DNA of 64,000 bases from an uncultured Bacteroidota bacterium (lineage in GTDB: Bacteria; Bacteroidota; Bacteroidia; AKYH767-A; OLB10). The stretch spans positions 151,106 through 215,105 of the forward strand of contig CAADHD010000018.1 of the NCBI GenBank assembly GCA_900696575.1. Reading direction: 5' to 3'. The position numbers and the translations under genes were made by a program. Shown here piece by piece: positions 1-64,000 of the stretch; position 1 is the first letter of the stretch; every line of letters begins with the position of its first letter. The notes below the pieces were generated by a model. That model ran no database searches. It was not told where the DNA came from and saw nothing but the letters and a program-made list of their open reading frames with translations.

Positions 1-1
1 C

Positions 2-325
2 TATGTGGAATCGGATAAATTTCCGAAAGCTACTTTTAAAGGAATGATTGACAACCTGAGCGAAGTGGATTTCGGCAAGGATGGCGAGTATGCTGTTTCC
101 GTTTCCGGAAAAATGGAACTGCATGGCATTACCCGCAATGTGAACGCCAAAGGGAAACTGAAAGTAGAAGGCACCACGGTAACCGCAGTTTCAGAGTTTT
201 TGCTTAATCCGGAAGATTATGACATCAAAATTCCGAAGCTGGTTCGCGATAAAATTGCCAAAGAGGTAAAAGTGGTAGTGGATATGAAAATGAACAAGAT
301 TGCCGAAGATAAAACCGAGAAATAA
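2..325 (+). CDS. YceI-family protein, 5'-truncated by window edge
   Basis: YVESDKFPKATFKG...GKMELHGITRNV...F.LNPEDYDIKIP pattern of Bacteroidota YceI proteins; frame is open from base 2. Confidence 0.85.
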   Translation, partial: YVESDKFPKATFKGMIDNLSEVDFGKDGEYAVSVSGKMELHGITRNVNAKGKLKVEGTTVTAVSEFLLNPEDYDIKIPKLVRDKIAKEVKVVVDMKMNKIAEDKTEK

Positions 326-1209
326 TGAAAAAAGCAGTATTGGTTTTTATATTTTTTTGGTTCTGTTCCGTTTCGCCTGCTCAGGATGTTGATTTATTGA
401 AATTACTTGGTGAAGAAAAACCGGAAACCGAACAGGTGAGGAATGCTTTTAAATCAACCCGGGTAATCATGGGGCACAGTACAGAAATGCTGGCAGCCGG
501 GGTGCTCGACTTCCGCATTTTGCATCGCTTCGGTAAAATCAATGAAGGCGCCTATGAAATGTTTGGATTAGACAAAGCTTCCATACGCCTCGGCCTTGAC
601 TATGCCATCAGCAACCGGTTTACCGTGGGTGTAGGCAGAAGCACTACTAAAAAGGAAACCGATGCATTTCTTAAAACCCGGTTACTTTGGCAAACTAAAG
701 GAGCAAAGCATTTCCCGTTTGCTCTTACGCTTGTTAACGGGATGACGGCCGATGGGCTTAAATGGCAGAACCCCGAGCGTACCAATTATTTTTCTTCCCG
801 CCTGGCGTATTACCATCAGTTAATCATTGCCCGTAAATTCAGCGAATCATTTACACTGCAAATAGCCCCCACCTATGTTCACCGTAACCTTGTTCAGCTT
901 TCTACTCAGGAAAACGACATTGGAGGATTGGGAGTTGGTAGCCGCCTGAAACTTACCAGGCGAATAGCTTTAATGATAGATTATTTTTATGTACCCAAAC
1001 GCGGAAGCGATGAATTCATCAGTCCGCTTTCTGTAGGCTTTGATATAGAAACAGGAGGGCATGTCTTTCAATTACATTTTACCAATGCCCTTGGTATGAA
1101 CGAACGGGCTTTTATAGCTGATACTGCCGGCAAATGGGAAAAAGGAGATATTCATTTCGGATTTAACATTTCGAGGGTTTTTACGTTATCTACAAGGAAC
1201 CGAAAATAG
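325..1209 (+). CDS. DUF5777-family outer-membrane beta-barrel protein
   Basis: Signal peptide; FKSTRVIMGHS, DFRILHRFG, GFDIETGGHVFQLHFTN motifs; follows YceI as is typical. Confidence 0.75.
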   Translation: MKKAVLVFIFFWFCSVSPAQDVDLLKLLGEEKPETEQVRNAFKSTRVIMGHSTEMLAAGVLDFRILHRFGKINEGAYEMFGLDKASIRLGLDYAISNRFTVGVGRSTTKKETDAFLKTRLLWQTKGAKHFPFALTLVNGMTADGLKWQNPERTNYFSSRLAYYHQLIIARKFSESFTLQIAPTYVHRNLVQLSTQENDIGGLGVGSRLKLTRRIALMIDYFYVPKRGSDEFISPLSVGFDIETGGHVFQLHFTNALGMNERAFIADTAGKWEKGDIHFGFNISRVFTLSTRNRK

Positions 1210-1236
1210 TTTTTCATAGTGTTTGTTTAGGTTAGC

Positions 1237-1276
1237 AAGGTCGCTGCTCAGTTTTGAGTGGCGGCTTTGTTTTTTT
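1237..1276 (+). terminator. Intrinsic terminator
   Basis: GTCGCTGCTCA-GTTT-TGAGTGGCGGC hairpin followed by a T-run. Confidence 0.7.
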
Positions 1277-1312
1277 GAAATGTTGCAGAAATCAGAATCA
1301 GGCCAATAATTC

Positions 1313-1320
1313 TACTTTTG
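1313..1320 (+). promoter_or_regulatory. Bacteroidota -7 promoter element (TACTTTTG)
   Basis: Matches TAnnTTTG 7 bp upstream of the panD ATG. Confidence 0.6.
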
Positions 1321-1327
1321 TCCCCGC

Positions 1328-1681
1328 ATGATGATACAGATCTTAAAATCAAAAATTCACCGCGCCATAGTTACGCAGGCAGAGCTGCATTATGTCGGCA
1401 GTATTACCATTGATGAAACACTGATGGAAGCGGCAAACCTGATTGAAAATGAATTAGTGCAGGTATTGAATGTGAATAATGGCGAACGGTTTGAAACCTA
1501 TGTGATTAAAGGCCAAAAAAACAGCGGAGTGATTTGCCTTAACGGCCCGGCAGCACGATTGGCTCAGGTTGGCGACCCTGTTATTGTGATTTCTTATGCC
1601 GTGATGGATTTTGAAGAAGCCAAAACATTTAACCCCGTACTAATTTTTCCTGACTCGAACAACCGTTTGCCTTCACGGTGA
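1328..1681 (+). CDS. panD: Aspartate 1-decarboxylase
   Basis: KSKIHRA, Y-VG|SITID self-cleavage site, [13 protein letters not shown]. Confidence 0.97.
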
Positions 1682-2664
1682 TTTCTTCTGCTACCATTAA
1701 GAATACCATCAAATACCTGTTGCTGCTGGGCATCGGAATTCTTTTGCTTTGGCTTACGTTTAAAGGACATGACTTGAAGAAAATTTTCAATGACATTTAC
1801 CATGCCCGGCCGCTTTATGTTTTTCTGTCAGTACTGGCAGGGTTCATAGCCTTTCTGCTGCGCGCCTACCGATGGAATATGCTGATAGAACCACTTGGAT
1901 ACCGTTCTGATTTTTTCAATGCTTCCTATGCCCTCGGTCTTGGTTATTTTGCCAATCTGGCTATCCCGCGCATCGGTGAAATAACACGTTGCGGAGTGCT
2001 TAACCGAACTGATAAAATTCCAATGGATAAGCTCATTGGTACAGTGATAACCGAACGTGTTATTGATTTATTCATGCTTTTCCTTTCCGTGGCGCTGGCA
2101 GCAGCGCTTCAGTTTGATCTGATGACCAGCTTTCTGCGCAATAAAGTTTTTGCAGGAGCTAATGGCGGCAGCAATACGGCCATTTACATTTTGGGGGTCA
2201 CGGCTGTATCAGGTATCTGTGCCGGAATGTTTCTGTTGTTTTCTAAAAAGCCAAAGGCAATTAAACTGCGCGAAAAAATTATTCTTCTCATTCGCGGAGT
2301 GTGGGCCGGTTTATTTTCAGTCATGAAAGTGAAAAGCAAAGCATGCTTTGTCTTTCACACCATCTTGATTTGGGCGCTTTATTTCGTTTCAACCTATTTA
2401 TGTTTTTTCGCCTTAGACGCTACTGCTCACCTCGGATGGAAGGAAGGTTTGTTCATCCTTGTTGCAGGCGGGCTCGGCATGTCTGCTCCCGTACAGGGCG
2501 GCATTGGCGCATACCATTACATTGTTTCACAGGCATTGCTTCTCTTCGGCATTGCAGAAAACGATGGAATCACGTATGCAACACTGGTACATTCGTATCA
2601 AATGCTGCTCATAATTGTTTTAGGATTGATTTCCCTCTTTATGATTTTCATCCGTAAAAACTGA
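1678..2664 (+). CDS. Lysylphosphatidylglycerol synthase TM / flippase-like membrane protein
   Basis: Multi-TM; [39 protein letters not shown]. Confidence 0.85.
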
Positions 2665-2667
2665 ATC

Positions 2668-3168
2668 ATGGATTACAGCCATATCATTCCCGCAAAAATT
2701 CACCATACTGTTGAAACTTTCAGGCATGAATTAAACAGGCTTAAATTTTTCAATAAGAAAATTGTTTTCACCAATGGCTGCTTCGACATTCTGCACCATG
2801 GCCACATTGACTACCTGATAAAAGCTGCTGCCCTTGGCGATTATCTTATCATAGGCCTGAATACCGATAGTTCCGTAAGAAGAAATAAGGGAATCAAAAG
2901 ACCAATCAATGATGAGCAGTCGCGCGCTTTGTTGCTCGCTTCGCTTCGCTTTGTGGATGCTGTTTTCCTTTTTGATTCGCAAACTCCGGCTGATTTAATC
3001 CGTGATATTATTCCCGATGTGCTGGTTAAAGGCGCTGATTACAAACCTGAAGAGATTGCCGGCTATGATACGGTTGTAAGCCACGGAGGGCAAGTGCTGA
3101 CCATTGATTTGCTGCCGGGATTCTCTACATCACTGATCGAAAAACGAATTATGGATTTAAACCGCTGA
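2668..3168 (+). CDS. rfaE2: D-glycero-beta-D-manno-heptose 1-phosphate adenylyltransferase (stand-alone RfaE domain II)
   Basis: VFTNGCFDILHHGH, GLNTDSSVR, LVKGADY. Confidence 0.9.
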   Translation: MDYSHIIPAKIHHTVETFRHELNRLKFFNKKIVFTNGCFDILHHGHIDYLIKAAALGDYLIIGLNTDSSVRRNKGIKRPINDEQSRALLLASLRFVDAVFLFDSQTPADLIRDIIPDVLVKGADYKPEEIAGYDTVVSHGGQVLTIDLLPGFSTSLIEKRIMDLNR

Positions 3169-3268
3169 GAAAATCATAAATGCCCGAATCAGCCGTTTAG
3201 CTTGGTGTCTGTTAACGAAAAGTTTAATCAACTTTCATCAGATAAACAAAAACATGTAGGTTTGTAAC

Positions 3269-3712
3269 GTGAACACAGCAAGGATCATCATATCAGCAAC
3301 ATTGATAGCTTGTGTTTTTCTTTTTGGCTCCTGCGAAAACAATCAATGGTTCAAATCAGAGAAAGACCTGAATAATAAAATTCAGGGATCATGGAAACGA
3401 CAGTTTTTTACTCCCCTTCCTAATCCTGACTACGGCCTGAACTTTAATGAAGAGTACTGGACATTTGTTGAAGGCGATGTTTATCGAATGCATATCAAGG
3501 GAGGCAATACTGACACTATTGATGAGGGCACTTATTCCATTGATGCCAAATGGTTTTCATCGTATCTGAAGATGGAAGGATTTACTAACGACACAGCCGG
3601 GTTATTCAATAATAAATTCACCATTGTAGAGCTTAACCGCGATGTCTTGCTGATTGCCGCTGATGTGCCCAAAGGAGGAATACAACAGTACGAATTCAGC
3701 CGCAAGAATTAG
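3269..3712 (+). CDS. Hypothetical lipoprotein (lipocalin-like beta fold)
   Basis: Lipobox LFGSC; IQGSW motif; TAGGTTTG -7 box just upstream. Confidence 0.6.
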   Translation: MNTARIIISATLIACVFLFGSCENNQWFKSEKDLNNKIQGSWKRQFFTPLPNPDYGLNFNEEYWTFVEGDVYRMHIKGGNTDTIDEGTYSIDAKWFSSYLKMEGFTNDTAGLFNNKFTIVELNRDVLLIAADVPKGGIQQYEFSRKN

Positions 3713-3722
3713 CGGGTCTTAT

Positions 3723-5087
3723 ATGGCCAAAACCAAATCAGTTTTTGTTTGCCAGTGTTGCGGAGTACAATCCCCTAAATGGGTGGGCAAATGCCCGTCT
3801 TGCGGAGAATGGAACAGCTTTGTAGAAGAATTAAAAGTTACCGGTGAAAGCCGAATGCCTTCTCTCAAAACAGCACGAACTTCCATTCCTGTAAATGTTT
3901 CAGAAATAAAACCCGGCAATGAACAACGTGTTTTTTTAAGCGGCAATGAGTTAAACAGAGTGCTGGGCGGAGGCCTGGTCCCGGGGTCGCTGGTGCTTAT
4001 TGGAGGAGAGCCGGGTATTGGTAAGTCAACCTTGCTTTTACAGGAAGCCTTGCGGATAAAAGGAAAAACTATTCTTTACATTTCGGGAGAAGAAAGTGAG
4101 CAACAGATAAGAATGCGTGCCGACCGGATTGGCTTTACGGCTAACCAGTGTTTGGTGCTAACCGAAGTATCACTCGAAATAATTTTCAGGCAGCTTGAAA
4201 ACATTCATCCCGATTTGATAATTGTTGATTCCATTCAAACATTGTTTTCCGAAAAAATTGAATCGGCTCCCGGTTCTGTTTCCCAGATACGCGAATGTGC
4301 CTCAGCATTGCTTCGTTATGCCAAAGATTCAGGAACAGCCGTAATACTTATCGGTCATATTACCAAGGACGGCTCCATTGCAGGACCGAAAATTCTGGAA
4401 CACATGGTAGATGCCGTGCTTCAGTTTGAAGGCGACCGCCATCATGTTTTCCGGCTGTTACGCGCCTCGAAAAACCGCTTTGGTTCAACTGCAGAAATCG
4501 GTATTTACGAAATGCATGATAACGGCCTTAAAGAAGTTGTTAACCCGTCTGAAATTCTGCTTACCCCGCGCTCTGAACTATTGAGCGGTGTCGCTATTTC
4601 ATGTACCATGGATGGATTAAGACCAATGATGATTGAATCGCAGGCATTGGTAAGCAGTGCTGTGTATGGTATGCCACAGCGCTCTGCTACCGGATTTGAT
4701 TTGCGAAGATTGAATATGCTTCTTGCTGTATTGGAAAAGCGATGTGATTTTAAGCTGGCTTCAAAGGATGTTTTTCTCAACATCACAGGCGGTTTGCGTG
4801 TGGACGATCCTGCCATTGATCTTGCTGTTACCTGTGCTATTCTTTCTTCTGATGCCGATATACCGGTTTCTCCAAAAATCTGTTTTGCTGCCGAAGTAGG
4901 GTTATCCGGTGAAATAAGACCGGTAAACCGCATTGAACAGCGCATTATCGAAGCAGATAAGTTGGGCTTTGAGCAAATCTTTTTCTCAAAACATAATACT
5001 CCCCCTGCCGGAAAAATTAAAAACCTGAGAATCAAAGTTGCCCCTGTAGGAAAGATAGAGGAGGTCTTTTCAACCTTATTTTCATAG
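3723..5087 (+). CDS. radA: DNA repair protein RadA/Sms
   Basis: CQCCG..CPSCGEWNS Zn finger, GGEPGIGKST, KNRFG, Lon-like C-terminus; start placed at ATG 3723 (MAKTK). Confidence 0.97.
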   Translation: MAKTKSVFVCQCCGVQSPKWVGKCPSCGEWNSFVEELKVTGESRMPSLKTARTSIPVNVSEIKPGNEQRVFLSGNELNRVLGGGLVPGSLVLIGGEPGIGKSTLLLQEALRIKGKTILYISGEESEQQIRMRADRIGFTANQCLVLTEVSLEIIFRQLENIHPDLIIVDSIQTLFSEKIESAPGSVSQIRECASALLRYAKDSGTAVILIGHITKDGSIAGPKILEHMVDAVLQFEGDRHHVFRLLRASKNRFGSTAEIGIYEMHDNGLKEVVNPSEILLTPRSELLSGVAISCTMDGLRPMMIESQALVSSAVYGMPQRSATGFDLRRLNMLLAVLEKRCDFKLASKDVFLNITGGLRVDDPAIDLAVTCAILSSDADIPVSPKICFAAEVGLSGEIRPVNRIEQRIIEADKLGFEQIFFSKHNTPPAGKIKNLRIKVAPVGKIEEVFSTLFS

Positions 5088-5180
5088 CTGGCAATAATAC
5101 ATTCGTGTGATTTTATTCTTGCACTCATCATCATATCAGCTTTTCATTTACTTTTATCGCTTCAATCAAATCAATCCCGT

Positions 5181-6200
5181 ATGAAAAACAATTCCGCACT
5201 CATAATTTTCTGCCTGTTTGCTTTTGGCTCATTGAAAGCGCAAAGCACTTTTGAAATAGGACTTGCCTCAGGCGTTACCAATTATTTCGGAGATCTTGGT
5301 AATGAAAAAGTTTTTCAAACCACATCCGCCAATCCCGGTATGGCAATTACTTTCCGTAACCTGATGACCAGTTCAGCGCTTACAGGCTATCAATACAGCC
5401 CGCTTTCGTTTGAATTCCGGCTGTCATGGCACCGCATCGGGTATGATGAAACCAAGTCAATTGGCGATCAGATTGGTTTTGAATTGCGCAACTACGGACG
5501 GGGCATCAACTTCAGAAACGATATTTACGGAGCCTCAGCGCATCTTACTTATACTTTCTATCAGGACACCCGTATTCCGCTGCATAAGCAAGGCATGGCT
5601 ATGTTTGTGTTTGGCGGTGCAGGAGTTTATTACGGAAAACCAAAAGCTGACTTATTCAGAGGGGAAGCCTCGCTTGACAACCGCTACTATTACTGGTTTG
5701 ACGGCACCACCCGCGATCAACCGCAAAGTGCAGGGATTGGAAACATCATTGAAAAGGATGGGGTTTATGAAACAGACCTCTCAAAATGGGTAACAGAGAA
5801 AGGGCAGAGCGAAGGCGAAATGGCCGGCAAATCGAAATATGCGCACACGCATTTTGCCGTTCCCTTCGGATTCGGTTTCCGTCTTGGCATTAGCCGCCTG
5901 CTTACGGCTTCCCTCGAATTCGGGTATTATTATTTCTTTACCGACTTTCTGGATGATGTAAGCGGTGAATACGTTACATATTCAGATCTGGAAAGGCTTT
6001 ATCCCAATGACCCGAAAATGCAGCAGTTGGCTTTGTACATTTCTGATCCTACAGGGTATGGAACAAATGGTTATCCCGGCCCGGCAACCAGTCCGCGCGG
6101 TAACCCCGATAAATCGGATGCCTACAGCTTCATCAATCTTGAGCTCGCTTATAAGTTCAGTTTGCGCACCGAAAAAATCCGTTTTCTTGGCAGAAGGTAA
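5181..6200 (+). CDS. DUF6089-like outer-membrane beta-barrel protein
   Basis: Signal peptide, NYFGDLG, FTDFLDDVSG, RGNPDKSDAY motifs. Confidence 0.6.
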   Translation: MKNNSALIIFCLFAFGSLKAQSTFEIGLASGVTNYFGDLGNEKVFQTTSANPGMAITFRNLMTSSALTGYQYSPLSFEFRLSWHRIGYDETKSIGDQIGFELRNYGRGINFRNDIYGASAHLTYTFYQDTRIPLHKQGMAMFVFGGAGVYYGKPKADLFRGEASLDNRYYYWFDGTTRDQPQSAGIGNIIEKDGVYETDLSKWVTEKGQSEGEMAGKSKYAHTHFAVPFGFGFRLGISRLLTASLEFGYYYFFTDFLDDVSGEYVTYSDLERLYPNDPKMQQLALYISDPTGYGTNGYPGPATSPRGNPDKSDAYSFINLELAYKFSLRTEKIRFLGRR

Positions 6201-6256
6201 ATAGCTGAATACTCTTGTCTGAATTTATAATCTCATGTATGCCGTAGCTTTACGGC

Positions 6257-7222
6257 ATGAAGGCATCCGTAAATTTTCTTCTGCTTCTTACTTTCTTTTC
6301 TGCAGCCTGTAATCAATCCCCCTCTGCGCAGAAAAAGAAAATTCCTGTTATCGGGTATCTCGATATGGTGGAAGACGAAACTCTGGCCAAAGCCCGGATT
6401 GGTTTTTTTGATGCACTGGAAACAGAAGGATTTTCTGAAAAAGAAAAAACGCTGAAAGTGATTTACACCAATGCGCAAGGCGATATTCCTGCTCTTGGCC
6501 AGGCTGCCGATATGCTCATCAGCCAACAAGTTGATTTAATTGCAAGCAATACAACCCTGGCAACCATAACAGCCGTACAGCGCACCAAAACTATTCCTGT
6601 TTGCATGATGGTTGCGCCCCGTCCTGATATTGCAGGGCTGACCGATAAAAACGGAAATACGCCTTCCAACCTTTTCGGAGTGTATGAAACACTGGAATAC
6701 ATTGATACGGCTATCAGCATTATCAACATCTTTAAACCCGGAGCACAACGCCTCGGCACTCTTTACAATCAAAGCGAACCACAGAGCCGCGATGCTTTTG
6801 CAAGGCTGGAGCAGCAATGCAAAGTTTACGGATGGGAGCTTTTCAGTTTGCCGGTAAACAATTCTTCAGAAACACAATTAGCAACGGCTGCTTTGCTTCG
6901 CAAAAAACCTGATGTGTTTTTTGCATTGCCTGACAATGTCATCTTTGCTTCGTTCGAAACCATTGTGAAACTGTGTAATGATAATAATATCCCGGTATTT
7001 ACCAGCGAAGCCGGGTTGACTGCACGCGGAGCCGTTGCTTCTTTTGGAGCTGATTTTTATGAATGGGGGTTTCAGGCAGGAATGCAAGCTGCGGCTTTTT
7101 TGAAAAACCCTTCAACCAAAAAACCATTGCCCGAAATTGTTTTTAAACGAACACGCATTTTCAACAGCGAAGCAGCATTACGGTTTGGTATAAAAGCCGA
7201 CAGTACTTTTGTGGCGCTGTAA
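6257..7222 (+). CDS. ABC transporter substrate-binding lipoprotein (ABC_sub_bind family)
   Basis: Lipobox FSAAC; NAQGD, GTLYNQSEPQS, FGADFYEWGFQAG; operon with permease and ATPase. Confidence 0.85.
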   Translation: MKASVNFLLLLTFFSAACNQSPSAQKKKIPVIGYLDMVEDETLAKARIGFFDALETEGFSEKEKTLKVIYTNAQGDIPALGQAADMLISQQVDLIASNTTLATITAVQRTKTIPVCMMVAPRPDIAGLTDKNGNTPSNLFGVYETLEYIDTAISIINIFKPGAQRLGTLYNQSEPQSRDAFARLEQQCKVYGWELFSLPVNNSSETQLATAALLRKKPDVFFALPDNVIFASFETIVKLCNDNNIPVFTSEAGLTARGAVASFGADFYEWGFQAGMQAAAFLKNPSTKKPLPEIVFKRTRIFNSEAALRFGIKADSTFVAL

Positions 7223-7232
7223 ACCTCTGTCC

Positions 7233-8099
7233 TTGAATTTTTATACTGCTGCTGTACTTCTGGGTCTTGCTTATTCTGCAATGGCTCTCGGCATTTTTCT
7301 TTCACTTCGCATTTTCCGTATTCCTGATATTACAACAGACGGAAGTTTTACTCTTGGCGGGGCCGTGACGGCTGTTTTGCTTTCACACTTCAGCCTGAAT
7401 CCTTTCCTAGCACTGCCCGTGGTCATTATTGCAGGAGCCTTAACCGGAATTGCTACGGGAGTGATTCACACACAATTAAAGATTCATCCCCTGCTGGCAG
7501 GCATTATTGTTATGACAGGCTTGTACAGCATCAGCCTTGGCATTATGGGGCGAAGCAACATTCCATTGATTTCAACAGGAAGTATATTCGGTGCAATACC
7601 ATTTGCCGGATCATTAAATCAATGGATGGTTTTATCAGGATTCGCTGTTATACTGATAACATTACTCGTTTTTGTTTTAAAAACCGATTTTGGTATTGCC
7701 ATGCGTGCTACCGGTGATAACGAACAGATGGCTATTGCCTCAGGGGTGAATGCCCAGCGAATGAAAATTACAGGGCTAGCAATTGCCAATGCACTTACCT
7801 CCATAAGCGGTTATCTCGTGGTACAGTATCAGGGATTTACCGACATCAACATGGGAATCGGCATTGTCATTTCAGGACTGGCGGCTGTCATTATTGGCGA
7901 ATCATTAATCAGGCTGATAAAAAGCAGCAACCTCCTTTTTCATGCAGTTGCTGTGGTTGCAGGTTCCATTTTATTCAGAATGATTTTAGCGATGGCATTA
8001 ACTTCAGGTGTTAATCCGAACTACCTGAAACTCATTACCGCATTAATTGTACTGGCTGTTGTTGCGCTTACGGGATTCATAAAGGAGGAAAAAAAATGA
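7233..8099 (+). CDS. ABC transporter permease
   Basis: PDITTDGSFTLGGA, MRATGDN, GFTDINMGIG; probable TTG start at 7233. Confidence 0.88.
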   Translation: MNFYTAAVLLGLAYSAMALGIFLSLRIFRIPDITTDGSFTLGGAVTAVLLSHFSLNPFLALPVVIIAGALTGIATGVIHTQLKIHPLLAGIIVMTGLYSISLGIMGRSNIPLISTGSIFGAIPFAGSLNQWMVLSGFAVILITLLVFVLKTDFGIAMRATGDNEQMAIASGVNAQRMKITGLAIANALTSISGYLVVQYQGFTDINMGIGIVISGLAAVIIGESLIRLIKSSNLLFHAVAVVAGSILFRMILAMALTSGVNPNYLKLITALIVLAVVALTGFIKEEKK

Positions 8100-8848
8100 T
8101 AATACTGCAAAATGTCTCTAAATCGTTTTTTGCCGGATTGCCATCCGAAGTGAAGGCTGTTCAGAATATCACTTTGAATTTTGAAGAAGGGGAGAGGGTT
8201 ATTCTTGCAGGAAATAATGGTTCAGGAAAATCCACCTTGCTGAATATCCTCAGCGGAACGGTAACTCCCGATTCAGGAAAAATCATTTTTCACGGCAAAG
8301 ACATTACGCAATTGGCCGAACACAAACGCGCTCCTTTTATCAGCCGCATCTTTCAGAATCCATTGGCAGGAACTGCGCCTCAACTCACTGTTGCAGAAAA
8401 CTTCCGGCTGGCAACACTTCGTTCCCGAAACAAAAAACTGAGCATCGGGTTAACCAAAACTTTTAAAAAAGAAATTGCCGGAATAATTGCTTCATTGCAG
8501 TTGGGAATTGAAAACAAATTGAACACTCCTATTGGTCAGCTATCAGGCGGGCAAAGACAGGCACTCACCTTACTAATGGCGTCTATGAGCGGAGCAAAAA
8601 TTATGTTGATGGATGAACCTGCCGCAGCGCTTGACCCTAAAACAGGAGCATTGGTAATGAAACTGGCTGACCGGATAATTCGCGAAAACAACATGACGGC
8701 TGTTTTAGTAACCCACAACATCAAAGACATGCTGAATTACGGCAAAAGGTTGCTGTTTATGAGTGAAGGGAAAATGGTAAAAGATATTTCAGCAGAGGAA
8801 AAACAAAAGCTTACCTCAAATGATATTTTGGGGTGGTTTGAAGGATAA
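8096..8848 (+). CDS. ABC transporter ATP-binding protein
   Basis: Walker A GNNGSGKST, LSGGQRQ, Walker B LMDEP. Confidence 0.93.
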   Translation: MIILQNVSKSFFAGLPSEVKAVQNITLNFEEGERVILAGNNGSGKSTLLNILSGTVTPDSGKIIFHGKDITQLAEHKRAPFISRIFQNPLAGTAPQLTVAENFRLATLRSRNKKLSIGLTKTFKKEIAGIIASLQLGIENKLNTPIGQLSGGQRQALTLLMASMSGAKIMLMDEPAAALDPKTGALVMKLADRIIRENNMTAVLVTHNIKDMLNYGKRLLFMSEGKMVKDISAEEKQKLTSNDILGWFEG

Positions 8849-8869
8849 AAAACAAAATCCCAGAAAAGG

Positions 8870-8899
8870 AAAAATCCCTCGGATCTTTCGGGGGATTTT

Positions 8900-8900
<1 letters not shown>
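8870..8900. terminator. Bidirectional intrinsic terminator
   Basis: AAAAATCCCTCG...CGGGGGATTTTT between the convergent ABC operon and tRNA. Confidence 0.65.
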
Positions 8901-8976
<76 letters not shown>

Positions 8977-9059
8977 TCGTTTGAAAAAGGGACGCAAATA
9001 AAATCAATTTCAAACAGATTGCTGAATATCGAAGCATTTATCCCTTTATTCGCTGCCTT

Positions 9060-10457
9060 ATGTTTAAGTGGTTAGGCAAAGCATTTTCATTAACATGGAA
9101 GGCCATAAAGGGTGAGCAGGCAGATATAATCAGCGGCAGCCTTGACAGGGCTATTCTGCTCCTCTCCGTCCCTATGATTTTAGAAATGGCAATGGAATCG
9201 CTATTTGCCATAACGGATATTTTTTTCGTAAGCCGTATTGGAGTAAATGCAGTGGCAGTGGTCGGGCTTACAGAATCGCTGCTTACTATTGTTTTTTCTA
9301 TTGGCTGGGGGTTGGCTATGGGAGCTACAGCCATGGTTGCCCGTAGAATTGGTGAGAAAAATCCTGAAGCGGCATCCGTCATAGCTGTTCAGGCAATTTA
9401 TGCCGGAGTAGCTGTGGCGGCTATGATTTCTGTAGCAGGATTATTTTTTTCTGAAAAAATTCTTGAATTGATGGGCGCTTCTCATGACGTAATTCAGCAG
9501 GGAAAAGGCTATACTAAATGGATGCTGAGCGGCAACGTAACCATCATGCTGTTGTTTCTAATCAACGGCATTTTCCGAGGGGCAGGGGATGCTGCCCTGG
9601 CGATGCGTTCTTTATGGATTGCCAACGGAATAAATATCATTCTTGACCCCATGCTGATATTTGGCTGGGGGCCGTTTCCTGAAATGGGAGTAACCGGAGC
9701 GGCAATAGCTACCAACTTAGGCCGCGGCTGCGGAGTGCTTTATCAGCTCAGTCATTTTTTTCTGGGGAAAGGCATTGTTAAAATTCACAGAAAGCACTTG
9801 CCTGTAAGGCCCGACATTATCTGGAGTTTGTTAAAAGTTTCTGCCGGAGGAACAGGGCAGTTTATCATTGCCTCATCAAGCTGGATTTTTCTAATGCGCA
9901 TTATGTCACAATTTGGCAGCGTGGCTCTGGCCGGATACACCATTGCAGTGCGTATTATCATCTTTACCATTCTACCGGCATGGGGAATGGCCAACGCTGC
10001 AGCCACGCTGGTAGGACAGAACCTTGGTGCCGGCAATCCTGAACGGGCCGAAAAAGCAGTTTGGCGAACCGGCTTTGTAAATATGATTTTCATGGTTGGA
10101 GTGATGGTTTTGTTCCTGAGTGCTGCTTCCATTCTCACGGGGATCTTTTCAGATGACCCGGCAGTTAAAAAGTATGCTACCGATTGCCTGCACATCATCA
10201 GTGCCGGTTATGTGTTTTTCAGTTACGGAATGATTCTCGCCCAGTCCTTCAATGGAGCCGGGGATACAAGGACTCCTACCATTTTAAATTTTTTCGGATT
10301 CTGGATGTTCCAGATTCCGTTGGCTTACCTGCTTGCACTAAGTGTTGGCATGGGGCCGCATGGAGTTTTCTGGGCAATCGTTATTTCAGAAAGTGTTTTA
10401 ACCCTTGTAACCGCTTACATATTTACACGCGGCCGCTGGAAAACGGTGAAAGTATAA
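9060..10457 (+). CDS. MATE family efflux transporter
   Basis: ~12 TM; RGAGDAALAMRSLWIANGINIILDP, GQNLGAG. Confidence 0.93.
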   Translation: MFKWLGKAFSLTWKAIKGEQADIISGSLDRAILLLSVPMILEMAMESLFAITDIFFVSRIGVNAVAVVGLTESLLTIVFSIGWGLAMGATAMVARRIGEKNPEAASVIAVQAIYAGVAVAAMISVAGLFFSEKILELMGASHDVIQQGKGYTKWMLSGNVTIMLLFLINGIFRGAGDAALAMRSLWIANGINIILDPMLIFGWGPFPEMGVTGAAIATNLGRGCGVLYQLSHFFLGKGIVKIHRKHLPVRPDIIWSLLKVSAGGTGQFIIASSSWIFLMRIMSQFGSVALAGYTIAVRIIIFTILPAWGMANAAATLVGQNLGAGNPERAEKAVWRTGFVNMIFMVGVMVLFLSAASILTGIFSDDPAVKKYATDCLHIISAGYVFFSYGMILAQSFNGAGDTRTPTILNFFGFWMFQIPLAYLLALSVGMGPHGVFWAIVISESVLTLVTAYIFTRGRWKTVKV

Positions 10458-10486
10458 AGCCCCCAATCTTTTCACAGCCCGTTTCC

Positions 10487-10535
10487 TTAACATTGGCATA
10501 ATGTTGATGACAGTACATTTGACCATTCCTTAACA
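10487..10535 (+). promoter_or_regulatory. Candidate OmpR/PhoB-type direct-repeat site
   Basis: TTAACA-N5-ATAATG (10487) and TTGACC-ATTCC-TTAACA (10519-10535), 11-bp period, upstream of the ppk1 operon. Confidence 0.35.
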
Positions 10536-10544
10536 ACATTAACT

Positions 10545-10757
10545 ATGAAAAAAAACGAACTGAAGAAGCTTTCTGAAAAAATTTCAGGAGTACTGATAAA
10601 GACTTTACCCGAAGAAATGAAAAGTAACGGAGCTAAAACTGAAAAAACCGTTTCCCGTCATCTAAAGCATTTGCTCAGAAAGCTAAACGCTCAAAGCCTG
10701 AAGGAAATAAGAAAGATGGATAAAGCAAAAAGAAAAAAAAAACAACCCCTTCAATAA
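10545..10757 (+). CDS. Small Lys-rich hypothetical protein
   Basis: 70-aa ORF with MKKNELKK start, co-oriented directly upstream of ppk1; A10 tract near the 3' end. Confidence 0.65.
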   Translation: MKKNELKKLSEKISGVLIKTLPEEMKSNGAKTEKTVSRHLKHLLRKLNAQSLKEIRKMDKAKRKKKQPLQ

Positions 10758-10789
10758 AAGCCTCTACCCCGAAAACCAAAGCATAACGT

Positions 10790-12865
10790 ATGTCTAAAGT
10801 TGACAAGCCCTTGCTGATTAACCGCGAACTGAGTTGGCTTTCCTTTAATGCAAGGGTGCTGCAGGAAGCCAATGACCCTTCTGTACCGTTGATTGAACGC
10901 TTACGATTTCTCGGTATTTATTCGAGCAACCGCGATGAGTTTTTCCGGGTGCGCGTTGCAACAGTAAGGCGTATGATTAAGCTGAACCGGAAAACCAAGT
11001 CGGCTATGGATGTAAATCCTGAAGAATTGCTCGAAAAAATAACAGCCAAGGTGCTTGAGCAGCAGGAGATTTTTGAAGAAACTTATCAGAATCTATTGCG
11101 CGAGTTGGAGCTGAACGGCATTTACATGATTGATGAAACCCAAATCTCTGCCGAACAGGGCGAATTTGTTAAACAGTTTTTCCGCGAAAAGGTATTACCA
11201 TCGTTGTTTCCTATCATGCTCGATCAGGTACATCAATTTCCATGGCTGAAAGACAGAGCCATTTACCTTTTTATAAAACTTGAAAAAGCCGATTTCAAAA
11301 CGCGCTATGCATTGGTCGAAGTTCCGACTGATAAGATAAACCGGTTTCTCGTTCTGCCGAAAGAAAATAAATACATTATCCTGTTAGACGACATTATTCG
11401 TTATTGTCTGCATGAGTTATTCTTCAGTTTCTCATTTACGCATGCAAGTGCATACACTATTAAAATGACCCGCGATGCCGAACTGGATATTGAAATGGAT
11501 GTTTCGAAAAGCCTGGTCAAAAAAATTGCCGAAAGCATCAAACGCAGAAAAAAAGGCGACCCGGTACGTCTTGAATTTGACGAAGACATTCCTGCCGACA
11601 TGTTGAAATTCCTTTCGAGGAAACTGAAATTTCTGAAGCAACATCAAATAATACGCGGAGGCCGCTATCATAACTTTGTTGACTTCATCAATTTTCCGCA
11701 GGTAGGTAAAAGCGAACTGCGGTACAGGCATCCAAAACCCTTACAGCATCCGATGCTCTCGGCCAACAAAAGCCTCATCAAAACTTTAAAAAACCGGGAC
11801 ATCCTCCTCTCCTATCCGTATCAGTCATTTCATTACCTCATTGATTTGCTTCGCGAAGCAGCCATTGACCCCAAGGTGGAAAGTATTCAGATTACCTTGT
11901 ACCGTGTTGCAAAAAACTCTGACATTGTAAATGCGCTCATCAGCGCCATTAAAAACGGCAAGCAAATTACAGCCGTTGTAGAACTTCAGGCGCGTTTTGA
12001 CGAAGAAAGAAACATCTACTGGAGCAACCGCCTGCAGGAAGAAGGAGCCAAAGTTATTTATGGTGTGCCGGGGCTGAAGGTTCATACCAAATTAATTCTC
12101 ATCACCCGCTTAGAACACGGGCAGCGCAGGCATTATGCCCATCTCGGTACCGGAAATTTTAACGAAGACACAGCAAAGATTTACTGCGATCACTCTCTTT
12201 TTACTTCTGATAAACGCCTGACCCGCGAAGTAGGCGATCTTTTCAATTTCTACTCCGACAATTACAGAACCGGAAACTATCAGCATTTGCTCACAGCTCC
12301 TTTTACCTTGAGAAAAAAAATTATCAAACTGATTGAACGCGAAATCAAACACAAAAAGCAGGGAAAAGAAAGCTGGATTTTCTGGAAGATGAACAGCCTG
12401 GTTGATGAGGAAATCATCCGGCTCTTGTATGAAGCCAGTAATGCCGGAGTGAAAATCAGGCTTATTATTCGAGGGATTTGTTCTCTGGTGCCGGGGGTAA
12501 CCGGACTAAGCGAAAATATCGAAGCCATCAGCATTGTGGATAAATACCTCGAACATGCCCGCGTACTGGTTTTCTGCAATGACGGCAAACCCGAATTTTT
12601 TATTGCTTCTTCAGACATGATGTCGCGAAACCTTGATTTCCGCAGCGAAGTGGCCGTCCCTGTATATGACAAGCATGTTCAGAAAGAACTGATGGATATT
12701 CTTGAGATTCAATGGCGCGACAATGTTAAAGCGCGCGTACTGAATGCTGAGCAAAATAACATCTATCGCAAAACCGGTGATAAAAAACCGCATCGTGCAC
12801 AGGAAGAAATCTACCTTTATCTGAAAGAAAAATTAGTTTTACAACCTGCTGAACTGTTAGCATGA
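10790..12865 (+). CDS. ppk1: Polyphosphate kinase 1
   Basis: NRELSWLSFNARVLQEA, SNRDEFFRVRV, ELQARFDE, KVHTK, GTGNFN, LEHAR. Confidence 0.98.
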   Translation: MSKVDKPLLINRELSWLSFNARVLQEANDPSVPLIERLRFLGIYSSNRDEFFRVRVATVRRMIKLNRKTKSAMDVNPEELLEKITAKVLEQQEIFEETYQNLLRELELNGIYMIDETQISAEQGEFVKQFFREKVLPSLFPIMLDQVHQFPWLKDRAIYLFIKLEKADFKTRYALVEVPTDKINRFLVLPKENKYIILLDDIIRYCLHELFFSFSFTHASAYTIKMTRDAELDIEMDVSKSLVKKIAESIKRRKKGDPVRLEFDEDIPADMLKFLSRKLKFLKQHQIIRGGRYHNFVDFINFPQVGKSELRYRHPKPLQHPMLSANKSLIKTLKNRDILLSYPYQSFHYLIDLLREAAIDPKVESIQITLYRVAKNSDIVNALISAIKNGKQITAVVELQARFDEERNIYWSNRLQEEGAKVIYGVPGLKVHTKLILITRLEHGQRRHYAHLGTGNFNEDTAKIYCDHSLFTSDKRLTREVGDLFNFYSDNYRTGNYQHLLTAPFTLRKKIIKLIEREIKHKKQGKESWIFWKMNSLVDEEIIRLLYEASNAGVKIRLIIRGICSLVPGVTGLSENIEAISIVDKYLEHARVLVFCNDGKPEFFIASSDMMSRNLDFRSEVAVPVYDKHVQKELMDILEIQWRDNVKARVLNAEQNNIYRKTGDKKPHRAQEEIYLYLKEKLVLQPAELLA

Positions 12866-13761
12866 AATTCGCTTCTATTGATGTAGGCTCCAATGCCGTA
12901 AGATTGCTGCTTTGCCATGTCATTGAACGAAATCACGAGCCGGTTTTTAAAAAGAGCGAACTTATCCGAATGCCGGTAAGACTTGGTGAAGATGCCTTTC
13001 TTAACAAATTTATTTCAAAAGAAAAGGAAGACAAATTGGTTGAGACCATGAAAGCTTTCCGTCATCTTATCAATGTTTTCGGAGTAGTAAGCTACCGCGC
13101 CTGTGCAACCAGCGCCATGCGCGAAGCTGCCAATGGAACTGAAATATGCAGACGCATAAAAGCCGAAGCCGGTATTGACCTTGAAATTATTGATGGGAAA
13201 ACCGAAGCCCGCATCATTTACTCTAATCATATTGCCGAGCATCTGCAGGATGACGAATCCTACCTTTATATTGATGTTGGAGGCGGAAGCACGGAACTCA
13301 CTGTCTTTTCTGACCATCGCATTGCCTGGTCAACTTCTTTCAACATAGGTACACTGCGCCTGCTCAATAACACAGTAAGCAAAGAACAATGGAATGAGTT
13401 TAAAGAAAAAGTGAAAAAAGAAACAGAAAGTTTTCAGCCGCTTACGGCTATCGGCTCCGGTGGAAACATCAATAAAATTTTCAAAATGATTCGTAAAAAA
13501 GATAACAAGCCGGTTTATTACAGCCGCCTTAAAGAGTTTTATGATCATCTGAATTCTTTTACCCTTAATGAGCGAATTACCGTTTTAAATCTTAACCCCG
13601 ACCGTGCCGATGTAATCGTTCCTGCTGCTAAAATTTTTCTTACCGTAATGAAATGCGCCAGAATTGAAAAAATCATCGTCCCCCAAATTGGGCTGGCCGA
13701 TGGGTTAATTCATCTCCTTTACGAAAATTTTAAAACCGAAAGAGCTCTTAAGCTTCAATAA
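12862..13761 (+). CDS. ppx: Exopolyphosphatase (Ppx/GppA family)
   Basis: IDVGSNAVRL, ATSAMREA, DVGGGSTE, DRADVIVPA; overlaps the ppk1 stop. Confidence 0.93.
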   Translation: MKFASIDVGSNAVRLLLCHVIERNHEPVFKKSELIRMPVRLGEDAFLNKFISKEKEDKLVETMKAFRHLINVFGVVSYRACATSAMREAANGTEICRRIKAEAGIDLEIIDGKTEARIIYSNHIAEHLQDDESYLYIDVGGGSTELTVFSDHRIAWSTSFNIGTLRLLNNTVSKEQWNEFKEKVKKETESFQPLTAIGSGGNINKIFKMIRKKDNKPVYYSRLKEFYDHLNSFTLNERITVLNLNPDRADVIVPAAKIFLTVMKCARIEKIIVPQIGLADGLIHLLYENFKTERALKLQ

Positions 13762-13837
13762 GCGTTTCTTTTTTATTTCCCCGGAAACGTCTGCATTCCT
13801 TTGATTTTATCATTTTTGCTATCCAACAGTAATCAAC

Positions 13838-15100
13838 ATGGCAGAAATTATACGCATGCCCAAAATGAGCGACACCATGACCGAAGGTGTTGTAGCCAAA
13901 TGGCATAAAAAAATTGGCGATACCATTAAATCAGGCGAACTGGTTGCTGAAATAGAAACAGACAAAGCCACGATGGAATTTGAATCGTACCAAAACGGCA
14001 CCTTGCTTTACATCGGTGTGCCTGAAGGTAAGGGCGCTCCGGTTGACGCCATTCTTGCTATCATTGGTAAACCCGGTGAAGATTACAGCGCATTGCTTAA
14101 AGAAGAAAAGTCTGAAACAAAGAAAGCGGAAGAAAAAAAGCCCGAACCGGTAAAACCACAATCCCGGAAAATTTCCATACCCGAAACACCCAAACCGGCA
14201 CCTGTGGCAGCCGCTGCATCGGTTGTAACTGAAGAAAACGGAAGGATAAAAGCTTCGCCTCTTGCCAAACGTCTTGCTGCCGAAAAGGGAATTGACCTCA
14301 GCCGCCTTTCCGGAACAGGCGATGCAGGCCGTGTGGTAAAACGCGATATTGAATGGGTTAAGCCGGGAATGATGCCTTCTTACCGAATAGCCTCTGCCGA
14401 AGAGAAAGAAAGTTTTGAAGAAGCTCCTGTTTCGCAAATGCGTAAAACCATTGCACGAAGGTTAAGCGAAAGCAAATTCACGGCTCCGCATTTCTATCTG
14501 ACCATGGAAATTCAGATGGACCGCTGCATGGATGCACGCGAAAGCATCAACCTTGTTTCTCCGGTAAAAATTTCATTCAACGACATCATCATTAAAGCTG
14601 CAGCCGCTGCACTGAAACAACATCCTAAAGTCAACTCATCATGGTTGGGAGATACAATCCGCATCAATCACCATGTGCATATCGGTGTAGCTGTTGCTGT
14701 TGATGAAGGCTTGCTGGTTCCTGTAATCCGTCATGCCAATCACCGTACGCTTTCAGAAATTTCGCAGCAGGTAAAGGAGTTTGCACAAAAAGCTAAAAAC
14801 AAAAAACTTCAGCCTCAGGATTGGGAAGGAAATACATTTACCATTTCCAACCTTGGCATGTTCGGCATTGAAGAATTTACTGCCATTATCAACCCGCCTG
14901 ATGCCTGCATTCTGGCTGTTGGAGGAATTAAACAAACTCCCGTAGTTGTAAACGGAAAGCTCCGCATTGGCAACGTGATGAAAGTAACTCTCAGTTGCGA
15001 CCATCGTGTGGTTGACGGAGTAACCGGATCGCAATTCCTGCAGACTTTTAAAGGCTTACTCGAAAATCCTGTGGTACTGCTGGGAAGAGATTCGATTTAA
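13838..15100 (+). CDS. pdhC: Pyruvate dehydrogenase E2, dihydrolipoamide acetyltransferase
   Basis: Lipoyl ETDKATME, E3-binding KASPLAKRLA, catalytic DHRVVDG. Confidence 0.93.
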   Translation: MAEIIRMPKMSDTMTEGVVAKWHKKIGDTIKSGELVAEIETDKATMEFESYQNGTLLYIGVPEGKGAPVDAILAIIGKPGEDYSALLKEEKSETKKAEEKKPEPVKPQSRKISIPETPKPAPVAAAASVVTEENGRIKASPLAKRLAAEKGIDLSRLSGTGDAGRVVKRDIEWVKPGMMPSYRIASAEEKESFEEAPVSQMRKTIARRLSESKFTAPHFYLTMEIQMDRCMDARESINLVSPVKISFNDIIIKAAAAALKQHPKVNSSWLGDTIRINHHVHIGVAVAVDEGLLVPVIRHANHRTLSEISQQVKEFAQKAKNKKLQPQDWEGNTFTISNLGMFGIEEFTAIINPPDACILAVGGIKQTPVVVNGKLRIGNVMKVTLSCDHRVVDGVTGSQFLQTFKGLLENPVVLLGRDSI

Positions 15101-15110
15101 TCTTTCACTG

Positions 15111-15138
15111 GCGCGCGTTTGTAACGCGTGTTTTTTTT
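15111..15138. terminator. Intrinsic terminator
   Basis: GCGCGCGTT-TGT-AACGCGTG followed by T8. Confidence 0.7.
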
Positions 15139-15196
15139 ACTCATTACTGATGTTGTTTCATCAGGCATCTCAAAGTTCAATGAAGGGTTTAATGCT

Positions 15197-16639
15197 TTAT
15201 AGTTTCACACATACATTTTTTTCTTCCATAAAAAACTTAAGTGCTTCGAAACCGCCTTCGCGGCCAATGCCTGATTGTTTCATGCCTCCGAAGGGAGTAC
15301 GCAAATCGCGGAGCAGCCAGCAGTTAATCCATACTATTCCGCTGTGAAGCGCAGCCGCAATCCGGTGAGCACGTGACAGGTTTTCGGTAAACACTGTGGC
15401 CGATAATCCATACACCACAGAATTGGCATATCGAAGAACTTCTTCTTCGGTTTCGAAAGGGGTAAGCGTAACTACCGGTCCGAAAATTTCTTCCTGATTG
15501 GTGCGGCAGTCATAAGCTAATCCTTCAATAACGGCAGGCTCGATAAAAAATCCATTCTTGTTTTCTCCCTCCAAAAAAATGCGGTTGCCACCGGTCAGAA
15601 TTTTTCCGCCTTCGTCTTTGGCTAATTGTATGTAGGAAAGAATTTTCTGCATGTGTTGTTCTGAAACAATAGCGCCTAATCGGGTTTGTTCATTCAACGG
15701 ATTTCCGGGTTTCAGCTCTTTCACCTTCTGAACAAAGGCTTCGCGGAATTTTGAAAAGAGGCTTTTCTCAATAAAGATACGCGAACCACACAGGCAAATT
15801 TCCCCCTGATTGCTGAAAGCAGCCTGCACTGAAGTTTTAACGGCAAGCTCAAAATTGCAATCGGCAAATATGATGTTGGGATTTTTTCCGCCAAGCTCCA
15901 GCGAAAGTTTTTTAAACATGGGGGCAGCCGTACGTGCAATCCACTCTCCTGTTTTTGTCCCTCCCGTAAAGCTGATGGCCGGTATGTTTTTATGGCTGAT
16001 GATGGCTGCTCCGGCTTTTGTGCCCATACCATGAACAATGTTCAGCACACCGGGAGGCAAGCCTGATTTTATGCACAATTCCGAAAGCAGAAATGCAGTC
16101 ATGGGAGTTACTTCGCTGGGTTTAGCAACAACAGTGCATCCGGCTGCTAATGCAGGAGCTATTTTCCATGAGAATAGATACAAGGGCAGGTTCCATGGCG
16201 AAATACATCCGGCAACACCCATGGGATGGCGTAAGGTATAGTTAACGGCTTCGGTATGGGTTATGTGTGCTTCGCTGCTCAGGTGCATGGCAGCCGTTGC
16301 ATAAAATTCAAAATTGGAAGCAGCGCGCGGGATGTCCACTTTACGCGATAGGGAAATGGGCTTTCCGTTGTCAATGGTTTCCGCTCGGGCAAGGCGTTCA
16401 AGATTTTCGGTAATGAGATTTGAAATTTTAAGAAGAAAGTGTGAACGCTTATTCACCGGCATTTCGCTCCATGATTTAAAAGCCTCCTGTGCGGCTGTTA
16501 CAGCCATCTCAACATCTTTTTCATCAGAATCAGCAATAAGCGAATACGGATTTCCTGTAGCCGGGTTGATATTCTCGAAATAGTTTCCGGAAACAGGCGA
16601 TTTCAGTTCACCATTGATGTAGTTCAGTATTTTTTCCAT
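15197..16639 (-). CDS. Aldehyde dehydrogenase, 2-aminomuconic/2-hydroxymuconic semialdehyde dehydrogenase-like
   Basis: ISPWNLPLYL, LELGGKNP, NQGEICLCGSR, EEIFGPV, WINCWLLRDLRTPFGGMKQSG. Confidence 0.85.
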   Translation of the reverse strand: MEKILNYINGELKSPVSGNYFENINPATGNPYSLIADSDEKDVEMAVTAAQEAFKSWSEMPVNKRSHFLLKISNLITENLERLARAETIDNGKPISLSRKVDIPRAASNFEFYATAAMHLSSEAHITHTEAVNYTLRHPMGVAGCISPWNLPLYLFSWKIAPALAAGCTVVAKPSEVTPMTAFLLSELCIKSGLPPGVLNIVHGMGTKAGAAIISHKNIPAISFTGGTKTGEWIARTAAPMFKKLSLELGGKNPNIIFADCNFELAVKTSVQAAFSNQGEICLCGSRIFIEKSLFSKFREAFVQKVKELKPGNPLNEQTRLGAIVSEQHMQKILSYIQLAKDEGGKILTGGNRIFLEGENKNGFFIEPAVIEGLAYDCRTNQEEIFGPVVTLTPFETEEEVLRYANSVVYGLSATVFTENLSRAHRIAAALHSGIVWINCWLLRDLRTPFGGMKQSGIGREGGFEALKFFMEEKNVCVKL

Positions 16640-16681
16640 GCGTGAAATAAGTTGTCAAAAGTCGGGAGAAAAGCGGGAAAC

Positions 16682-18991
16682 TTATTCCACAACGATTTCA
16701 TCAGCAAACAGCCATGCTTTTTGCCCTTCGCAAACCGAACCGGGCGGACACATTCCTGTATTTTTGGCAAACACTTTCAGGTATCGCATGCTTTGAGCCG
16801 GCAGCATAAATGTGGAGTTGATGATAGAATTGGAAGCATCATCACCAATAACTTCCTGCCGGGCTACGGAGAAGAAATCCATCCCGTCATCCGATGAAAA
16901 AATTTCTATGTATTGAGGCAGGAAAATCCACGAACGGTTTTTATTATAAAAATTTACGGACACTTTTTTTACTTCCGTTATATCCTTCAAATCAAGAATC
17001 ACCTCCATATCTTCCCCTGAAAACCCCACCCAGGTATTGTATTGATTTATTTTCCCGTTAATACCATCGGTAAGTCCGTAATGGGTTCCGCCATCATATT
17101 GTTTCCATGGTGCGGTAAGCGTGTATTCTAAACCGATAGCTGCATGCAGGTTAAAATTTTTGGTGAGTGTTTTTCCTGAGCCATAGTCTGAGATCAGTTT
17201 TGCTTTAATGATATTACTCATGGGCAATGACTCATTGTAAACAGGGCTGCTATCATCCGGTTCGCTGCCATCGGTGGTATAATGAATGCGGCCATTGTCA
17301 ATAAGTTTACTCAACGAAATAAAAAGTTTTCCGGAAGACTCATCGCGAACCACCTTGGAGGAAATGTTTAAAATGTCGGTAGAGAAATTTACCTGTTTCA
17401 GCATAAGTCTTCGTAAGTGATAGAGCAGGCGGTTTGAAAAATGGTTCCAGTTGCGCGATGATTTATCTGACCAAACCACTTCTGATAAAGCACAGGCGCG
17501 CGGGAAAGCCATGAACTCGGCATGGGCAAATGTTTGGATGTATTCTGTCCAGAGATTTGACTGTGCTCCGATAATATGTTGCTGTTGTTGTTCGTTCAGC
17601 GAGTCGAAAGGCACAGGCTCAAAGCCATAGACCTTATCAATGGGCGTATATCCACCGATAGCCACCGGGCTTATTTCAGGTTCGGCCTGATAATGGTCGA
17701 AGTAGCAATGCGAGCCGGGAGTCATAATCACATCGTGGTTCATACGGGCAGCAGCAATACCTCCATCTGTTCCACGCCAGCTCATCACCGTAGCTCCGGG
17801 CGCTAATCCACCTTCTAAAATTTCATCCCAGCCAATGATTTGTTTTCCTTTGGTTTCTAAAAACTTTTCCATGCGTCTGATAAACCAGCTTTGCAGTTCA
17901 TGCTCATCTTTCAATCCTTCGGTGCGGATGCGCGTTTGGCAAAGCGAACATTCTTTCCATCGGTTTTTCGGGCATTCATCACCGCCAATATGAATGTACT
18001 TGCCGGGAAAAAGTTCGCACACTTCTTCCAGCACTTCTTCAAGAAATTTGAATACCGGTTCCTTAGTGCAAAACACATCATCAAACACCCCCCAGGAGGT
18101 AGCAGTTTCGAAAGGGCCGCCTGTGCAGGACAGTTCGGGATAAGCGGCCAGTGCAGCCATGGCATGGCCGGGCATTTCAATTTCGGGAATTACTTCAATG
18201 CAACGCTGCGCTGCATAATGAACCACTTCGCGGATGTCATCCTGCGAATAATATCCGCCATACGGCCGGCCATCCCATTGCTGATCATCGTAATGACCTT
18301 TCATGGTTTCCTTACGCTTAGAACCTATCTCAGTAAGCTTCGGATGACTATTTATTTCAATGCGCCAGCCCTGGTCATCGGTCAAATGCCAGTGAAAGCG
18401 GTTCATCTTATGCATGGCCATCAGGTCAATGTATTTTTTTACATCGCTTACCGGAAAGAAATGACGCGCTACATCTAAGTGCATTCCGCGATAAGGAAAT
18501 CGCGGGAAATCTTCAATATCCATGCAGGGAATTTCGAGAATACTCCATTCGGGAATGTTCTTATCCATAAACTCAACGGGCATCAACTGAAGCAGCGATT
18601 GCAAAGCATAGAAAAAACCGGAAGCATCTTTAGCTTCAATACGGATGAGCTTGGGCTGAATGCTCATGGAGTAAGCCTCATCACGAAAAAAATCTTTTTT
18701 GGTTTTTTCAAAAATCAGATATGGCACAGGCGAAGGCAATGCCTGCGGATTGATTTTTAAGCCGGGCTGAATAATGCAATGGAGTTTTTCAGGAAGCGAT
18801 GCTGTAAAATGATTTAAAGCCGGGAGTACCAAGGTTGAATCGGCATGCTGATATACCACATTCAGTTTTTTATTGATGATGCAGGTACCGCGCTGCAGAA
18901 AAACCGATTGCGGTTTAGGGATGATGTTAACCTGAGCGATAGCAGGAACTGCAGGAAACAGTAATAAAAAAATCCTGAAAAGAATTTTCAT
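16682..18991 (-). CDS. Beta-N-acetylhexosaminidase (GH20) with C-terminal Fn3-associated and F5/8-like domains
   Basis: RGMHLDVARHF, FHWHLTDDQGWR, HIGGDE catalytic motif, YTTDGSEP. Confidence 0.93.
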   Translation of the reverse strand: MKILFRIFLLLFPAVPAIAQVNIIPKPQSVFLQRGTCIINKKLNVVYQHADSTLVLPALNHFTASLPEKLHCIIQPGLKINPQALPSPVPYLIFEKTKKDFFRDEAYSMSIQPKLIRIEAKDASGFFYALQSLLQLMPVEFMDKNIPEWSILEIPCMDIEDFPRFPYRGMHLDVARHFFPVSDVKKYIDLMAMHKMNRFHWHLTDDQGWRIEINSHPKLTEIGSKRKETMKGHYDDQQWDGRPYGGYYSQDDIREVVHYAAQRCIEVIPEIEMPGHAMAALAAYPELSCTGGPFETATSWGVFDDVFCTKEPVFKFLEEVLEEVCELFPGKYIHIGGDECPKNRWKECSLCQTRIRTEGLKDEHELQSWFIRRMEKFLETKGKQIIGWDEILEGGLAPGATVMSWRGTDGGIAAARMNHDVIMTPGSHCYFDHYQAEPEISPVAIGGYTPIDKVYGFEPVPFDSLNEQQQQHIIGAQSNLWTEYIQTFAHAEFMAFPRACALSEVVWSDKSSRNWNHFSNRLLYHLRRLMLKQVNFSTDILNISSKVVRDESSGKLFISLSKLIDNGRIHYTTDGSEPDDSSPVYNESLPMSNIIKAKLISDYGSGKTLTKNFNLHAAIGLEYTLTAPWKQYDGGTHYGLTDGINGKINQYNTWVGFSGEDMEVILDLKDITEVKKVSVNFYNKNRSWIFLPQYIEIFSSDDGMDFFSVARQEVIGDDASNSIINSTFMLPAQSMRYLKVFAKNTGMCPPGSVCEGQKAWLFADEIVVE

Positions 18992-18994
18992 CCG

Positions 18995-19918
18995 TTAGTC
19001 TTTTGAGAAGTAATCAGCGCTTTGATAAACACCGGTCATTTCTTTAACCAGTTGCATGAGCAGGTCATTGGCCAGCGCACTTGCCCCAAAGCGGAAATAA
19101 TCAGGCGAGAGCCAGGCAGCACCAAGGGTTTCTTTCACCATCACTAAGTATTGCAGAGCAAGTTTTGAAGTGGCAATACCTCCGGCAGGTTTCATCCCTG
19201 CCATACGGCCGGTGTTGTAATAATAATCGCGGATGGCTTCGAGCATGACAAGCGTTACAGGCAGTGTAGCAGCAGGCTGAATTTTTCCGGTAGAAGTTTT
19301 AATAAAATCAGCGCCTGCATATAAAGCTAAGTCGCTGGCCAAGCGAACATGATCAAGCGTACTGAGTTCACCGGTTTCGAGAATCACTTTCAGGTGTGCT
19401 TTTCCGCAGGCTTCTTTTACGGCAGTTATTTCATCAAACACATAATCGTATTCGCCCTTCAGGAATTTGCCACGCGAAATGACCATGTCAATTTCATCAG
19501 CGCCTTCCTTTACTGCATATCGGGTTTCTTCAATTTTTATTTTGCGCGTACTCATGCCGCTGGGGAATGCCGTAGCCACGGCTGCCACTTTAATTTTTGT
19601 TCCATGTAAGAATTCTTTGGCTGTGCGCACTAAGTTGGGATAAACACAAACGGCAGCAGCCGAAGGAACATCGGGCAAGGTATCATGCGGACGGATAGCT
19701 TTTGCGCAAAGTTGTTTTACGCGGGCAGGGGTATCGCGGGCATCAAGTGTTGTCAGGTCCATCATGCTGATGGCCATTTTAATGCCGGCTACTTTCGATT
19801 CTTTTTTAATGCTGCGCTTGTTGAGCCTTGCAACGCGCTCTTCTACATTGGTTTGGTCAATAGTAACAGGATCAAACAGTTTCAGGGATTTCTGATTTCT
19901 GAGATTGGAAATGATCAT
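18995..19918 (-). CDS. deoC: Deoxyribose-phosphate aldolase
   Basis: DLTTL, GADEIDMV, LKVILETGEL, FIKTSTGK, KPAGGI, RFGAS. Confidence 0.95.
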   Translation of the reverse strand: MIISNLRNQKSLKLFDPVTIDQTNVEERVARLNKRSIKKESKVAGIKMAISMMDLTTLDARDTPARVKQLCAKAIRPHDTLPDVPSAAAVCVYPNLVRTAKEFLHGTKIKVAAVATAFPSGMSTRKIKIEETRYAVKEGADEIDMVISRGKFLKGEYDYVFDEITAVKEACGKAHLKVILETGELSTLDHVRLASDLALYAGADFIKTSTGKIQPAATLPVTLVMLEAIRDYYYNTGRMAGMKPAGGIATSKLALQYLVMVKETLGAAWLSPDYFRFGASALANDLLMQLVKEMTGVYQSADYFSKD

Positions 19919-20020
19919 AAGTACGAAAGAAGGTCGAAAGTAAGCAAATAATAAAATTCAGGTAGAGAGATAACTTTTGTTCTTTCTGCACAACAATGCA
20001 TTTACTCAATCGAAACAGGT

Positions 20021-20547
20021 ATGACAAAAACAAGATTAGAAGCATTCAGCGATGGTGTACTGGCCATTGTTATCACCATCAAGGTACTTGAAATAAAAGT
20101 ACCACACGATTTTTCCTTTCAGGCATTACTTAAGCTGTGGCCTGTTTTTTAAGTTATGTATTGAGTTTTATTTATCCGGGAATTTATTAAGGGAACCCTC
20201 ATTTATTATTCCGGCTTTCTCTCATCCCTTTCAGTACAGGATGGATGGGCGAAAATCATTTTGAAAACCTTCCTGTAGCACTGTATGCAGTAAACCTGAT
20301 GCTTTGCGCAGTTGCCTATTTCATTCTGCAGAAATGCATCATGGCGCATCACACTTATCCTGAAAACTTAGCTGCGGCAATGAAGAAACAGGAAAAGAAA
20401 GTAATGCTTTCTCTGGTAATGTACATTGCCGCCATTCCGCTTGCATTTGTTCAGGCAGGGATTTCAGAACTGATTTTTATAGCAGTGTCAATTCTGTGGG
20501 TAATACCGGATAGGAATATAGAAAAGGTATTGCATGAACAGCCTTGA
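20021..20547 (+). pseudogene. TMEM175-family potassium channel pseudogene
   Basis: MTKTRLEAFSDGVLAIVITI start; frameshift in a T-run near 20145-20150; in-frame TAA 20188-20190; apparent loss of the WNNHH segment; intact C-terminal half GWMGENHF...WVIPDRNIE. Confidence 0.88.
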
Positions 20548-20601
20548 TGTGATAGACGGAATGATCTTAATCAACCATTCCCTCTGCTTACCTTTGCCGC
20601 A

Positions 20602-21348
20602 ATGACACTGTTTACGGTTAAACAACTTCCCAATGTTTTTACCTGCATGAACCTGCTATGCGGCTGTGTGGCATTGGTAGCTGTATTTCACGGCAATGAA
20701 ATTCTGTTAGCCGGCATGGTGTTTCTGGCGGCTATGTTCGATTTGCTTGACGGATTAACCGCCCGCGGGTTCAATGCTTATTCCGATTTCGGAAAAGAGT
20801 TTGATTCCTTGGCCGATATGGTAACTTTCGGGGTTGTGCCGGGCATGATTATGTATAATCTGTTTGTAAAAGGACCCGATACGGTTTTCCTTGGCAGCAA
20901 TGTGCTCTTTCACATTTTGAAATACTTTCCTTTTATCATCACTGTATTTGCAGCCCTGCGCTTAGCGCGGTTTAATTGCCGGAAAAGCAGCAGCAGCTAT
21001 TTTACCGGAATGCCTACACCGGCTGCAGCATTGATGATTACTTCGCTGCCGCTTATTGTCCGTTACGACCGGTACGGATTGGGTGATCTGATTCACAACC
21101 CATATTTCATCTGCCTGTTTTCGCTTATCACAGCAGCTTTAATGATGAGCAACCTCAAATTGTTCGCTCTTAAATTTCACAACCTTGGCTGGAATGACAA
21201 CAAATTTCAATACCTGTTTCTGCTTATTGCTTTTATATTTTTTGTTTTATTCGGATTTACATCCGTTCCGCTTATCATCATGCTTTACATTGCCCTTTCG
21301 CTGGCATCAGGAATAAAATTTTTTAACCCATCAGAAAAAACATCATGA
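20602..21348 (+). CDS. pssA: CDP-diacylglycerol--serine O-phosphatidyltransferase (CDP-alcohol phosphatidyltransferase)
   Basis: LPNVFTCMNL, FDLLDGLTAR, GKEFDSLADMVTFGVVP, LRLARFN, FTGMPTP; TACCTTTG -7 box at 20589. Confidence 0.85.
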   Translation: MTLFTVKQLPNVFTCMNLLCGCVALVAVFHGNEILLAGMVFLAAMFDLLDGLTARGFNAYSDFGKEFDSLADMVTFGVVPGMIMYNLFVKGPDTVFLGSNVLFHILKYFPFIITVFAALRLARFNCRKSSSSYFTGMPTPAAALMITSLPLIVRYDRYGLGDLIHNPYFICLFSLITAALMMSNLKLFALKFHNLGWNDNKFQYLFLLIAFIFFVLFGFTSVPLIIMLYIALSLASGIKFFNPSEKTS

Positions 21349-21593
21349 AATACACAGCCCGCATTAATGTAATGCCTCAGAAAGCATTACTCGACCCGCA
21401 GGGGAAAGCCGTAACTGCTACCATGAAAAACCTGAATTTACCTGAAATTGAAAATGTGCGCATAGGCAAACACATTACTATGGAAGTAGAAGCGCCTGAT
21501 AAGGCAACTGCCGAAGAAAAAGTAAAGATAGCCTGCGAAAAACTGTTAGCCAACCCTGTTATGGAAACTTTTGAGTTTTCCATTGAAGGTTGA
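21345..21593 (+). CDS. purS: Phosphoribosylformylglycinamidine synthase subunit PurS
   Basis: LLDPQGKAV, VRIGKHI, LLANPVME. Confidence 0.95.
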   Translation: MKYTARINVMPQKALLDPQGKAVTATMKNLNLPEIENVRIGKHITMEVEAPDKATAEEKVKIACEKLLANPVMETFEFSIEG

Positions 21594-21614
21594 AGAAAAG
21601 CCTTAATCCTGCTC

Positions 21615-21830
21615 TTACTGCTTCGCTGTATTGGAATCGGCTTCCGCTTCCTGCATAGCGCTTTCGGCTTCGGCCCTGCGCAATGCCTCCTGTTCGGCAG
21701 CGCGCATTGCAGCCTGTGCGTTTTCTATTGAATCCTGTTCGGCTTGTTCTTTGGCAGCCTGTTCTTCTGCAGAAGGGCCGCAGGCAGTAAAGAATGCTAA
21801 TAATAAGGCGGGGATGATGATTTTCTTCAT
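21615..21830 (-). CDS. Small coiled-coil lipoprotein
   Basis: Lipobox FFTAC followed by GPSAEEQ; Ala/Glu-rich; paralog of 22637-23050. Confidence 0.75.
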   Translation of the reverse strand: MKKIIIPALLLAFFTACGPSAEEQAAKEQAEQDSIENAQAAMRAAEQEALRRAEAESAMQEAEADSNTAKQ

Positions 21831-21941
21831 GATGGATGGAATTATCGGTTGGAAGGCAAACTTACATTAAAGTTTAATGATTCATTCCTTTTTAAAAGAT
21901 TGATTTATATTCGCCCACTGAAACACTAAAAAATTTAATTC

Positions 21942-22460
21942 ATGAAAAAACTCACTTATGTATTTGTAGGTCTTTTGACCATCGGCTCTTTAGCCTTGTT
22001 CCCATCCTGCAGTAAGGATAAATGTAAAGATGTAACCTGCCAGAATGGCGGCACCTGCGATGAAGAAGACGGAAGTTGTAATTGCGCTGCCGGTTACGAA
22101 GGTACTAATTGCGAAACGGCAATGGCCGATAAGTTTGCCGGCAACTGGAAATACAATGAAACCTGTGCCGGAGCAACTGTAACCGACTTTACAACCACAT
22201 TTACCAAAACAGGAGCCAACAAAATTCAAATTAATGGTTTTGCCGGATTTGCATGTGGAGGTTCCAATATCCTTGTAAATTGTACAGTTAATGGACGTGA
22301 TATCACGGTAGATTCCGGTCAGTCATTTTGCGCAGCATCATTGCAAATTACTTCAGGTTCCGGAACAATTAACACCAGCGGCAATTCCATCAGTATGACT
22401 TATACTTATACTCTGGTTGGAGTTGGATCGCAAACATGCTCAGGCACCTATACAAAGTAA
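21942..22460 (+). CDS. EGF-like domain lipoprotein
   Basis: Lipobox FPSC; six-Cys EGF CKDVTCQNGGTCDEEDGSCNCAAGYEGTNCE followed by a beta-rich domain. Confidence 0.85.
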   Translation: MKKLTYVFVGLLTIGSLALFPSCSKDKCKDVTCQNGGTCDEEDGSCNCAAGYEGTNCETAMADKFAGNWKYNETCAGATVTDFTTTFTKTGANKIQINGFAGFACGGSNILVNCTVNGRDITVDSGQSFCAASLQITSGSGTINTSGNSISMTYTYTLVGVGSQTCSGTYTK

Positions 22461-22481
22461 TTTTTAATTGTTATTCACAAG

Positions 22482-22509
22482 AGGCTGCCTCAAAAGGGCA
22501 GCCTTTTTT
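22482..22509 (+). terminator. Intrinsic terminator
   Basis: AGGCTGCC...GGGCAGCCT plus T-run. Confidence 0.75.
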
Positions 22510-22574
22510 GTTCAAGTAAATTCCTTTATGCCTTCATAAAAACTTAGGTAGGTTCCAGTCTGAAAGAGGCCAAT

Positions 22575-22612
22575 AAAAAAAAGCCCCGCCAGTAAAACTG
22601 ACGCGGGCTTTT
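22575..22612 (-). terminator. Intrinsic terminator
   Basis: A8-GCCCCGCCAGT-AAA-ACTGACGCGGGC-TTTT downstream of the minus-strand lipoprotein gene. Confidence 0.7.
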
Positions 22613-22636
22613 AGTTTTATTTATTCTTCTATTTTT

Positions 22637-23050
22637 TTATTTACCTCCGCCAACCGGCTGGCCGCCTTTGGTAACTTTTGGAGGTTCTGTAGAAGCGGGG
22701 GTGCCATCGCTTTTAATTTCAGTACCACCTTTGGTAACCCCGGTACCTTTTGGCTCTTCTTTAGGAGCCGGCTTCGGTTTCGGAGCGCTTCCTTTTTTCA
22801 TCTTCGCCATTTCTTCAGCCATTTTGATGCTGTCCTGACGCATTTGCTCAACAACGGCAGCAATGCTGTCCTGAATGCGTTGTTGTTCGGCCATCATGGC
22901 TGCTTCAACAGCGGCAAGAGAATCAGCAGTTGCTTTGGCAATGCTGTCCTGTCTGTGTTTTTCTGCTGCAGCTTTTTCTTCAGCGCTGGGGCCGCAGGCG
23001 CTCAGCAGCATTACGCCTGATGCAATAAATGCAAGGATGTTCTTTTTCAT
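22637..23050 (-). CDS. Lipoprotein with DS-repeat coiled coil and Pro/Lys-rich tail
   Basis: Lipobox LLSAC then GPSAEEK; repeated QDSI/ADSL; internal TKGG repeats. Confidence 0.78.
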   Translation of the reverse strand: MKKNILAFIASGVMLLSACGPSAEEKAAAEKHRQDSIAKATADSLAAVEAAMMAEQQRIQDSIAAVVEQMRQDSIKMAEEMAKMKKGSAPKPKPAPKEEPKGTGVTKGGTEIKSDGTPASTEPPKVTKGGQPVGGGK

Positions 23051-23213
23051 AATTTGTAAGTTTAAATGTTTGAGATAACGGTGCGAAGATAGATAAGTAA
23101 ATGATTCCTGCCTGAAAATAAGAGGACATTCATCAGCAGGCTCATTCTCTGCAGAAACAGATTGTGAACCATGAAAGGAGCTATACGCTTACATTTGTAG
23201 CCTGAACCTGCCT

Positions 23214-24077
23214 ATGATCATTTCAATGACCGGATATGGCCGTGCTTCCGCCAAATCAGCGGGACATCAGGTAAATGTTGAAATAAGAACGCTTAACAGC
23301 AAAGCCTTTGAATTGTCTCTGCGTATTCCTTCTGTTTTAAAACCTTACGAATATCCTTTACGGGAACTGTTTACCGAATATATTCAGCGCGGCAAAGCCG
23401 ATGTGCTCATTTCAATAGATGGAAGCGATACAGCCCAAAGCACCGTTAACATTCAATTATTGGATAAGCATCTCAAGGAGTTGAAACAAATAGGAAGACG
23501 TCATCAGCTTGCAGATCAGAATCTACTGCAGGCAGCGCTCACTATTCCCGGAGTATTAACCGGCACTCAATCCGGATTGAATGAAGATGGATGGCAGGGC
23601 ATCCGCAGAATAGCGTTGAAGGCATTGGATGATTTGAGACACTATCGTAAAACGGAAGGCCGTGCTCTCGAAAATGATTTGGTAAAACGAATAACCCTGC
23701 TCCGGCAAGCAATCAAAAAAATTAAACTGACCGATCCGCAACGAAAAAATTCCGTGAAATCTAAATTGAAAAAATTAGTTTCTGACAGTGGAGCAGAAAT
23801 AAATGGAAACCGGCTGGAACAAGAACTCATTTATTATTTTGAGAAAATGGATATAACCGAAGAACTGGTCAGGTTGCAAAGCCATATTGATTTTTTTACC
23901 GATACCATTGCCTCAAAAGAGCCATCAGGGAAAAAGCTCGGATTTATTCTTCAGGAAATGAACCGCGAAGTAAATACCCTTGGCGCCAAGGCCAGTCATG
24001 CCGGCATTCAAAGACTGGTGGTTGAGATGAAAGATGAATTAGAGAAAATAAAAGAACAGCTTGCCAACGTTTTATAG
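23214..24077 (+). CDS. yicC: YicC/YloC-family endoribonuclease
   Basis: MIISMTGYG, IQRGK, EELVRLQSH, GKKLGFILQEMNREVNTLGAK, KIKEQLANV. Confidence 0.93.
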   Translation: MIISMTGYGRASAKSAGHQVNVEIRTLNSKAFELSLRIPSVLKPYEYPLRELFTEYIQRGKADVLISIDGSDTAQSTVNIQLLDKHLKELKQIGRRHQLADQNLLQAALTIPGVLTGTQSGLNEDGWQGIRRIALKALDDLRHYRKTEGRALENDLVKRITLLRQAIKKIKLTDPQRKNSVKSKLKKLVSDSGAEINGNRLEQELIYYFEKMDITEELVRLQSHIDFFTDTIASKEPSGKKLGFILQEMNREVNTLGAKASHAGIQRLVVEMKDELEKIKEQLANVL

Positions 24078-24086
24078 CCATCAGCG

Positions 24087-24710
24087 ATGACCGAAAAAAA
24101 CGAAACCATAAATCAGGAAAGCAAGGATGCATTGCTCATTTTGTTCTGTGGTCCTTCGGGCAGCGGAAAAACCAGCATTGTACACAGTCTGCTCAGCGCT
24201 TTTCCGCAGTTAAGTTTTTCGGTATCGGCAACAACACGTAAAAAAAGAAGTAACGAAGTACATGGCCGCGATTACTATTTCATCTCCATAGCCACGTTTA
24301 AGGAAAAAATAAAACAGAATGAATTTCTGGAATGGGAAGAGGTTTATCCGGGTGGATTTTACGGAACGCTGAAATCAGAAGTACAGCGCATAGCCGAACT
24401 GGGCAAGGTGGCCATTTTTGATGTGGATGTGGAAGGAGGATTGAATATCAAAAAGCAATTCGGAGGTAATTTAATGGATGTATTTGTAATGCCCCCCGGC
24501 ATGGAAGAACTAAAAAAACGATTGGTAGCGCGTGCTACCGAAACCGATGAAACCTTAATGGCGCGCGTATTCCGTGCAGAAAAAGAACTGGAGTATGCTT
24601 CGCGCTTTTCGCATGTCATCATTAATCATAAACTGGAGGAAGCCACCGAACAAGCACGCAACATGGTTTTTGATTTTTTTATAAAAAAAAATGTGGTGGT
24701 ACGGCAGTAG
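24087..24710 (+). CDS. gmk: Guanylate kinase
   Basis: GPSGSGKT, SVSATTR..R..EVHGRDYYF, FLEWEEVY. Confidence 0.96.
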   Translation: MTEKNETINQESKDALLILFCGPSGSGKTSIVHSLLSAFPQLSFSVSATTRKKRSNEVHGRDYYFISIATFKEKIKQNEFLEWEEVYPGGFYGTLKSEVQRIAELGKVAIFDVDVEGGLNIKKQFGGNLMDVFVMPPGMEELKKRLVARATETDETLMARVFRAEKELEYASRFSHVIINHKLEEATEQARNMVFDFFIKKNVVVRQ

Positions 24711-24731
24711 TTTTTATTCACCGGATTTATG

Positions 24732-25307
24732 ATGAAAGTGGGTTTACTGTTCGGCTCTTTTAATCCGGTACACATCGGCCACATGGCAGTAGCCAACTTC
24801 TTTGCAGAATTCACCCCACTCGATCAGGTATGGATGGTGGTTTCTCCTCACAATCCGCTGAAACCACCGGGCACATTGCTGCAGGATTATCACCGCGCCT
24901 CTTTAGTGCAGTTAGCTATTGGCGATTACAGTAAAATTAAACTTTCGAAAGTAGAGTTTACGCTTCCCCGCCCCTCCTATACAATTAACACGCTCATTCA
25001 TCTTTCTGAAAATTATCCCGGGTATTCATTTGTACTGCTAATGGGTACCGATTCTCTTGAAACACTACACAAATGGAAAAATCATGAGCAGATTTTAGAG
25101 CATTATGAGATTTTTGTTTATCCGCGACCCGGGTTTTCCGGTGGTAAGCTAATTAATCATTCTAAAGTTTCGTTGCATCAGGCTCCGCTTATCGAAATTT
25201 CTTCTTCGTTTATACGCAACTCCTTAAAACAAGGCAAAGACGTTCGTTTTATGCTGCCTGCTCCTGTCTGGAAAGAAATTGATGAATTGAATTTTTACCG
25301 GAAATAA
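24732..25307 (+). CDS. nadD: Nicotinate-nucleotide adenylyltransferase
   Basis: GSFNPVHIGH, VSPHNPLK, PSYTINTL, EISSSFIR. Confidence 0.95.
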   Translation: MKVGLLFGSFNPVHIGHMAVANFFAEFTPLDQVWMVVSPHNPLKPPGTLLQDYHRASLVQLAIGDYSKIKLSKVEFTLPRPSYTINTLIHLSENYPGYSFVLLMGTDSLETLHKWKNHEQILEHYEIFVYPRPGFSGGKLINHSKVSLHQAPLIEISSSFIRNSLKQGKDVRFMLPAPVWKEIDELNFYRK

Positions 25308-25346
25308 CTTTCTGATACTTTACACTTGCATTCTTTCCTGATCAAA

Positions 25347-26603
25347 ATGGAACTTATCAACCAACAATACTGCGTTCAGCAGATTCCTTTAACAGCGCTT
25401 ACCGGGAAGTACGGCACCCCCGTGTATGTATATGATACGGCTGCCATCAGCAGAAATTATCATCAGCTTAAAAAAGCTTTCCGCCAAACGGATATGCGGG
25501 TGATGTATGCCTGCAAAGCATTGAGTAATCTTAATATCCTTAAATACATTCATTCGCTGGGTTCGGGATTAGATACCGTTTCGCTTAACGAAGTTCACCT
25601 CGGCTTAAAGGCCGGTTTTGCTCCGCATGAAATCATATTTACGCCCAACTGTGTTTCCTTAGATGATATTTTGGAAGCAACTGAAATGGGAGTACATATT
25701 AATATTGATAACATCAGCATACTGGAGCAGTTCGGGCATAAAATTGGCGACAAGTATCCTATCTGCATTCGCCTGAATCCTCATATCATGGCAGGCGGGC
25801 ATCATCATATTTCGACCGGGCATATTGATTCGAAATTCGGAATTTCGGTTTATCAGATGCGGCATGTTCACCGCGTGATTGATTCAACCGGTTTGCGAGT
25901 GGAAGGATTGCACATGCATACCGGCTCCGATATTCTGGATGCCGGTGTTTTTCTGCAGGGGGCTGAAATTCTTTTTGAAGCGGCCATGAAATTCAAGAAT
26001 CTCCGGTACCTCGATTTCGGAAGCGGTTTTAAAGTAAAATACAAACCCGATGACAAGGAAATTGATATTGATGACATCGGTGAAAAAATCAGCTCGGCTT
26101 TCAATCAGTTCTGCAGTGATTACGGAAGCAAACTTGAATTATGGTTCGAGCCGGGTAAATACATGGTAAGCAACAGCGGATATTTTCTCACCAAGGTGAA
26201 TGTGGTAAAACAAACGGTAGCTACGGTTTTTGCCGGAGTCAATTCGGGGTTCAATCATCTTATCCGTCCGATGTTCTACGATGCTTATCATCAAATTGAA
26301 AACATCAGCAACCCGCCCGGAAGCAGAACTTCACCGGAGCGGATCTACACGGTAGTAGGCCAGATATGCGAAACCGACACGTTTGCCTGGGACCGAAGCC
26401 TGCGCGAAATAAAAGAAGGCGACATTCTCTGCTTTCTCAATGCAGGCGCTTATGGTTTTGAAATGGCCATGAATTACAACAGCCATTTCCGTCCGGCTGA
26501 AGTTATGATTCACGAAGGCAAAGATTACCTTATCCGCCAACGCGAAACGATGGATGATTTATTGAAAAATGTAGTGAGCGCAGAAGCGTTTCAGGCGGTC
26601 TAA
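25347..26603 (+). CDS. lysA: Diaminopimelate decarboxylase
   Basis: YACKA PLP lysine, SKFG, HMHTGS, DFGSG, EPGKY, GQICETD, GAYG. Confidence 0.93.
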   Translation: MELINQQYCVQQIPLTALTGKYGTPVYVYDTAAISRNYHQLKKAFRQTDMRVMYACKALSNLNILKYIHSLGSGLDTVSLNEVHLGLKAGFAPHEIIFTPNCVSLDDILEATEMGVHINIDNISILEQFGHKIGDKYPICIRLNPHIMAGGHHHISTGHIDSKFGISVYQMRHVHRVIDSTGLRVEGLHMHTGSDILDAGVFLQGAEILFEAAMKFKNLRYLDFGSGFKVKYKPDDKEIDIDDIGEKISSAFNQFCSDYGSKLELWFEPGKYMVSNSGYFLTKVNVVKQTVATVFAGVNSGFNHLIRPMFYDAYHQIENISNPPGSRTSPERIYTVVGQICETDTFAWDRSLREIKEGDILCFLNAGAYGFEMAMNYNSHFRPAEVMIHEGKDYLIRQRETMDDLLKNVVSAEAFQAV

Positions 26604-27898
26604 TCCAGACCGTATTTTTTCACATACTTACGGTAGAGTTGTTCATGCACATTATCAAGGTCAATCTGCTTGCCGCGGATAAAGGCTAAAGAAATTTTAC
26701 TGTGCATCATCTCGAGCAAATCGCCATCGGAAACAATCAGCGTGGCATCCTTGCCTTCTTCGAGAGTGCCAACGGTTTTTTCTATGCCGAGAATTTTTGA
26801 GGGAGTAAGCGTAACAGCCTGCAGCGCTTCTTCTCTATTTAATCCCCATGCGGCAGCGGTACCGGCCTGATAGGGAAGATTGCGCACCTGCCAGAACCCT
26901 TCATTGCTCAGGCAAAAAGTAACACCGCTGTCGCGTAGCATGGCCGGCAGTTTATACGGAAGCTGAATATCGGCATCAGGCCGTGGCGGTAGAGAATGAA
27001 CACGGTTTAGTACCACCGGGATATTGTTTTCGCGCAGTAAGGATGCAGCCATCCATGCATCGTTGCCGCCAACCAGCACCATCTGTACTCCATGTTTTTT
27101 TGCAAAGGCTACGGCTGCCTGTATCTGACGGATGGAATGAGCATGAATAAAAAGTTTTTTACTGCCGTCAAACAATCCGCGCATGGATTCAAGATGCCGG
27201 TTTGTGTTTTCCGGATTTTTCTCTGCAGAATAAGCACGGGCTTCTTCAAAAAGTTTGTTTAAAATCTGCAAATCTTTCTCGCTTCGTTTCTGTTGGTCTT
27301 CATCGGGTGGTGCGCGTCTGCTGCGTCTTACTTCCATCTGCGGCCAATGGAGGTGAATGCCAATGTCGGTTTTGTAGGCAGCATCTTCCCAGTTCCATGC
27401 ATCTAATTCAACAACGGATGATGTGCCTGAAATCAATCCTCCCTGCGGAACTACCTGAGCCATCAGGATGCCGTTGGAGCGTACGGTGTAAGTGATTTTT
27501 GAATCGGTGTTATAAGCAATAATCGATCGGGAAGAAGGATTGATGCTGCCAACTTCGCTGTAATCGCGTGTGGCGCGTACGGCTTCAATTTCACTCAGTC
27601 CTATTACCGTGTTCAAGGCAATCAGGCCGGGATAAATATGTTTTCCTTCCAGTTTGATGATGGTATCCCATGCGGCAGGATTGATGCGGATTACGCGCGC
27701 ATCGCCCACCAAAGTCAGATTTCCTTTTTCAAAACCGATGGCAGCATTTTCAATGATGGTTCCGTTGCCAAGATGCGCTGTGCCGTTGAGCAATAGTATT
27801 TTTTTTGTTTGTTCATTAGCAGGTACCGGATTCTGCGAAAAGGAGTGAATGGAAAAAAGAACAGCGGCTATAAAAAAGAAATGTTTCATGGTTCTCAT
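26600..27898 (-). CDS. Secreted amidohydrolase-family protein, probably non-catalytic partner
   Basis: HIYPGLIALNT (no HxH), VRATRD, GKDATL; start is one of the ATGs at 27907/27898/27889. Confidence 0.8.
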   Translation of the reverse strand: MRTMKHFFFIAAVLFSIHSFSQNPVPANEQTKKILLLNGTAHLGNGTIIENAAIGFEKGNLTLVGDARVIRINPAAWDTIIKLEGKHIYPGLIALNTVIGLSEIEAVRATRDYSEVGSINPSSRSIIAYNTDSKITYTVRSNGILMAQVVPQGGLISGTSSVVELDAWNWEDAAYKTDIGIHLHWPQMEVRRSRRAPPDEDQQKRSEKDLQILNKLFEEARAYSAEKNPENTNRHLESMRGLFDGSKKLFIHAHSIRQIQAAVAFAKKHGVQMVLVGGNDAWMAASLLRENNIPVVLNRVHSLPPRPDADIQLPYKLPAMLRDSGVTFCLSNEGFWQVRNLPYQAGTAAAWGLNREEALQAVTLTPSKILGIEKTVGTLEEGKDATLIVSDGDLLEMMHSKISLAFIRGKQIDLDNVHEQLYRKYVKKYGLD

Positions 27899-27911
27899 AT
27901 TTTTCATCGTT

Positions 27912-30900
27912 TTAAAAATGTTCATCTTCATCGTCCATGCAGTGTTTGTGTTCTTCGGGAGTAACGGGCGGTTTCCTGGCGTTGCTTCCGCCTTTTTCTT
28001 TTTCATTCAGCATTTTTGAAATCAAACGCTGTCTTTCTTTTTCGGCATCCTTGCGCAGTTGTTCATCGCGCTGCATATCGTAATAACACGCTCCATCCAC
28101 ATAGGTCTGCAAAACGCGGGCATATACGGAAAGCGGCTCCTTGTCCCACAATACCACATCGGCATCTTTGCCAACTTTAATACTTCCGGTACGGTCGCTT
28201 ATACGCAACATAATAGCCGGATTAAGAGTAACGAGTTTCAGGGCATCTTCCCGGCTCATGCCTCCGTACTTGATTCCCTTGGCGGCTTCCTGATTTAATC
28301 TTCGCGCCATTTCGGCATCGTCAGAATTGAAAGCTGTTACAATTCCCATTTTGTTAAGAATGCTGCCGTTATGAGGAATGGCTTCCATCACTTCGTATTT
28401 GTAAGCCCACCAGTCGGCAAACGATGAAGCAGCTGCTCCATGTTTTTTCATTTTATCGGCCACTTTGTATCCTTCAAGAATATGGGTGAAAGTATTTACC
28501 CTAAAGTTGAATGACTCGGCCACCTTCATCAGCATGTTGATTTCGCTCTGCACATAACTGTGGCAGGTGATGAATCTTTTACTGCGGATGATTTCAAGAA
28601 GTGTTTCAAGTTCAAGGTCTTTGCGGGGAGGAGCAGCTTTCGGATTTTTCTTTTTGAGATCATTAAATTTTTTCCAGTCGCGTTCGTATTCCAGTGCGCG
28701 GGTGAAAGCCTGCACATAGATTTGTTCTACGCCCATACGCGTTTGCGGATAGCGGATGGTATTCAAATCGCCCCAGTTGCTTTGTTTTACATTTTCGCCC
28801 AGGGCAAACTTGATGTACCCCGGCCAGTTTTCAAATTTCAATTCATCCTGTCCTTTTCCCCAGCGGAGTTTTATCAATTGTGTTTGCCCGCCAATAGGGT
28901 TGCAGGATCCGTGAAGCAGATGGGAGGAGGTTACTCCGCCAGCCAGCTGACGGTAAATGTTCATGTCTTCAGGATTCAATACATCGCCAATGCGCACTTC
29001 GGCTGAAGAAGCATGCGTACATTCATTTACATTTCCGATAACGGCAATGTGCGAATGCTCATCAATGATACCGGGCGAAAGATGTTTACCGGTTGCATCA
29101 ATGATTTTTACAATGCCTGTAACAGAAAGATTTTTGCCGATGCGTGTAATTTTTCCTTTGGAGATGAGCACATCGGTGTTTTCAAGAATGCCTTCCTTTT
29201 CGCACGTCCAGACGGTAGCATTGCGGAAGAGGACATCTTCCTGAGCGGGAAGATTTTCAAAACCGTAAGCAGAGTTTGGATAAAGTATTTTTCCGAAGTA
29301 AATGCTGTCTTTGGCCGTAGTGTCTTTTTTAATCGTGTCGCGGTATGTTTCTGTTCTTAAAGCCGACCAAATCACTGTAGAGCCACCGGGCAATAAAGCA
29401 GAGCCTGATAATTTATCAGGAGTCGCAGGAGTTACCGTAGCAGTGAGCAATATTGTTCCTATTTGTTTTTTGGCTTTCGATTCGTAGCGAAGGTTAATAA
29501 ATTCGTTTTTGAAAGAAACTGTGGCGTTGATGTCGGTTGTGTCTTCACGCACGGTTGCTTTGGGTGCATGCCATTTGTCTTTGATGGTTAATTTCTGGTC
29601 AGGGAAAGATTGAATTTTTAAGGACCATGTTCCGCGCAAATCGGCTGGAGGTACAGTTTGGTGAATGTTGCGTTCGCCCTGAGTCCAGTGCTCGGTAATG
29701 ATGGCATCGTCTTTAAAAATATCATCGGTGGCAATAAAGAAGTCGGCACGCATGCCGGGTTTTAATGCTCCTGCAATATTTTCTATTCCCATAAAAGATG
29801 CCGGTGTTTCGGTCAAGGCTTTAAGCGCATCTGCTTTTGATAATCCATACTTAACGGCTTTGCGCAGGGCAGGAAGAAATTCTTTTGGGTCTTTCAAACC
29901 ATGAGTAGTGAGGGCAAAAGGGATGTTAGCCTGAGCAATAAAAAAAGGATTGGCAGGAGCGGTTTCCCAATGTTTTAGTTCGCGCAGGGAAACATTCAAC
30001 GCATCGTAAGGGTCAGTTACATCATAGGCTTCGGGGAAGTTGAGCGGCACAATCAATGGCATTTTGGTTTTGGCAATTTCATCAAGCCGTTGGTATTCGT
30101 CACCTCCGGTTTTGATAAGGTAGCGTTGGTTGTATTCATTGGCTAAGCGCGAAGCCATCAATGCTTCGTATTTATCGCGGGCATCAAAAACAACGGGAAA
30201 TTTTGAAATGCGGTTCCATGCATCCAATGAAAGGTTAAACTCTTTTTCCTTTCCTCCTGCTGCATACCACTGAGCATCCAGATACGTCTGGCGCAATAAA
30301 GCATGGGCACCCATCAGCGATCCGGGATACTCCTGAGTTGAACTTCCTTTATCATAAGAAAGAAATGCAGCAGCACTGTCTTTTACTATCGCTTTATTAT
30401 CGCGCACCAAGGCCGTAGAAACCAAAGCGCCTGTTCCGCGGGCAATGCCATCCTGCTGATGAGTGAGTACCAAACCAAATCCTGCTTGTTGCAGTTGCAT
30501 GGCTTTCTTTTCGTCAATATCAAAAAGCCTGGCAGCATCCGTTTCCGGATGAACGGCCTGATTCCATCCATAGGCTCCTTTCAGGGTGCTTTCAAACTGA
30601 GGCCCGCGTTTATCAACGGGTTTTCGTTCGCTGCTCAATCCGTATCCGGAAAACAGGTCAATGAAGGATGGATAGATATACATCCCCTTTAAATCAAAAA
30701 CTACCGTACCGTCAGGAATGATGATGTTTTTTCCGGCTGCAATTACTTTTCCTTCTTTAATAAGAAGCACAGCACTGTCAATCACTGTTTGGTAATCCTG
30801 AAACAGGCGGGCGTTTTTAAAAGCATAGGTCAGGTTCCTGTCATCACGAATTCCGTTGAACGGAAAAGTAGTTTGCTGCGGAAGGGCGGTTTTAACGGTT

Positions 30901-30938
30901 ATTAAAACCGTGAAAAAAAATGTTAGTAAGTGGCGCAT
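27912..30938 (-). CDS. Secreted double-domain amidohydrolase-family protein
   Basis: Signal peptide from ATG 30938; N-domain YIYPSFIDLFS; C-domain PGIIDEHSH, KFALGEN, HSY, FTHILEG, NSDD. Confidence 0.88.
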   Translation of the reverse strand: MRHLLTFFFTVLITVKTALPQQTTFPFNGIRDDRNLTYAFKNARLFQDYQTVIDSAVLLIKEGKVIAAGKNIIIPDGTVVFDLKGMYIYPSFIDLFSGYGLSSERKPVDKRGPQFESTLKGAYGWNQAVHPETDAARLFDIDEKKAMQLQQAGFGLVLTHQQDGIARGTGALVSTALVRDNKAIVKDSAAAFLSYDKGSSTQEYPGSLMGAHALLRQTYLDAQWYAAGGKEKEFNLSLDAWNRISKFPVVFDARDKYEALMASRLANEYNQRYLIKTGGDEYQRLDEIAKTKMPLIVPLNFPEAYDVTDPYDALNVSLRELKHWETAPANPFFIAQANIPFALTTHGLKDPKEFLPALRKAVKYGLSKADALKALTETPASFMGIENIAGALKPGMRADFFIATDDIFKDDAIITEHWTQGERNIHQTVPPADLRGTWSLKIQSFPDQKLTIKDKWHAPKATVREDTTDINATVSFKNEFINLRYESKAKKQIGTILLTATVTPATPDKLSGSALLPGGSTVIWSALRTETYRDTIKKDTTAKDSIYFGKILYPNSAYGFENLPAQEDVLFRNATVWTCEKEGILENTDVLISKGKITRIGKNLSVTGIVKIIDATGKHLSPGIIDEHSHIAVIGNVNECTHASSAEVRIGDVLNPEDMNIYRQLAGGVTSSHLLHGSCNPIGGQTQLIKLRWGKGQDELKFENWPGYIKFALGENVKQSNWGDLNTIRYPQTRMGVEQIYVQAFTRALEYERDWKKFNDLKKKNPKAAPPRKDLELETLLEIIRSKRFITCHSYVQSEINMLMKVAESFNFRVNTFTHILEGYKVADKMKKHGAAASSFADWWAYKYEVMEAIPHNGSILNKMGIVTAFNSDDAEMARRLNQEAAKGIKYGGMSREDALKLVTLNPAIMLRISDRTGSIKVGKDADVVLWDKEPLSVYARVLQTYVDGACYYDMQRDEQLRKDAEKERQRLISKMLNEKEKGGSNARKPPVTPEEHKHCMDDEDEHF

Positions 30939-31046
30939 AGGGTAAAAACTGAAGGCAACGAAAATAATACTTTCATGCCGCTGCAAAAGGAGGAATAGCT
31001 GCCCCATCTTTTTTACTGCATCATCATGTAACCGATTTTAAACACT

Positions 31047-31583
31047 ATGCTAAAAACCGAATTGGTTCCTTATCCCAACATTGCCATGCTGAATCAGGAA
31101 AAATTCCTGATTAACTTTGTATATCGTGAAATCAAAAAAGGCTTTGCTTCTGAGAAACTTGAAGTGGCAGATGAGATTTTCGAGATGCTGCGCACCGCTA
31201 ACGGAATAGATTTTTCGGCACTGCATAAAGTCAGAATTAGAAGGCTGAAGCCGGCAGAAACCAAAGCGTTTTTAACGGAACTGGATGCCTTTATAAAAAC
31301 AGTTCTTGATTCGAAAGAATTTCAAACCTTAGCCGGAGAGATGGATAACAGCCACCGCCTGTACGACAAGCTGATGCTGATAAAAGCAAAACTCTCATCT
31401 GGCGATTTGCAGGAATCGGAAAAGGAATCGGGAGAGTTCAGAAACATGATAGCTGCTGCCGGAACGGGTGATATAATGATTGCCCTGTTCCGTTTGTTCA
31501 ATCCTAACATTAAGGTACGCCAGCCTCATCCCGAAATAAAACTGAACAGCGTAAAGCTGAAGGAGAGTAAGTATATGAAGTAG
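31047..31583 (+). CDS. Hypothetical protein
   Basis: 178-aa ORF with normal composition, divergent from the amidohydrolase operon; no motif recognised. Confidence 0.65.
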   Translation: MLKTELVPYPNIAMLNQEKFLINFVYREIKKGFASEKLEVADEIFEMLRTANGIDFSALHKVRIRRLKPAETKAFLTELDAFIKTVLDSKEFQTLAGEMDNSHRLYDKLMLIKAKLSSGDLQESEKESGEFRNMIAAAGTGDIMIALFRLFNPNIKVRQPHPEIKLNSVKLKESKYMK

Positions 31584-31621
31584 TTAATACTTTTTCAAAG
31601 TTTAGGAATATGAATAAAAGA

Positions 31622-31663
31622 TCTGTAGTCGCTACAGCGCGAAGCAACGCTTCAGGCTACAGA
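31622..31663. repeat. REP-like palindrome
   Basis: TCTGTAGTC...GGCTACAGA outer arms with inner GAAGC-AAC-GCTTC hairpin, between convergent genes at the edge of the AT-rich segment. Confidence 0.5.
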
Positions 31664-31674
31664 CAGCGGGGGAA

Positions 31675-32403
31675 TTAAATAGAATTTGACATTTTTATCT
31701 TGTTAATTCTATTTAAAATTCTTTGGCAGTCATTCTGCCCAATAAATTTATTTATACTCCCCTCCTTCAGATGACTTAAAAAAGATTTTATTAAAAGCAA
31801 TTTAGAGTTATATGACCAAGTGAGTAAGTTTTTGTATAATTTGATAGACAATAATTTGTCCATTTCCTCAATACTAAAATGATCTCCATGATGGTATCGC
31901 ATTTCACATTTTTCTTTTAAAAAATTGACTAAAAATGATATGATTTGACGGGCATCTTTTTCTTTAATCATACTCGGTAATAATATTCTTCCATTTACAT
32001 CGATTCTTTTTTTAGATTTCTTGAGTCCTACATAAATTGCTTTTTGTTTATTATATTCCAATTCACCCAATTCAACACGCTTAAAAAAATTCGGCCAAGA
32101 GCCATTAAACATAGCTAGATTGAATAAAGCCATTTGTTTCCTTTTATGGATGAACAATAACTCTAACCACTTCTGTTCAAATTCCTTATTCGGAAAGCCA
32201 TCATTTGTTATTGAAGAGTAGTAGTAATGTTCAATCCAATAAGATTTGCCAAATTCTTCCATGGCTAAGATTGATAAGTGGAAAGCTGAAGGAAAGGATT
32301 TGTTTTTGTAAAGCAAAATTGAATCAAAGTGCAGCCTTAATCCGTTTCTAAATGATTCAACTGCAAGCTTCTTCCATTTTTAATTTGTTAGCTGTCCTCT
32401 CAT
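31675..32403 (-). pseudogene. AbiV-family (HEPN) abortive-infection protein with nonsense codon at position 8
   Basis: From ATG 32403: MRGQLTN*KWKKLAVESFRNGLRLHFDSILLYKNKSFPSAFHLSILAMEEFGK...HKRKQ; A..L..LA.EE.GK and H..KQ AbiV motifs; TAA at 32380-32382; AT-rich. Confidence 0.75.
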
Positions 32404-32507
32404 AAACGTTCATTTTACATCAAATATTTTTTTAACGCTTTTAATCTTCAAAAATACAAGGGGAAAATAATTCGTTGCTAAGTAAGCATTACAATACGTT
32501 TACGAAT

Positions 32508-32782
32508 AAAAACCGCGAAGCGGTGGTCTGATTATAGAAATGAATTGTCAGGAGGGAAGAAGTCTAGAAGGAATGGTATTAAATAATGACCAATCCATTT
32601 TTTTTATTTCACCCCTTAGGGGTTCTGCGATTCGTCAACCTTTTTGTGCTATAATTATTTCATCACTTCGGGATTGAACACGGTTCTATGAATTTAATTT
32701 ATTGACTAAAACAAAACCGCGAAGCGGTGGAATGATTGTAGAAATGAGTTGTAACAGGGGCAAAATCCCGAAGGAATGGCAT
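32508..32782. repeat. Composite REP/BIME-like cluster 1 (six ~30-bp palindromic units, ~50-bp spacing)
   Basis: AACCGCGAAGCGGTGG(T/A)(C/A)TGATT(A/G)TAGAAATGA at ~32510 and ~32715; reverse units TTTCACCCCTTAGGGGTT and TTTCATCACTTCGGGATT; AATCCCGAAGGAATGGC at ~32764. Confidence 0.8.
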
Positions 32783-32964
32783 TATTCCGATTAGAATCTG
32801 AATACAGCAACCGTCAAAAACATTTGTCAGGAAAGAGGTACGAGTTACAAACGCGCGCCAGAAGAGGGTTAACAGCATTCTGTTGTTCAATTTTTCCATT
32901 TTTTCCAACCTCATTTATGCAATTTTAAAATCCCTGCATCTGTATGTCATAAAACACAAACGTT

Positions 32965-34266
32965 ATGCATTACTCATCATCTCTTTTACTTGTACCGGTA
33001 CTTGTAGCCGTACTCAGCGCAAAGCCGCTCAACGACAGCAAAACGGGTAACCGCACAGCCAAACCAAAAGATATAAGCAAAGGCTGCGTATTTCGCACGT
33101 TTTTCGGGGAAGACCCGCACGAACCGTTTTACATTCTTAAAACACCAGCTAAGGTCGAAGCATCTGTCAGCGATGCATTAACATGGGTATCGAAAGCGCA
33201 AAACAATGATGGCGGCTGGGGTGCAGGGCTGCACCAGGCACAACATGTCATGGATCCTCATGCCGTAAAATCGGATCCTGCATCCACCAGCATGGTGGCT
33301 ATGGCACTGCTCCGTTCAGGCAACACGCTTACTGCGGGAAAGTATTCTGCCAATCTGGTAAGAGCAACCGAATATCTTTTGAAACAGGTAGAGAACAGTG
33401 AAGAAGGCACACTGAATATTACCAACCTTACAGGAACTCAGATTCAGACAAAGCTGGGTAAGAACATTGATGTGGTAATGACCAGCCAGTATCTCACCAA
33501 CCTGCTTGATTATCTCACGGCAAATCCGAACATGACTTCACGGGTAAAGAAGGCCGTGAGTAAATGCGTAAACATGATTCAGAACGGGCAGAATCCCAAC
33601 GGCAGCCAGCAGGGGGCAGGTTGGGCCGGGGTATTGCAATCGTCATTTGCAGCCAATGCATTGGAAAGCGCCAAAGATAAAGGTGTTGCCGTTGATGAAA
33701 AGAAACTCAGCAAAGCACGCGATTACCAGAAGAAAAATTTTGACGATAAAAGCAACACGGCACGAACCGAAGATGCTGCAGGCATATTGCTTTATTCGGT
33801 TTCAGGTTCTGCACGTTCAAGTGCTAGAGAAGCAAGATTGGCAGAAGAAACATTAAAACGCGCCAAACACGAAGGGAAAGTTGCCGCTTCAGAACCGGTG
33901 AATGTGGATAATCTGCGTAAAGCCGGGCTGAGCGAAAGCGAAGCCATGCAGTACAGCACTGCTTACCATGTTAATGCAGCAGCCAAGAAAACGGCACAAC
34001 GTCAGGATGTGATGAATGGTTTCGGCAGCAATGGCGGGGAGGAGTTTTTATCCTTTCTTCAAACAGGCGAAAGCCTTATCATCAGCAAAGACAATGACTG
34101 GAAAAAATGGTACGATGATATAACTACACGACTGATGCAGATTCAGAATCCCAACGGAAGCTGGAACGGGCATCATTGCATTACCAGCCCCGTATTCTGT
34201 ACAGCAACTTGTCTTTTGATTCTCACCATCAACAATGATGCAGAGAAGCTGATGGGAAGTAATTAA
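32965..34266 (+). CDS. Secreted prenyltransferase/squalene-oxidase-repeat (alpha/alpha barrel) protein
   Basis: Signal peptide; QW-type repeats QNNDGGWG, QNPNGS, QNPNGSWNG. Confidence 0.8.
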   Translation: MHYSSSLLLVPVLVAVLSAKPLNDSKTGNRTAKPKDISKGCVFRTFFGEDPHEPFYILKTPAKVEASVSDALTWVSKAQNNDGGWGAGLHQAQHVMDPHAVKSDPASTSMVAMALLRSGNTLTAGKYSANLVRATEYLLKQVENSEEGTLNITNLTGTQIQTKLGKNIDVVMTSQYLTNLLDYLTANPNMTSRVKKAVSKCVNMIQNGQNPNGSQQGAGWAGVLQSSFAANALESAKDKGVAVDEKKLSKARDYQKKNFDDKSNTARTEDAAGILLYSVSGSARSSAREARLAEETLKRAKHEGKVAASEPVNVDNLRKAGLSESEAMQYSTAYHVNAAAKKTAQRQDVMNGFGSNGGEEFLSFLQTGESLIISKDNDWKKWYDDITTRLMQIQNPNGSWNGHHCITSPVFCTATCLLILTINNDAEKLMGSN

Positions 34267-34287
34267 ACTGACATAGAAGAAAGCCGT

Positions 34288-34557
34288 AAACCTCGAAGGG
34301 GCTTAGAACCCCTCCGAGGATTTTAGAGTTTTTATATCATCCCTTCGGGATTCTACTAATGCTGTATTTGTTTTCTACAATCATTCCACCGCTTCGCGGT
34401 TTTGACTTCGTTAATTAAATAAATCTGTGCAAATTTTTAATCCCGCAGGGTTGAATTGATTATAGCAAGATTGACTGAGCAGAACAAAACCCCGCAGGGA
34501 TGAAATGATTGTAGCAATTATTTCAATTTAGGGGCAGAACCCCGAAGGGGGGTGAAA
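34288..34557. repeat. Composite REP/BIME-like element 2 (hairpin plus five units)
   Basis: AAACCTCGAAGGGG..ACCCCTCCGAGG hairpin, then units near 34338, 34388 (reverse) and 34439, 34488, 34538 (forward); near-identical to 53074-53336. Confidence 0.88.
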
Positions 34558-34686
34558 CAACAAAACATTGCTGATGTAATCCGCTCAAACCTTTTGATAA
34601 ACCATTACTAAACATTTCATTTCAATTTCTTAATAATCAGATTTCAAGTTTGCCCCGGCAGTTTATAACCCGCTGCTTACTTATTC

Positions 34687-35514
34687 ATGAAATCAGGAAT
34701 TGCTTTACTCGTTATTTTTCTTCTAACGGCAACCGGCAGTCATGCTCAAAACGCTCTTGAAGGAATTATTATTGAGAAATACTACATCAGCGATGAAAAT
34801 GATTCTAAAGCCGAAGGTGCTGGATATCTTCCGCCCGGCTCAGTAACTTACCGTATTTATATTGACCTTGCAACAGACTGTAAACTCCATGCTGTTTATG
34901 GAGTAGAAGGACATGATTTAATCATCAGCACTACCACTGCTTTTTTTAATCATGAAATGTATGGGGCTGTAACCTCCAACGAAGTATTGGCAAGCACATT
35001 AATGCATAATTTAGTAATGCTTGACAGCTGGCTTTCTGTTGGCGCAGGGGCATCGGTCTATTTTGCATTGCCAAAAAGCAAGGATGATGAAAAAAATACA
35101 ACTAAGAACAATGATGGATTTCTGCAGAATAATCATCCTGATGCAGGGATTCCTTTGAAAGAAAGAGATGGATTGATGTATGCTTATCCTCAGCTGGCTG
35201 TTAATTTTTATGGGATTGATGATGGGTTGAAAAGCATTTTCGGAAAAACAAATTCGCGGATGCAAGGTCAGGAGTTTAAAACCAACAACGGTTCCTGGGC
35301 TTGTTTCGGAGGAGCTTATGGTCCTGACAAAGAAAATCTTGTCTGTATTGCACAATTGACAACCGATGGAGAGCTGTATTTTGAACTCAACATTCAGCTT
35401 GGAAAACCTGACGGTACTGTTGAAAATTATGTAGCCCGCAATCCTCAGGGAAATGAAAAAGTATATCCGCAGTTGATATTCCGGTCATCCTCTTTAAAAG
35501 CCGGACAGAACTAA
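34687..35514 (+). CDS. Secreted protein made of a single uncharacterised ~230-aa domain (copy 1)
   Basis: Signal peptide A|Q; YYISD, GSVTYRIY, DSWLSVG, AQLTTDG, FELNIQLG; no T9SS CTD. Confidence 0.8.
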   Translation: MKSGIALLVIFLLTATGSHAQNALEGIIIEKYYISDENDSKAEGAGYLPPGSVTYRIYIDLATDCKLHAVYGVEGHDLIISTTTAFFNHEMYGAVTSNEVLASTLMHNLVMLDSWLSVGAGASVYFALPKSKDDEKNTTKNNDGFLQNNHPDAGIPLKERDGLMYAYPQLAVNFYGIDDGLKSIFGKTNSRMQGQEFKTNNGSWACFGGAYGPDKENLVCIAQLTTDGELYFELNIQLGKPDGTVENYVARNPQGNEKVYPQLIFRSSSLKAGQN

Positions 35515-35520
35515 ACAGGA

Positions 35521-35611
35521 GTTAACCTTTTGTTAAGTCATCGGAAGTTAAGTTCAGTATGTCGTAACGCATGATTAACATTTTAAGCTGTTGTGTAAAC
35601 AAACAGTAACA
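35521..35611. promoter_or_regulatory. Cluster of 11-bp-period TAAC direct repeats
   Basis: GTTAAC-N5-GTTAAG (35521), GTAACG-CATGA-TTAACA (35564-35580), GTAAAC-N5-GTAACA (35595). Confidence 0.3.
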
Positions 35612-35684
35612 GTAAATTCAGTTAGCCTTAAAGCAACGGCCGTTCATTTGGCCAAATCAAACGAAACCATAAAACCATTACACT

Positions 35685-36794
35685 ATGAACAAAACCTTAC
35701 TCTCATTATTTGCATTATTACTTCTACATGCGGCTGCGCATTCACAAAACGGGCTGGAATGTGTGGCTGTAGAAATTTACTACATTTCCGATGCCAACGA
35801 TGCCGCTGCCAATCAGGATGGCGGAGTGCTGCCTGTGGGTTCGGTAACTTACCGCATTTATGCTGATATGTTGCCCGGTTACCGGTTTCAGGCTGCTTAC
35901 GGAGTAGATACTCCCGGAGCCGAACACGAATGCCGTATAGAAACAACCACTTTGTTTTTTAATAACGAAGACCGCGGAGCCACCACTCCTAATTTTACCA
36001 AAGCACAGGCTGCAGATAATACCGTAATGCTTGATTCCTGGCTCTCTGTGGGCGCAGCGTGTAAATTCAACTATGGAATTTTAAAATCGCTGGATGACGG
36101 TGTGGCCACCGTGGTAAATAATTACATTCCTCAGGTGTTACAAAACAACAATCCGCTGGCAGGTATTCCGCTTACGCAGCAGGATGGAATTATTGCCGGA
36201 AACGGTACTCCTGAGCCTGTAACTTTTGTTGGTATTACCAACGAAGTGTTGGTTTTTGATAATCAGAATGATGGAACTAACGGTCCGGTATTCTCTACCA
36301 TGAATGGCTCATGGGCTGCATTGAACGGTGCTGAAGGACCTGATCCTGTTGATAATAAAGTTTTGATTGCACAGATTACCACAGATGGCATTTTAACCTT
36401 CGAATTGAATATTCAGATTGGCACTCCGGGGGGTGGCGTTGAAAATTATGTTGCCAAAAACCCTGTTGGTAACGAAATCATGCTGCCTTGCCTGACTTTC
36501 AATTCTTCATCCATGATCAATGAAAACGGACAAACTGCAGGAACCAAAATGAATGTATATCCTAATCCGGTAAGAGACTTGTTTACATTGGAGATCTCTC
36601 CGTCAAAACCGGGGAACATCAGTTATGCACTCTTAAATCAGGAAGGCCGCAGGCTTGAAGTAAAGAAAATCGGATATGTAGATGATCAATTCTTTGAATA
36701 CATTGACCTATCAAATTATCCTGCCGGAACCTACCTGGTTGAACTTTACAATAATGGTATTGCTTCTTCCATGAAAAAAATCGTGAAGCAGTAA
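35685..36794 (+). CDS. T9SS cargo protein: uncharacterised domain (copy 2) + type A CTD
   Basis: Signal peptide S|Q; same domain motifs; CTD VYPNPVRD...LSNYPAGTYLVEL...KKIVKQ. Confidence 0.88.
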   Translation: MNKTLLSLFALLLLHAAAHSQNGLECVAVEIYYISDANDAAANQDGGVLPVGSVTYRIYADMLPGYRFQAAYGVDTPGAEHECRIETTTLFFNNEDRGATTPNFTKAQAADNTVMLDSWLSVGAACKFNYGILKSLDDGVATVVNNYIPQVLQNNNPLAGIPLTQQDGIIAGNGTPEPVTFVGITNEVLVFDNQNDGTNGPVFSTMNGSWAALNGAEGPDPVDNKVLIAQITTDGILTFELNIQIGTPGGGVENYVAKNPVGNEIMLPCLTFNSSSMINENGQTAGTKMNVYPNPVRDLFTLEISPSKPGNISYALLNQEGRRLEVKKIGYVDDQFFEYIDLSNYPAGTYLVELYNNGIASSMKKIVKQ

Positions 36795-36843
36795 AGAGCG
36801 TTTAAAACATCAGGCTTTTCTATTACATGCAAATTATGATAGC

Positions 36844-39800
36844 ATGAAAGCATTCAGTCGTTTCTTTTGTCTGATTCTGTTTAAGATGATTATTGTTTAT
36901 CATGCATCAGGACAGGGTATAATACGCGGAAAAATATCTGACCAGAATGGAGAGCCGCTGATTGGTGCCACTGTTGTGCTGAAAGACAACCGCAGTATAG
37001 GCACCAGCGCTGATCTGGACGGCAATTATTCGCTGAAGATTACCGATACTTCTGCTCAGACCCTGATTATTTCTTTCATCAGTTTCAAAACCATTGAAGA
37101 AACGGTTCATCCTAAAAAAGGAGAAGTCATTATCCGGAATTTCATCATGAAACCTGCCACACAGGAAATTCAGGCAGTTGAAATCACGGCCAAACAATTG
37201 CGCGAGAAGGAGTCTTACATTGAAAAGGTAAAAATCAATTCGTCCGTAACGCTTGATTATGTTTCTGCCGAAAGTATTAAACGCACAGGCGATGCCAATG
37301 TGGTAACTGCCGTAGCGCGGGTACCGGGTATTTCAACAACGGGAAGCATAATAACCGTAAGAGGCGTAGGCGACCGTTATATTAAAACAGCGGTGAACGG
37401 ATTTAAAATCCCAACCCTTGATCCGTTTACCAATAACTTTAAACTTGACCTGATTCCATCGGCTCTTGTTGACAATGTCATTGTTACCAAAACAGCCAGC
37501 GCTGATTTGCCCGGTGACTGGGCAGGCGCTTATCTTTCGGTTGAGACCAAAGATTACCCCGAGAATCTTAGCATCAACATTGAATCATCGTTAACCTATA
37601 ACCCGCAAACAACCTTTAAAAAAATACTGACTTCGCAACGCAGCAAAACCGACTGGCTTGGCTATGACAGCAACCTGCGCGAGTATCCGCATGAAGATTT
37701 TTCATCCGTACAAATCTCGCCAAGCCTGTACAAAGAATTTGTGGCGCTTGGACTGGGCGGTTACTTCAACTCCATAGGAGTAACTCCCAATACGCCCTGG
37801 AATGATACCTATTACAAACTGGCTCTTGTTGAGCTTGGACTTTTACCCAAGGCCCTTTTTGATAATGAAGCCGCTTTTACCGAAGCAAAAAACAAATTCC
37901 TGCAAGGCGATTATAGAAACCGGGCTTTTGAAATAATTAACCGCGATGCCATTGAAGCAGCCAAAAAATTTCCAACTAACTGGAACACTCAATACCGCAA
38001 AGCGCCTCTCGGGTTTTCACAGAATATCTCCGTAGGAAATCAAACCACACTGTTTAATCGTCCTCTAGGATTTCTTTTTGGTTTGCGCTACGGAAGTTCA
38101 ACGCAGTATGACCCGCGTTCAACTTACAACAAAGGGGTGAATATTGATGGAGTAAAAACCAGTTCGCTGGATACCTTGCCGCAAGTCATCAGCAAAGAAA
38201 CCAACGGGTGGAGCGCCCTGATGAATCTTTCTTACAAGCTCAATTCAAACAATAGTATTGGTTTTATCTTTATGCCTAATCTTACAGGCGTAAATGATGT
38301 ACGCATTACCCGCGAGCCTTATGTGGATGGCAATGCATATTACCTTATTAACCGCAGCCAGTTTTATGAGGAACGTAAACAGTTGGTTTATCAATTACAG
38401 TCTCAGCATTATATCCCATCCATTAAATTAAAGACTGATATCCGTGCTGCTTACACAAACGGCAGCAGCAATGCCCCCGATTTTAAACGAATCATCTACC
38501 TGAAAGACCAGCAGGACAGCGCGCTTTCCATTGGAGGCAGCATAGGTGGAAATGCTGTTGCTAAAGGCGGTATTCACCGTTACTACCGTTATCTGAATGA
38601 CGACTTGCTTGATACTAAAATCGCTTTTGAGCTTCCGCTTCGCCCTCAGCCCGGCATGGCCCGCAAACTCATGTTCGGTGGCGGGTACCTGCGTAACGAT
38701 TGGAAGTTCAGACAATACGATTACTTGGTCAACTTCAGTCCGTTTGGCTTTGACCCTCTCTATGAAGAAGATTTTGATTTCTATTTCAGGCCGGATAAGT
38801 TTGACTTTAATACTTTTCAGTTTAACGGCCAGCCTGTTTTAAGTGTCAGTAATTATTATTCGGAAAGCGGAAGTCCTTCGAACTTTATTATTGGTGAAAC
38901 AACCATTATTTCGGCCTACACAATGGCTGATATAAATATTACCTACAGGATAAGGGCTGCGGCAGGAGTTCGTGCGGAACGTGCCAACTTGTTTACCGAT
39001 GCTTTTGGTTATGACTCTTTAGGATATCTAAAAGACGATCCGCGCAGGCAGACCTTGGCCGATGACTTTATTCTCAATCCTGCCAACATTATAAAAACCA
39101 GCTATCTGCCCAGTTTCAATCTCGTTTACAAACTGAAAGATGACGAGTTCCGCCCGGTTAACCTCAGGCTAAATTACAGCCAGACGGTGGCGCGCCCCGG
39201 CCTGAGAGAGCTTTCCGAATCTGTGGTGTATGACAATGAGCGCAGAAAAAATGTCTTCGGGAATGCTGAATTGAAAATGGCAAACATTTACAATTACGAC
39301 ATCAGGACAGAATCCTATTTTAAAAACGGAGATAATGTTTCGCTAAGCTTATTCTACAAGCATATTAAAAATCATATTGAACTGATTGAATATACACAGG
39401 GCTTCACATGGGTGAATGTGGATAAATCCATTGTGCAGGGCATTGAACTGGAAGGAAGAAAAAAGCTTCCTTTCAATTTTGAACTGAAAGCAAATGTTAC
39501 GATGGTAAAATCAGAATCTGATGTTGTCAGAAAAAGAATTGTTGTAGAAAATGGCATTAAAGCATTTATACCAATTGATACGATTACTCGTACCATGTAC
39601 GGGCAGGCACCTTATGTAGTTAATGTTATTCTTGGCTACATTGCCGACAGCCTCGGTTTGCAGATTACCGCAAGCTATAACTTGCAGGGTAAACGGCTTG
39701 TGATTGCCGAATCGGATCTGCTTTCCAATATCTATGAATTGCCCCGTCATCATGTTGATTTTAAAATTTCCAAAAAGCTTGGAAAACATTTCAGCACCAG

Positions 39801-39921
39801 TTTAACCATACGCGATGTTTTAAATACTCCGGTAAGACTTGCAGGCGATGGATGGAAACTCGATTATGAGAACATTAAGTATGGAAGAAGCTATTCTTTA
39901 GGCATTAGTTACCGGTTTTAA
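36844..39921 (+). CDS. TonB-dependent receptor with N-terminal CarboxypepD_reg-like domain
   Basis: IRGKISDQNGEPLIGATV, plug RVPGIS..ITVRGVGDRY, barrel NYDIRTESY, C-terminal YSLGISYRF; no SusD follows. Confidence 0.92.
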   Translation: MKAFSRFFCLILFKMIIVYHASGQGIIRGKISDQNGEPLIGATVVLKDNRSIGTSADLDGNYSLKITDTSAQTLIISFISFKTIEETVHPKKGEVIIRNFIMKPATQEIQAVEITAKQLREKESYIEKVKINSSVTLDYVSAESIKRTGDANVVTAVARVPGISTTGSIITVRGVGDRYIKTAVNGFKIPTLDPFTNNFKLDLIPSALVDNVIVTKTASADLPGDWAGAYLSVETKDYPENLSINIESSLTYNPQTTFKKILTSQRSKTDWLGYDSNLREYPHEDFSSVQISPSLYKEFVALGLGGYFNSIGVTPNTPWNDTYYKLALVELGLLPKALFDNEAAFTEAKNKFLQGDYRNRAFEIINRDAIEAAKKFPTNWNTQYRKAPLGFSQNISVGNQTTLFNRPLGFLFGLRYGSSTQYDPRSTYNKGVNIDGVKTSSLDTLPQVISKETNGWSALMNLSYKLNSNNSIGFIFMPNLTGVNDVRITREPYVDGNAYYLINRSQFYEERKQLVYQLQSQHYIPSIKLKTDIRAAYTNGSSNAPDFKRIIYLKDQQDSALSIGGSIGGNAVAKGGIHRYYRYLNDDLLDTKIAFELPLRPQPGMARKLMFGGGYLRNDWKFRQYDYLVNFSPFGFDPLYEEDFDFYFRPDKFDFNTFQFNGQPVLSVSNYYSESGSPSNFIIGETTIISAYTMADINITYRIRAAAGVRAERANLFTDAFGYDSLGYLKDDPRRQTLADDFILNPANIIKTSYLPSFNLVYKLKDDEFRPVNLRLNYSQTVARPGLRELSESVVYDNERRKNVFGNAELKMANIYNYDIRTESYFKNGDNVSLSLFYKHIKNHIELIEYTQGFTWVNVDKSIVQGIELEGRKKLPFNFELKANVTMVKSESDVVRKRIVVENGIKAFIPIDTITRTMYGQAPYVVNVILGYIADSLGLQITASYNLQGKRLVIAESDLLSNIYELPRHHVDFKISKKLGKHFSTSLTIRDVLNTPVRLAGDGWKLDYENIKYGRSYSLGISYRF

Positions 39922-39933
39922 AAAAAACAGAAA

Positions 39934-41286
39934 ATGAAAATCAACTATCCCATCAAGCTCCTCATTATTCTGGCTATTACAGTAAAAGGCATTCATGCCA
40001 ATGCGCAGATTGAAAACCTTATTGTAGAAACTTATTATATCAGCGACTCATTAGACGCTACCGACAGTACGCAGGGGCGTACCATAGAACCTGGCTCGGT
40101 TACCTATCGTGTATATCTTGATCTTGCTGCCGGAAGTAAAATTAAAAAAATTTACGGAGATCAGAATCATCCGCTCATTATAAGAAGCACGGAAGATTTA
40201 TATAATAACATTGATCGCCCAAACGCCTATTTCGGCTATTTGATAAACCGAAATTGGTTTTCCGGCAATCCAACTATTAGCCTTGACAGTTGGCTAACAC
40301 TGGGTATTGCCTGCCGGCTTTCCTCCACACAATACTATGGTGTATTAAAAACAGAAGATACAGATGGCTCCTTCGTTGGTGGAAGTAACAATCAGGGAGG
40401 CACCAGCGGTATTCCCGGAGGCATATTGGTGAACAATGATCCCGAAGCCGGAATACCTTTAACGGTTGCTGATGGATATTTATCAGGAGCATCTCCTGCA
40501 GGCCAGTGGTTTGATTACGGTTTTTTTGATGCATCTCTCGGTCACGATACCACCGTTTTCGGATCGCTCTATACAGGTAAAGAATTCAACAGCCGTATAG
40601 CCGTACTTCAACAGGGCGATGGAGTAGCAGGCATAACGGCTGATAATATCGTGTTGGTGGCCCAGGTAACCACCAAAGGACAATTGTCTTTTGAACTGAA
40701 TGTTCAGCTTGAAGAAGCGGATGGTACTATTGTGCATTATGTGGCTGATGATTCAGTGCTTATTAATACTTCTGTACCTCTTTATATTGAGCGTCTTAGT
40801 CCGTTTCTTAAATACCCTCCTGTTTGTGGTTGTTTAAACACCGACTACCTTGAATACAGCGCGGCTAATGCCTGTGAAAATAATGACTCTTGCAAAACAT
40901 TAATCGTTTTCGGTTGCATGGATCCGCTTGCCTGTAATTACAACGCTGAGGCTAACTATAACATAAAGGAACTCTGCTGTTATCCGGGATTGTGTGCCGA
41001 CAGAGATATTGAAGTGGTTTGTCCGTCATTAAAGAAGGCAAGACTTTTGGTTTCACCGAATCCTGCCGGAAATCAGATTGTATGGAACTTGATTGGCCCG
41101 GATAATGAGGACGGTTTTTTCACTATCTATAATGTTTCGGGAGAAAAAATGCTTCAGGGGAATTGGTCATCTGTATCCGAAGAACACGTGTTAGAGGTAG
41201 GAAGATTGCCGGAAGGATTTTACATTTTACAGGTGATGACCCAAAAAGGACTTTCACTGCATCAGTCATTCGTTATTTCACGATGA
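39934..41286 (+). CDS. T9SS cargo protein: uncharacterised domain (copy 3) + Cys-rich GCMDP.ACNY repeats + CTD
   Basis: Signal peptide A|Q; domain motifs; CGCLNTDYLEY / FGCMDPLACNYN; CTD VSPNPAG...LPEGFYILQV. Confidence 0.85.
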   Translation: MKINYPIKLLIILAITVKGIHANAQIENLIVETYYISDSLDATDSTQGRTIEPGSVTYRVYLDLAAGSKIKKIYGDQNHPLIIRSTEDLYNNIDRPNAYFGYLINRNWFSGNPTISLDSWLTLGIACRLSSTQYYGVLKTEDTDGSFVGGSNNQGGTSGIPGGILVNNDPEAGIPLTVADGYLSGASPAGQWFDYGFFDASLGHDTTVFGSLYTGKEFNSRIAVLQQGDGVAGITADNIVLVAQVTTKGQLSFELNVQLEEADGTIVHYVADDSVLINTSVPLYIERLSPFLKYPPVCGCLNTDYLEYSAANACENNDSCKTLIVFGCMDPLACNYNAEANYNIKELCCYPGLCADRDIEVVCPSLKKARLLVSPNPAGNQIVWNLIGPDNEDGFFTIYNVSGEKMLQGNWSSVSEEHVLEVGRLPEGFYILQVMTQKGLSLHQSFVISR

Positions 41287-41290
41287 AGCC

Positions 41291-42046
41291 ATGATAAAAT
41301 CAGCAAAACCTTTTTTTATATCGTTGTCATTTTGGATGGCGGCTATTGCTATGTTACTTTTTTCCGGCTGTGGAAAAGAAGTGAAAGAAATAGAAGATCC
41401 TGTTTTTGAAAAAGGAACGGTAACGGATATGGAAGGCAACATCTATGAAACAGTAAAAATCGGAAATCAATGGTGGATGGCTGAAAATCTGAAGAGCACC
41501 AAATTCCGTGATGGTTCGGACATTACCTTTATATCAAGACTTAACCCGGTTCGGTGGGATACCATTAATTCCTCTGCTTATAGCCAATACGAAGATAATC
41601 CTTCAGCGCCCGGGTTGCTTTATAACTGGTATGCGGTGAGTGATGCACGCGGACTTGCTCCTGAAGGATGGCGGATAGCAACTGATGAAGACTGGAAAGA
41701 ATTGGAAAGACATGCAGGCATGAGCAATGACGAGGCGGATGGACTTGCGTGGAGGGGCACTTATGAAGGCGACCACCTTAAAGTAAAAGCCCCGGAAGGG
41801 TGGACGCTGTTCGGTACTGTTTGGGGAGATAATAAAACAGGCTTTGCTGCCCTTGGCGGAAGCTGCCGTTTATTCAACGGGAATTTTGGCATACCGGGAT
41901 TAAAACAATCCGGGTTCTGGTGGACTTCTTCTTCTTTTGAAAACGGCCAGGCCTGGTACCGTTATCTCGATTACAAGAAATCGCAGGTGTTTCGTTCGCA
42001 TATAATGCATTCTTATGGTATGAGTGTGCGTTGCGTAAAAAACTAA
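41291..42046 (+). CDS. FISUMP (Fibrobacter succinogenes major paralogous domain) lipoprotein
   Basis: Lipobox FSGC; VTDMEGNIYETVKIGNQWWMAENL, GLLYNWYAV, PEGWRIA, GFWWTSS, GMSVRCVKN. Confidence 0.92.
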   Translation: MIKSAKPFFISLSFWMAAIAMLLFSGCGKEVKEIEDPVFEKGTVTDMEGNIYETVKIGNQWWMAENLKSTKFRDGSDITFISRLNPVRWDTINSSAYSQYEDNPSAPGLLYNWYAVSDARGLAPEGWRIATDEDWKELERHAGMSNDEADGLAWRGTYEGDHLKVKAPEGWTLFGTVWGDNKTGFAALGGSCRLFNGNFGIPGLKQSGFWWTSSSFENGQAWYRYLDYKKSQVFRSHIMHSYGMSVRCVKN

Positions 42047-42283
42047 TTTACCGTTTTGTAAAACTTGTTATCAGAAGCCGGTTGGCTTACTGACAATATT
42101 GTTAGAGCATACTACGGTTCAGAATTTCGTAACACAGGTCATATTGGCTTAAACTTACAAAGCACTTTCCATAATGAAACTGTAGTGAATCCGTAACCTT
42201 AGGATTTATTTAACTAAACACATGACAGGTTGGTTTGCGCTGCACATCAATGATGGTGTGTTAAACGAAAAAACAAAAACAAA

Positions 42284-43921
42284 ATGAAACAAAAAACAAA
42301 AACCAAATGGATCATGGTATCAGCACTTGGGCTGCTGATGTCATTCGGAAGCATGGCCCAATCCAACTTAGGCGCTGATTGCGGATGTCCTACACCCGTA
42401 TCATCGCGACCCACAGTAGCTCTTTCTACTCTTGCCGTTTCAGGCGGGGCAACGGACGGTGATCTTATTGCCAACAGTACCGTACTTACCTGCGACAAAA
42501 CATGGATTCTTGACAAAAAAATCTATGTGCCTGACGGGAAATCGCTCACCATCCAGGCCGGAACAGTGATTAAGGGAGTGGATACGATTACCATTCCTGC
42601 TAATGCTGTTGCATTGGTGGTATCAAGAGGCGGTAAAATTTTCGCTAACGGTACACCCACATGTCAGATTGTATTCACTGCCAATAGCGACAACCTTAGC
42701 GGAACCTATGGCATAGCCAATCGTGGCAAATGGGGCGGGGTAGTTGTTTGCGGGCGTGCGGTAAACAACATTGTAAGTTGCAATACGCTTTATGGGGGCA
42801 GCCCGGGCGTTGCTTTCCCTGAAGGTTTTTCAGCAGCTAATTCGCGCATTCTTTATGGAGGTTCTGATAATGATGACAACTCTGGTATCATGAGATATGT
42901 TTCTATTCGTCATGCCGGAGCTGTTATTTCAGCCGGTAACGAATTGAACGGATTAACACTTGGATCTGTTGGCCGCGGCACTACTGTTGAATATATTGAA
43001 GTGGTTTCGAATGATGATGATGGTGTTGAAGTATTCGGGGGTACCGTAAACCTCAAGTACATTTCAACTATGTTTCTTGCTGATGATGGTCTTGACTGGG
43101 ACCATGGTTGGGTTGGTAAAGCGCAGTTTATTTTCAACCTTCAGGCCGACAGTATTACAGCACCAACCGGAGATAACGGGTTTGAAGCCGATGCTACTGA
43201 CCAGAAAAACAATTCTGCAACTCCACGTTCGCATCCTGTCGTTTATAATGCAACAATGATTGGTTCCGGCAAACGCCTGAATGTTGCTGATAACAGCGGC
43301 CACAATGCTATTAACGCTAAAGAACTTACCGAAGGTGAAATTTACAATTCAGTATTCGCCAATTTCAACAGCGGATTGAATATGACTAAATCCTTGGGCA
43401 GTTCATCGGCCTGCGGTTCGCACCTAACCGAAGCTTACGATAACTGGATTGCAGGTTCACTTAAAATTCAATGCAACACTTTCTTTATGATGAATGATGC
43501 CAATAACGCCAGATTTCTTGTTCTTGATAACAGCCTGGCCAGTGTTACTCCGGCAGATGTTGCCAAATTTGATACAGACGGCAACCTGCGTCCTACAGGC
43601 ACCGCTCCGATACCCGGCTTTGATCATGTTTGGGCTATGAACTCCTCTACCAATGTGGTTTCTGATAAGTTTGATGCTGTTCCGAATCCGGCATTATCTA
43701 CTACCTGCACTCCTCCTAATGATGGCTTTTTTGTAAATGCAAATTATCGCGGGGCATTCGCTTCTACCGGAAAACCCTGGCTATCTCCATGGGCTTATGC
43801 CACTGTTCTGGGAGTTACTTCTAACCTGCAACCCTGTCCTACAGATATAAACGGAGATGGCATTACCAACAATGCTGACTTCCTGATTCTGCTTGGCCAG
43901 TTTAACCAGTCTTGTAACTAA
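42284..43921 (+). CDS. Secreted beta-helix (pectin-lyase-like) protein with C-terminal dockerin-like/EF-hand tail
   Basis: SPI signal A|Q; GKWGGVV, DDNSGIMRYVSIRHAG, NELNGLTLGSVGRGT, DDGVEVFGG, DDGLDWD repeats; tail CPTDINGDGITNNADFLILLGQFNQSC. Confidence 0.8.
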   Translation: MKQKTKTKWIMVSALGLLMSFGSMAQSNLGADCGCPTPVSSRPTVALSTLAVSGGATDGDLIANSTVLTCDKTWILDKKIYVPDGKSLTIQAGTVIKGVDTITIPANAVALVVSRGGKIFANGTPTCQIVFTANSDNLSGTYGIANRGKWGGVVVCGRAVNNIVSCNTLYGGSPGVAFPEGFSAANSRILYGGSDNDDNSGIMRYVSIRHAGAVISAGNELNGLTLGSVGRGTTVEYIEVVSNDDDGVEVFGGTVNLKYISTMFLADDGLDWDHGWVGKAQFIFNLQADSITAPTGDNGFEADATDQKNNSATPRSHPVVYNATMIGSGKRLNVADNSGHNAINAKELTEGEIYNSVFANFNSGLNMTKSLGSSSACGSHLTEAYDNWIAGSLKIQCNTFFMMNDANNARFLVLDNSLASVTPADVAKFDTDGNLRPTGTAPIPGFDHVWAMNSSTNVVSDKFDAVPNPALSTTCTPPNDGFFVNANYRGAFASTGKPWLSPWAYATVLGVTSNLQPCPTDINGDGITNNADFLILLGQFNQSCN

Positions 43922-43962
43922 TTTCATCAGCAACATTCTTAAACTGTAAAACAGATAATCTT

Positions 43963-46900
43963 ATGAAAAAGATGATGAAAAGCATCATGCTGGGTTTGGC
44001 CCTCATGATAACAGCTACAATGACCAAAGCCCAAGGAATTGAAAACGTGCAAGTGGAAATCTTTTATGTTTCCAATGCAGCCGATGCTGCCGGCAGTGCC
44101 GGTACGCTGCCTGCCGGATCTATCACCTACCGTATTTATGTGGATATGCTTCCGGGTTATAACTTCCAGGCGCTTTACGGATTGCCCGGTAAAGACACCC
44201 TGCGTGTTCAAACTTCCACTTCATTCTTCAATAATGAAGATTATGGCGGTACAACTCCTTCCATAAGCGTTACTAACGTGCGGAAAAATTCTGCTTTGCT
44301 CGATTCGTACTTCTCAGTTGGCGGAGCAGCCAACGGAAGAGTGGGAGTATTGAAAACAGAAGATACGGATGGGTCACCGGGTAATGCCGATAACATCCTT
44401 CAGAACAATGACCCCTATGCAGGAGGCATTCCAATTAATATCGGAACTACTACCAACACTACTGCACGTGATGGAATGATTCCCGGATCGCCTGTAGCCG
44501 TTACCTTTGTTGGTATCTCTGCTGCAGAGTTAGATGTCTTTGACGGTACAAGCCAGTCAGGAAACTTCTTCCAAACAGAGAACGGCTCCGTAGCTGCTCT
44601 TGGAGGTGCTACCGGCCCAACAGCAGCCAACCGTGTGTTGGTTGGACAGTTTACCACTGATGGAGTGTTCTCTTTTGCTCTGAACATTCAGATTGGAACT
44701 CCCGGTGGCGGTGTTGAAAATTATGTTCACTCAAACCCATCTGCCGGTGAATTTACTGCTCCTTTCCTTAAGCAGACTTTTGCCCCTCCCGGCTCCAACA
44801 CCCCTCCAACCATCAGTATTATTTCTCCGGTTAACGGCTCCAGTGTACTTGTTGGCTCTACCGTTACTATTGATGCCAATGCCAATGATGCTGACGGAAC
44901 CATTGATTCTGTTCAGTTCTTTGTTGATGCTGTTTATATCGGCTCTGATTTAACAGGCCCGAACCCTTATACCATTAACTGGACAGCTACCCTCGGCCCT
45001 CATACTTTGACTGCCCGTGCCTATGACAACAATGGAGCCTCCACGTTATCTTCAGGCATTAACATCAACGTAACCAGCAACCCTCCTCCGGCAGTTGCCA
45101 TTACTTCACCTGCCAACGGAGCATTGTTTACGGCACCAGCCATCGTTAGTATTTCTGCTACGGCTACCGATCCCAATGGTACTGTTGACTCAGTTCAGTT
45201 TTTTGTGAACAGCGTGTATGTAGGCTCTGACATTACTCCTCCTACTCCGTTTACTTTTGACTGGACAAGCGTTATTGGCACTGCCTCGCTTACCGCCCGC
45301 GCATGGGATAATAACGGAGCCTCTACACTTTCGGCTGCCGTTAATATCAACATCCTTGATCCAAATGCCCTGGGATACAAAGTAACTACTGTTGTAGCAA
45401 ACTGTTCTCAGAATTTGTTCTGTATTCCCGTAACTGCTGTGGATACGGTTGACAATATCATTGGTTATGATGTTGTACTTGATTATGATGAGAATAAAGT
45501 TACTCCTACAGGCGTAATTTCTGTAAGCAATGCTTTGATCAATCCGACATGGACATCAACGGCTCATAGTATTAATTCTGTAAACGGCACTATGAACATT
45601 TCTGTTTTCTTCAATGCCAATGCTCCTTCCAATGCTAAATTTCAGGGAACAGGCGATATCTTTTGTGTTCAGTTTTCAAAGAACATCACTTTCGGTATTG
45701 CTGACACCGCTGACTTCTCTGTTACGCAGCTTCAGGAAAGTTATGCTAACGGAGTTCAGCAACAATTGGCCGATGCTGGAAAGTTTATTACTTTCTCGGA
45801 TACTGATTTGGATGGTAAACTGAAATTCTGGTTCGATAGCAGTCCGATTAAATACGATGCTTTTAACCCTGCTGCGCACCTTATTACCAATATCTATGGC
45901 AACGACAATACCTGCGCTAACCGTTCAGCTACGGCTGTTCAGCCCGACCTCAATGGCGATTTCACGTACGATACTCAAAACGGTTCGCATGTCGAAATCA
46001 TTAAAGACATTGCAGGTACTACCGATGTGCAGCCCGTTGTAAATGGTTTTGATGCCTTCCTTACCCGTCTGGTATTGATTAACGACTTGTCTTTTATTCC
46101 CACCATTTTCCAGATTATCTCTATGGATGTTAACACCGATGGGGTGGTAAGTGCGGGCGACCTTTCGCAGATTAACCAACGTGCCGTCTTGCAAATTCCC
46201 GAATTCAAACAAAGCTGGAATTATGACATCAACGGTTTACCTCTCGGTCCGCCTTCTAAAGACTGGCTCTTCGTCAATCAGTCAACCTTGAACAGCAATC
46301 TGGCTTATCAAATCTCATCTACCTATCCGGGCAATGACGGAGTGGGTTATTCAAAATCCAATGTTCCGCAAGTGCCTTTCTGTTTGCCTGTTCCTTCTAT
46401 TATACTTAGTGGATGTGTACAGATTCAGGATGCCACTTATTTTGGTATGTTGCTCGGAGATGTTAACGGAAACTTTGCTACGGTTGTTCCTAACAGCGAG
46501 TTCCGTGCAGGCAACGACAAAGTAGTGTTTGACATGGAAAAAGCCCGCATTGAAAACGGATACTTGGATGTACCGGTTTCTTTTGTAAGCAATGAAAAAG
46601 TTCATGCCATTGACTTTGCCCTGCAGTTTGATAACAGCAAACTGGAGTTCAACACCATCGTAAATCACAATAGCGATTTACAGGTGCTGGCTAACATGAA
46701 CACGGTGGACAACACGCTTCGCTTTACTTCCAACAGTCTTGTTACTGTGGCTGAAAACAGCACTCCTGTTTCTGTTCGTTTTGCCCTTAAGTCAAATGCA
46801 GTTACAGCAAATGACCTTTCAGCCGTAAGCGCTTTCCTTAACGGTGAGCGTACAGGCGCTGAAGTGAAAGGCGCTCAGTTAACGACTGATTTCAGTGGCG

Positions 46901-47130
46901 TAATGGTTAATGTGTTTCCCAACCCCGCCCATGAAATGCTTAATGTAACCGTGTCAGAAGATGCTTCTGTTCAGCTTCTCGACATCACCGGAAAACAGAT
47001 TCTTGTTGAGAAAAACATACTGGCCGGTGAAGCTCATCAACTTGATATACGTACGCTTGCCAAAGGCGTGTATGTACTGAAAGTGTTTAACAAAGGCTTT
47101 ATTTCATTGAATAAAGTGGTTCTTAATTAA
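43963..47130 (+). CDS. Scaffoldin-like T9SS cargo: uncharacterised domain (copy 4) + 2x Ig-like (Big_7) + cohesin + dockerin-like + cohesin + CTD
   Basis: PPTISIISP..DADGTIDSVQF..TLTARAYDNNGA x2; IPVTAV..IIGYDVVLDYD..GTGDIFCVQF; VNGFDAFL..DVNTDGVVSAGDL; VPVSF..AIDFALQFD; VFPNPAHE..LAKGVYVLKV. Confidence 0.8.
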   Translation: MKKMMKSIMLGLALMITATMTKAQGIENVQVEIFYVSNAADAAGSAGTLPAGSITYRIYVDMLPGYNFQALYGLPGKDTLRVQTSTSFFNNEDYGGTTPSISVTNVRKNSALLDSYFSVGGAANGRVGVLKTEDTDGSPGNADNILQNNDPYAGGIPINIGTTTNTTARDGMIPGSPVAVTFVGISAAELDVFDGTSQSGNFFQTENGSVAALGGATGPTAANRVLVGQFTTDGVFSFALNIQIGTPGGGVENYVHSNPSAGEFTAPFLKQTFAPPGSNTPPTISIISPVNGSSVLVGSTVTIDANANDADGTIDSVQFFVDAVYIGSDLTGPNPYTINWTATLGPHTLTARAYDNNGASTLSSGININVTSNPPPAVAITSPANGALFTAPAIVSISATATDPNGTVDSVQFFVNSVYVGSDITPPTPFTFDWTSVIGTASLTARAWDNNGASTLSAAVNINILDPNALGYKVTTVVANCSQNLFCIPVTAVDTVDNIIGYDVVLDYDENKVTPTGVISVSNALINPTWTSTAHSINSVNGTMNISVFFNANAPSNAKFQGTGDIFCVQFSKNITFGIADTADFSVTQLQESYANGVQQQLADAGKFITFSDTDLDGKLKFWFDSSPIKYDAFNPAAHLITNIYGNDNTCANRSATAVQPDLNGDFTYDTQNGSHVEIIKDIAGTTDVQPVVNGFDAFLTRLVLINDLSFIPTIFQIISMDVNTDGVVSAGDLSQINQRAVLQIPEFKQSWNYDINGLPLGPPSKDWLFVNQSTLNSNLAYQISSTYPGNDGVGYSKSNVPQVPFCLPVPSIILSGCVQIQDATYFGMLLGDVNGNFATVVPNSEFRAGNDKVVFDMEKARIENGYLDVPVSFVSNEKVHAIDFALQFDNSKLEFNTIVNHNSDLQVLANMNTVDNTLRFTSNSLVTVAENSTPVSVRFALKSNAVTANDLSAVSAFLNGERTGAEVKGAQLTTDFSGVMVNVFPNPAHEMLNVTVSEDASVQLLDITGKQILVEKNILAGEAHQLDIRTLAKGVYVLKVFNKGFISLNKVVLN

Positions 47131-47156
47131 AGCAAGGGAACGTTTAGCCCCCTGAG

Positions 47157-47198
47157 AAAATGCCCCGGCAAGTTTAGCGGCCGGGGCTTTTCTTTTTT
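47157..47198. terminator. Bidirectional intrinsic terminator
   Basis: GAAAAT-GCCCCGGC...GCCGGGGC-TTTTCTTTTTT between convergent operons. Confidence 0.75.
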
Positions 47199-47234
47199 CT
47201 TACGTTGCCGTTTGTATCATTAAAAACGATCTGA

Positions 47235-48563
47235 TTAAACCCGCTTAATAAAATCACTGTACCATCTACCCGAATTTTTTATTGTTCGCTTTAATGTTTC
47301 AAAATTCACATACACCAATCCGAAGCGTGGATGATATCCCTCACTCCATTCAAAATTATCGGTAAGCGACCACACAAAATAGCCTGAGACCGGACATCCT
47401 TCTTCTTTGGCTTTCAGCATCTGCTCAATGTAATGCTGTAGAAAATGGATTCGGTTATCGTCATTTACTTTGCCGTTTTCAATCGTATCATTAAAAGCGG
47501 CTCCATTTTCTGTTACGATGACTTGCCGGAAACCGTATTGACTGAATTTTTTTATCATGGCATAAAGTGATTCAGGATAAACTTCCCAGTTGAGTACGGT
47601 ATGATAAACCTTTCGTTCATGAGCAGGTACCGGCTTTCCGTTAAGAAAAGGAATATACCAGGCATGCCTGATAACCTCGCGGGTATAATTCTGTATTCCG
47701 ATAAAATCAAGCGGAGCGGTCATACGGATCTCATCGCCCGCTCTCATAATTTTTTCAACACGTTTCAGAAAAGGCAAATCCTTTACAGGATAACCCAGTC
47801 CGGCAGCAGGCTCTGCGAATAGCCGGTTAAGCAAGGCATCAAAACGGTGTGCTGCTTTTATATCTTTCTCTTTGGTTGAAAACGGTGTAATGTGCGAACA
47901 GGAAAAAGTTGAACCAATTAAATGCTGTTCTCCATACGAACGGATAACCCGTACTCCTTCGGCAAGGCTCAGCACTGCATGGTGCATGGCAGGAATAAAA
48001 TTTTTTAAGCCGCGTTTGCCGGGAGCATGAATGCCTAAGAAATACCCGGCTCCGGTAAATGCCATCGGCTCATTCAATACCATCCAGTGATTGGCCTTAT
48101 CTTGAAAATTTTTAAGACATACCTGTACATAATTGCAAAACCAGCTTACGATATCCCTGTTAACCCATCCTCCCTTTTCCTGCAGGGCCTGAGGCAAATC
48201 CCAGTGATAAAGCGTAACCCAAGGAGTTATGCCCCGCACCTGACAGGCATCCAGCACTCGGTGATAAAAACCCAGACCTTTTTGATTTACTGCCCCTGTG
48301 CCATCCGGAATAATTCTCGGCCACGAAAATGAAAACCGGAAATGGCGAATTCCAAGCTGATAAATAATATCCAGGTCTTCTTCAAAGCGGTAATAAAATT
48401 CCGTAGCCCTGTGTGCATGATGGCCGTTACGGATTTTCCTTTTCCGGCCGGTAAACACATCCCAGATGCTCAAGCCTTTTCCATCTTCCAGATAGGCGCC
48501 TTCCGTCTGAAAAGCAGAAGAAGCAACTCCCCAAATGAAATTGTTATTACCCTTTATAAGCAT
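47235..48563 (-). CDS. Beta-glucosidase (GH1)
   Basis: WGVASSAFQTEGA, RFSFSWPRI, TLYHWDLP, NEP acid/base, VTENG nucleophile, DNFEW. Confidence 0.95.
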   Translation of the reverse strand: MLIKGNNNFIWGVASSAFQTEGAYLEDGKGLSIWDVFTGRKRKIRNGHHAHRATEFYYRFEEDLDIIYQLGIRHFRFSFSWPRIIPDGTGAVNQKGLGFYHRVLDACQVRGITPWVTLYHWDLPQALQEKGGWVNRDIVSWFCNYVQVCLKNFQDKANHWMVLNEPMAFTGAGYFLGIHAPGKRGLKNFIPAMHHAVLSLAEGVRVIRSYGEQHLIGSTFSCSHITPFSTKEKDIKAAHRFDALLNRLFAEPAAGLGYPVKDLPFLKRVEKIMRAGDEIRMTAPLDFIGIQNYTREVIRHAWYIPFLNGKPVPAHERKVYHTVLNWEVYPESLYAMIKKFSQYGFRQVIVTENGAAFNDTIENGKVNDDNRIHFLQHYIEQMLKAKEEGCPVSGYFVWSLTDNFEWSEGYHPRFGLVYVNFETLKRTIKNSGRWYSDFIKRV

Positions 48564-48590
48564 GCAGGCAAAGATGATGCACCTGCTGTG

Positions 48591-49631
48591 TTATCGGAAA
48601 AGTCTGTATTCGGTGTGGCGGCTTACATAAGGAACAGCCTTTTCTGTATGATGGTTTTCCATGATAGTAGCAATGATTTCCTGTACATGGTCAGGATAAT
48701 TTACCTCAATCATGCTCTTGCGGTCAATCCAATCGTTTATCTTTTCATAATGTTTTTTCTTCAGGCTTTTTATCACTTTAACACCCATGGATTTAAGCAT
48801 GGCGGCATTACAATGCTGCTCATACTGCATCTTCATGGGGATGACTAACATTTTCTTATTCAGAAAAAGTGCCTCGGAAGTGGTTCCAAAACCTGCATTG
48901 CAAAGAATGCCTTCGCATGATGCCAGACTTTTTACAAACCGCTCATGTTCCAATGGCCATACACGGACATTTTTTTCGCGGTGTTTCTTTTTACAGTGTT
49001 TTGAGAATACCTGCCATTCGCATTTTTTAAAACGCGTAAGGTGTTTGCTGATTCTGTCATCATCATAGCTGGGAAGATAAACCGTAAAGTGTCCTTCATT
49101 ACTCACTTGCTGCTCACGGATTTCTTTACGGATAACGGGAGTGAAAATGTTTTTGTCGAGCCGTTTATAATGAAAACCATAATTGACTGTGGTTGGGGCG
49201 TAATGATCGAGCACCATTTTGCCCAATAGATCATTCGATTTCGGTTTAGGTGCCAGCGGATGCAAGGTGGCGATCTGATTGCTCAGTCCTATGCAGGTTC
49301 TTTTTGCCATCAGGCATGCCCATGACGATACCGGCTCAAAATCGCTGATGACCATGTCGTATTGCTCCACATTCAGGCTTCGGATTTCTTTAAGCAGCCG
49401 CAGGGAGTTCATGCGCAGGTATGTTTGCCATACATTGATGCCTCCAGTTTTACCAAAGATGAATGACAAACCCTGCAAACGGTATTTCACTTCAAAAGGC
49501 AGAGGCAAATCAGCCTGAATGCCGCTGAGTAATACATCGGTTTCTCCATATTTTTTAAGAGCGGGAACAATATCCATGGCACGGGTCAGGTGGCCGTTTC
49601 CGGTGGCTTGTATGGCATAAAGTATTTTCAT
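48591..49631 (-). CDS. Glycosyltransferase, MJ1255/VC2487-like GT-B family
   Basis: MKILYAIQATGNGHLTRA, ISDFEP, CNAGFGTTSEAL, QYEQHCNA. Confidence 0.85.
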   Translation of the reverse strand: MKILYAIQATGNGHLTRAMDIVPALKKYGETDVLLSGIQADLPLPFEVKYRLQGLSFIFGKTGGINVWQTYLRMNSLRLLKEIRSLNVEQYDMVISDFEPVSSWACLMAKRTCIGLSNQIATLHPLAPKPKSNDLLGKMVLDHYAPTTVNYGFHYKRLDKNIFTPVIRKEIREQQVSNEGHFTVYLPSYDDDRISKHLTRFKKCEWQVFSKHCKKKHREKNVRVWPLEHERFVKSLASCEGILCNAGFGTTSEALFLNKKMLVIPMKMQYEQHCNAAMLKSMGVKVIKSLKKKHYEKINDWIDRKSMIEVNYPDHVQEIIATIMENHHTEKAVPYVSRHTEYRLFR

Positions 49632-49636
49632 GGTGT

Positions 49637-50527
49637 TTAATTGTTTTTACTTTGTTTTACAAAAGGGGTTAATTCGCGGAAATCGGACAGCATGTGCCTG
49701 AAAATTTCTTCGTTTTTCAACAGTATAAATTTGTCTTCTTCCTGTTCCTGCACTTCGTCTCCGGCAGGCGGCTGTTCGGTATGCCGATAAATTTTCCATA
49801 TCCCTTCATGATATTCTAAAGCGCTGAGGTTTTCAATCCAGTCGCCCGAGTTGAGGTAGATTACGGGTCCTTTATCAGTAGCAATGGTTTTGATTTCAGG
49901 ATGATGAATATGCCCGCAGACTACATACCGGTAATGATTTTTGGCAGCCAGAGCGGCACAGGTGTTTTCAAATGAGTTGATATAACTCACCGCCTGTTTT
50001 ACGTTGTTCTTGATTTTTTTGGAAAGAGAGATGCGTCCGCGTCCGGTTTGTTCGCTGATAAAGTTGCAGAAGGTGTTGAGATGAATAAGCCAGTTGTAAC
50101 CGACCGAACCGAGGCGTGCCAGCCATCGGGCATGTTGCATGGTTATGTCAAAAACATCGCCATGAAAAATCCATGTTTTGCCTTCAGGAAGGTTAAGTAC
50201 CAATTTGTTTTCAATCATAAAATTGGAAAGACGGAAGCCGGCAAAGCGCCTCAGCATTTCATCGTGATTGCCGGTGAGGTAATAAACCGTTACTCCTTTC
50301 TTAAGCCATTTGGTTATCTGGTGAATAACCTGCATGTGCGACTTTGGGAAATACTTCTTGTCAAACTGCCACACATCAATGATGTCGCCATTCAGAATCA
50401 CTGTTTCCGGCTGAATGCTTTTCATATAAGCAACCAATTCTTTGGCACGGCATCCATACGTGCCGAGATGCACATCGGAGATCACTACTATTTCTACTTT
50501 TCGTTTTGTTTTAGGATAAGTATTCAT
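49637..50527 (-). CDS. Metallophosphoesterase of the UDP-2,3-diacylglucosamine hydrolase superfamily, PlcP-like
   Basis: SDVHLG, GDIIDVW, FPKSH, TGNHDEMLR, HGDVFD, CGHIHHP, YLNSGDWIE. Confidence 0.85.
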   Translation of the reverse strand: MNTYPKTKRKVEIVVISDVHLGTYGCRAKELVAYMKSIQPETVILNGDIIDVWQFDKKYFPKSHMQVIHQITKWLKKGVTVYYLTGNHDEMLRRFAGFRLSNFMIENKLVLNLPEGKTWIFHGDVFDITMQHARWLARLGSVGYNWLIHLNTFCNFISEQTGRGRISLSKKIKNNVKQAVSYINSFENTCAALAAKNHYRYVVCGHIHHPEIKTIATDKGPVIYLNSGDWIENLSALEYHEGIWKIYRHTEQPPAGDEVQEQEEDKFILLKNEEIFRHMLSDFRELTPFVKQSKNN

Positions 50528-50678
50528 GGCTATGTAAAATAGTGTGAAGATTTTCCTGCTGCTCAGGATTAAAAGTAAAGACAGGCAGCGGTTTTTTGGT
50601 CAGAGTAGTAAAAGCAACTGAAAAAGATATATACAATCGTTGTCTTTTCCGCAAAAAAACCGTCTCTGCTTCCGCTGA

Positions 50679-50708
50679 TTGTTATGTCAAGGTTAACGAA
50701 TGGGTAAT
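50679..50708 (-). promoter_or_regulatory. Candidate OmpR/PhoB-type triple direct repeat
   Basis: Minus strand TTACCC-ATTCG-TTAACC-TTGAC-ATAACA, 11-bp period, in the divergent promoter region. Confidence 0.4.
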
Positions 50709-50827
50709 TATTAACACAGAATCGTTGACGGCAAAACCATCATAGCCGATTTAATTATTTCATAAACTTTTTTTTACGCTGCTGGCCGAAACCGCTTATA
50801 CTTTTGGGTTCCCAAACCGCTTCAACC

Positions 50828-51592
50828 ATGACCAAATCCTTCTACCTTGTGGCTTTATGTTCTTTTTTATTTTCTGCAGGCATCAGTGTTCAAGCACAGG
50901 AGAACAAAGTATCTCCGCCTGTAACCGCAAACATTGATCAGTTTGATTCTGTAGTGTTCGACCTTTCACAGGCTGTTGTCGCCAACGGCTATTTGGAGTT
51001 CCCTGTGTATTTCAAAACGGATGATGTAATCTATTCACTTGATTTTTCGCTTAAATACAATCAGACCAAATATCTGTATGATACCATCATTGATATGACC
51101 ACTTACCTCCTTGATAATTCGTTTTACAACCAATTTGACTCAACTATCCGTTTCACCTCAAGCAGTCTGACTCCCATTCCCAATTTGACGCAATTGGTAA
51201 AAGTACGATTCGACACCATCACTACCAGCCTCATGTGCTTTGGTGATATTTTTACGCTTAAGGGATATCTCAATGGCGACCAATGCAGCGTTAAATTAGT
51301 TGACTGCAACCTGCTTTCTGTTTCAGAGAATTCATTCAATCACGGAAGTATTGTCATATTTCCGGTTCCTTCTAAGGAGGTCATTCATGTCCGCATGAAT
51401 GAATTGATTCAGAATGCTGTTATATCAATGACGGATTTATCAGGCAGAATCATTGAAGAGCAAAATCATCAGATTGTTCAGCCCGGTTCAACCGTTTCTT
51501 TTGAAACGGGTAATCTGTCCGATGGGGTTTACTTGGTAACCGTTAAATCCGGAAGAAATACGTTTACCGGGAAAGCGGTCATCAACAAATAA
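50828..51592 (+). CDS. T9SS cargo: single cohesin-like domain + CTD
   Basis: Signal peptide A|Q; FPVYFKTDDVIYSLDFSLKY..RFTSSSL..VKVRF; CTD IFPVPSKE..LSDGVYLVTV..GKAVINK; TACTTTTG -7 box upstream. Confidence 0.8.
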   Translation: MTKSFYLVALCSFLFSAGISVQAQENKVSPPVTANIDQFDSVVFDLSQAVVANGYLEFPVYFKTDDVIYSLDFSLKYNQTKYLYDTIIDMTTYLLDNSFYNQFDSTIRFTSSSLTPIPNLTQLVKVRFDTITTSLMCFGDIFTLKGYLNGDQCSVKLVDCNLLSVSENSFNHGSIVIFPVPSKEVIHVRMNELIQNAVISMTDLSGRIIEEQNHQIVQPGSTVSFETGNLSDGVYLVTVKSGRNTFTGKAVINK

Positions 51593-51698
51593 TTACTTCA
51601 TACCTGCGCACGAATAATTTCTGCCAAACTTTTGCTGCTGTTTGCAGAACTTAACATGGTTTCAGCCTGATTTATTCAAATCATTTTTGAGGTCGAAC

Positions 51699-51715
51699 TT
51701 AATAATTCGTTAACC
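51699..51715 (+). promoter_or_regulatory. Candidate OmpR/PhoB-type direct repeat
   Basis: TTAATA-ATTCG-TTAACC upstream of a TACTTTTG -7 box and the 51777 ORF. Confidence 0.4.
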
Positions 51716-51776
51716 CGAATGATTTTGGGAAAGATTTTTACGCAGATACTTTTGTCTTCCACTAAACCTGTTTGCT

Positions 51777-53054
51777 GTGAAACCTGTTTTCCGGGGCCTT
51801 CTTGCGCTTGCCATTGTCTGTCTCTCAATGTGCAGTTGTGTTAATGCGCAACCCGGCATGTCAACATCCTTAAGTGTAACCGCCATTGATCAATACGATT
51901 CTGTTTTTTTCGATTTGTCGCAGGCTGCCTGTATCTCCACCCTGGCTCAGTTTCCTGTCTTTATAAAGACGGATGACCCGGTATATGCGCTTGACTTCTC
52001 ACTGAAATTTGATGTAACCAAAATGGCTTATCACTCTATCGTTATTCATCAGGGTTACCTGATGGCATCAGCCAATTACAACAGTGCTGACAGTACGTTG
52101 CGTTTTACTTCCTCCAGCATGACTCCCATCGGTAATCTTGTTTCATTAGTATCAGTAAGATTTACTATGCTTAACGGTGGGCAGATTAACGATTCAGACC
52201 TCAACCCTAAATCATCATTGCTGAATGGAACATCCTGCTCGCGCAGAATTGTTCACGGAGCTTTACAGCCTGTATTAAATCCTGCCGGAGTTTTAATTAT
52301 TGATCCCGGTGACAGCATTACGCTTTCGGTCAGCGCTCCCGTAAACAGCTCCTTCCTTTGGTCAACCAGCACAACAGCTAATTCCATTGTTGTTTACGCT
52401 GCAGGAAATTATTCAGTTACCGTTACTACACAGGCAGGATGTAATATCAATCTCAGTGCTTCCATTCAATATACTTCTCCATTACCTGTGCAACTCTTGG
52501 TGTTTTCGTTAAAAATGATTTCGGGTAATGTATTGGTTCAATGGATAACCGTTTCAGAAGTAAACAATGATTTCTTTACAGTCGAACGCTCTGCTGACGG
52601 AATACATTTTGAAGATATTGGAATTGTGGATGGTGAAGGGAACAGTACTCAATTGCTCACCTATCAGTTGTTGGATGATAAACCTCTGTCCGGAATTTCT
52701 TTTTACCGCCTTAAACAAACCGACTTTGACGGGAAGTTTACCTACTCGCAAACCGTAAGCATCAGTAATGTTAATGTAACCGATGAAACGTTTACGTTAT
52801 TCCCCAATCCGGCAAACCAATACATCAATATCCGTGGTAATAATTTTTCTGAAGAGAGTTTGGAAGTAGGCTTATACAAAGCAGAATTGATGGATATGTC
52901 AGGCAAGGTGATGAAGAGCATACAAGTTACAGGCATAGAGCAACAGATGGATGTAAGTCAACTGCCGGCAGGAATTTGTTTTATGCGAATTCTTCCGGCC
53001 GCACCAGGCAATGATTCAAAGATGTTTTTGCAGCGGGTGGTGGTAATGCATTGA
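51777..53054 (+). CDS. T9SS cargo: cohesin-like + Ig-like + Fn3-like + CTD
   Basis: FPVFIKTDDPVYALDFSLKFD; AGNYSVTVT; PLPVQLL..SEVNNDFFTVERS..YRLKQTDFDG; LFPNPAN CTD; GTG start. Confidence 0.82.
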   Translation: MKPVFRGLLALAIVCLSMCSCVNAQPGMSTSLSVTAIDQYDSVFFDLSQAACISTLAQFPVFIKTDDPVYALDFSLKFDVTKMAYHSIVIHQGYLMASANYNSADSTLRFTSSSMTPIGNLVSLVSVRFTMLNGGQINDSDLNPKSSLLNGTSCSRRIVHGALQPVLNPAGVLIIDPGDSITLSVSAPVNSSFLWSTSTTANSIVVYAAGNYSVTVTTQAGCNINLSASIQYTSPLPVQLLVFSLKMISGNVLVQWITVSEVNNDFFTVERSADGIHFEDIGIVDGEGNSTQLLTYQLLDDKPLSGISFYRLKQTDFDGKFTYSQTVSISNVNVTDETFTLFPNPANQYINIRGNNFSEESLEVGLYKAELMDMSGKVMKSIQVTGIEQQMDVSQLPAGICFMRILPAAPGNDSKMFLQRVVVMH

Positions 53055-53073
53055 TTAGACAACTCTCAAAGGC

Positions 53074-53336
53074 AAACCGCAGAGGGGTTATAATCCCTTT
53101 CGAGGGTTGTGTATGCCATCCCTTCGGGATTCTACTAATGCTGTATTTGTTTTCTACAATCATTCCACCGCTACGCGGTTTTGATTTCGTAGATTAATTA
53201 AATCTGTACAAATTTTTAATCCCGCAGGGATGAAATGATTATAGCAAGATTGACTGAGCAGAACAAAATCCCGCAGGGATGAAATGATTATAAATCAGAT
53301 TTAAAAAGCAGAGAGGAACCCCGAAGGGGTGGAATA
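53074..53336. repeat. Composite REP/BIME-like element 3, direct repeat of element 2
   Basis: 53117-53172 is identical to 34338-34393; second identical block TGATTATAGCAAGATTGACTGAGCAGAACAAAA. Confidence 0.88.
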
Positions 53337-53476
53337 ACTTCCATTTACCAATTGGCAGAACTTTTCCGTATGCTTCTGCTAATCCGTCACTTTCAATCCA
53401 TGAACCCCTGCCAACTTGGCCATTTTTTACCAATGGTTTGGTTTATGATGAACACAGGCCAAACGATTAATTAATT

Positions 53477-56095
53477 ATGGACTTCAACAAATTCACTATA
53501 AAATCGCAGGAGGCTGTGCAGCAGGCTCAGTTTCTTGCATCTTCCAATTCGCATCAGGCCATTGAAACCGGCCATCTGCTAAAAGCACTGCTTACGGTTG
53601 ATGAGCATGTGGCTCCTTTTATTTTAAAGAAACTCAATGTTCATCTCGTCACACTTCAAACACGAATTGATGATATCATCAGCCGTTACCCTAAAGTAAG
53701 CGGTGGAAATGTTTATCTGAGCAATGATGCCAACAAAGCGTTGCAAAAGGCAATGAGCATTGCTACTAAAGAATTTAAAGATGAGTTTGTTTCCATTGAG
53801 CACATTCTGCTCGGAATACTGGCCGGCAATGATGAAACGGCAAAACTGCTTCGCGAATCAGGTGCCAATGAGAAAGAAATTACCAAAGCCATTCAGGAAT
53901 TAAGAAAGGGCGAGCGTGTAACCAGTGCTTCTGCCGAAGAAACCTACAATGCTTTAAATAAATATGCAAAGAACCTGAATGAACTTGCCCGCACCGGTAA
54001 GCTTGACCCCGTTATTGGCCGTGATGAGGAGATAAGGCGCGTGTTGCAGATTCTTTCGCGCAGAACAAAAAACAATCCTGTCTTGATTGGCGAACCCGGT
54101 GTTGGTAAAACTGCCATTGCCGAAGGCTTGGCTCATAGAATTATCAATGGCGATGTGCCCGAAAACCTCAAATCAAAAATCATTTACTCGCTCGATATGG
54201 GAGCACTCATTGCCGGAGCCAAATACAAAGGCGAATTTGAAGAACGTTTAAAAGCAGTGGTGAAAGAAGTAATCAGTGCCGAAGGAAGTATTGTGTTATT
54301 TATTGATGAAATACACACGCTCGTAGGTGCCGGTGCGGGCGAAGGGGCTATGGATGCTGCTAACATTTTAAAACCTGCATTGGCAAGAGGAGAACTGCGT
54401 GCCATCGGTGCTACCACATTGAATGAGTATCAGAAACACATCGAGAAAGATAAAGCGCTCGAACGCAGGTTTCAGAAAGTGATGGTGGAAGAACCCGATA
54501 CCGAAGACGCCATTTCCATTCTGCGCGGATTGAAAGAGCGTTATGAAACACATCATAAAGTTAGGATTAAAGACGATGCCATCATTGCGGCCGTTGAACT
54601 TTCTCAACGCTACATTACTGATCGTTTTTTGCCGGATAAAGCCATTGATTTAATTGACGAAGCCGCTTCAAAGCTTCGATTGGAAATGGATTCCGTTCCC
54701 GAAGAGTTAGACGAACTGAACCGCAAAATCATGCAGCTCGAAATTGAACGCGAAGCCATCAAGCGCGAAAACGATAAAGCCAAACTCAAAGAACTAAACG
54801 AAGAAATTTCTAACCTCAACGAACAGCGCAATGAAGTAAAAGCCCGCTGGCAGTCAGAAAAAGAAGTGGTTGAAAAAATTCAATCGGCCAGGGAGAAAAT
54901 AGAAAACCTGAAGTTAGAAGCCGAGCAGGCCGAACGCGCAGGGGATTACGGCAAAGTAGCCGAAATCCGCTACGGTAGAATAAAAGAAACCGAAAAGGAA
55001 CTGGAAGCGCTGATGAAACAGCTTAGCGAAACACAATCAAAAGGCGCCATGATGAAAGAGGAGGTTGACAGCGAAGATATTGCCGAAGTGGTTTCGCGCT
55101 GGACAGGCATTCCCGTTAATCGCATGCTGCAGAGCGAGCGCGAAAAACTTTTGCATCTGGAAGAAGAACTTCACAAACGCGTAGTGGGGCAGGACGATGC
55201 TATTGCTGCTATTTCCGATGCAGTCCGCAGAAGCCGTGCCGGATTGCAGGATGCTAAACGGCCAATCGGTTCTTTCATCTTCCTCGGCTCTACCGGTGTA
55301 GGTAAAACCGAATTAGCCAAAGCGCTGGCAGAATACCTGTTTAACGATGAGAACAGCATGGTGCGTATTGACATGAGCGAATATCAGGAACGTCATACCG
55401 TTTCTCGGCTGATTGGTGCTCCTCCGGGATATGTGGGGTATGATGAAGGCGGACAACTTACCGAAGCCGTTCGCAGAAGGCCTTACTCCGTGGTGCTGCT
55501 GGATGAAATTGAAAAAGCCCATCCTGATGTGTTCAACATTCTGTTGCAGGTACTCGATGATGGAAGATTAACGGATAACAAAGGTCGCACCGCCAACTTT
55601 CGAAACACAATCATCATCATGACTTCCAACATCGGAGCGCATATCATCAGCGAAAACTTTGAAGGAATAAATGACCTGAACCGTGATGAATTGATTGCCC
55701 GCACACGCCTACAGGTAATGGACTTGCTGAAAAAATCCATACGTCCTGAATTTCTGAATCGTATTGATGAAATCATCATGTTTAATCCGCTTACGCGTAA
55801 TGAAATTGAAGACATTGTAAAAATTCAGTTTAACGCAGTGGCTGCTCGGCTGAAGGAAAATGGAATTACTGTAACCATAGAACCAAAAGCAGTAGAATGG
55901 TTAGCCGAGCTGGGCTATGACCCGCAATTTGGCGCGCGCCCGCTGAAACGCGTCATTCAGAAAAAAATAATGAATGAGCTGTCCAAAGAAATTCTGGCAG
56001 GAAGGATTAACAGGGAAGATGAAATCAGCATCAGCCTGAGCAATAAAAAAGAATTTGTTTTCAAAAACAAAAAGCTGAAAGCAGAGGCGGTGTAA
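53477..56095 (+). CDS. clpB: ATP-dependent chaperone ClpB
   Basis: [24 protein letters not shown]-domain coiled coil, [25 protein letters not shown]. Confidence 0.98.
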
Positions 56096-56098
56096 AGG

Positions 56099-56713
56099 TT
56101 AAGCCGTTTCGGCCGGCTCAAATTCGGGACAGTCGAGCCTGAGAGCAGAAACAGACAAATGTTTTTTAAGAAGGCGGCAATAATGTTTGCTGCCTTTTTC
56201 TTTTGATTCATAAAACCGGCAATTGTAACACATGCGCTGTACAGTAATGATGCCTTCCGAATGGAGATGATAAATAATATGCAGCAGCCCGTTCAGCATG
56301 ATTTCTTTTTCCTGCCGGTTAATGGCTTTAATCGGAGAATGTAAAGCACTGCTGAAAAGGGCGGCTTGTTTTGCCGTTGACTTTCCTTCATGTGTCAGCC
56401 GCAGGATGAAACTCCTTGTATCCGATTCGTCCTGTTCTTTTTCAATCAGTTTTTTTCGTTCCAGTGTTTTTACCACCTCGCTTACTGTGGCTTTTGTCAT
56501 GCCGAATTCGGCAGCCAGCGAACTCACGGTGCAGAGTGATTCATGATGATAAAGCAGAAAAATCAAAATTTGCACCTGGATAGGCGTCAGCTCAAGTTCT
56601 TTGCTTTCATTCCATAACAAAACTTTGAAAGCATTGGCAATGCGCTCAAGTGCCGCGGCAATGCGGCTTTCGGTATTTTCATTTTGCTGATTCAGATCAA
56701 AATCCGATTTCAT
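56099..56713 (-). CDS. MarR-family regulator with C-terminal four-Cys domain
   Basis: wHTH LAAEFGMTKATVSEVVKTLERK, DTRS; C-terminal CYNC..C..DC; ATG at 56713. Confidence 0.88.
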   Translation of the reverse strand: MKSDFDLNQQNENTESRIAAALERIANAFKVLLWNESKELELTPIQVQILIFLLYHHESLCTVSSLAAEFGMTKATVSEVVKTLERKKLIEKEQDESDTRSFILRLTHEGKSTAKQAALFSSALHSPIKAINRQEKEIMLNGLLHIIYHLHSEGIITVQRMCYNCRFYESKEKGSKHYCRLLKKHLSVSALRLDCPEFEPAETA

Positions 56714-56730
56714 GAGCGTCAAAGAAAATT

Positions 56731-56761
56731 AAAAAAACTGCCTGCTTCGTAAGCAGGCAGT
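56731..56761 (-). terminator. Intrinsic terminator between DUF2024 and marR
   Basis: A7-CTGCCTGCTT-CGT-AAGCAGGCAG; T-tail on the minus strand. Confidence 0.75.
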
Positions 56762-56787
56762 AAAAGTTAATAGAGCTGTAAAGTCAA

Positions 56788-57132
56788 TCATTCGCATCCT
56801 TCCATTTCAAGGATATAGTATCCTTTTTTATTAATATCGGCTTCCCATTCGGGAAACACATAACGTATATGGCAAAAGCGGCATTCTTTCGAAGTCAATG
56901 GCTGTCCTTCCTGCCCCTTGGATTTGAGGTACTCCTTTCCGTAACGGTAAATCAAATTAGTGTCCTTTACTTCGGCAGGAGCAATGATATCAAAGTGCAT
57001 AACCCCACCGCTTTTTTTGGGAACATAAGTGTCCCACACGGCAACTTTCATAGGTTCTTTTCTTGTTTGTGATAAAGTTGTTTCGGCCATGGCGGCTACG
57101 AAAGCAGTAAGCAGAAAAACAAACCGGTGCAT
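56788..57132 (-). CDS. DUF2024-family protein
   Basis: MKVAVWDTYV..MHFDI..YGKEYL..ECRFCH..I..KGYYI. Confidence 0.88.
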   Translation of the reverse strand: MHRFVFLLTAFVAAMAETTLSQTRKEPMKVAVWDTYVPKKSGGVMHFDIIAPAEVKDTNLIYRYGKEYLKSKGQEGQPLTSKECRFCHIRYVFPEWEADINKKGYYILEMEGCE

Positions 57133-57135
57133 GGA

Positions 57136-57666
57136 TTATTCGCGATAAGAGCTGAAAACAAAATCCTTGTCTTTCTGTGCAGTATGACAATTATAACAGG
57201 CCGTTTTTCCGTCAATATCCAGTTTTTCGCCTAACAGATTTTTATAACCACCGAACCCCCATCCTCCGGTTTCGGAGAAGGCTTTAGCATTTTTATACAT
57301 AACCCCGACTACTTTACGATCACCTTCTGTTACGGCATTATCCGCACGTACGGCATGGAACAAATCGAAAACGATCACCGAGCCGTCAGGAAATGTGCCG
57401 TTGCGATAACCTTGCATGGCCTCGCTGTTAGCATACAGGTGATGAATGCCGCCAAACGATTCGTACAGCGGATGGCCTTCCTCCAGAATCATAGATTTTA
57501 CATGTGTCCAGTTGCGAAATCCCTCCGGATAATATACATCGGCAGGAAGCTCTTTAACAGCCGTAGGTTCTGCTTTCTGTTCAGGCTGTTCGGGAGAAGG
57601 TTGTTTACAGGCGGGAATAACAGCTGCTGCTGCATAAAGAAGTGTAATCAGAATCGTTTTTTTCAT
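57136..57666 (-). CDS. Cytochrome P460-fold c-type cytochrome lipoprotein (c'-beta type)
   Basis: Lipobox IPAC; YPEGFRNW, FGGIHHLYAN, FPDGSVIVFDL, GGWGF, C-terminal CYNCH..DFVFS. Confidence 0.85.
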   Translation of the reverse strand: MKKTILITLLYAAAAVIPACKQPSPEQPEQKAEPTAVKELPADVYYPEGFRNWTHVKSMILEEGHPLYESFGGIHHLYANSEAMQGYRNGTFPDGSVIVFDLFHAVRADNAVTEGDRKVVGVMYKNAKAFSETGGWGFGGYKNLLGEKLDIDGKTACYNCHTAQKDKDFVFSSYRE

Positions 57667-57712
57667 GATGATTTTTTGATTTAATGGTTTGACATGCTGA
57701 AAATTTTCAGGG

Positions 57713-57738
57713 CAAATATAGTAAGGAATCCTAACTAT
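57713..57738 (-). promoter_or_regulatory. -7 promoter box with abutting palindromic operator
   Basis: TATATTTG (minus strand, 57713-57720) overlapping the near-perfect palindrome ATAGTAAGGAATCCTAACTAT (57718-57738). Confidence 0.7.
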
Positions 57739-58057
57739 GCAAATGTTCCGGAAAACCACTTTGAAATACAAGGGGAGCAATGACACAGGAAAACAAACCG
57801 GAATTTACCAAATGGCAAGCTAAAAACGCATGCTAAGTATTTTAACAAGCAGGTATCTGCACCAGCGCTGTCATTTCTGCAAAAGCAGGAATCACTCTGA
57901 AATTGAAAACCGGCTATACAGATACAAGGATTCTGTGATGCCCCAGATCATTTAACAATGGTTAAACATTTACTAAGTACCATGATTATTCAGATCGTTT
58001 TCACAAAGGCGCCCACACGTTTGTATTGTTTTTAAAAACAAAACAAAAAAGATCACT

Positions 58058-58396
58058 ATGATTGCTGCTTTCGTTGCCGCCTTCTTTGCCCGGGCGCAAA
58101 ATCAGGCACAGACACAAACAAGTAACAAACAAGTTGCCCCTGCAAAACAGGAAAGCAAGACTACCACTACGGAAGCCAGGCCGGCAACAACTGTCACACC
58201 TGCTGCTTCCCTACAGCCTAAGTATGCAGATTAGAAGCACGACTCACATGCCGAAAAGTATGATGACCATGCAAAGCATGAGATGCATGAGAGAAAAGAA
58301 ATGAAAAAGGCAGACGAAAAAGCAGAACTAAAACCTGAAGCAAAGCCCGCTGATAAAAAAGCGGCTCCGGCAAAAACGGATTCAAAGGCTAAATAA
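58058..58396 (+). pseudogene. Low-complexity secreted His/Lys/Ala-rich protein interrupted by in-frame TAG
   Basis: MIAAFVAAFFARAQNQ..KYAD*KHDSHAEKYDDHAKHEMHE..KAK*; TAG at 58232-58234, both halves in one frame; own terminator downstream. Confidence 0.65.
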
Positions 58397-58422
58397 ACTC
58401 AGCGTGCAGCAATTCTTTCGCC

Positions 58423-58449
58423 TCCCTGTTAACACGGGGAAGTTTTTTT
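58423..58449. terminator. Intrinsic terminator
   Basis: TCCCTGT-TAAC-ACGGGGA then AGTTTTTTT. Confidence 0.55.
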
Positions 58450-58497
58450 ATGCCTTGAAAAAATCTGATAACTGAAAAAAATCTTTTTGAAAAACCT

Positions 58498-59382
58498 TTA
58501 CCCTTTTAATGCTTCAGCACCACCCACAATTTCAAGAATTTCGTTGGTAATGGCTGCCTGGCGGGCTTTATTGTACTGCAGGCGCAGGTCGCGCAACAGT
58601 TCACCGGCATTGTCGGTTGCTTTGCTCATGGCTGTCATGCGTGCACCGTGTTCGCTGGCATTGGAATCGAGCAAGGCTTTGTAAAGCTGAGTCTTTAACG
58701 AGCGCGGAATCAAATCCTGAACAATTTCTGCTTTACCCGGCTCAAAAATGTAATCGTTGGCTGCCCCTTTCTTTTTATCTGTTGAGACAGGAGGAGTAAT
58801 CGGAAGAAAAGCTTCACTGGTTACATACTGCACCGCAGCATTTTTAAACCGGTTGTACACCAACACCACCCGGTCATAATTACCGGCTGCATATTCATTC
58901 ATGATTTGCTGTGCAATAGCAGCCGTATTATCGAAAGTAAGGTTATTGAAAATTTCATTATGATGACGCAAAAACACTCCGGGCTTCTTGTTGAAAAAAT
59001 CGCTTGCTTTTTTGCCGATGCAAAGTACTTTTACATTGCCGTTCTGATGCTGTTGTTTGTATTCAGCAGCAATGGCGCGGTTAACGTAGCGGATAATGTT
59101 GGAGTTGAAAGCGCCAGCCAGTCCGCGGTTGGAAGTAATAGCAACTATCAGAATTTTTTCTGCCGGACGAACTACTGCAAACCCCCCGCTTTCGGAAGCA
59201 TCAACACTGGAAGAAAGGTTTTCAAGAATTTCTCTCAATTTCGAAGCAAAAGGACGCATTTGTACAATGGCATCCTGCGCTCTGCGCAATTTGGCAGCCG
59301 AAACCATTTTCATGGCTTTGGTAATCTGCTGAGTGGAGTTAACAGATGCAATTCGTAAGCGGACTTCTTTAAGGCTTGCCAT
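58498..59382 (-). CDS. atpG: ATP synthase F1 gamma
   Basis: QITKAMKMVSAAKL, TSNRGLAGAFN, RMTAM..ATDNA, RQAAITNEI. Confidence 0.98.
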   Translation of the reverse strand: MASLKEVRLRIASVNSTQQITKAMKMVSAAKLRRAQDAIVQMRPFASKLREILENLSSSVDASESGGFAVVRPAEKILIVAITSNRGLAGAFNSNIIRYVNRAIAAEYKQQHQNGNVKVLCIGKKASDFFNKKPGVFLRHHNEIFNNLTFDNTAAIAQQIMNEYAAGNYDRVVLVYNRFKNAAVQYVTSEAFLPITPPVSTDKKKGAANDYIFEPGKAEIVQDLIPRSLKTQLYKALLDSNASEHGARMTAMSKATDNAGELLRDLRLQYNKARQAAITNEILEIVGGAEALKG

Positions 59383-59417
59383 TTGTTTTCAGCTTATCGG
59401 GAATCTTATGTAGTGAA

Positions 59418-61004
59418 TTATTTTTTCGCAGCGTATTTCGAAGAAAGTTCCTTCGCTATTTTTTCAATCAATGCAAGCACTTCCTCTTTCAACTCTCCAC
59501 GCTTTAGTGAATCAAGTGCATCTTTATGCTGTGCCTCCATCAGGTTAAGAAAGTCTGTTTCAAATTCTTTGATTTTATTCACCGGAACATTCATCAGCAA
59601 TCCTTTTGTTCCGCAGTAGATAATGGCAACCTGCTGTTCAACACGGAAAGGAGTAAACTGAGGCTGTTTAAGAATTTCCACGTTGCGCGAACCTTTATCA
59701 AGAACGGCTTTGGTGGCGGCATCAAGGTCGGAACCGAATTTTGAAAAAGCTTCGAGTTCGCGGTACTGTGCCTGGTCAAGCTTTAAGGTACCTGCAATTT
59801 TTTTCATGGATTTGATTTGTGCATTACCCCCTACGCGCGAAACGGAAATACCCACGTTAATGGCAGGTCGTACCCCGGCATTGAACAGATTGGCTTCAAG
59901 AAATATCTGTCCGTCAGTAATAGAAATTACATTGGTAGGGATGTATGCAGAAACGTCACCGGCCTGAGTTTCGATGATGGGCAGCGCTGTTAAAGAACCA
60001 CCGCCTTTAACTTTTCCTTTCAGAGAAGCAGGCAGGTCATTCATGTTTTTGGCGATGTCATCAGAGTTGATGATTTTGGCGGCACGCTCCAGCAAACGGG
60101 AGTGAAGGTAGAATACATCGCCCGGATAAGCTTCGCGGCCGGGAGGTCTTCGCAGCAGCAGGGAAACTTCGCGGTAAGCCACAGCCTGCTTAGAAAGATC
60201 ATCATAAACAATGAGTGCAGGCCGGCCGGTGTCTCGGAAATATTCACCAATAGCAGCGCCTGCCATGGGAGCAAAAAATTGCATAGGAGCAGGATCGGAT
60301 GCCGAAGCAGACACCACAATGGTATAAGGCATGGCTCCGCGTTCTTCCAGCGTTTTTACAATATTGGCAACGGTAGAACCCTTCTGACTTACGGCTACAT
60401 AAATACAGTAAACCGGCTTGCCGGCATCATAAAACTCGCGCTGGTTAATGATAGTGTCAATCGCAACGGCAGTCTTACCCGTTTGGCGGTCGCCAATGAT
60501 AAGCTCGCGCTGTCCGCGGCCGATCGGTATCATGGCATCAATGGCTTTAATACCGGTTTGCAGCGGCTCGTTTACCGGCTGACGGAAAATTACACCGGGA
60601 GCTTTGCGCTCAATGGGCATTTCTAAAAGCTCACCTTTGATAGGGCCTTTGCCGTCAATCGGATTTCCGAGGGCATCCACTACACGGCCAAGCATTCCTT
60701 CGCCAACTTTAATGGAGGCAATTTTTCCGGTGCGCCTGGCAATATCGCCTTCGCGGATGTCGCTTGACGGGCCGAGCAATACGGCTCCTACATTATCTTC
60801 TTCAAGATTAAGTACAACTCCCTGAAGGCCGTTTTCAAATTCAATCAATTCACCTGATTGCACTTTTGTTAATCCGTAAATGCGGGCAATGCCGTCACCT
60901 ACCTGAAGAACAGTTCCGGTTTCTTCTAATTCGTTGGCTGTGCGAAAGCCGGCTAATTGCTGGCGCAGTATTGCTGATACTTCGTCTGGTCTAACTTCTG
61001 CCAT
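59418..61004 (-). CDS. atpA: ATP synthase F1 alpha
   Basis: [40 protein letters not shown]. Confidence 0.99.
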
Positions 61005-61043
61005 GATATGTAATGTTTTATGTTCAGTTTATAAAATAATAAA

Positions 61044-61601
61044 TCAATAATCTTTGAGGTAAAGGTTTTCCGAGAAATCCATGCGGAGCAAACGGAGTTT
61101 GCGGCTTACGCTGGCATCCACCTGCTTGTCGCCCCATCTGAGAATAAATCCTCCTATAATGGATGGGTCAAGCGTTTCAGTCAATTCAATTTTTCGTTTT
61201 GTTTCAGCAGTGAGGTAAGCCAGTATTTCCGATTTCAGTTTTTCATCTAATTTAACAGGGGTGAATACCTGCGCGGAAGTAATTCCTTTTGAATCGCGAT
61301 ACATATCAATAAAACTGCGGGCAATACTGTCTATGTAGGATTCACGTTTTTTTGATGTAATGATTTTCAGAAACGATGAGGTAAGCGCAGAAACTTTTTG
61401 AGAAAACAGAGCTGCAATTACGTTTTGTTTTTTATCTGTCTTGATAATCGGGTTTTTGAAAAACATGGCTAAGTCGCGGCTGCCTTGTACAGTAGAATGA
61501 ATCAACTGCATATCGTTAAACACGGCATCCGTTTCATTCCGTTCAGAGGCCAGATCAATCAATGATTTGGCATACCTGCGCGACAGTTTTGATTCGTTCA
61601 T
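61044..61601 (-). CDS. atpH: ATP synthase F1 delta
   Basis: RRYAKSL, DPSIIGGFILR..DASV. Confidence 0.95.
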   Translation of the reverse strand: MNESKLSRRYAKSLIDLASERNETDAVFNDMQLIHSTVQGSRDLAMFFKNPIIKTDKKQNVIAALFSQKVSALTSSFLKIITSKKRESYIDSIARSFIDMYRDSKGITSAQVFTPVKLDEKLKSEILAYLTAETKRKIELTETLDPSIIGGFILRWGDKQVDASVSRKLRLLRMDFSENLYLKDY

Positions 61602-61608
61602 CTGCTTA

Positions 61609-62103
61609 TCAATTCAGTTTTACATCCTTTAGCATTTCGCCAACCAGGGCTTTTTGTTTTTCATCGGTTGACAGTTGCTGGCGAATTACTTTTTCGGCAA
61701 TTTCAATAGAAAGGGTGGCAACCTGATTTTTTAAGTCGGTGATGGCAGCCATTTTTTCATTGTGAATGGTTTCGCGTGCAATTTTTATCAACCGGTCGGC
61801 TTCTTCTGTTGCTTTGCCGCGTGCTTCGTTAATGATATTGTCTTTGGCTTCGCGCGCTTCTTTTAGAATTTTATCGCGCTCATTGCGCGCTTCGGCTAAA
61901 AGTTTTTCGTTGTCGGCTTTCAGATTTGCCATTTCATTTCTGGCTTTTTCTGCCGAGCGAAGCGAGTCTTCAATTGAGTGCTCCCGTTCTTTAAGTGCCT
62001 TCAGTATGGGTTTCCATGCAAATTTGGTAAGCAGGAAAACCAGAATGCCGAATGAAAGCAGCATCCAGAAAATGAGTCCGAAATCGGGTTTTACTAATTC
62101 CAT
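61609..62103 (-). CDS. atpF: ATP synthase F0 subunit b
   Basis: PDFGLIFW, KFAWKPIL..L.ERE, coiled coil. Confidence 0.96.
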   Translation of the reverse strand: MELVKPDFGLIFWMLLSFGILVFLLTKFAWKPILKALKEREHSIEDSLRSAEKARNEMANLKADNEKLLAEARNERDKILKEAREAKDNIINEARGKATEEADRLIKIARETIHNEKMAAITDLKNQVATLSIEIAEKVIRQQLSTDEKQKALVGEMLKDVKLN

Positions 62104-62184
62104 ATTGTCAGATTTTTAATTCAGTTTTTAAAAATCTGCCTTGCAGCCAGGCGCTGCAAAGCAGATTGAGTTTTGCGGAACAGG

Positions 62185-63566
<1,382 letters not shown>

Positions 63567-63597
63567 GCTAAAAAATGGCGGTTTTTAAAACGGAGCG

Positions 63598-63605
63598 CAA
63601 ATGTA
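63598..63605 (-). promoter_or_regulatory. -7 promoter element of the atp operon
   Basis: TACATTTG on the minus strand 32 bp upstream of atpB. Confidence 0.6.
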
Positions 63606-63698
63606 TAAATCCGGTTCTTAAAACAATGGTTTGCCTCATGATTTTAATTGCATTAATTATGCGTGATGACAAGAATTCATTTTGAATCACTTCTTATG

Positions 63699-63731
63699 AA
63701 AAAACCCGCTCCATCTGTTGAAGAAGCGGGT
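63699..63731 (-). terminator. Intrinsic terminator
   Basis: A6-CCCGCT...AGCGGGT, T-tail on the minus strand, after the 63780 stop. Confidence 0.5.
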
Positions 63732-63779
63732 AAACCTGAAACTATATGCTGAAAAAACTATTGTGAGCTTTTTTATTTT

Positions 63780-63998
63780 TTATCCGACAGCAGGAAAAAG
63801 TATATTAAGAAGCAGAGCGATGATAGCGGATAATGCGCTGAACTCAGCCGAAACAAAAGGTATGTTAAATTCCGGTTTGAAATGGTTGTTTTCTGATTCG
63901 GCTATGACCACATTATTATTGCTCCTGCAGGTTTTTGCTGTAACCGTTACTTCTGCCAACTGAACCACCGGGATTATTTCATTGCCGCGTACTTGTGC
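63780..63998 (-). CDS. Hypothetical protein, C-terminal fragment entering from the window edge
   Basis: Open frame from the window end: AQVRGNEIIPVVQLAEVTVTAK..hydrophobic C-terminus; followed by a terminator. Confidence 0.5.
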   Translation of the reverse strand, partial: AQVRGNEIIPVVQLAEVTVTAKTCRSNNNVVIAESENNHFKPEFNIPFVSAEFSALSAIIALLLNILFPAVG

Positions 63999-64000
63999 CG

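Follow-up and report, generated by a model that had tools for sequence, protein, structure and literature searches.

Domain X, a new secreted domain family in a predicted Pho-regulated TonB-dependent transporter cassette of Bacteroidota

Described systems that resemble the cassette

The closest described systems are two gene clusters of Flavobacterium johnsoniae: Pus3 (Fjoh_3853-3859), which encodes T9SS-domain proteins, an FI lipoprotein and a TonB-dependent transporter (TBDT), and Pus4 (Fjoh_0541-0549), which encodes a glycosyltransferase (GT), PhoR, PhoB, a TBDT and an FII lipoprotein (Lidbury et al. 2020, PMC8115612). In this species, Pi starvation induces few proteins as strongly as the TBDTs, the pectin-lyase-fold lipoproteins FI/FII/FIII and the T9SS-domain proteins of these clusters, and PlcP (pf12850) and GT (pf04101) are also induced (PMC8115612); according to a 2026 preprint, the function of the F. 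johnsoniae clusters is still unknown. In BT4055/BT4056 and in Caulobacter ElpS/CCNA_00170, too, a TBDT comes with a pectin-lyase-superfamily protein, a putative surface-lipoprotein lid (bioRxiv 10.1101/2023.03.17.533168; Le Blastier 2010), and the pairing of a TBDT with a beta-helix surface protein is kept across hundreds of genera (Price & Arkin, bioRxiv 10.1101/2023.03.17.533168).

Here we describe a cassette found in a 64,000-nucleotide stretch of DNA (the window) from an uncultured Bacteroidota bacterium (Table 1). Its gene order is Xa, Xb, TBDT, Xc, FISUMP-domain lipoprotein, BH545 (a PF28492 protein) and Xd (with a cohesin-like CTD protein), where Xa to Xd, numbered X1 to X4 in the window, share a domain that we call X. 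As in Pus3 and Pus4, the partners of a TBDT (pf13715 + pf07715) are a pectin-lyase-fold protein and T9SS-domain proteins lacking any Pfam domain, and there are links to phoBR, PlcP and GT; control by Pi starvation was measured in F. johnsoniae and is predicted from Pho boxes for the cassette. Unlike those clusters, the cassette has four X paralogues and no ECF/FecR regulator, its TBDT and BH545 genes are parted by Xc and the FISUMP gene, and BH545 combines an SPI signal with a dockerin-like tail and lacks a lipid anchor. With BT4056 and ElpS it shares a TBDT that has a beta-helix surface partner, the link to Pi starvation running via ElpS and Fjoh_0546, and the PF28492 lipoproteins homologous to BH545 show exactly the BT4055/BT4056 type of context; it differs in that BH545 is not a lipoprotein and in having X proteins, FISUMP and cohesin-like CTD proteins as additional components. 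From the Pfam family and fold class that they share, and from the way their genes are placed, BH545 is presumably kin to Fjoh_0546, BT4056 and ElpS. Bacteroides SusCD utilisomes, in which accessory surface proteins capture substrate for a TBDT, resemble the role proposed below for the cassette, and the N-terminal extension domain of the cassette TBDT matches that of SusC homologues. Unlike them, the cassette has neither SusD nor CAZymes, a TBDT that falls below the SusC cut-off, accessory proteins that are T9SS cargo rather than lipoproteins, and predicted regulation of the Pho type.

Table 1. Positions of cassette genes, neighbouring genes and putative regulatory sites in the window
Feature	Position	Strand	Description
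Candidate site 5' of X1	34594-34620	+	GATAAACCATTACTAAACATTT
Xa (X1)	34687-35514	+	275 aa; signal peptide and X alone (domain ~34753-35496)
Predicted Pho-box array, X1-X2 gap	35518-35611	+	three sequence blocks
Array block	35522-35537	+	TTAACCTTTTGTTAAG; X1-X2 gap
Array block	35563-35582	+	CGTAACGCATGATTAACATT; X1-X2 gap
Array block	~35595-35611	+	GTAAACAAACAGTAACA; X1-X2 gap
Xb (X2)	35685-36794	+	369 aa; X (~35751-36509), then T9SS type A CTD
TBDT	36844-39921	+	N-terminal CarboxypepD_reg-like domain, plug, barrel
Xc (X3)	39934-41286	+	450 aa; X (~40006-40809), ~70-aa 10-Cys module, CTD
FISUMP-domain lipoprotein	41291-42046	+	Fib_succ_major 8.6e-45; lipobox ..FSGC, then acidic stretch
BH545	42284-43921	+	right-handed beta-helix, Pfam PF28492 (Beta_helix_4), SPI signal
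Xd (X4)	43963-47130	+	1055 aa; X (~44035-44778), two Big_7, cohesin-like, EF-hand/dockerin-like, CTD
GH1	47235-48563	-	neighbouring block
Glycosyltransferase	48591-49631	-	neighbouring block
PlcP-like metallophosphoesterase	49637-50527	-	neighbouring block
Pho-box-like site	50678-50697	-	GTTAACCTTGACATAACAAT; 151 nt upstream of PlcP-like gene
Cohesin-like + CTD protein	50804-51592	+	262 aa

Domain X and the cassette across genomes

Four plus-strand ORFs (34687, 35685, 39934 and 43963) open with a homologous domain right behind the signal peptide, as the initial annotation had recognised. The copies are 33-50% identical (36-50% against X1 in a MAFFT alignment with 56 invariant columns), and BLASTP, run on the two more divergent pairs only, gave 1e-40 for X1/X3 (35% over 271 aa) and 6e-26 for X3/X4. 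A six-frame HMM scan found exactly four copies in the window and none in shuffled sequences; since the HMM was derived from these same four copies, the scan shows only the absence of a fifth. At ~245-250 aa (mature residues ~23-270) the domain is slightly longer than the ~230 aa initially given, and most of the motifs quoted for it hold, the exceptions being 'FFN.E', which reads LYNNID in X3, 'G.LK.ED.DG', which reads ALPKSKDDEK in X1, and 'F.LN(I/V)Q.G', whose final G is replaced by E in X3. The family comprises at least 1975 clusters at 90% identity and at least 1388 at 50% identity. Thirty-two identical residues are kept in at least 93% of 244 X domains from all four classes, among them E30, Y32, Y33, D39, T54, Y55, R56, H76, N88, D113, W115, K130, D133, D161, N217, Q223, T225, T226 and N235; with their D/E/H/K/R/Y/T sets, these invariant residues could equally well form a catalytic centre or a binding site. 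X proteins are acidic and D/N-rich (median pI 4.25-5.2), a composition that suggests Ca binding.

The initial annotation could not assign the domain to a named family, and this stands. The X region has no Pfam match at E<=0.01 in the window proteins or at E<=5 in 48 members, none in NCBIfam, and none in PDB profile searches at E<=10, where matches are confined to the CTD; precomputed Pfam assignments on X homologues are PF18962 and PF17957 only. A strong match to a characterised family, sought in Pfam, NCBIfam and PDB, was thus not found. The AF2 model of X1 is confident (pLDDT 86.5, pTM 0.85) and mostly beta with long loops, and no Foldseek match in PDB or BFVD reached E<=1e-3 with TM>0.5: the best were 6lxh (SdrC) in PDB (E 0.03, TMq 0.26) and one at E 0.049 in BFVD, the TM-scores of best matches being ~0.26 or lower, and YcnI in PDB had TMt 0.42-0.45 at E about 0.1. 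Domain X constitutes a new family of secreted domains, with no detectable relative among solved structures.

Taking a C-terminal sorting domain (CTD; PF18962 / TIGR04183) together with an N-terminal Sec signal as the mark of T9SS type A cargo, X2, X3 and X4 carry both and X1 does not. The X2 CTD (Por_Secre_tail 2.6e-09, 37.7 bits; also TIGR04183) follows X in 69/69 Xb orthologues. In Xc, the Cys module CGC..DSC..GC.D..ACNY..LCCYPG.C.DRD..VCP is kept in 56 orthologues and a CTD in 55 of the 56 (27.2 bits in X3). X1 has neither a T9SS CTD nor a lipobox, the Xa class lacks a CTD in 47/48 members, and these missing sorting signals are our sole guide to where Xa may be localised. The architectures initially described, X alone or fused to a CTD, to Cys repeats or to Ig-cohesin-dockerin modules, are as we find them, with a reservation for X4, in which two Big_7 Ig domains and the CTD (45 bits) are strong, the cohesin match is borderline (25.0 bits vs cut-off 24.1) and the dockerin match is under threshold (19.7 bits vs 22.9). 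Among 51 long family members, 43 have Por_Secre_tail, other modules are Big_7, Ig_7, PKD, TSP3 and EF-hand, neither cohesin nor dockerin recurs, and there is no recurrent catalytic partner domain. With X at the N-terminal tip and the remainder made of stalk and anchor modules without a catalytic partner, the layout fits a distal binding head.

The same gene order recurs in 78 MAG loci other than the window: X-TBDT in 68, X-TBDT-X-FISUMP in 52 and onward through BH545-X in 36, the remaining loci being interrupted by contig ends. The FISUMP lipoprotein thus keeps its position in 52 loci. An X copy and its nearest neighbour share their position class in 64/70, 57/57, 45/49 and 38/44 cases for the four classes; each copy therefore has its own orthologues at the same cassette position, and the four are ancient paralogues, not the local expansion initially supposed. 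The last cassette gene is displaced in the window: the cohesin-like CTD protein (40% identical, 2e-46, to L086:15112-15858) is the orthologue of a ~250-aa gene directly 3' of Xd elsewhere, and here the minus-strand block 47235-50527 sits between it and X4. Searches of Pfam and NCBIfam detected no known phosphatase family, no inner-membrane transporter and no SusD family match among the cassette proteins.

The TBDT was considered as a SusC and rejected (TIGR04056, 67 bits vs cut-off 368.25); its best NCBIfam match is the TonB-Xanth-Caul subfamily (TIGR01782), at 181 bits and below the cut-off of that model. PF28492 is precomputed on BH545 itself (P0270) and on every listed homologue. The signal of BH545 is SPI-type, ending ..SMA/Q, and is followed by an invariant CGCP at residues 33-36; a lipobox is absent, so BH545 is not a surface lipoprotein, unlike its PF28492 relatives, of which the one in locus L092 carries ..TSC-NKDE. 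Three acidic ladders are invariant, as is a Cys-bracketed, dockerin/EF-hand-like DxNxDGxxxxxD loop at the C-terminus, whose match to dockerin 2y3n is weak (E 0.13). The AF2 beta-helix model (pLDDT 85.1) has PL6 alginate lyases as its best Foldseek matches (3.3e-4, 9.8e-4), with tailspikes, Pel9A, chondroitinase B, GH110 and pectin methylesterases lower down. A beta-helix fold and a FISUMP domain could equally belong to a glycan system.

Predicted Pho boxes and phosphorus-gene neighbourhoods

The cassette promoters (before Xa, Xb and sometimes BH545) share a TTAAC direct repeat phased at 11 bp. Of 59 non-redundant 5' regions of cassettes, 81% contain it at 12 bits or more, vs 1.1% of shuffles, and across 1.28 Mb of loci it occurs almost only 5' of cassette genes. 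At the same threshold, a matrix made from the cassette only found the motif in 29.5% of 61 pstS 5' regions from independent metagenome loci (controls: 0.2% shuffled, 0% coding, 4.9% opposite strand), spaced from the ATG just as it is in the cassette; in these pstS loci it also lies 5' of genes for an OprP-like porin and for a Na/Pi cotransporter with a PhoU domain. A pstS-derived matrix found sites of at least 10 bits before 58% of Xa, 62% of Xb and 13% of BH545 genes vs 2% of 334 unrelated flank genes, although its instances were first chosen with the cassette matrix, so that this reciprocal test is not fully independent. The architecture of the motif (8 bp + 3 bp, TTAA core) is identical to that of the cyanobacterial Pho box as defined by experiment, PyTTAAPyPy(T/A) (PMC4195498). 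As the repeat is common to cassette, pstS, OprP-like and Na/Pi-cotransporter genes, we predict it to be a Pho box.

Inside the window itself the evidence is modest. The last three half-sites of the array in the X1-X2 gap are phased at 11 bp and lie 75-125 nt ahead of the X2 start codon; the array scores 12.6 bits with the cassette-derived matrix (35514-35540) and 13.2 bits with the pstS-derived matrix at 35563 (+), 122 nt before X2, where 0.385 matches of at least 13 bits are expected per shuffled window, and its blocks are kept in two other loci (L171, L173). The site 5' of X1 is a weak candidate for a regulatory element: its two half-sites, of TAA(A/T)C type and spaced at 11 bp, lie ~70-90 nt before the ATG, precede a TTTG element and are degenerate (-0.9 bits with the matrices), and the block is kept in these same two close relatives while the surrounding spacer varies. 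A matrix scan found no site 5' of BH545. The ppk1-ppx region has a 15.6-bit site; the one upstream of the PlcP-like gene scores 11.7 bits with the pstS-derived matrix and, being below 8.5 bits with the cassette-derived matrix, is tentative. By the Pho-box criterion, then, the cassette is predicted to belong to the Pho regulon at the family level and, in the window, through one X2 site.

The flanks of the cassette point the same way, with recurring PlcP-like/GT, Ppx and OmpR-type regulator genes. The PlcP-like/GT pair flanks it in 7 other loci, 3 of which also have GH1, and pstSCA-like genes lie inside the cassette of locus L088. The TBDT/beta-helix pair is itself homologous to pairs beside phoBR-like genes: the window TBDT is 25-29% identical (7e-34) to one whose gene neighbours are phoBR-like genes and those for a PF28492 lipoprotein and a Na/Pi cotransporter, and BH545 shares 40% identity (2e-61) with a lipoprotein (L170) whose gene adjoins that of a TBDT, with phoBR-like genes alongside, and 36% identity (6e-49) with the lipoprotein of L092, where TBDT, PF28492 lipoprotein and pstS stand in a row. 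Separated by Xc and FISUMP in the window, TBDT and beta-helix genes adjoin in the variant loci L033, L054 and L092. More generally, PF28492 lipoproteins adjoin a TBDT, a response regulator with a histidine kinase, and a Na/Pi cotransporter, and the layout of the BH545 relatives, a TBDT with PF13715, PF07715 and PF14905, then a lipoprotein and phoBR-like genes, matches the Pi-starvation-induced Fjoh_0543-0546 (PMC8115612, its Table 1). A TBDT with a PF28492 partner under predicted Pho control suggests phosphorus acquisition rather than generic adhesion; the initial annotation had missed this context.

A possible role for X in phosphorus capture

Since the cassette promoters carry the same phosphate-starvation signal as pstS, X is most likely a capture head, and we hold with about even confidence that it is the distal ligand-capture head of a Pho-regulated, TonB-dependent phosphorus-uptake apparatus of Bacteroidota. 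Under Pi limitation, PhoB would switch the cassette on, and the T9SS would export Xb, Xc and Xd and attach all three to the cell surface, presenting X at three heights: directly on the CTD (Xb), on a disulfide knot (Xc) and on a long Ig stalk (Xd). The three would bind the same phosphorus-containing substrate, likely a polyanionic organophosphate, polyphosphate, or metal- or mineral-associated phosphate, via the conserved polar/aromatic site, probably with Ca2+, and hand it to the TBDT. BH545, no longer lipid-anchored as its relatives are, may serve as lid or processing partner of the TBDT, with its dockerin-like loop perhaps tethering it to the cohesin-like modules; the unanchored Xa would most likely be a receiving paralogue, in the periplasm or at the transporter.

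X might instead be a new extracellular or periplasmic hydrolase, e.g. a Ca2+-dependent phosphoesterase that frees phosphate or small phosphorylated products beside the transporter, the four paralogues being one enzyme at different positions. E30, D39, H76, D113, K130, D133, D161, R56, three Tyr and three Thr are kept in the four classes, the 32 kept residues exceed the needs of a simple adhesive module, the predicted Pho-regulated cassette contains no known phosphatase family, and a Caulobacter relative of the beta-helix partner has been tied to phosphatase activity (cited in PMC8115612). We nevertheless consider an enzyme unlikely: X has no similarity in sequence or fold to any hydrolase (Pfam, NCBIfam, PDB, Foldseek), its fold is mostly beta with long loops, and a tip-of-stalk layout with several paralogues sharing one site is typical of binding relays. 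The initial annotation had called X a functional head, ligand-binding or adhesive, and the tip-of-stalk position fits a binding head, whereas the context points away from generic adhesion. There is only a slim chance that the X proteins act as adhesins or coat the cell surface, made under starvation to attach cells to particles, algae or minerals or to scaffold surface proteins, with no delivery of substrate to the transporter. T9SS-anchored proteins whose N-terminal head is carried by Ig-like stalks would suit such a role, as would the cohesin-like and dockerin-like modules, and the top Foldseek matches of X are Gram-positive or fungal adhesins (SdrC/D, UafA, Als3, Flo), but these are weak and every one is non-significant; moreover, the gene order around the TBDT is strictly kept, Xb and Xc are predicted to be co-transcribed with it (median gaps of 63 nt before TBDT and 12 nt before Xc), the unanchored Xa is always present, and all X classes have the same site residues, whereas adhesins tend to diversify.

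A phosphorus target would be mistaken altogether if the cassette were an unconventional, SusD-less polysaccharide-utilisation system, with X as an SGBP/CBM-like glycan-binding module, BH545 as a polysaccharide lyase or hydrolase and FISUMP as a lectin-like lipoprotein. The PL6 lyases and other carbohydrate-active beta-helices and tailspikes matched by BH545 would agree with this, but these are weak matches, at TM 0.17-0.33, of a kind that beta-helices give in general. The TonB-Xanth-Caul match of the TBDT and the resemblance of the conserved Tyr/Trp and acidic Ca-like loops of X to many CBMs also favour it, as do the recurrent GH1 neighbour and a sulfated-polysaccharide synthesis cluster adjoining 19 loci, although the sulfotransferase neighbourhood is limited to some of the loci. 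With a pstS-type motif in the cassette promoters, PF28492 relatives in the company of phoBR-like, pstS and Na/Pi genes, and no SusD, HTCS/ECF regulator or CAZyme conserved in or beside the cassette, we regard a polysaccharide system as distinctly improbable.

Two further likenesses bear on the proposed capture apparatus. As in cellulosomes, there is a cohesin-like module, in X4 and the 262-aa CTD protein, and a DxNxDGxxxxxD Ca-loop, in X4 and BH545 and invariant in BH545 orthologues; unlike in cellulosomes, the loop is a single half-dockerin, and the Pfam scores are borderline or below threshold. The Isd/NEAT haem relay of Gram-positive bacteria offers an analogy only: there, too, several wall- or surface-attached proteins that extend to different distances make use of a single ligand-binding domain and are encoded around a membrane transporter and induced by starvation for a nutrient, but the relay has no sequence or fold relation to X, and envelope, anchor (sortase vs T9SS/CTD), transporter and nutrient all differ. 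By this analogy, ligand might hypothetically pass from one X domain to another.

The X domain and its family

Seven plus-strand open reading frames lie between 34687 and 47130, separated by gaps of 5-238 nt, and in four of them a secreted domain of ~250 residues (X; window copies X1 to X4) starts directly after a signal peptide ending in A/Q. In a four-way alignment identity to X1 is 36-50% and 56 columns are invariant; BLASTP links X1 with X3 (1e-40) and X3 with X4 (6e-26), and a six-frame search of the whole 64 kb with an HMM built from the four copies recovers exactly these four and gives no match in shuffled translations. The architectures described in the initial annotation, namely X alone, with a T9SS C-terminal sorting domain (CTD), with a Cys-rich linker, and with an Ig-like stalk, hold, the Pfam matches of X4 being borderline for cohesin and sub-threshold for dockerin.

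Genes of the X cassette and of the adjoining minus-strand block
Feature	Position	Strand	Description
X1	34687-35514	+	275 aa, X alone
X2	35685-36794	+	369 aa, X and T9SS type A sorting domain
TonB-dependent transporter (TBDT)	36844-39921	+	CarboxypepD_reg-like and plug domains
X3	39934-41286	+	450 aa, X, Cys-rich linker and CTD
FISUMP lipoprotein	41291-42046	+	
BH545 (beta-helix protein)	42284-43921	+	545 aa; no match in direct Pfam profile search, PF28492 precomputed
X4	43963-47130	+	1055 aa, X, two Big_7, further modules and CTD
GH1, glycosyltransferase (Glyco_trans_1_3) and PlcP-like metallophosphoesterase block, including motif site	47235-50697	-	

Under the Bacteroidetes 'Q-rule', an N-terminal pyroglutamate follows signal peptidase I cleavage. 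The signal peptides encoded at 34687, 35685, 39934 and 43963 (X1-X4) and at 42284 (BH545) end in A followed by Q (HAQ, HSQ, NAQ, KAQ and MAQ), which fits that rule.

X is a new domain family. Across 48 members X has no Pfam match even at E<=5, NCBIfam has none for the X region, and at E<=10 the PDB, searched by sequence and by profile, matches the CTD alone, which bears out the earlier impression that the domain belongs to no named family. The structural comparison proposed at the same time agrees: an AlphaFold2 model of X1 from a 48-sequence alignment is confident (pLDDT 86.5, pTM 0.85) and consists largely of beta structure, interrupted at residues ~83-162 by a long insert rich in loops, and Foldseek finds nothing in the PDB at E<=1e-3 (best SdrC, E 0.03, TM 0.26) and no significant match in BFVD. 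Weak matches to YcnI/copper proteins and to MSCRAMM/Flo adhesins were set aside, given TM values of ~0.25, the lack of invariant Cys or Met, and H76 as the only conserved His; nor do the conserved residues support haem/NEAT-like or metal-site motifs, and NEAT serves as a mechanistic analogy only.

The family comprises at least 1975 clusters at 90% identity and at least 1388 representatives at 50% identity, 587 of the latter scoring below 1e-30, and some of its proteins carry 2-4 tandem copies. Source names are limited to 'hypothetical protein' or 'T9SS type A sorting domain-containing protein', and a cluster look-up of ten divergent X proteins returned no informative names. Carriers among the matches listed are metagenome-assembled genomes (MAGs) only; when one genome of each GTDB species was scanned, 449 stretches encoded an X relative, and the best 80 of these all come from MAGs of uncultured Bacteroidota. 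Judging from isolate and sample names, likely habitats are lakes, reservoirs, groundwater, activated sludge and soil. In most members listed X forms the N-terminal tip, and the domains are acidic (median pI 4.25-5.2). Among 51 long members the recurring fusion partners are the CTD (in 43), Big_7, Ig_7, PKD, TSP3, EF-hand and Big_2, and catalytic domains are not among them.

A conserved cassette of position-specific paralogues

Open reading frames of 78 genome loci were labelled by comparison with the window proteins. The order X-TBDT occurs in 68 of the 78 and X-TBDT-X-FISUMP in 52, continuing with the 545-residue protein in 39 and then a further X protein in 36, the remaining loci being interrupted by contig or locus ends; two X genes precede the TBDT in 47. 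The cassette is thus conserved around the TBDT and the PF28492 beta-helix protein. No flanking regulator, inner-membrane transporter or enzyme is universal across these loci, and the genes that recur beside the cassette, in subsets of loci, are P-related only. We found no description of the cassette as such in the literature searched.

X domains group by position in the cassette and not by genome. Naming the positions Xa to Xd in gene order, the nearest X neighbour is of the same class for 45/49 Xa, 64/70 Xb, 57/57 Xc and 38/44 Xd domains, with 50-60% identity within classes and 34-51% between them. Architecture follows class: Xa lacks a CTD in 47 of 48 cases, consisting of X by itself, often extended by a basic tail, or of X and Big_7; Xb is X with CTD in all 69; Xc is X, Cys-rich module and CTD in 55 of 56; and Xd is long and variable. 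The four copies are therefore ancient position-class paralogues with class-specific anchoring, and the 'local expansion' initially proposed gives way to long-standing subfunctionalisation. In Xc, X is joined to the CTD by a ~70-residue module with ten Cys (X3 residues ~297-365, window 40825-41050) of the pattern CGC.D..YLEY...C...DSC..IVFGC.D..ACNY....NFN...LCCYPG.C.DRD..VVCP.

Thirty-two residues are kept in at least 93% of 244 X domains of all classes (E30, Y32, Y33, D39, L48, G51, T54, Y55, R56, G72, H76, F86, N88, D113, W115, G119, K130, D133, L146, D161, G162, G209, G212, N217, L220, Q223, T225, T226, G228, N235, V249 and L263), and the four paralogues therefore retain one site. Several of these residues alternate along three strands of the model (24-34, 53-61 and 218-226), so that one sheet of the predicted structure may carry a polar face.

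Against solved structures the N-terminal extension domain of the TBDT alone finds matches (SusC homologues), and the barrel none. Precomputed Pfam PF28492 (Beta_helix_4) covers BH545 and all homologues listed, and its AlphaFold2 model is a right-handed beta-helix (pLDDT 85.1) with weak and generic Foldseek matches, best to PL6 alginate lyases (3.3e-4, 9.8e-4) and lower to tailspikes, Pel9A, chondroitinase B, GH110 and pectin methylesterases. Among 45 orthologues the invariant features are an N-terminal Q...G..CGCP near the mature end; three acidic ladders (D245 D246 E249 / D267 D268 D271 D273 / D297 N298 E301 D303); the residues K258 and R209; and, at the C terminus, a loop from C518 to C544 that contains DxNxDGxxxxxD and weakly resembles a dockerin. 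Neither the CGCP motif nor the ten-Cys module of Xc was assigned to a family. The top 120 matches of both beta-helix searches are metagenome proteins without names, none from named cultured organisms. In other genomes a CTD protein of ~250 residues is encoded directly 3' of Xd; its window orthologue (50804-51592; 40% identity, 2e-46) is separated from X4 by the minus-strand block, and its product aligns by eye with the cohesin-like part of X4, whose cohesin-like module spans residues ~850-960.

Phosphate starvation and a possible role for X

Motif discovery in the 300 nt upstream of the first X gene gave a shared core, TTAAC-n6-(A/G)TAAT, a pair of (T)TAA(C/T) half-sites with 11-bp spacing. 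Of 59 non-redundant regions, 81% contain the refined motif at >=12 bits (1.1% of shuffles), mostly 80-130 nt before the ATG, and across 1.28 Mb of loci almost all of 107 matches at >=13 bits lie in front of cassette genes, namely Xa, Xb (with its own copy), BH545, extra X genes and one variant TBDT. Gaps upstream of TBDT, Xc, FISUMP and Xd are tiny and lack a site, which implies co-transcription. An Rfam search of 31000-48000 at E<=1 for a riboswitch or another leader RNA, which could have named the ligand, returned matches at chance level only. PhoB homologue SphR binds the cyanobacterial Pho box PyTTAAPyPy(T/A), and the cassette motif has the same layout (8 bp + 3 bp, TTAA core; PMC4195498).

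An independent set of 80 metagenome loci with relatives of the PstS of one split cassette was scanned with the matrix learned from cassettes only. It reaches 12 bits in 29.5% of 61 non-redundant pstS 5' regions (shuffled 0.2%, coding 0%, opposite strand 4.9%) and 14 bits in 26% (shuffles 0%), at -64 to -122 with two weaker sites at ~-220, often as tandem copies offset by 11 nt; in these loci it also precedes an OprP-like phosphate porin, a Na/Pi cotransporter with PhoU domain and a small winged-helix protein. A reciprocal matrix from the pstS sites (CTTAACATAAACTTAACATT), themselves first picked with the cassette matrix, scores >=10 bits before 58% of Xa, 62% of Xb, 13% of BH545 and 35% of other X genes, as against 2% of 334 unrelated flank genes. 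One cis-element is thus common to the cassette, pstS, porin and Na/Pi genes, and we consider it quite probable that the cassette, at family level, belongs to the Pho regulon. Other genes linked to the motif encode a T9SS protein with two lamin-tail domains (L083, 3311-5102) and small stand-alone Trans_reg_C winged-helix proteins, beside pstS (L094, 2585-2972) or the cassette (L086, 16066-16356).

The TBDT/beta-helix pair is itself homologous to pairs linked to phoBR. In one locus (L092, 76-3087) a TBDT fragment and a 458-residue surface lipoprotein (lipobox TSC-NKDE; 36% identity to BH545, 6e-49) are followed by pstS with a Pho box; homologues of this lipoprotein form at least 6171 clusters, with PF28492 on all those listed. 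The split cassette (L088, ENA ERZ27280329 k141_511684, 155-13336) carries pstS/pstC/pstA-like genes between FISUMP and the beta-helix gene, together with an LMWPc phosphatase or arsenate-reductase-like gene and an ArsR regulator. In two further loci (L169, L170) a PF28492 lipoprotein lies 3' of a TBDT (PF13715, PF07715; in L170 also PF14905) and adjoins a response regulator/histidine kinase pair, with a Na/Pi cotransporter too in L170; BH545 is 40% identical to the L170 lipoprotein (2e-61) and the window TBDT 25-29% to its TBDT (7e-34). By gene context this layout equals Flavobacterium johnsoniae Fjoh_0543-0546 (PhoR, PhoB, a pf07715/pf13715/pf14905 TBDT and the pectin-lyase-fold lipoprotein FII). 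Pi depletion in F. johnsoniae strongly induces FI, the most abundant exoprotein in that study, FII, FIII, TBDTs and the FI-cluster T9SS-domain proteins Fjoh_3854/3855, and likewise LTD nucleases, PlcP (pf12850) and GT (pf04101) (PMC8115612). BT4056, which shares 40% identity with Fjoh_0546 and is a distant relative of Caulobacter ElpS, is the proposed lid of the TBDT BT4055, and 621 genera conserve this pairing (bioRxiv 10.1101/2023.03.17.533168). The functions of Pus3/Pus4, Pi-induced clusters of Flavobacterium, were still rated hard to predict in a 2026 preprint. A Pi-starvation-induced system of TBDT, beta-helix partner and T9SS proteins is, as a kind, already known from omics. Within the literature searched, the X family, the four-paralogue layout, the whole cassette, the lipid-anchor-free, dockerin-tailed beta-helix variant and the Pho-box prediction for these Bacteroidota appear undescribed.

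We hypothesize that X serves in P uptake as the head that captures the ligand, a full statement to which we give an even chance. The cassette would be induced through PhoB; Xb, Xc and Xd would stand at the surface at three heights, with Xa unanchored; X would capture one phosphorus-containing ligand and hand it to the TBDT; and the beta-helix protein would act as lid or processing partner, possibly tethered through its dockerin-like loop to cohesin-like modules. The main rival, that X itself is a new hydrolase, is unlikely in our estimate; it draws on the kept site, rich in D/E/H/K/R/Y/T, and on the lack of a known phosphatase in the cassette. A glycan-utilisation reading of the cassette seems improbable, and slightly more so a purely adhesive or coat function of the X proteins.

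A bolder form of the capture model, which we rate as unlikely, makes the cassette a nutrient relay of a kind undescribed for Gram-negative bacteria, in which one new binding fold, displayed by T9SS at three graded heights and in a fourth, anchor-free copy, would pass a phosphorus compound inward to the TBDT and its lid. Candidate ligands would be polyphosphate, polyanions that are phytate-like or derived from nucleic acids, and phosphate on Ca/Fe colloids; in place of a lipid anchor, a minimal cohesin-dockerin contact would keep the lid docked. Phosphorus limits growth in most fresh waters, where Bacteroidota are major degraders. Such a relay, if real, would be a major unrecognised route of P acquisition in uncultured freshwater, groundwater and activated-sludge Bacteroidota, a function for the enigmatic Pus3/Pus4-type clusters and a new principle in nutrient capture by diderm bacteria. 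In any case, the results define a large unannotated domain family set in a tightly conserved apparatus of 7-8 genes and bear on the question of how TBDTs contribute to P acquisition; with the predicted Pho box, Pho regulons can be mapped in MAGs, and Pi-dependent expression, ligand binding by the small soluble X1 and lid-docking contacts are testable predictions.

Motif sites and neighbouring genes in the window

Evidence for the Pho box within the window itself is weaker than at family level. At >=13 bits 2 matches are observed where 0.385 are expected, and at >=11.5 bits there are 3 for an expected 0.875. With the pstS-derived matrix a 13.2-bit site (35563-35582) lies 122 nt before X2, with further phased half-sites downstream, and the motif blocks of the X1-X2 gap are kept in two close relatives; the site 5' of X1 is degenerate yet conserved, and none precedes BH545. 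The top match with that matrix (10486-10505, plus strand, CTTAACATTGGCATAATGTT, 15.6 bits) is ~300 nt before a ppk1 (polyphosphate kinase)-ppx (exopolyphosphatase) operon (10790-13761), and another (50678-50697, minus strand, 11.7 bits) precedes the PlcP-like gene. Both assignments are tentative, the two sites having been found by a first hand-built matrix, lost with the refined cassette matrix and regained with the pstS-derived one.

The plcP-agt pair is known for lipid remodelling in P-starved bacteria, and the minus-strand block looks like such a pair. PlcP-like and GT genes neighbour the cassette in seven other loci as well as in the window (GH1 in three), Ppx in four other loci and OmpR-type regulators in four; these recurrent neighbours fit a shared phosphate-starvation theme. 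A 425-residue T9SS CTD protein with no other Pfam domain (51777-53054, plus strand), with a 10.9-bit site 79 nt upstream (51698-51717), may be a further Pho-regulated surface protein.

Directly upstream of the cassette, a secreted 433-residue protein (32965-34266, plus strand) has weak squalene-hopene-cyclase/prenyltransferase-repeat (alpha-toroid) matches; it is kept only in close relatives of the window (e.g. L171), absent from the conserved cassette, and was rejected as a member. The 420-nt spacer 5' of X1 holds about six copies, in both orientations (34286-34560), of a dispersed REP/MITE-like repeat of ~50 nt, a GC hairpin (CCCCGCAGGG / CCCCGAAGGG / CCCTTCGGG) followed by ATGAAATGATTGTAGCAA, with one more copy in another intergenic region (53218-53247). 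Further upstream are two adjacent large secreted amidohydrolase-family proteins of 468 and 1031 residues (26600-31007, minus strand), whose called reading frames overlap by ~95 nt, and, between these and the cassette region, a lone AbiV-type HEPN abortive-infection gene (31675-32316, minus strand; PF18728, 9.6e-12).

Follow-up and report, generated by a model that had tools for sequence, protein, structure and literature searches.

A putative half-dockerin tail and an adjacent cohesin scaffold suggest a small complex of the cellulosome type centered on a nutrient transporter in an uncultured Bacteroidota bacterium

The window, i.e., the whole 64-kb stretch of DNA analyzed here, encodes a 545-aa Beta_helix_4 protein with a putative half-dockerin tail (positions 42284..43921, + strand, including the stop codon; identified from the ORF list, PF28492, and the AF2 model) and, 41 bp downstream, a scaffold-like protein of 1,055 aa (43963..47130, +; identified from Pfam, paralogy, AF2, and Foldseek). 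The half-dockerin and the adjacent cohesin scaffold together suggest that a small complex resembling a cellulosome may surround a nutrient transporter. In our leading interpretation, to which we give a probability of roughly 0.42, the tail docks noncovalently on the downstream T9SS-exported scaffold, most likely on a cohesin, and thereby tethers the beta-helix to the cell surface adjacent to a TonB-dependent transporter (TBDT). The observations on which this interpretation is built are the type of signal peptide, the absence of any other anchor, the fold of the protein, the anatomy and conservation of the tail, the covariation of its cysteines, the cohesin folds of the neighboring protein, and the synteny of the locus.

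The 545-aa protein derives from an uncultured sludge Bacteroidota bacterium, and its ORF bounds match 42284-43921 (+) exactly. Its N terminus, MKQKTKTKWIMVSALGLLMSFGSMA|QSNLGADCGCP, starts with a signal peptide (residues 1 to 25; 42284..42358, +) that has a basic n-region, a hydrophobic core of ∼15 residues, and small residues at −3 and −1, and that is predicted from the sequence, pLDDT, and alignment to be cut by SPI at SMA|Q. The SPI assignment was based on sequence rules and the family alignment, in which conservation begins at Q26 (with G30, C33, G34, C35, and P36 invariant) and A/G-Q followed by NLGxxCGCP occurs in all of the 120 closest homologues; AF2 pLDDT is <50 over residues 1 to 22 of the signal peptide. 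The end of the hydrophobic core does not carry a lipobox ([LVI][ASTVI][GAS]C), and the first Cys lies 8 residues past the predicted SPI cut, as it also does across the subfamily homologues, with an Asp at its −1 position that rules a lipobox out. Searches of Pfam and NCBIfam found no T9SS CTD, either of type A (PF18962/TIGR04183) or of type B, in the beta-helix protein, whereas the identical searches detected a CTD in three neighboring proteins, and a later Pfam search added two further downstream. Both the SPI-type signal without a lipobox and the absence of a CTD, as proposed in the initial annotation, were thus borne out. The N-terminal CGCP was also considered as a cryptic lipobox or anchor and was rejected, given that it lies within the fold with a pLDDT of 95 and that a CTD-bearing relative (P0145) has CGCP too.

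The mature N terminus, QSNLGADCGCPTPVSSR (42359..42409, +), contains C33 and C35 in invariant alignment columns, with a pLDDT of 95 for residues 31 to 40, and probably forms a disulfide-stapled N-terminal cap with the invariant C70 and C127, the presumed disulfide partners. It is followed by a right-handed parallel beta-helix core (residues ∼43 to 505; 42410..43798, +), recognized by its AF2 strand ladder, Foldseek matches, and invariant residues. The AF2 model of the protein (pLDDT 85.3, pTM 0.88) shows a regular strand ladder, and PF28492 (Beta_helix_4) has precomputed matches on the identical protein P0001 and on all 120 listed homologues; together with Foldseek, these results agree with the beta-helix fold assigned earlier, and the core motifs then named, DNSGIMRYVSIRHAG and GLTLGSVGRGT, are present in the sequence. 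The core also carries the conserved acidic motifs DDNDNSG, DDGVEVFGG, DDGLDWDHG, and DNGFEAD. Foldseek retrieved only generic beta-helix proteins, namely, PL6 alginate/chondroitin lyases, pectin methylesterase, and phage tailspike depolymerases, which have the right-handed parallel beta-helix in common with the core; the likeness to these pectate-lyase-fold enzymes is at the fold level only (TM 0.24 to 0.30, 8 to 14% identity), no catalytic residues could be mapped, and no specific enzyme family was assignable from matches with a TM of at most 0.30. Searching the PDB with the full-length sequence returned no solved relative of the core, the sole match being a subthreshold dockerin to the tail. 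The most likely role of the beta-helix is to bind or cleave an anionic glycan bound for the TBDT, a substrate that we infer.

The C terminus of the protein, CPTDINGDGITNNADFLILLGQFNQSC-N, is a perfect EF-hand/dockerin loop plus helix flanked by two invariant cysteines. This tail (residues 518 to 545; 43835..43918, +) is a Cys-bracketed single EF-hand/dockerin repeat, CPTDINGDGITNNADFLILLGQFNQSCN, delimited by dockerin models and homologue alignments; the segment from C518 to C544 is 27 aa long, and the final Asn makes it 28. EF-hand positions 1, 3, 5, 6, and 12 are occupied by D521, N523, D525, G526, and D532, in agreement with the pattern D-x-[ND]-x-D-G-x5-D, and AF2 predicts a helix at residues 530 to 538, after the calcium loop, with moderate confidence in the tail (pLDDT 63 to 68, below the core). 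Six-frame translation of the whole window yielded just two such loops, the second of which lies inside the neighboring scaffold. When the termini of homologues were compared, the tail was found at the extreme C terminus in all of the 120 closest ones (52 to 100% identity), with C518, D521, G526, D532, and C544 invariant and an almost invariant end consisting of the Cys plus one residue. The Cys pair covaries, both residues being present in 180 sequences and neither in 13, with no case of the 5′ Cys alone. Moreover, no other segment of the protein is as conserved as the tail (median identity 70% versus 50% for the core), and its conserved polar positions include T528, N529, N530, N541, and Q542, which are not ligands. 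The terminal 28-aa motif described in the initial annotation is hence well supported by ligand spacing and invariant cysteines.

The tail matches dockerin profiles weakly. Isolated, the tail scored 16.8 bits (E = 0.0077) against Dockerin_1 (PF00404; GA 22.9) over profile positions 29 to 53 only, while a Pfam search with the whole beta-helix protein gave no Dockerin_1 match, and it aligned with both repeats of the PDB dockerin 2y3n_B at an E value of 0.13. In type I dockerins, a tandem pair of repeats, each about 22 residues long, makes up the canonical three-helix fold, which is out of reach for a single repeat; the tail has one repeat and lacks the tandem pair. Against NF041540, which has a cutoff of 29 bits, the window protein scored 14.6 bits and the tail alone 19.6 bits, the single tail aligning to both ends of the 67-position profile with the middle deleted, whereas P0189, a Beta_helix_4 homologue in which the tail is duplicated in tandem, reached 32.7 bits over the full profile. 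As in that model, the repeat is C-terminal and Cys bracketed, ending 1 residue after C544. Judged by these alignments, the tail appears to be half of a GC-type dockerin, i.e., one repeat of the curated two-repeat NF041540, and its earlier description as dockerin-like is supported by the ligand pattern, the weak model matches, and the score of P0189. A profile search with the 41-aa tail for other tail-bearing families returned only seven short fragments.

Anchors differ across the Beta_helix_4 family, which comprises 5,777 clusters at 50% identity. Among the best 150 of its representatives, 40 have the tail, at least 41 have a T9SS CTD, 8 have a lipobox, and the rest are of other kinds. In the genome sample, a lipobox is present in about 30 of the 49 homologues that lack the tail, and most adjoin a TBDT, in agreement, for this sample, with the description of homologues in the initial annotation as usually TBDT-adjacent lipoproteins; about half of the tail-less homologues also have an acidic cluster (≥2 D/E at +2 to +8) resembling the surface export signal of Bacteroidota lipoproteins (PMC5080379). 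Since the tail-less relatives are mostly TBDT-adjacent lipoproteins or CTD bearing, the tail occupies the anchor position, and it may replace the lipid or T9SS CTD anchor of paralogous lineages, as had been proposed and as the anchor types in those lineages bear out at the sequence level. Likewise, the relatives with a lipobox plus acidic cluster or with a CTD indicate that the family appears to act outside the outer membrane. The last point bears on a reading that we consider rather unlikely, namely, that the protein is periplasmic and processes TBDT-imported material, with the tail as a calcium- and disulfide-stabilized cap or an EF-hand dimerization element that does not dock. The SPI signal and the lack of any known outer membrane export determinant fit such a location, as do conserved Cys pairs, which suit an oxidizing periplasm, and the tail persists in the cohesin-free loci described below. 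Single EF-hands commonly pair, and the two-repeat versions among the homologues suggest that a pair is the functional unit. However, same-family relatives bear surface-directing devices, the tail exceeds the core in conservation at solvent-type polar positions, which suggests a partner interface, and its pLDDT below that of the core gives no sign of a tightly packed cap.

The docking interpretation requires a receptor, for which the adjacent scaffold is the leading candidate. Its layout comprises a signal peptide, domX, two Big_7 domains, cohesin 1, an X-module plus dockerin-like unit, cohesin 2, and a T9SS CTD. Cohesin-like module 1 (residues 466 to 640; 45358..45882, +) is an AF2 beta-sandwich with a pLDDT of >90 and a Pfam Cohesin score of 15.9 bits, below GA, while cohesin module 2 (residues 861 to 980; 46543..46902, +), also an AF2 beta-sandwich, scored 25 to 25.5 bits against a GA of 24.1; only module 2 thus reached the PF00963 GA, the nine-stranded jelly-roll beta-sandwich fold of solved cohesins was found, and precomputed PF00963 matches exist on some homologues. 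The middle region (residues 641 to 860; 45883..46542, +), delimited by Pfam, AF2, and Foldseek, consists of an X-module-like beta domain and a dockerin-like three-helix unit, the latter containing the loop DVNTDGVVSAGD (Dockerin_1 18.5 bits, below GA) and helices at 230 to 240, 250 to 256, and 266 to 276 of the AF2 model. This model of the scaffold region has a pLDDT of 90.6 and a three-domain pTM of 0.79, and Foldseek matched it to type I cohesins with a probability of 1.00 (TMt 0.72 to 0.78, rmsd ∼3.2 Å), values that do not distinguish module 1 from module 2. Its best matches were the CipA Coh9-X-DocII chains 3kcp_A and 4fl4 (E = 1e-9). As modeled, the scaffold modules appear to be true cohesin folds plus an X-dockerin. 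The T9SS type A CTD lies at 46903..47127 (+; PF18962 E = 1.4e-11, TIGR04183 E = 2.7e-9). Profile searches for relatives of domX in the PDB and Pfam gave no match.

The surrounding genes form a conserved locus, the core of which is a 1,025-aa TBDT (36844..39921, +; CarbopepD_reg_2, Plug, TIGR01782) found in every tail-bearing locus with sufficient upstream DNA. Upstream of it lie a 275-aa domX-only protein (34687..35514, +), which is a paralogue of the scaffold N terminus (phmmer domX match at residues 24 to 261) without a Pfam match, and a 369-aa domX plus T9SS CTD protein (35685..36794, +). Between the TBDT and the beta-helix gene are a 450-aa protein with domX, a Cys-rich module, and a T9SS CTD (39934..41286, +; like the 369-aa protein, assigned by Pfam/NCBIfam, paralogy, and phmmer) and a 251-aa FISUMP-domain lipoprotein with the lipobox LFSGC (41291..42046, +; PF09603 E = 8.6e-45, TIGR02145), whose position in the locus is conserved. 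Downstream of the scaffold, a small protein with one coh2-type cohesin-like module and a T9SS CTD (50804..51592, +; phmmer to coh2, Por_Secre_tail E = 3.6e-10, Cohesin E = 0.085, below GA) is a candidate anchoring cohesin, and its equivalent comes after the scaffold in most related loci; a second cohesin-like plus T9SS CTD protein of 425 aa is encoded at 51777..53054 (+; phmmer to coh2, Cohesin E = 0.0068, below GA, Por_Secre_tail E = 1.5e-9). Across 80 genomes, the domX/TBDT/FISUMP locus was present in 36 of 36 tail-bearing loci and in none of the tail-less loci, i.e., it co-occurred perfectly with the tail. Regarding expression, a promoter/terminator scan of the locus gave counts at or near shuffle expectation, with a tool whose promoters are not those of Bacteroidota. 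Contig coverage in "RNA-Seq" metagenome runs was low and even across genes of both strands, and one contig covers the beta-helix/scaffold gene junction; DNA carryover is possible, and hence neither an operon nor a pattern of regulation is deduced. In favor of the docking interpretation, dockerin-like tails stand in the place of the CTD on a domX protein in locus L005 and on a 202-aa protein in L029.

A cohesin scaffold lies immediately downstream of the beta-helix gene in 24 of the 32 informative tail-bearing loci. In seven of the 32 (L018, L020, L021, L022, L023, L027, and L033), no cohesin was found in the downstream protein or in the flanks examined, and the tail is intact; the downstream protein there has PKD/Ig/Fn3-like domains, and HMMs from 25 to 52 locus modules, Pfam, and hhalign revealed no hidden cohesin (probabilities of <1%). 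Similarly, no cohesin occurs within 10 kb of L037 and L040, giant multicopy relatives whose tail is of this kind. Therefore, the neighboring cohesins cannot be the universal partner of the tail. The proposal in the initial annotation that the tail docks on these cohesins is accordingly supported only in part, in that the neighbor does have cohesin folds, but it cannot be general. Conversely, L025 and L031 have lost both Cys residues and have an altered tail end, yet they have the same locus with cohesins. These two loci weigh against a very improbable alternative, in which the Cys-bracketed tail is a new C-terminal sorting signal that is read by an export/attachment machinery (PorV or another T9SS shuttle, or a different system) with no scaffold protein involved. 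The extreme C-terminal place of the tail, its almost invariant end, its position where paralogues have a CTD, and its retention in cohesin-free loci are all in line with a sorting signal, as is the name given by NCBI curators to the two-repeat form, "dockerin domain-anchored." Nevertheless, T9SS CTDs are beta-sandwiches of roughly 70 to 100 residues, whereas the tail, with 28 residues, is far shorter and unlike them, being a textbook calcium loop plus helix.

Mirror-tree comparison showed that tail divergence follows that of scaffold cohesin 1, the middle region, and domX but not that of the CTD, a pattern confounded by phylogeny; the partial correlations with tail divergence, equally confounded, were 0.57 for domX, 0.38 for cohesin 1, and 0.20 for cohesin 2. 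The comparison does not discriminate between domX, the middle region, and cohesin 1 as the partner, and cohesin 1 is better conserved and covaries more with the tail than cohesin 2. Since domX shows the highest of these correlations, the tail might be a tether with a noncohesin receptor, most likely the domX of the downstream protein or, alternatively, the TBDT or the FISUMP lipoprotein, while the cohesins serve other clients or scaffold self-assembly; we hold this to be a clearly less probable reading than docking on a cohesin. It gains from the finding that a domX-bearing, CTD-carrying protein is encoded 3′ of the beta-helix gene in every tail-bearing locus, the seven cohesin-free ones included, and from the scaffold's own complete dockerin-like unit, which could fill its cohesins in a compact arrangement that fits the pTM of 0.79. 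On the other hand, the domX correlation is confounded by shared ancestry, cohesins are directly adjacent in three-quarters of the informative loci (24/32), and domX has no recognizable fold relatives, which leaves its binding of the tail without a structural rationale. Moreover, to our knowledge, there is no precedent for a dockerin-like repeat that binds anything other than a cohesin.

If docking on the scaffold is taken as the working model, Sec/SPI would export a disulfide-stabilized Beta_helix_4 protein, of a family whose normal role would be that of the outer partner of a TBDT; in this lineage, the 28-residue C-terminal module would have replaced the lipid or T9SS CTD by which the family is usually anchored. 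This module would be one calcium-binding dockerin repeat closed by a presumed C518-C544 disulfide; it would be loaded with calcium and oxidized in the periplasm and would then dock on the scaffold encoded 41 bp downstream, with one of the two scaffold cohesin modules as the likeliest receptor. The beta-helix may thus be a client of a miniature T9SS-anchored cellulosome-like complex, putatively at the cell surface, in which the X-dockerin of the scaffold itself would engage the small cohesin-CTD proteins encoded further downstream. We know of no outer membrane route for a protein with neither a CTD nor a lipid anchor. A bolder proposal, which we regard as quite unlikely, is half-dockerin hitchhiking, in which the tail folds and binds calcium in the periplasm and latches on a cohesin or domX of the CTD-bearing scaffold, and the T9SS translocon carries the preformed complex across. 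This would be the first T9SS piggyback export described, together with a TBDT-centered "mini-cellulosome" widespread in environmental Bacteroidia. Our literature search retrieved no report of such export, and the T9SS exports proteins in a folded state (PMC9251779).

The interest of the tail is that the family uses a lipobox or a CTD in other lineages, while here neither is present and a tiny, extremely conserved calcium-loop module is found instead. Two ways of surface display are generally recognized in Bacteroidota: a protein is either a lipoprotein that bears an export signal or a cargo of the T9SS, marked by a sorting domain at its C terminus. Docking, if true, would add a third, noncovalent mode and would leave the passage of a folded client through the outer membrane to be explained, for which T9SS hitchhiking is a directly testable answer. 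It would also imply that many uncultured Bacteroidia of sludge, soil, and freshwater possess a compact nutrient capture machine made up of the TBDT, the scaffold, and the client. A disulfide-locked half-dockerin of 28 residues would, in addition, make an attractive minimal tag for engineered protein assemblies. If the tail is instead a periplasmic stabilizer, the finding shrinks to a family-specific decoration.

Among known systems, the closest to the tail is the GC-type dockerin (NF041540, "GC-type dockerin domain-anchored protein"), which is likewise C-terminal and Cys bracketed with an EF-hand loop and a helix, although the window protein has only one repeat and stays below the 29-bit cutoff; a literature search for "GC-type dockerin" found no paper. 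The pairing of the TBDT with a surface partner recalls the SusCD-like and BtuBG-like pairs, in which a TBDT works with a surface lipoprotein, and the tail-less Beta_helix_4 homologues are likewise mostly TBDT-adjacent lipoproteins; the window protein, in contrast, has no lipid anchor, lies two genes from the TBDT, and has a fold unrelated to that of SusD or BtuG. With the clostridial type I dockerin (PF00404) and cohesin (PF00963), the system shares the D-x-N-x-D-G-x5-D loop with its amphipathic helix, as well as a neighbor with cohesin folds in a Coh-X-Doc-like order. Unlike clostridial cellulosomes, however, it has one repeat rather than two, plus a disulfide bracket and subthreshold scores; its host is a diderm Bacteroidota bacterium whose scaffold is anchored by a T9SS CTD and not by SLH or sortase; and its client is a TBDT-associated beta-helix and not a recognized CAZyme. 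In Cloacimonadota, a CTD-bearing cohesin scaffold with dockerin-bearing enzymes has already been inferred, with signal-peptide enzymes that carry C-terminal dockerins and a cohesin scaffoldin whose T9SS CTD serves to attach it to the surface in Candidatus Stygibacter (PMC8542988), and both that system and the present one are deduced from genomes only. Compared with Candidatus Stygibacter, the locus described here is compact, highly conserved, and built around a TBDT, with a single half-dockerin client, two scaffold cohesins, and small cohesin-CTD proteins, and it has no CBM array.

The beta-helix gene (42284-43921, plus strand; 545 codons in the ORF list) encodes a protein whose N-terminus, MKQKTKTKWIMVSALGLLMSFGSMA followed after the predicted cut by QSNLGADCGCP, displays a basic n-region, a hydrophobic core and Ser/Ala at -3/-1, and reads as a classical signal peptidase I (SPI) signal, with the cleavage site placed by rules. 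With the first Cys eight residues beyond this cut and Asp at its -1 position, no lipobox is present; conservation across the 43 aligned homologues starts at Q26, with G30, C33, G34, C35 and P36 invariant. Moreover, Pfam and NCBIfam searches detected no T9SS C-terminal sorting domain (CTD) in this protein; CTDs were picked up by the same searches in three adjoining proteins, and by a later one in two others located downstream. Both the SPI-type signal without a lipobox and the absence of a CTD, as described in the initial annotation, were thus confirmed. The beta-helix fold held as well: a precomputed match to PF28492 (Beta_helix_4, a newer family) exists for the identical database protein, the AlphaFold2 model (43 homologues; pLDDT 85.3, pTM 0.88) consists of short strands in a long ladder, and every Foldseek match of the core in the PDB was a right-handed beta-helix protein (PL6 alginate and chondroitin lyases, pectin methylesterase, phage tailspike depolymerases), at TM-scores of just 0.24-0.30, from which no enzyme family was assignable. 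At the level of the model, the right-handed beta-helix is established as the fold class. Successive coils are lined by acidic motifs that are invariant in the homologue alignment (DDNDNSG, DDGVEVFGG, DDGLDWDHG and DNGFEAD), and putative binding or cleavage of an anionic glycan is a reasonable guess.

The final 28 residues of the protein, CPTDINGDGITNNADFLILLGQFNQSCN, fill EF-hand positions 1, 3, 5, 6 and 12 with D521, N523, D525, G526 and D532, and the loop is followed by a predicted helix (530-538 in the AlphaFold2 model). A terminal Cys-bracketed EF-hand motif had been proposed from the sequence and is found here; its length of 28 residues applies with the final Asn counted, the Cys-to-Cys span being 27 residues. 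When the entire 64-kb window was translated in all six frames, a loose loop pattern matched only twice, in this tail and in the interior of the next gene. Comparison of homologue termini, which had been suggested as a check, revealed the same tail at the end of all 120 closest homologues (52-100% identity; Bacteroidia-type metagenome bins), and across 36 orthologous loci the median identity to the window was 70% for the tail versus 50% for the beta-helix core. Conservation covers the calcium ligands, the hydrophobic face of the helix and the polar residues T528, N529, N530, N541 and Q542, a pattern that an interaction surface would be expected to show. Both cysteines were present in 180 of the 197 distinct family members with a terminal loop and both absent in 13; none had the upstream one alone, and the other four represented a second tail type with the upstream Cys further away. 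This covariation supports the predicted C518-C544 disulfide. In other lineages, multi-copy Beta_helix_4 proteins (P0160, P0178, P0184, P0197, P0201, P0214, P0225 and P0263) terminate in a second kind of Cys-bracketed single loop (C..EADVN.SG.I...DL..LV.YLF.GGP.P..C), at times in duplicate, indicating that this family gained dockerin-like tails more than once.

The Beta_helix_4 family comprises 5777 clusters at 50% identity, and its best 150 representatives included 40 with the tail, at least 41 with a T9SS CTD (many of them with two to five tandem beta-helix copies) and 8 with a lipobox, the rest being fragments or having other C-terminal domains. In the 80 genome loci fetched, 36 of which were tail-bearing, tail-less homologues were mostly ~440-490 aa long, with a lipobox, and directly beside a TonB-dependent transporter (TBDT), in line with the initial statement that homologues are usually TBDT-adjacent lipoproteins. 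A lipobox occurred in ~30 of the 49 tail-less homologues, and 14 of those had at least two acidic residues just past the lipidated Cys, a cluster resembling the Bacteroidota lipoprotein surface-export signal, K-(D/E)2 or SDDDD (PMC5080379). Since the tail-less homologues are mostly lipoproteins beside a TBDT, the family would normally work as a TBDT partner outside the outer membrane. Set beside this family pattern, a purely periplasmic protein, lacking lipobox and CTD and stabilized or dimerized by its tail, appears rather unlikely.

All 36 tail-bearing loci, and none of the tail-less loci among the 80, held one conserved gene cluster, composed of an uncharacterised ~245-aa domain (domX) in two to five paralogous copies, a TBDT of ~1025 aa, a protein combining domX with a Cys-rich module and a CTD (39934-41286 in the window), a FISUMP lipoprotein, the beta-helix gene and, 27-180 bp downstream of it, a protein that begins with domX in every tail-bearing locus and ends with a T9SS CTD. 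The four window copies of domX (34687-35514, 35685-36794, 39934-41286 and 43963-44778) share 33-50% identity, and no Pfam or PDB relative was found. The Cys-rich module, C(T/M)DP-x-A-x-NY...DDGSC, occupies residues ~300-370 of the 450-aa domX protein (39934-41286); it also recurs at the mature N-terminus in many beta-helix homologues of the lipoprotein type, and directly ahead of the tails in giant multi-copy relatives. Besides the window, it was noted in loci L037, L040, L045, L050 and L053. The whole 18.8-kb locus is flanked by a hairpin-rich direct repeat of ~181 bp (34334-34514 and 53113-53293; ~95% identical, with an exact 47-mer at 34347-34393 and 53126-53172), which matched no Rfam family and is probably a multicopy intergenic element, because contigs of other runs link the unit to unrelated sequence. 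Just upstream, a 433-aa ORF (32965-34266) with weak matches to squalene-hopene cyclase/prenyltransferase alpha-alpha toroid repeats (PF13243, E 3.6e-8) has no evident link to the locus. Metagenomes of activated sludge, wastewater and bioreactors contain the sequence at full identity. In "RNA-Seq" runs from reactors of this kind, contigs covered the locus at a low and even level, and a single contig reached from the end of the beta-helix gene into the start of the scaffold gene; carry-over of DNA is possible in both cases.

The product of the adjoining scaffold gene (43963-47130) starts with domX and a pair of Big_7 domains; a cohesin-like module and a second cohesin module then flank a middle region that contains a dockerin-like loop, and a CTD forms the end. 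Its residues 466-980 were modelled very confidently by AlphaFold2 (pLDDT 90.6, pTM 0.79) and matched type I cohesins in Foldseek at a probability of 1.00 (TM 0.72-0.78, ~3.2 A rmsd), bearing out the cohesins claimed for the neighbour. The top matches were the cohesin-X-module-dockerin fragment of the Clostridium thermocellum scaffoldin CipA (3kcp_A, 4fl4), and on these model matches the protein is truly scaffoldin-like. Residues 641-860 (45883-46542) comprise an X-module-like domain and then an internal dockerin-like unit, a degenerate first repeat plus an intact loop, DVNTDGVVSAGD, with CipA Coh9-X-DocII as the closest structure; the modelled unit suggests scaffold-to-anchor or scaffold-to-scaffold docking without the beta-helix protein. 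Two small T9SS proteins (50804-51592 and 51777-53054) bear one cohesin-like module each, below the Pfam cohesin threshold; in most related loci, equivalent genes come after the scaffold. In the window, a GH1 beta-glucosidase, a family 1 glycosyltransferase and a metallophosphoesterase (47235-50527, minus strand) intervene; since related loci have a small cohesin gene directly after the scaffold, these look like an insertion or rearrangement particular to this genome. In addition, a domX protein of L005 (11706-13073) has two canonical dockerin-like repeats in place of a CTD, and a 202-aa protein of L029 (14992-15600), encoded between scaffold and small cohesin-CTD gene, ends in two Cys-containing repeats, indicating that dockerin-like tails recur as a CTD alternative in these clusters.

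Docking of the tail on a cohesin, to which we assign a probability of roughly 0.4, is suggested by the tail anatomy, its anchor-substitute position, its perfect co-occurrence with the locus, the adjoining cohesin scaffold (directly downstream in 24 of 32 informative loci) and a mirror-tree signal. Compared with the divergence of each domain, and with beta-helix core divergence controlled for, tail divergence gave a partial r of 0.57 for domX, 0.48 for the middle region and 0.38 for scaffold cohesin 1; the value for cohesin 2 (0.20) was weak and not significant. Tail and CTD were uncorrelated. A role of the tail as a new sorting signal, despite its anchor-substitute position, seems very improbable. 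The neighbouring cohesins are a likely partner of the tail, not a universal one, because seven loci (L018, L020, L021, L022, L023, L027 and L033) keep the tail unchanged beside a downstream domX protein with PKD/Ig/Fn3-like domains in which HMM, Pfam and profile-profile searches detected no cohesin. No cohesin was seen in their fetched flanks, nor near two giant multi-copy relatives that bear this kind of tail (L037 and L040). Here, either cohesins elsewhere in the genome would serve, or another conserved locus product would be the receptor, with domX as the obvious candidate; a non-cohesin receptor accommodates these loci and the domX correlation, and is nevertheless doubtful given the scaffold beside most tails. 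Under cohesin docking, the protein would be exported by Sec, cut by SPI, and folded and oxidized in the periplasm, where the tail would take up calcium; the tail would then dock non-covalently onto the T9SS-exported product of the adjoining gene, with cohesin 1 as the favoured site, placing the beta-helix next to the TBDT. Because cargo passes through the T9SS in folded form (PMC9251779), joint export within a pre-formed complex is conceivable; the literature search retrieved no report of such co-export.

Compared with known dockerins, the single tail scored below threshold against Dockerin_1 (16.8 bits; threshold 22.9), NF041540, the "GC-type dockerin" (14.6-19.6 bits; cut-off 29), and a clostridial dockerin structure (E 0.13, sub-threshold). 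A homologue with two tandem tail copies (P0189) reached 32.7 bits, clearing the NF041540 cut-off across the whole profile, which indicates that the window tail corresponds to one repeat of this two-repeat Cys-bracketed type. With one repeat and sub-threshold scores, it belongs to neither canonical dockerins nor NF041540, and is therefore described as a half-unit of the latter, on which the literature search found no papers. Whereas a canonical dockerin has two repeats, the single repeat is unable alone to make the canonical fold, which weighs against docking, and, judging from the two-repeat homologues, may need pairing. Cohesins and dockerins are well known outside cellulosomes. Rumen Bacteroidetes are among the reported sources of proteins with dockerins (PMC6487960), and a cohesin scaffoldin with a T9SS CTD, together with dockerin-bearing enzymes, was inferred from Cloacimonadota genomes (PMC8542988). 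New here are the single-repeat form of the dockerin, bracketed by a predicted disulfide, the systematic replacement of a lipid or CTD anchor by a dockerin-like tail inside one protein family, and the embedding of this tail in a compact TBDT locus widely conserved among environmental Bacteroidia.

Follow-up and report, generated by a model that had tools for sequence, protein, structure and literature searches.

We propose that P0001, a 1055-aa protein encoded within a 64,000-nucleotide stretch of DNA from an uncultured Bacteroidota bacterium (the window), serves at the cell surface, near an outer-membrane nutrient transporter, as an adaptor scaffoldin and hub for a small, closed assembly of cohesin- and dockerin-bearing proteins; we place the probability of this explanation at roughly 0.55. 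A sequence-only reading of the same DNA had described a scaffoldin with cohesin sockets and an internal dockerin plug that might polymerize with itself or act as an adaptor with two specificities. The scaffoldin-like combination of sockets and plug stands and the self-polymerization headline is improbable, while the adaptor alternative fits best, given two cohesin classes, two plug types and one conserved locus.

Architecture and Export

P0001 is encoded at positions 43963-47130 of the window, exactly the reading frame called earlier, and all features given coordinates here lie on the forward (+) strand. Its order is signal peptide, head domain, two Big_7 domains, cohesin 1 (Coh1), preDoc, dockerin (Doc), postDoc, cohesin 2 (Coh2) and a type IX secretion (T9SS) C-terminal domain (CTD), and the domain boundaries first drawn by eye were right to within a few residues. 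The signal peptide (residues 1-23; 43963-44031), read from the sequence, ends in TKA before QG, and the resulting mature N-terminal glutamine (Q1) is invariant in the family alignment. At the other end, the T9SS type A sorting domain (residues 984-1055; 46912-47130 including the stop codon) scores 45 bits against PF18962 (cut-off 27) and 36.9 bits against TIGR04183 (cut-off 23), and the SprA translocon is encoded in the same genome (TIGR04189, 2616 bits). Because the Sec signal, the above-threshold CTD and the machinery expected for T9SS type A cargo are all present, P0001 is likely exported by the type IX route and then fixed to the outer membrane on its external side. Having its own CTD, P0001 needs no dockerin for anchoring, an observation that weighs against the hub. 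Directly 3' of the stop codon, a GC-rich hairpin followed by a T-run (47163-47200), read from the sequence, is a probable terminator common to P0001 and a convergent GH1 gene.

The head domain (residues 24-280; 44032-44802) is mostly β and was modeled by AF2 with high confidence (pLDDT 94.2, pTM 0.92), without a Pfam or NCBIfam match and without a PDB fold match in Foldseek (best E 0.25). It is followed by two Big_7 bacterial Ig domains (residues ~282-371 and ~375-464; 44806-45354; PF17957, E 2.4e-30), where two Ig domains had been proposed; the region matches PDB sequences 9x9r, 9kvu and 3pdd, and the domains act as spacers.

A Conserved Locus Around a TonB-Dependent Receptor

The upstream part of the locus (34687-42046) encodes a head-only protein (34687-35514), a head-CTD protein (35685-36794), a TonB-dependent receptor (36844-39921), a head-Cys-rich-CTD protein (39934-41286) and a FISUMP lipoprotein (41291-42046). 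Three proteins of the locus (p369, p275 and p450) carry paralogues of the P0001 head at 51, 41 and 34% identity (BLAST E 3e-71 to 8e-27), and one of the four occurrences of the domain lies where a SusD gene would sit. Directly upstream of P0001, across a 41-nt gap, is the gene of a CTD-less β-helix protein, p545 (42284-43921), which terminates in a Cys-bracketed single-loop "half-dockerin," CPTDINGDGITNNADFLILLGQFNQSC (residues 518-544; nt 43835-43915). How this prospective partner would cross the outer membrane is not evident, no route for it being known, and this too speaks against the hub. Downstream lie two genes assigned by HMM and BLAST: p262 (50804-51592, with a probable start at the ATG at 50828), a mini-scaffoldin composed of a signal, a Coh2-class cohesin and a T9SS CTD, and p425 (51777-53054), in which a middle region separates the signal and Coh2-class cohesin from the CTD.

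In the 2.87-Mb genome, sensitive HMM scans found one Coh1, three Coh2-class cohesins, one Doc and one half-dockerin, all within the TonB-receptor locus, and no further cohesin or dockerin at E < 0.1; the half-dockerin of p545 is the only dockerin-like module besides that of P0001. No dockerin-bearing glycoside hydrolase was found in the genome, and P0001 has no carbohydrate-binding module (CBM). The arrangement recurs in 26 of 26 syntenic loci, which take in Saprospiraceae and Bacteroidales MAGs, in the fixed order head, head-CTD, TonB-dependent receptor, head-CTD, FISUMP, β-helix, cassette, and zero to three Coh2-CTD genes. In every one of them the β-helix half-dockerin gene is directly upstream of the cassette gene, even among relatives down to 40% identity. 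Of 61 relatives, 21 carry a single full cassette in their genome. With at least 404 close homologues and 682 representative clusters, and with the cassette matched end to end, P0001 belongs, as judged from alignment, to a large uncharacterized Bacteroidota family.

Two Cohesins of Different Classes

Cohesins (PF00963) are nine-stranded β jelly-rolls of ~140 aa that bind dockerins in a calcium-dependent manner through the 8-3-6-5 sheet. An AF2 model of residues 465-985 (pLDDT 90.8, pTM 0.77) contains β-sandwiches at residues 472-622 and 853-969, which fall where cohesins had been placed by inspection (45400-45760, residues 480-600, and 46510-46870). Coh1 (residues 468-625; 45364-45837) is delimited by its AF2 β-sandwich, Foldseek and family-level PF00963 matches, and Coh2 (residues 851-975; 46513-46887) by PF00963, a PDB profile match to 2xdh and BLAST to the mini-cohesins. 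Foldseek searches with the model returned cohesins throughout (5nrm_A, 3ul4_A, 1aoh, 2xdh; TMt 0.72-0.78), dozens of them at probability 1.00. The best matches were the Coh-X-Doc structures 3kcp_A and 4fl4_I (E ~1e-10), an alignment that, because of the domain order, can lie only on Coh1.

At the sequence level, Coh2 scores 25.3-25.9 bits against PF00963, above the gathering score of 24.1, and the Coh1 of P0001 falls below it (16.3 bits, E 0.011). Across the family, PF00963 was matched by 16 of 30 Coh1 segments (best 1.5e-8) and 16 of 32 Coh2 segments (best 1.6e-7), and these family-level tallies included no rival Pfam family for the Coh1, Coh2 or Doc segments. Searched against PDB sequences, the Coh2 profile matched the Archaeoglobus fulgidus cohesin 2xdh (E 4.7e-5), and the best match of the Coh1 profile was not significant (E 0.15).

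The two cohesins are not recognizably related to each other by BLAST (E > 0.5), whereas Coh2 matches those of p262 and p425 at E ~1e-23. By sequence similarity, Coh1 is therefore a class of its own and Coh2 belongs to the class of the p262 and p425 cohesins, bearing out the earlier statement that the two differ in class. We consider the presence in P0001 of two genuine cohesin-fold modules of different classes strongly supported. A strand-3 aspartate is conserved in both (D503 in Coh1, D884 in Coh2) and presumably aligns with the dockerin-contacting aspartate of CipA cohesins. Coh2-class cohesins are poorly conserved, sharing 25-44% identity with N960 and G961 as their only invariant residues.

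An Internal Dockerin With One Canonical Loop

Type I dockerins (PF00404) are built from a tandem pair of ~22-residue repeats, in each of which a 12-residue EF-hand-like calcium loop precedes a helix. The dockerin of P0001 (residues 681-745; 46003-46197) was assigned from AF2 helices, family-level PF00404 matches and PDB profile searches, and closely overlaps the segment first proposed (46010-46200, residues 683-746). The model shows the three-helix arrangement, with helices at residues 695-705, 715-721 (linker) and 731-741. The single canonical calcium loop is DVNTDGVVSAGD, in repeat 2 (D722-V-N-T-D-G-V-V-S-A-G-D733), with positions 1, 3, 5 and 12 invariant. The other loop of the pair, in repeat 1 (T-T-D-V-Q-P-V-V-N-G-F-D), is degenerate and has Asp-12 as its sole invariant residue; repeat 1 nevertheless keeps its helix (695-705) and spacing, and aligns to helix 1 of 4fl4_A. 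Of the duplicated motif reported earlier, the second member has a canonical calcium loop, and VNGFDAFL is the end of the degenerate first repeat.

In P0001 the dockerin scores 18.0-20.9 bits, under the PF00404 gathering score of 22.9, and matches model positions 2-40 of 57. All 46 family dockerin segments (46/46) match PF00404 (best 9.6e-11), and the family profile retrieves only dockerins from the PDB, with 4fl4_A the best (E about 7e-6) and 8ajy_B among the matches; the alignment to a real dockerin covers helix 1, the linker and repeat 2. Helix 3, SAGDLSQINQR, hardly varies among proteins whose overall identity is 35-55%. Set against the poorly conserved Coh2, this near-invariance makes for an awkward Doc-Coh2 interface, which tells against the hub, as do the sub-threshold Pfam scores of Coh1 and the dockerin in P0001.

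Those scores raise the question of whether the likeness is one of fold only, the modules being generic β-sandwiches and an EF-hand-like calcium site that take no part in docking. Of the three modules, two lie below their Pfam gathering scores in P0001, the best PDB match of the Coh1 profile is at E 0.15, the first dockerin repeat is degenerate, and the genome lacks dockerin-bearing enzymes. We nonetheless regard this explanation as very improbable: the family-level tallies hold no competing family, the PDB profile matches are exclusively to dockerins and cohesins, Foldseek matches dozens of cohesins at probability 1.00, the real-dockerin alignment extends from helix 1 through repeat 2, and cohesins and dockerin-like plugs occur together in 26 of 26 loci.

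The Coh1-preDoc-Doc-postDoc Unit

The dockerin is flanked on both sides by accessory segments. preDoc (residues 626-680, containing C651; 45838-46002) has AF2 strands at 643-647, 666-670 and 676-680; the "beta linker" named earlier here is indeed a β segment, but it is not loose, belonging instead to a conserved ~225-aa middle module. postDoc (residues 746-850, with C807 and C818; 46198-46512), delimited by conservation, pLDDT and covariation, is conserved, is predicted to pack against Doc and Coh1, and terminates in a conserved GDVNGN loop before a low-confidence linker (842-849). pLDDT exceeds 90 over residues 465-835, and that linker is the sole weak one. On the pLDDT, the pTM of 0.77 and the single low-confidence linker, the modeled Coh1-preDoc-Doc-postDoc segments probably form one rigid body. 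The four are always jointly present and ordered in 267 homologues and are duplicated as a block in the homologue P0130. AF2 gave no confident docking of the dockerin onto Coh2, nor a confident placement of Coh2 relative to the rest, and Coh2 is best described, with strong support, as tethered beside the CTD by a short flexible linker.

Covariation (DCA) was counted over the top 80 pairs at Meff = 229, a depth at which it is suggestive at best. The top pair, C651-C807, apparently forms a disulfide that staples the unit. As controls, the Coh1 cysteine pair C487-C568 (rank 3) and dockerin helix 1-helix 3 pairs (T701-L734, L705-L734 and V704-M721) were recovered. Eight pairs join Doc to postDoc and six join Coh1 to postDoc, with one Coh1-Doc pair (V598-S730, rank 21) and one weak Doc-Coh2 pair, a pattern that would set the dockerin mainly against postDoc, and not against either cohesin. 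The near-absence of Doc-Coh2 covariation, with a single Coh1-Doc pair at this Meff, is another observation that does not favor the hub.

These features could also describe a structural stalk, in which the cassette is an intramolecularly locked pedestal, stabilized by calcium and disulfides, that serves solely to hold the head and Ig domains off the membrane beside the CTD. The dockerin would then be permanently engaged in its own chain (by postDoc and/or Coh1) and never in trans, and at most one cohesin would still take the neighbor's half-dockerin. The inseparability and block duplication of the unit, its pLDDT above 90 and pTM of 0.77, the Doc-postDoc and postDoc-Coh1 pairs, the covarying cysteines that close a loop around the dockerin, the protein's own CTD anchor and the single cassette per genome all suit such a stalk. 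We judge it rather unlikely, first, in view of the near-invariant polar face of dockerin helix 3 (S-A-G-D-x-S-Q-I-N-Q-R), which exceeds the usual need of a buried helix. Second, in the cellulosomal X-Doc structures that are the best structural match (3KCP and 4FL4), a neighbor packing on the dockerin coexists with binding in trans. Third, CTD-less variants that end in X-Doc would be anchorless were the dockerin inert, and the strict adjacency of the half-dockerin gene argues for the use of at least some sockets.

The CTD-less variants stop exactly after postDoc (L006, a 748-aa protein with a real stop codon, P0216 and P0181). P0001 can therefore be read as a Rosetta-stone fusion of [head-Ig-Coh1-X-Doc] with [Coh2-CTD], a type in which proteins that interact are joined into one in some genomes.

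Comparison With Known Systems

In cellulosomal scaffoldins, several cohesins bring together carbohydrate-active enzymes that bear dockerins, and a CBM is usually present. P0001 was considered as a cellulosome component and rejected, as the genome holds no dockerin-bearing glycoside hydrolase and P0001 no CBM; it would work like an adaptor scaffoldin without being filed as part of a cellulosome. The closest structural counterpart is CohI9-X-DocII of Clostridium thermocellum CipA (3KCP, 4FL4; E 1e-10, 231-235 aligned columns). In both proteins a cohesin is followed by an accessory module packing on a dockerin. The CipA cohesin takes enzyme-borne dockerins and its X-Doc plugs into the cohesins of separate cell-anchoring proteins, a scheme mirrored here by the Coh1-preDoc-Doc-postDoc unit and the separate Coh-CTD proteins. 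The two also differ: sequence identity is only 13-15%, the P0001 dockerin is internal and is followed on the same chain by another cohesin and a T9SS CTD, accessory segments lie both before and after this dockerin and are apparently joined by a disulfide, and one calcium loop alone is canonical. In addition, the host is a Gram-negative Bacteroidota that anchors by T9SS instead of SLH or sortase, and the system has neither a CBM nor dockerin-bearing glycoside hydrolases.

A self-polymer, in which the internal dockerin plugs the Coh1 or Coh2 of the next molecule, seems improbable to us; it would build chains running head to tail or a lattice anchored by CTDs, and the Coh-CTD mini-proteins would end the chains or add anchor points. 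The genome's two plugs and four sockets speak for it, as the internal dockerin has four possible sockets and two of these are on P0001 itself. A short linker separates postDoc from Coh2, and tethers of this sort often favor trans over cis binding. Yet there is almost no Doc-Coh2 or Doc-Coh1 covariation, the AF2 placement of Coh2 is not confident, and an own CTD anchors every molecule, restricting chain geometry. In the characterized scaffoldins CipA, ScaA and ScaB, moreover, the cohesins and dockerin of one chain differ in specificity, which prevents self-association. The closest precedent is Amy4 of the Ruminococcus bromii amylosome, a single protein with both a cohesin and a dockerin; its cohesin was shown experimentally to bind its own dockerin, and multimerization was inferred (PMC4611034). 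Amy4 differs in being a Firmicutes GH13 enzyme with a single cohesin and a C-terminal canonical dockerin, whereas self-recognition by P0001 is hypothetical.

In cellulosomes, scaffoldins normally combine cohesins with a dockerin whose specificity differs, and in adaptors such as Acetivibrio cellulolyticus ScaB and R. flavefaciens ScaC the cohesin(s) and dockerin of differing specificity bridge two layers (PMC4959524). The dockerin of known adaptors is terminal, and these proteins lack a membrane anchor, whereas P0001 has its dockerin inside the chain, cohesins of two classes and a CTD as anchor. In R. flavefaciens, truncated dockerins with a single loop are functional, and a tripartite binding mode has been described for those of group 2 (9GVB, 8AJY; PMC12270676); these dockerins are a precedent for both the p545 half-dockerin and the one-good-loop dockerin of P0001; identity to these is low, and the p545 module is bracketed by two cysteines and ends its protein.

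Cohesins and dockerins outside plant cell-wall degradation also have precedents. Peer et al. 2009 (as cited in PMC8542988) surveyed non-cellulosomal modules. The A. fulgidus cohesin 2XDH, the best PDB sequence-profile match of Coh2 (Foldseek TMt 0.73), represents such use, although phylum, architecture and anchoring differ and no TonB-receptor-centered locus has been described for modules of that type. Within the Fibrobacteres-Chlorobi-Bacteroidetes (FCB) superphylum, a scaffoldin-like protein of Cloacimonadota MAGs, inferred from sequence, likewise combines cohesins with a T9SS-type CTD (PMC8542988). That system is cellulosome-like, with CBMs, a large number of cohesins in tandem and several hydrolases that carry dockerins, in contrast to the four cohesins, two plugs, absence of a dockerin-bearing CAZyme and fixed TonB-receptor locus found here.

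Proposed Function of P0001

We hypothesize that, as an adaptor hub, P0001 would hold its head domain off the cell by means of the two Ig spacers and use its cohesins to recruit the plug-bearing partners of its own locus, first among them p545, whose half-dockerin would stand in for any other anchor. The X-Doc-like internal plug would engage a Coh2-class socket, whether its own, that of another copy, or that of p262 or p425, and such plug-socket engagement would bundle CTD-anchored subunits around the TonB-dependent receptor.

A bolder variant, which we offer as a long shot, is a Gram-negative surface machine of a kind not yet described: a closed four-socket, two-plug system, held by T9SS CTDs about a TonB-dependent receptor that lacks SusD, in which P0001 is daisy-chained through X-Doc and Coh2 into a lattice. 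If this is true, the Coh-CTD mini-proteins would be extra lattice nodes, and the lattice would present four paralogous head domains, for which no PDB fold match was found, to catch ligands. Subunits without a CTD, the β-helix protein p545 for example, would reach the surface only by docking their single-loop dockerin on a cohesin whose protein bears a CTD, and might ride with this partner through the T9SS translocon.

Modular composition of the scaffold protein

The open reading frame at 43963-47130 on the forward strand is uninterrupted and encodes a 1055-aa protein (p1055, the scaffold protein), in which Pfam and NCBIfam scans identify a pair of Big_7 Ig domains (E 2.4e-30). The same scans place its C-terminal sorting domain (CTD), of T9SS type A, above both curated cut-offs. 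Scanned as a whole, the protein has a cohesin match in two stretches (25 bits, cut-off 24.1) and a half-length Dockerin_1 match that stays below its cut-off (19.7 vs. 22.9 bits). As isolated segments, cohesin 2 (Coh2, residues ~869-960) exceeds the gathering score, cohesin 1 (Coh1, residues ~490-575) reaches 16.3 bits, and the dockerin (Doc) 18-21 bits. The 257-aa N-terminal head matched no family in either scan, and when PDB sequences were searched with the whole protein and with a whole-family profile, only the Big_7 and CTD parts had matches; the head and the segments on either side of the dockerin (preDoc and postDoc) had none.

The modules were also tested at the level of the family, with three segments excised from diverse homologues, aligned, and profile-searched. 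All 46 sequences in the dockerin alignment (A3) match PF00404 (best 9.6e-11), and the A3 profile retrieves only dockerins from the PDB, the best being 4fl4_A (E 7.2e-6) through an alignment that covers helix 1 and the linker and runs into repeat 2. For cohesin 1 (A4), 16 of 30 sequences match PF00963 (best 1.5e-8) with no second family recurrent, and the best PDB sequence match of the profile is the cohesin 5lxv_A at a non-significant E of 0.15. Cohesin 2 (A5) matches PF00963 in 16/32 sequences (best 1.6e-7), and its profile retrieves 2xdh, the A. fulgidus cohesin, at E 4.7e-5. A sequence-only reading had placed the three modules in ranges that translate to residues 480-600, 683-746, and 850-970, consistent with the independently derived domain limits. 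It had also assigned the two cohesins to different classes, which is borne out by their mutual BLAST E (>0.5) and marginal cross-HMM match (iE 0.014). The duplicated dockerin motif that it described survives in its second half: in the family alignment, repeat 2 is a textbook Ca loop (D-V-N-x-D-G-x-[IV]-[ST]-[AS]-G-D; positions 1, 3, 5, and 12 invariant) followed by a helix with a nearly invariant S-Q-I-N-Q-R, whereas the repeat 1 loop is degenerate, with Asp-12 as its sole invariant position. In R. flavefaciens, dockerins with a single loop are functional (PMC12270676). Because its modules are genuine, the 1055-aa protein is scaffoldin-like.

The scaffold gene is separated by 41 nt from the beta-helix gene upstream. 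Downstream of its stop codon, between the convergent scaffold and GH1 genes, a GC-rich hairpin (CCCCGGC...GCCGGGG) with a T-run, TTTTCTTTTTTC, at 47163-47200 is a probable bidirectional terminator, which the consensus terminator scan missed because the loop is 10 nt long. A sigma-70 promoter scan found 41 sites against 40.8 expected, which is chance level for a consensus that is uninformative for Bacteroidota.

Predicted structure and covariation of the cassette

An AlphaFold2 model of the cassette that runs from Coh1 to Coh2 (residues 465-985, 521 residues), built with an alignment of 120 homologues (A1), has a mean pLDDT of 90.8 and a pTM of 0.77. It contains a first beta-sandwich (residues 472-622), short strands (643-680), three helices (695-705, 715-721, and 731-741), a mixed segment to about residue 830, a low-confidence linker (842-849), and a second beta-sandwich (853-969). 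Foldseek matches of this model in the PDB are almost all cohesins. Single cohesin modules (5nrm_A, 3ul4_A, 1aoh, and the archaeal 2xdh) align at TMt 0.72-0.78, and the top matches, 4fl4_I and 3kcp_A (E ~1e-10, 231-235 columns), are the CohI9-X-DocII fragment of C. thermocellum CipA. Foldseek aligns sequentially, and in both targets the additional columns follow the cohesin on its C-terminal side; the match must therefore cover cohesin 1 and the region after it, which provides the structural support missing from the cohesin 1 sequence score. With a pTM of 0.77 over 521 residues and a single weak linker before Coh2, the model suggests that Coh1 and the middle module, the conserved ~225 aa around the dockerin, form one rigid body (about 71% of residues) to which Coh2 is tethered.

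Covariation was analyzed by mean-field DCA over 262 cassette sequences (Meff 229); the analysis recovers its controls and is too weak for assigning plug-socket pairs. Intra-domain pairs make up 56 of the top 80, among them dockerin helix 1-helix 3 pairs that serve as a positive control, and C487-C568 within Coh1 ranks third. The top pair, C651-C807, joins preDoc to postDoc, and because the two cysteines covary it may indicate a disulfide closing a loop round the dockerin. Inter-domain pairs in the top 80 comprise eight Doc-postDoc, six Coh1-postDoc, two postDoc-Coh2, one Coh1-Doc (V598-S730), and one Doc-Coh2 pair. These pairs are suggestive of a postDoc that cradles the dockerin and itself leans on Coh1; a dockerin so cradled, as predicted by covariation at Meff 229, would resemble the packing of an X-module on its dockerin. 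The main rival to the layout favored below is a stalk in which the dockerin is engaged permanently in cis. We regard this stalk model as unlikely, although it deserves more weight than any other alternative.

Family size, architecture, and module boundaries

More than 404 proteins are close homologues of the cassette. Most share 46-58% identity with it across residues 465-985, and they are mainly 1030-1150 aa long and come from uncultured Bacteroidia or Bacteroidota; their annotations go no further than "Ig-like domain-containing" or "T9SS type A sorting domain-containing." When 1.84 billion representatives were searched exhaustively, 682 clusters were recovered at E ≤ 1e-3, 260 of them at E ≤ 1e-30, with an almost invariably end-to-end match, and none of the sources consulted gave the family a functional annotation. 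In a survey of 267 homologues with purpose-built HMMs, Coh1, preDoc, Doc, and postDoc always co-occur in the same order, and this block is duplicated once, in a single protein (P0130). Copy numbers of the head (1-3) and Big_7 (0-8) vary, and Coh2-class cohesins are mobile, with an extra copy N-terminal or among the Ig repeats in some homologues. The notion that the cassette is carried on many different heads was rejected, as most longer proteins just carry extra Big_7 or head copies. Apparent loss of Coh2 in about nine homologues was likewise rejected: 120-135 aa with a cohesin-like strand-3 motif remain between postDoc and the CTD, and by sequence Coh2 is divergent in these proteins, not absent.

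Some homologues (P0187, P0216, and P0181) terminate directly after postDoc and carry neither Coh2 nor CTD; the stop of P0187 was confirmed as real in the DNA of its locus (L006), where unrelated genes follow. Together with the sole low-confidence linker of the model at this position, these proteins mark the postDoc-Coh2 junction as a natural module boundary, and the scaffold protein reads as a head-Ig-Coh1-X-Doc unit (X-Doc being preDoc-Doc-postDoc) joined to a Coh2-CTD unit. A conserved G-D-V-N-G-N-[YF] motif ends postDoc (GDVNGNF, residues 831-837, 46453-46473). In the rare homologues that terminate there (L006, 14060-14123), it extends to a complete 12-residue EF-hand-like loop, D-V-N-G-N-Y-x-x-I-x-N-D-G-x-L-K, a possible third Ca site at this boundary. 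In some relatives, two cassette genes stand in tandem. In a Saprospiraceae MAG (L006, 8306-14123), the first of the two encodes a full cassette protein and the second a head-Big7-Coh1-X-Doc protein without a CTD. In a Bacteroidales MAG (L007, 3169-11830), the two cassette proteins are 1026 and 1805 aa long, in that order, and the longer one has a third cohesin placed among eight Big_7 repeats.

The locus and its closed inventory

The beta-rich head of ~250 aa occurs four times in the locus with identities of 34-51%: in the scaffold protein (44032-44802) and in three proteins encoded in the same orientation, a head-only protein (34687-35514), a head-CTD protein (35685-36794), and a head-Cys-rich-CTD protein, p450 (39934-41286). 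BLAST identities between the scaffold head and the N-terminal domain of each of the other three are 51, 41, and 34%. Its AlphaFold2 model (pLDDT 94, pTM 0.92) had no significant Foldseek match in the PDB (best E 0.25). The head is a candidate new ligand-binding fold. The residue after the predicted signal cleavage site, Gln24 (44032), is an invariant Gln in 114/114 aligned head-bearing proteins, which would fit the N-terminal pyroglutamate formation described for secreted Bacteroidota proteins. The T9SS translocon protein SprA is encoded in the same genome.

A co-oriented TonB-dependent receptor (36844-39921) with CarboxypepD_reg and Plug domains has TonB-Xanth-Caul as its best NCBIfam match and no SusD partner in the gene cluster; p450 follows it directly, in the expected SusD gene position. 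Between head and CTD, p450 carries a Cys-rich insert (residues ~325-390, 40900-41150) in which about 14 of ~70 residues are Cys (e.g., PPVCGCLNTDYLEY...CENNDSC...CMDPLACNYN...CCYPGLC). A FISUMP lipoprotein (41291-42046) and a 545-aa beta-helix protein, p545 (42284-43921), are encoded next, also co-oriented, the latter immediately upstream of the scaffold gene. Downstream lie co-oriented genes for two small T9SS cargo proteins, p262 (50804-51592) and p425 (51777-53054), each with one Coh2-class cohesin. They are preceded by a minus-strand block of three genes (47235-50527) encoding a GH1 beta-glucosidase, a family-1 glycosyltransferase, and an LpxH-like metallophosphoesterase (NCBIfam 63 bits, below cut-off). 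Because the interval between scaffold and Coh-CTD genes is empty in all other 25 loci, this block is an insertion specific to the window genome.

The beta-helix protein has a Sec signal and lacks a CTD. Its C-terminus, CPTDINGDGITNNADFLILLGQFNQSC (43835-43915), is a single EF-hand-like loop and helix between two cysteines, a half-dockerin that is nearly invariant over 24 distinct sequences. In the window and 25 loci from other genomes and metagenomes, located by genome-search coordinates, the half-dockerin gene directly precedes the cassette gene in all 26 cases with gene order kept, including Saprospiraceae and Bacteroidales MAGs in which the cassette is merely 40-45% identical. Coh2-CTD genes downstream number 0-3 per locus. 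The cassette is present in 21 of 61 related genomes; each of the 21 carries a single full copy, accompanied by small Coh2 genes. Sensitive HMM scans of all ORFs (2.87 Mb) detected no further cohesin, dockerin, or half-dockerin elsewhere in the genome at E < 0.1. The system therefore comprises exactly four sockets, one Coh1 and three Coh2-class cohesins, and has the internal dockerin and the half-dockerin as its only two plugs; four proteins of the locus carry them all. The plugs are set apart by Ca-loop positions 10/11, which are A-G in the internal dockerin and N-x in the half-dockerin.

Discussion

The closed inventory and strict synteny argue that the cohesins and dockerin of the scaffold protein act on proteins of their own locus, and two cohesin classes with two chemically different plugs fit the "adaptor with two specificities" that the sequence-only reading had offered as an alternative. 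Its headline was self-polymerization, in which a protein with both socket and plug chains with itself. Two of the four candidate sockets are indeed on the same protein, the tether to Coh2 is short, and R. bromii Amy4 is an existing self-recognizing protein with cohesin and dockerin (PMC4611034); however, the present data contain no specific pointer to a polymer, and we consider this improbable, more so than a dockerin held in cis.

We favor a CipA-like layout, which the X-Doc-terminated and X-Doc-Coh2-CTD variants support through a Rosetta-stone-type fusion argument. The presumably rigid Coh1-X-Doc unit would accept the half-dockerin of the beta-helix protein on one cohesin and would present X-Doc to a Coh2-class socket, a class otherwise found as stand-alone Coh-CTD anchors. 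Several observations speak against this CipA-like layout. First, the dockerin helix is nearly invariant, whereas Coh2 is poorly conserved. Second, dockerin-Coh2 covariation is as good as absent. Third, the scaffold protein already has its own anchor. Finally, no route is known by which the beta-helix partner could cross the outer membrane.

In Gram-positive anaerobes, cellulosomes are the textbook case of assembly by cohesin-dockerin pairing, whereas nutrient capture in Bacteroidota is thought to be organized along very different lines, via SusC/SusD loci and T9SS-anchored single proteins. Cohesins and a dockerin on one protein are normal in cellulosomes, as in CipA and adaptor scaffoldins (PMC4959524). 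Outside cellulosomes, both modules are known from every domain of life (Peer et al., 2009, as cited in PMC8542988), and a CTD-bearing cohesin scaffoldin has been inferred in Cloacimonadota MAGs (PMC8542988). The defining feature of a cellulosome was tested here, and the scaffold was rejected as a component of one because the system has no dockerin-bearing CAZymes and no CBM; plausibly, it works like an adaptor scaffoldin. Within the limited coverage of the full-text literature searched, neither a T9SS cohesin-dockerin locus of Bacteroidota built around a TonB-dependent receptor nor the present Coh-X-Doc-Coh-CTD cassette is described.

The large and conserved family bridges these two worlds: its T9SS cargo carries cohesins and dockerins, and its locus, which is fixed, includes a TonB-dependent receptor and a head domain without a PDB fold match. 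Since the system is closed, with four sockets and two plugs on four proteins, its full interaction matrix has only eight pairs, which makes it an unusually tractable model. The cassette modules could serve as orthogonal docking parts for Bacteroidota surface display. The locus could also address how specificity is encoded in minimal cohesin-dockerin networks, how dockerins with a single loop function, and how CTD-less proteins arrive at the Bacteroidota surface.
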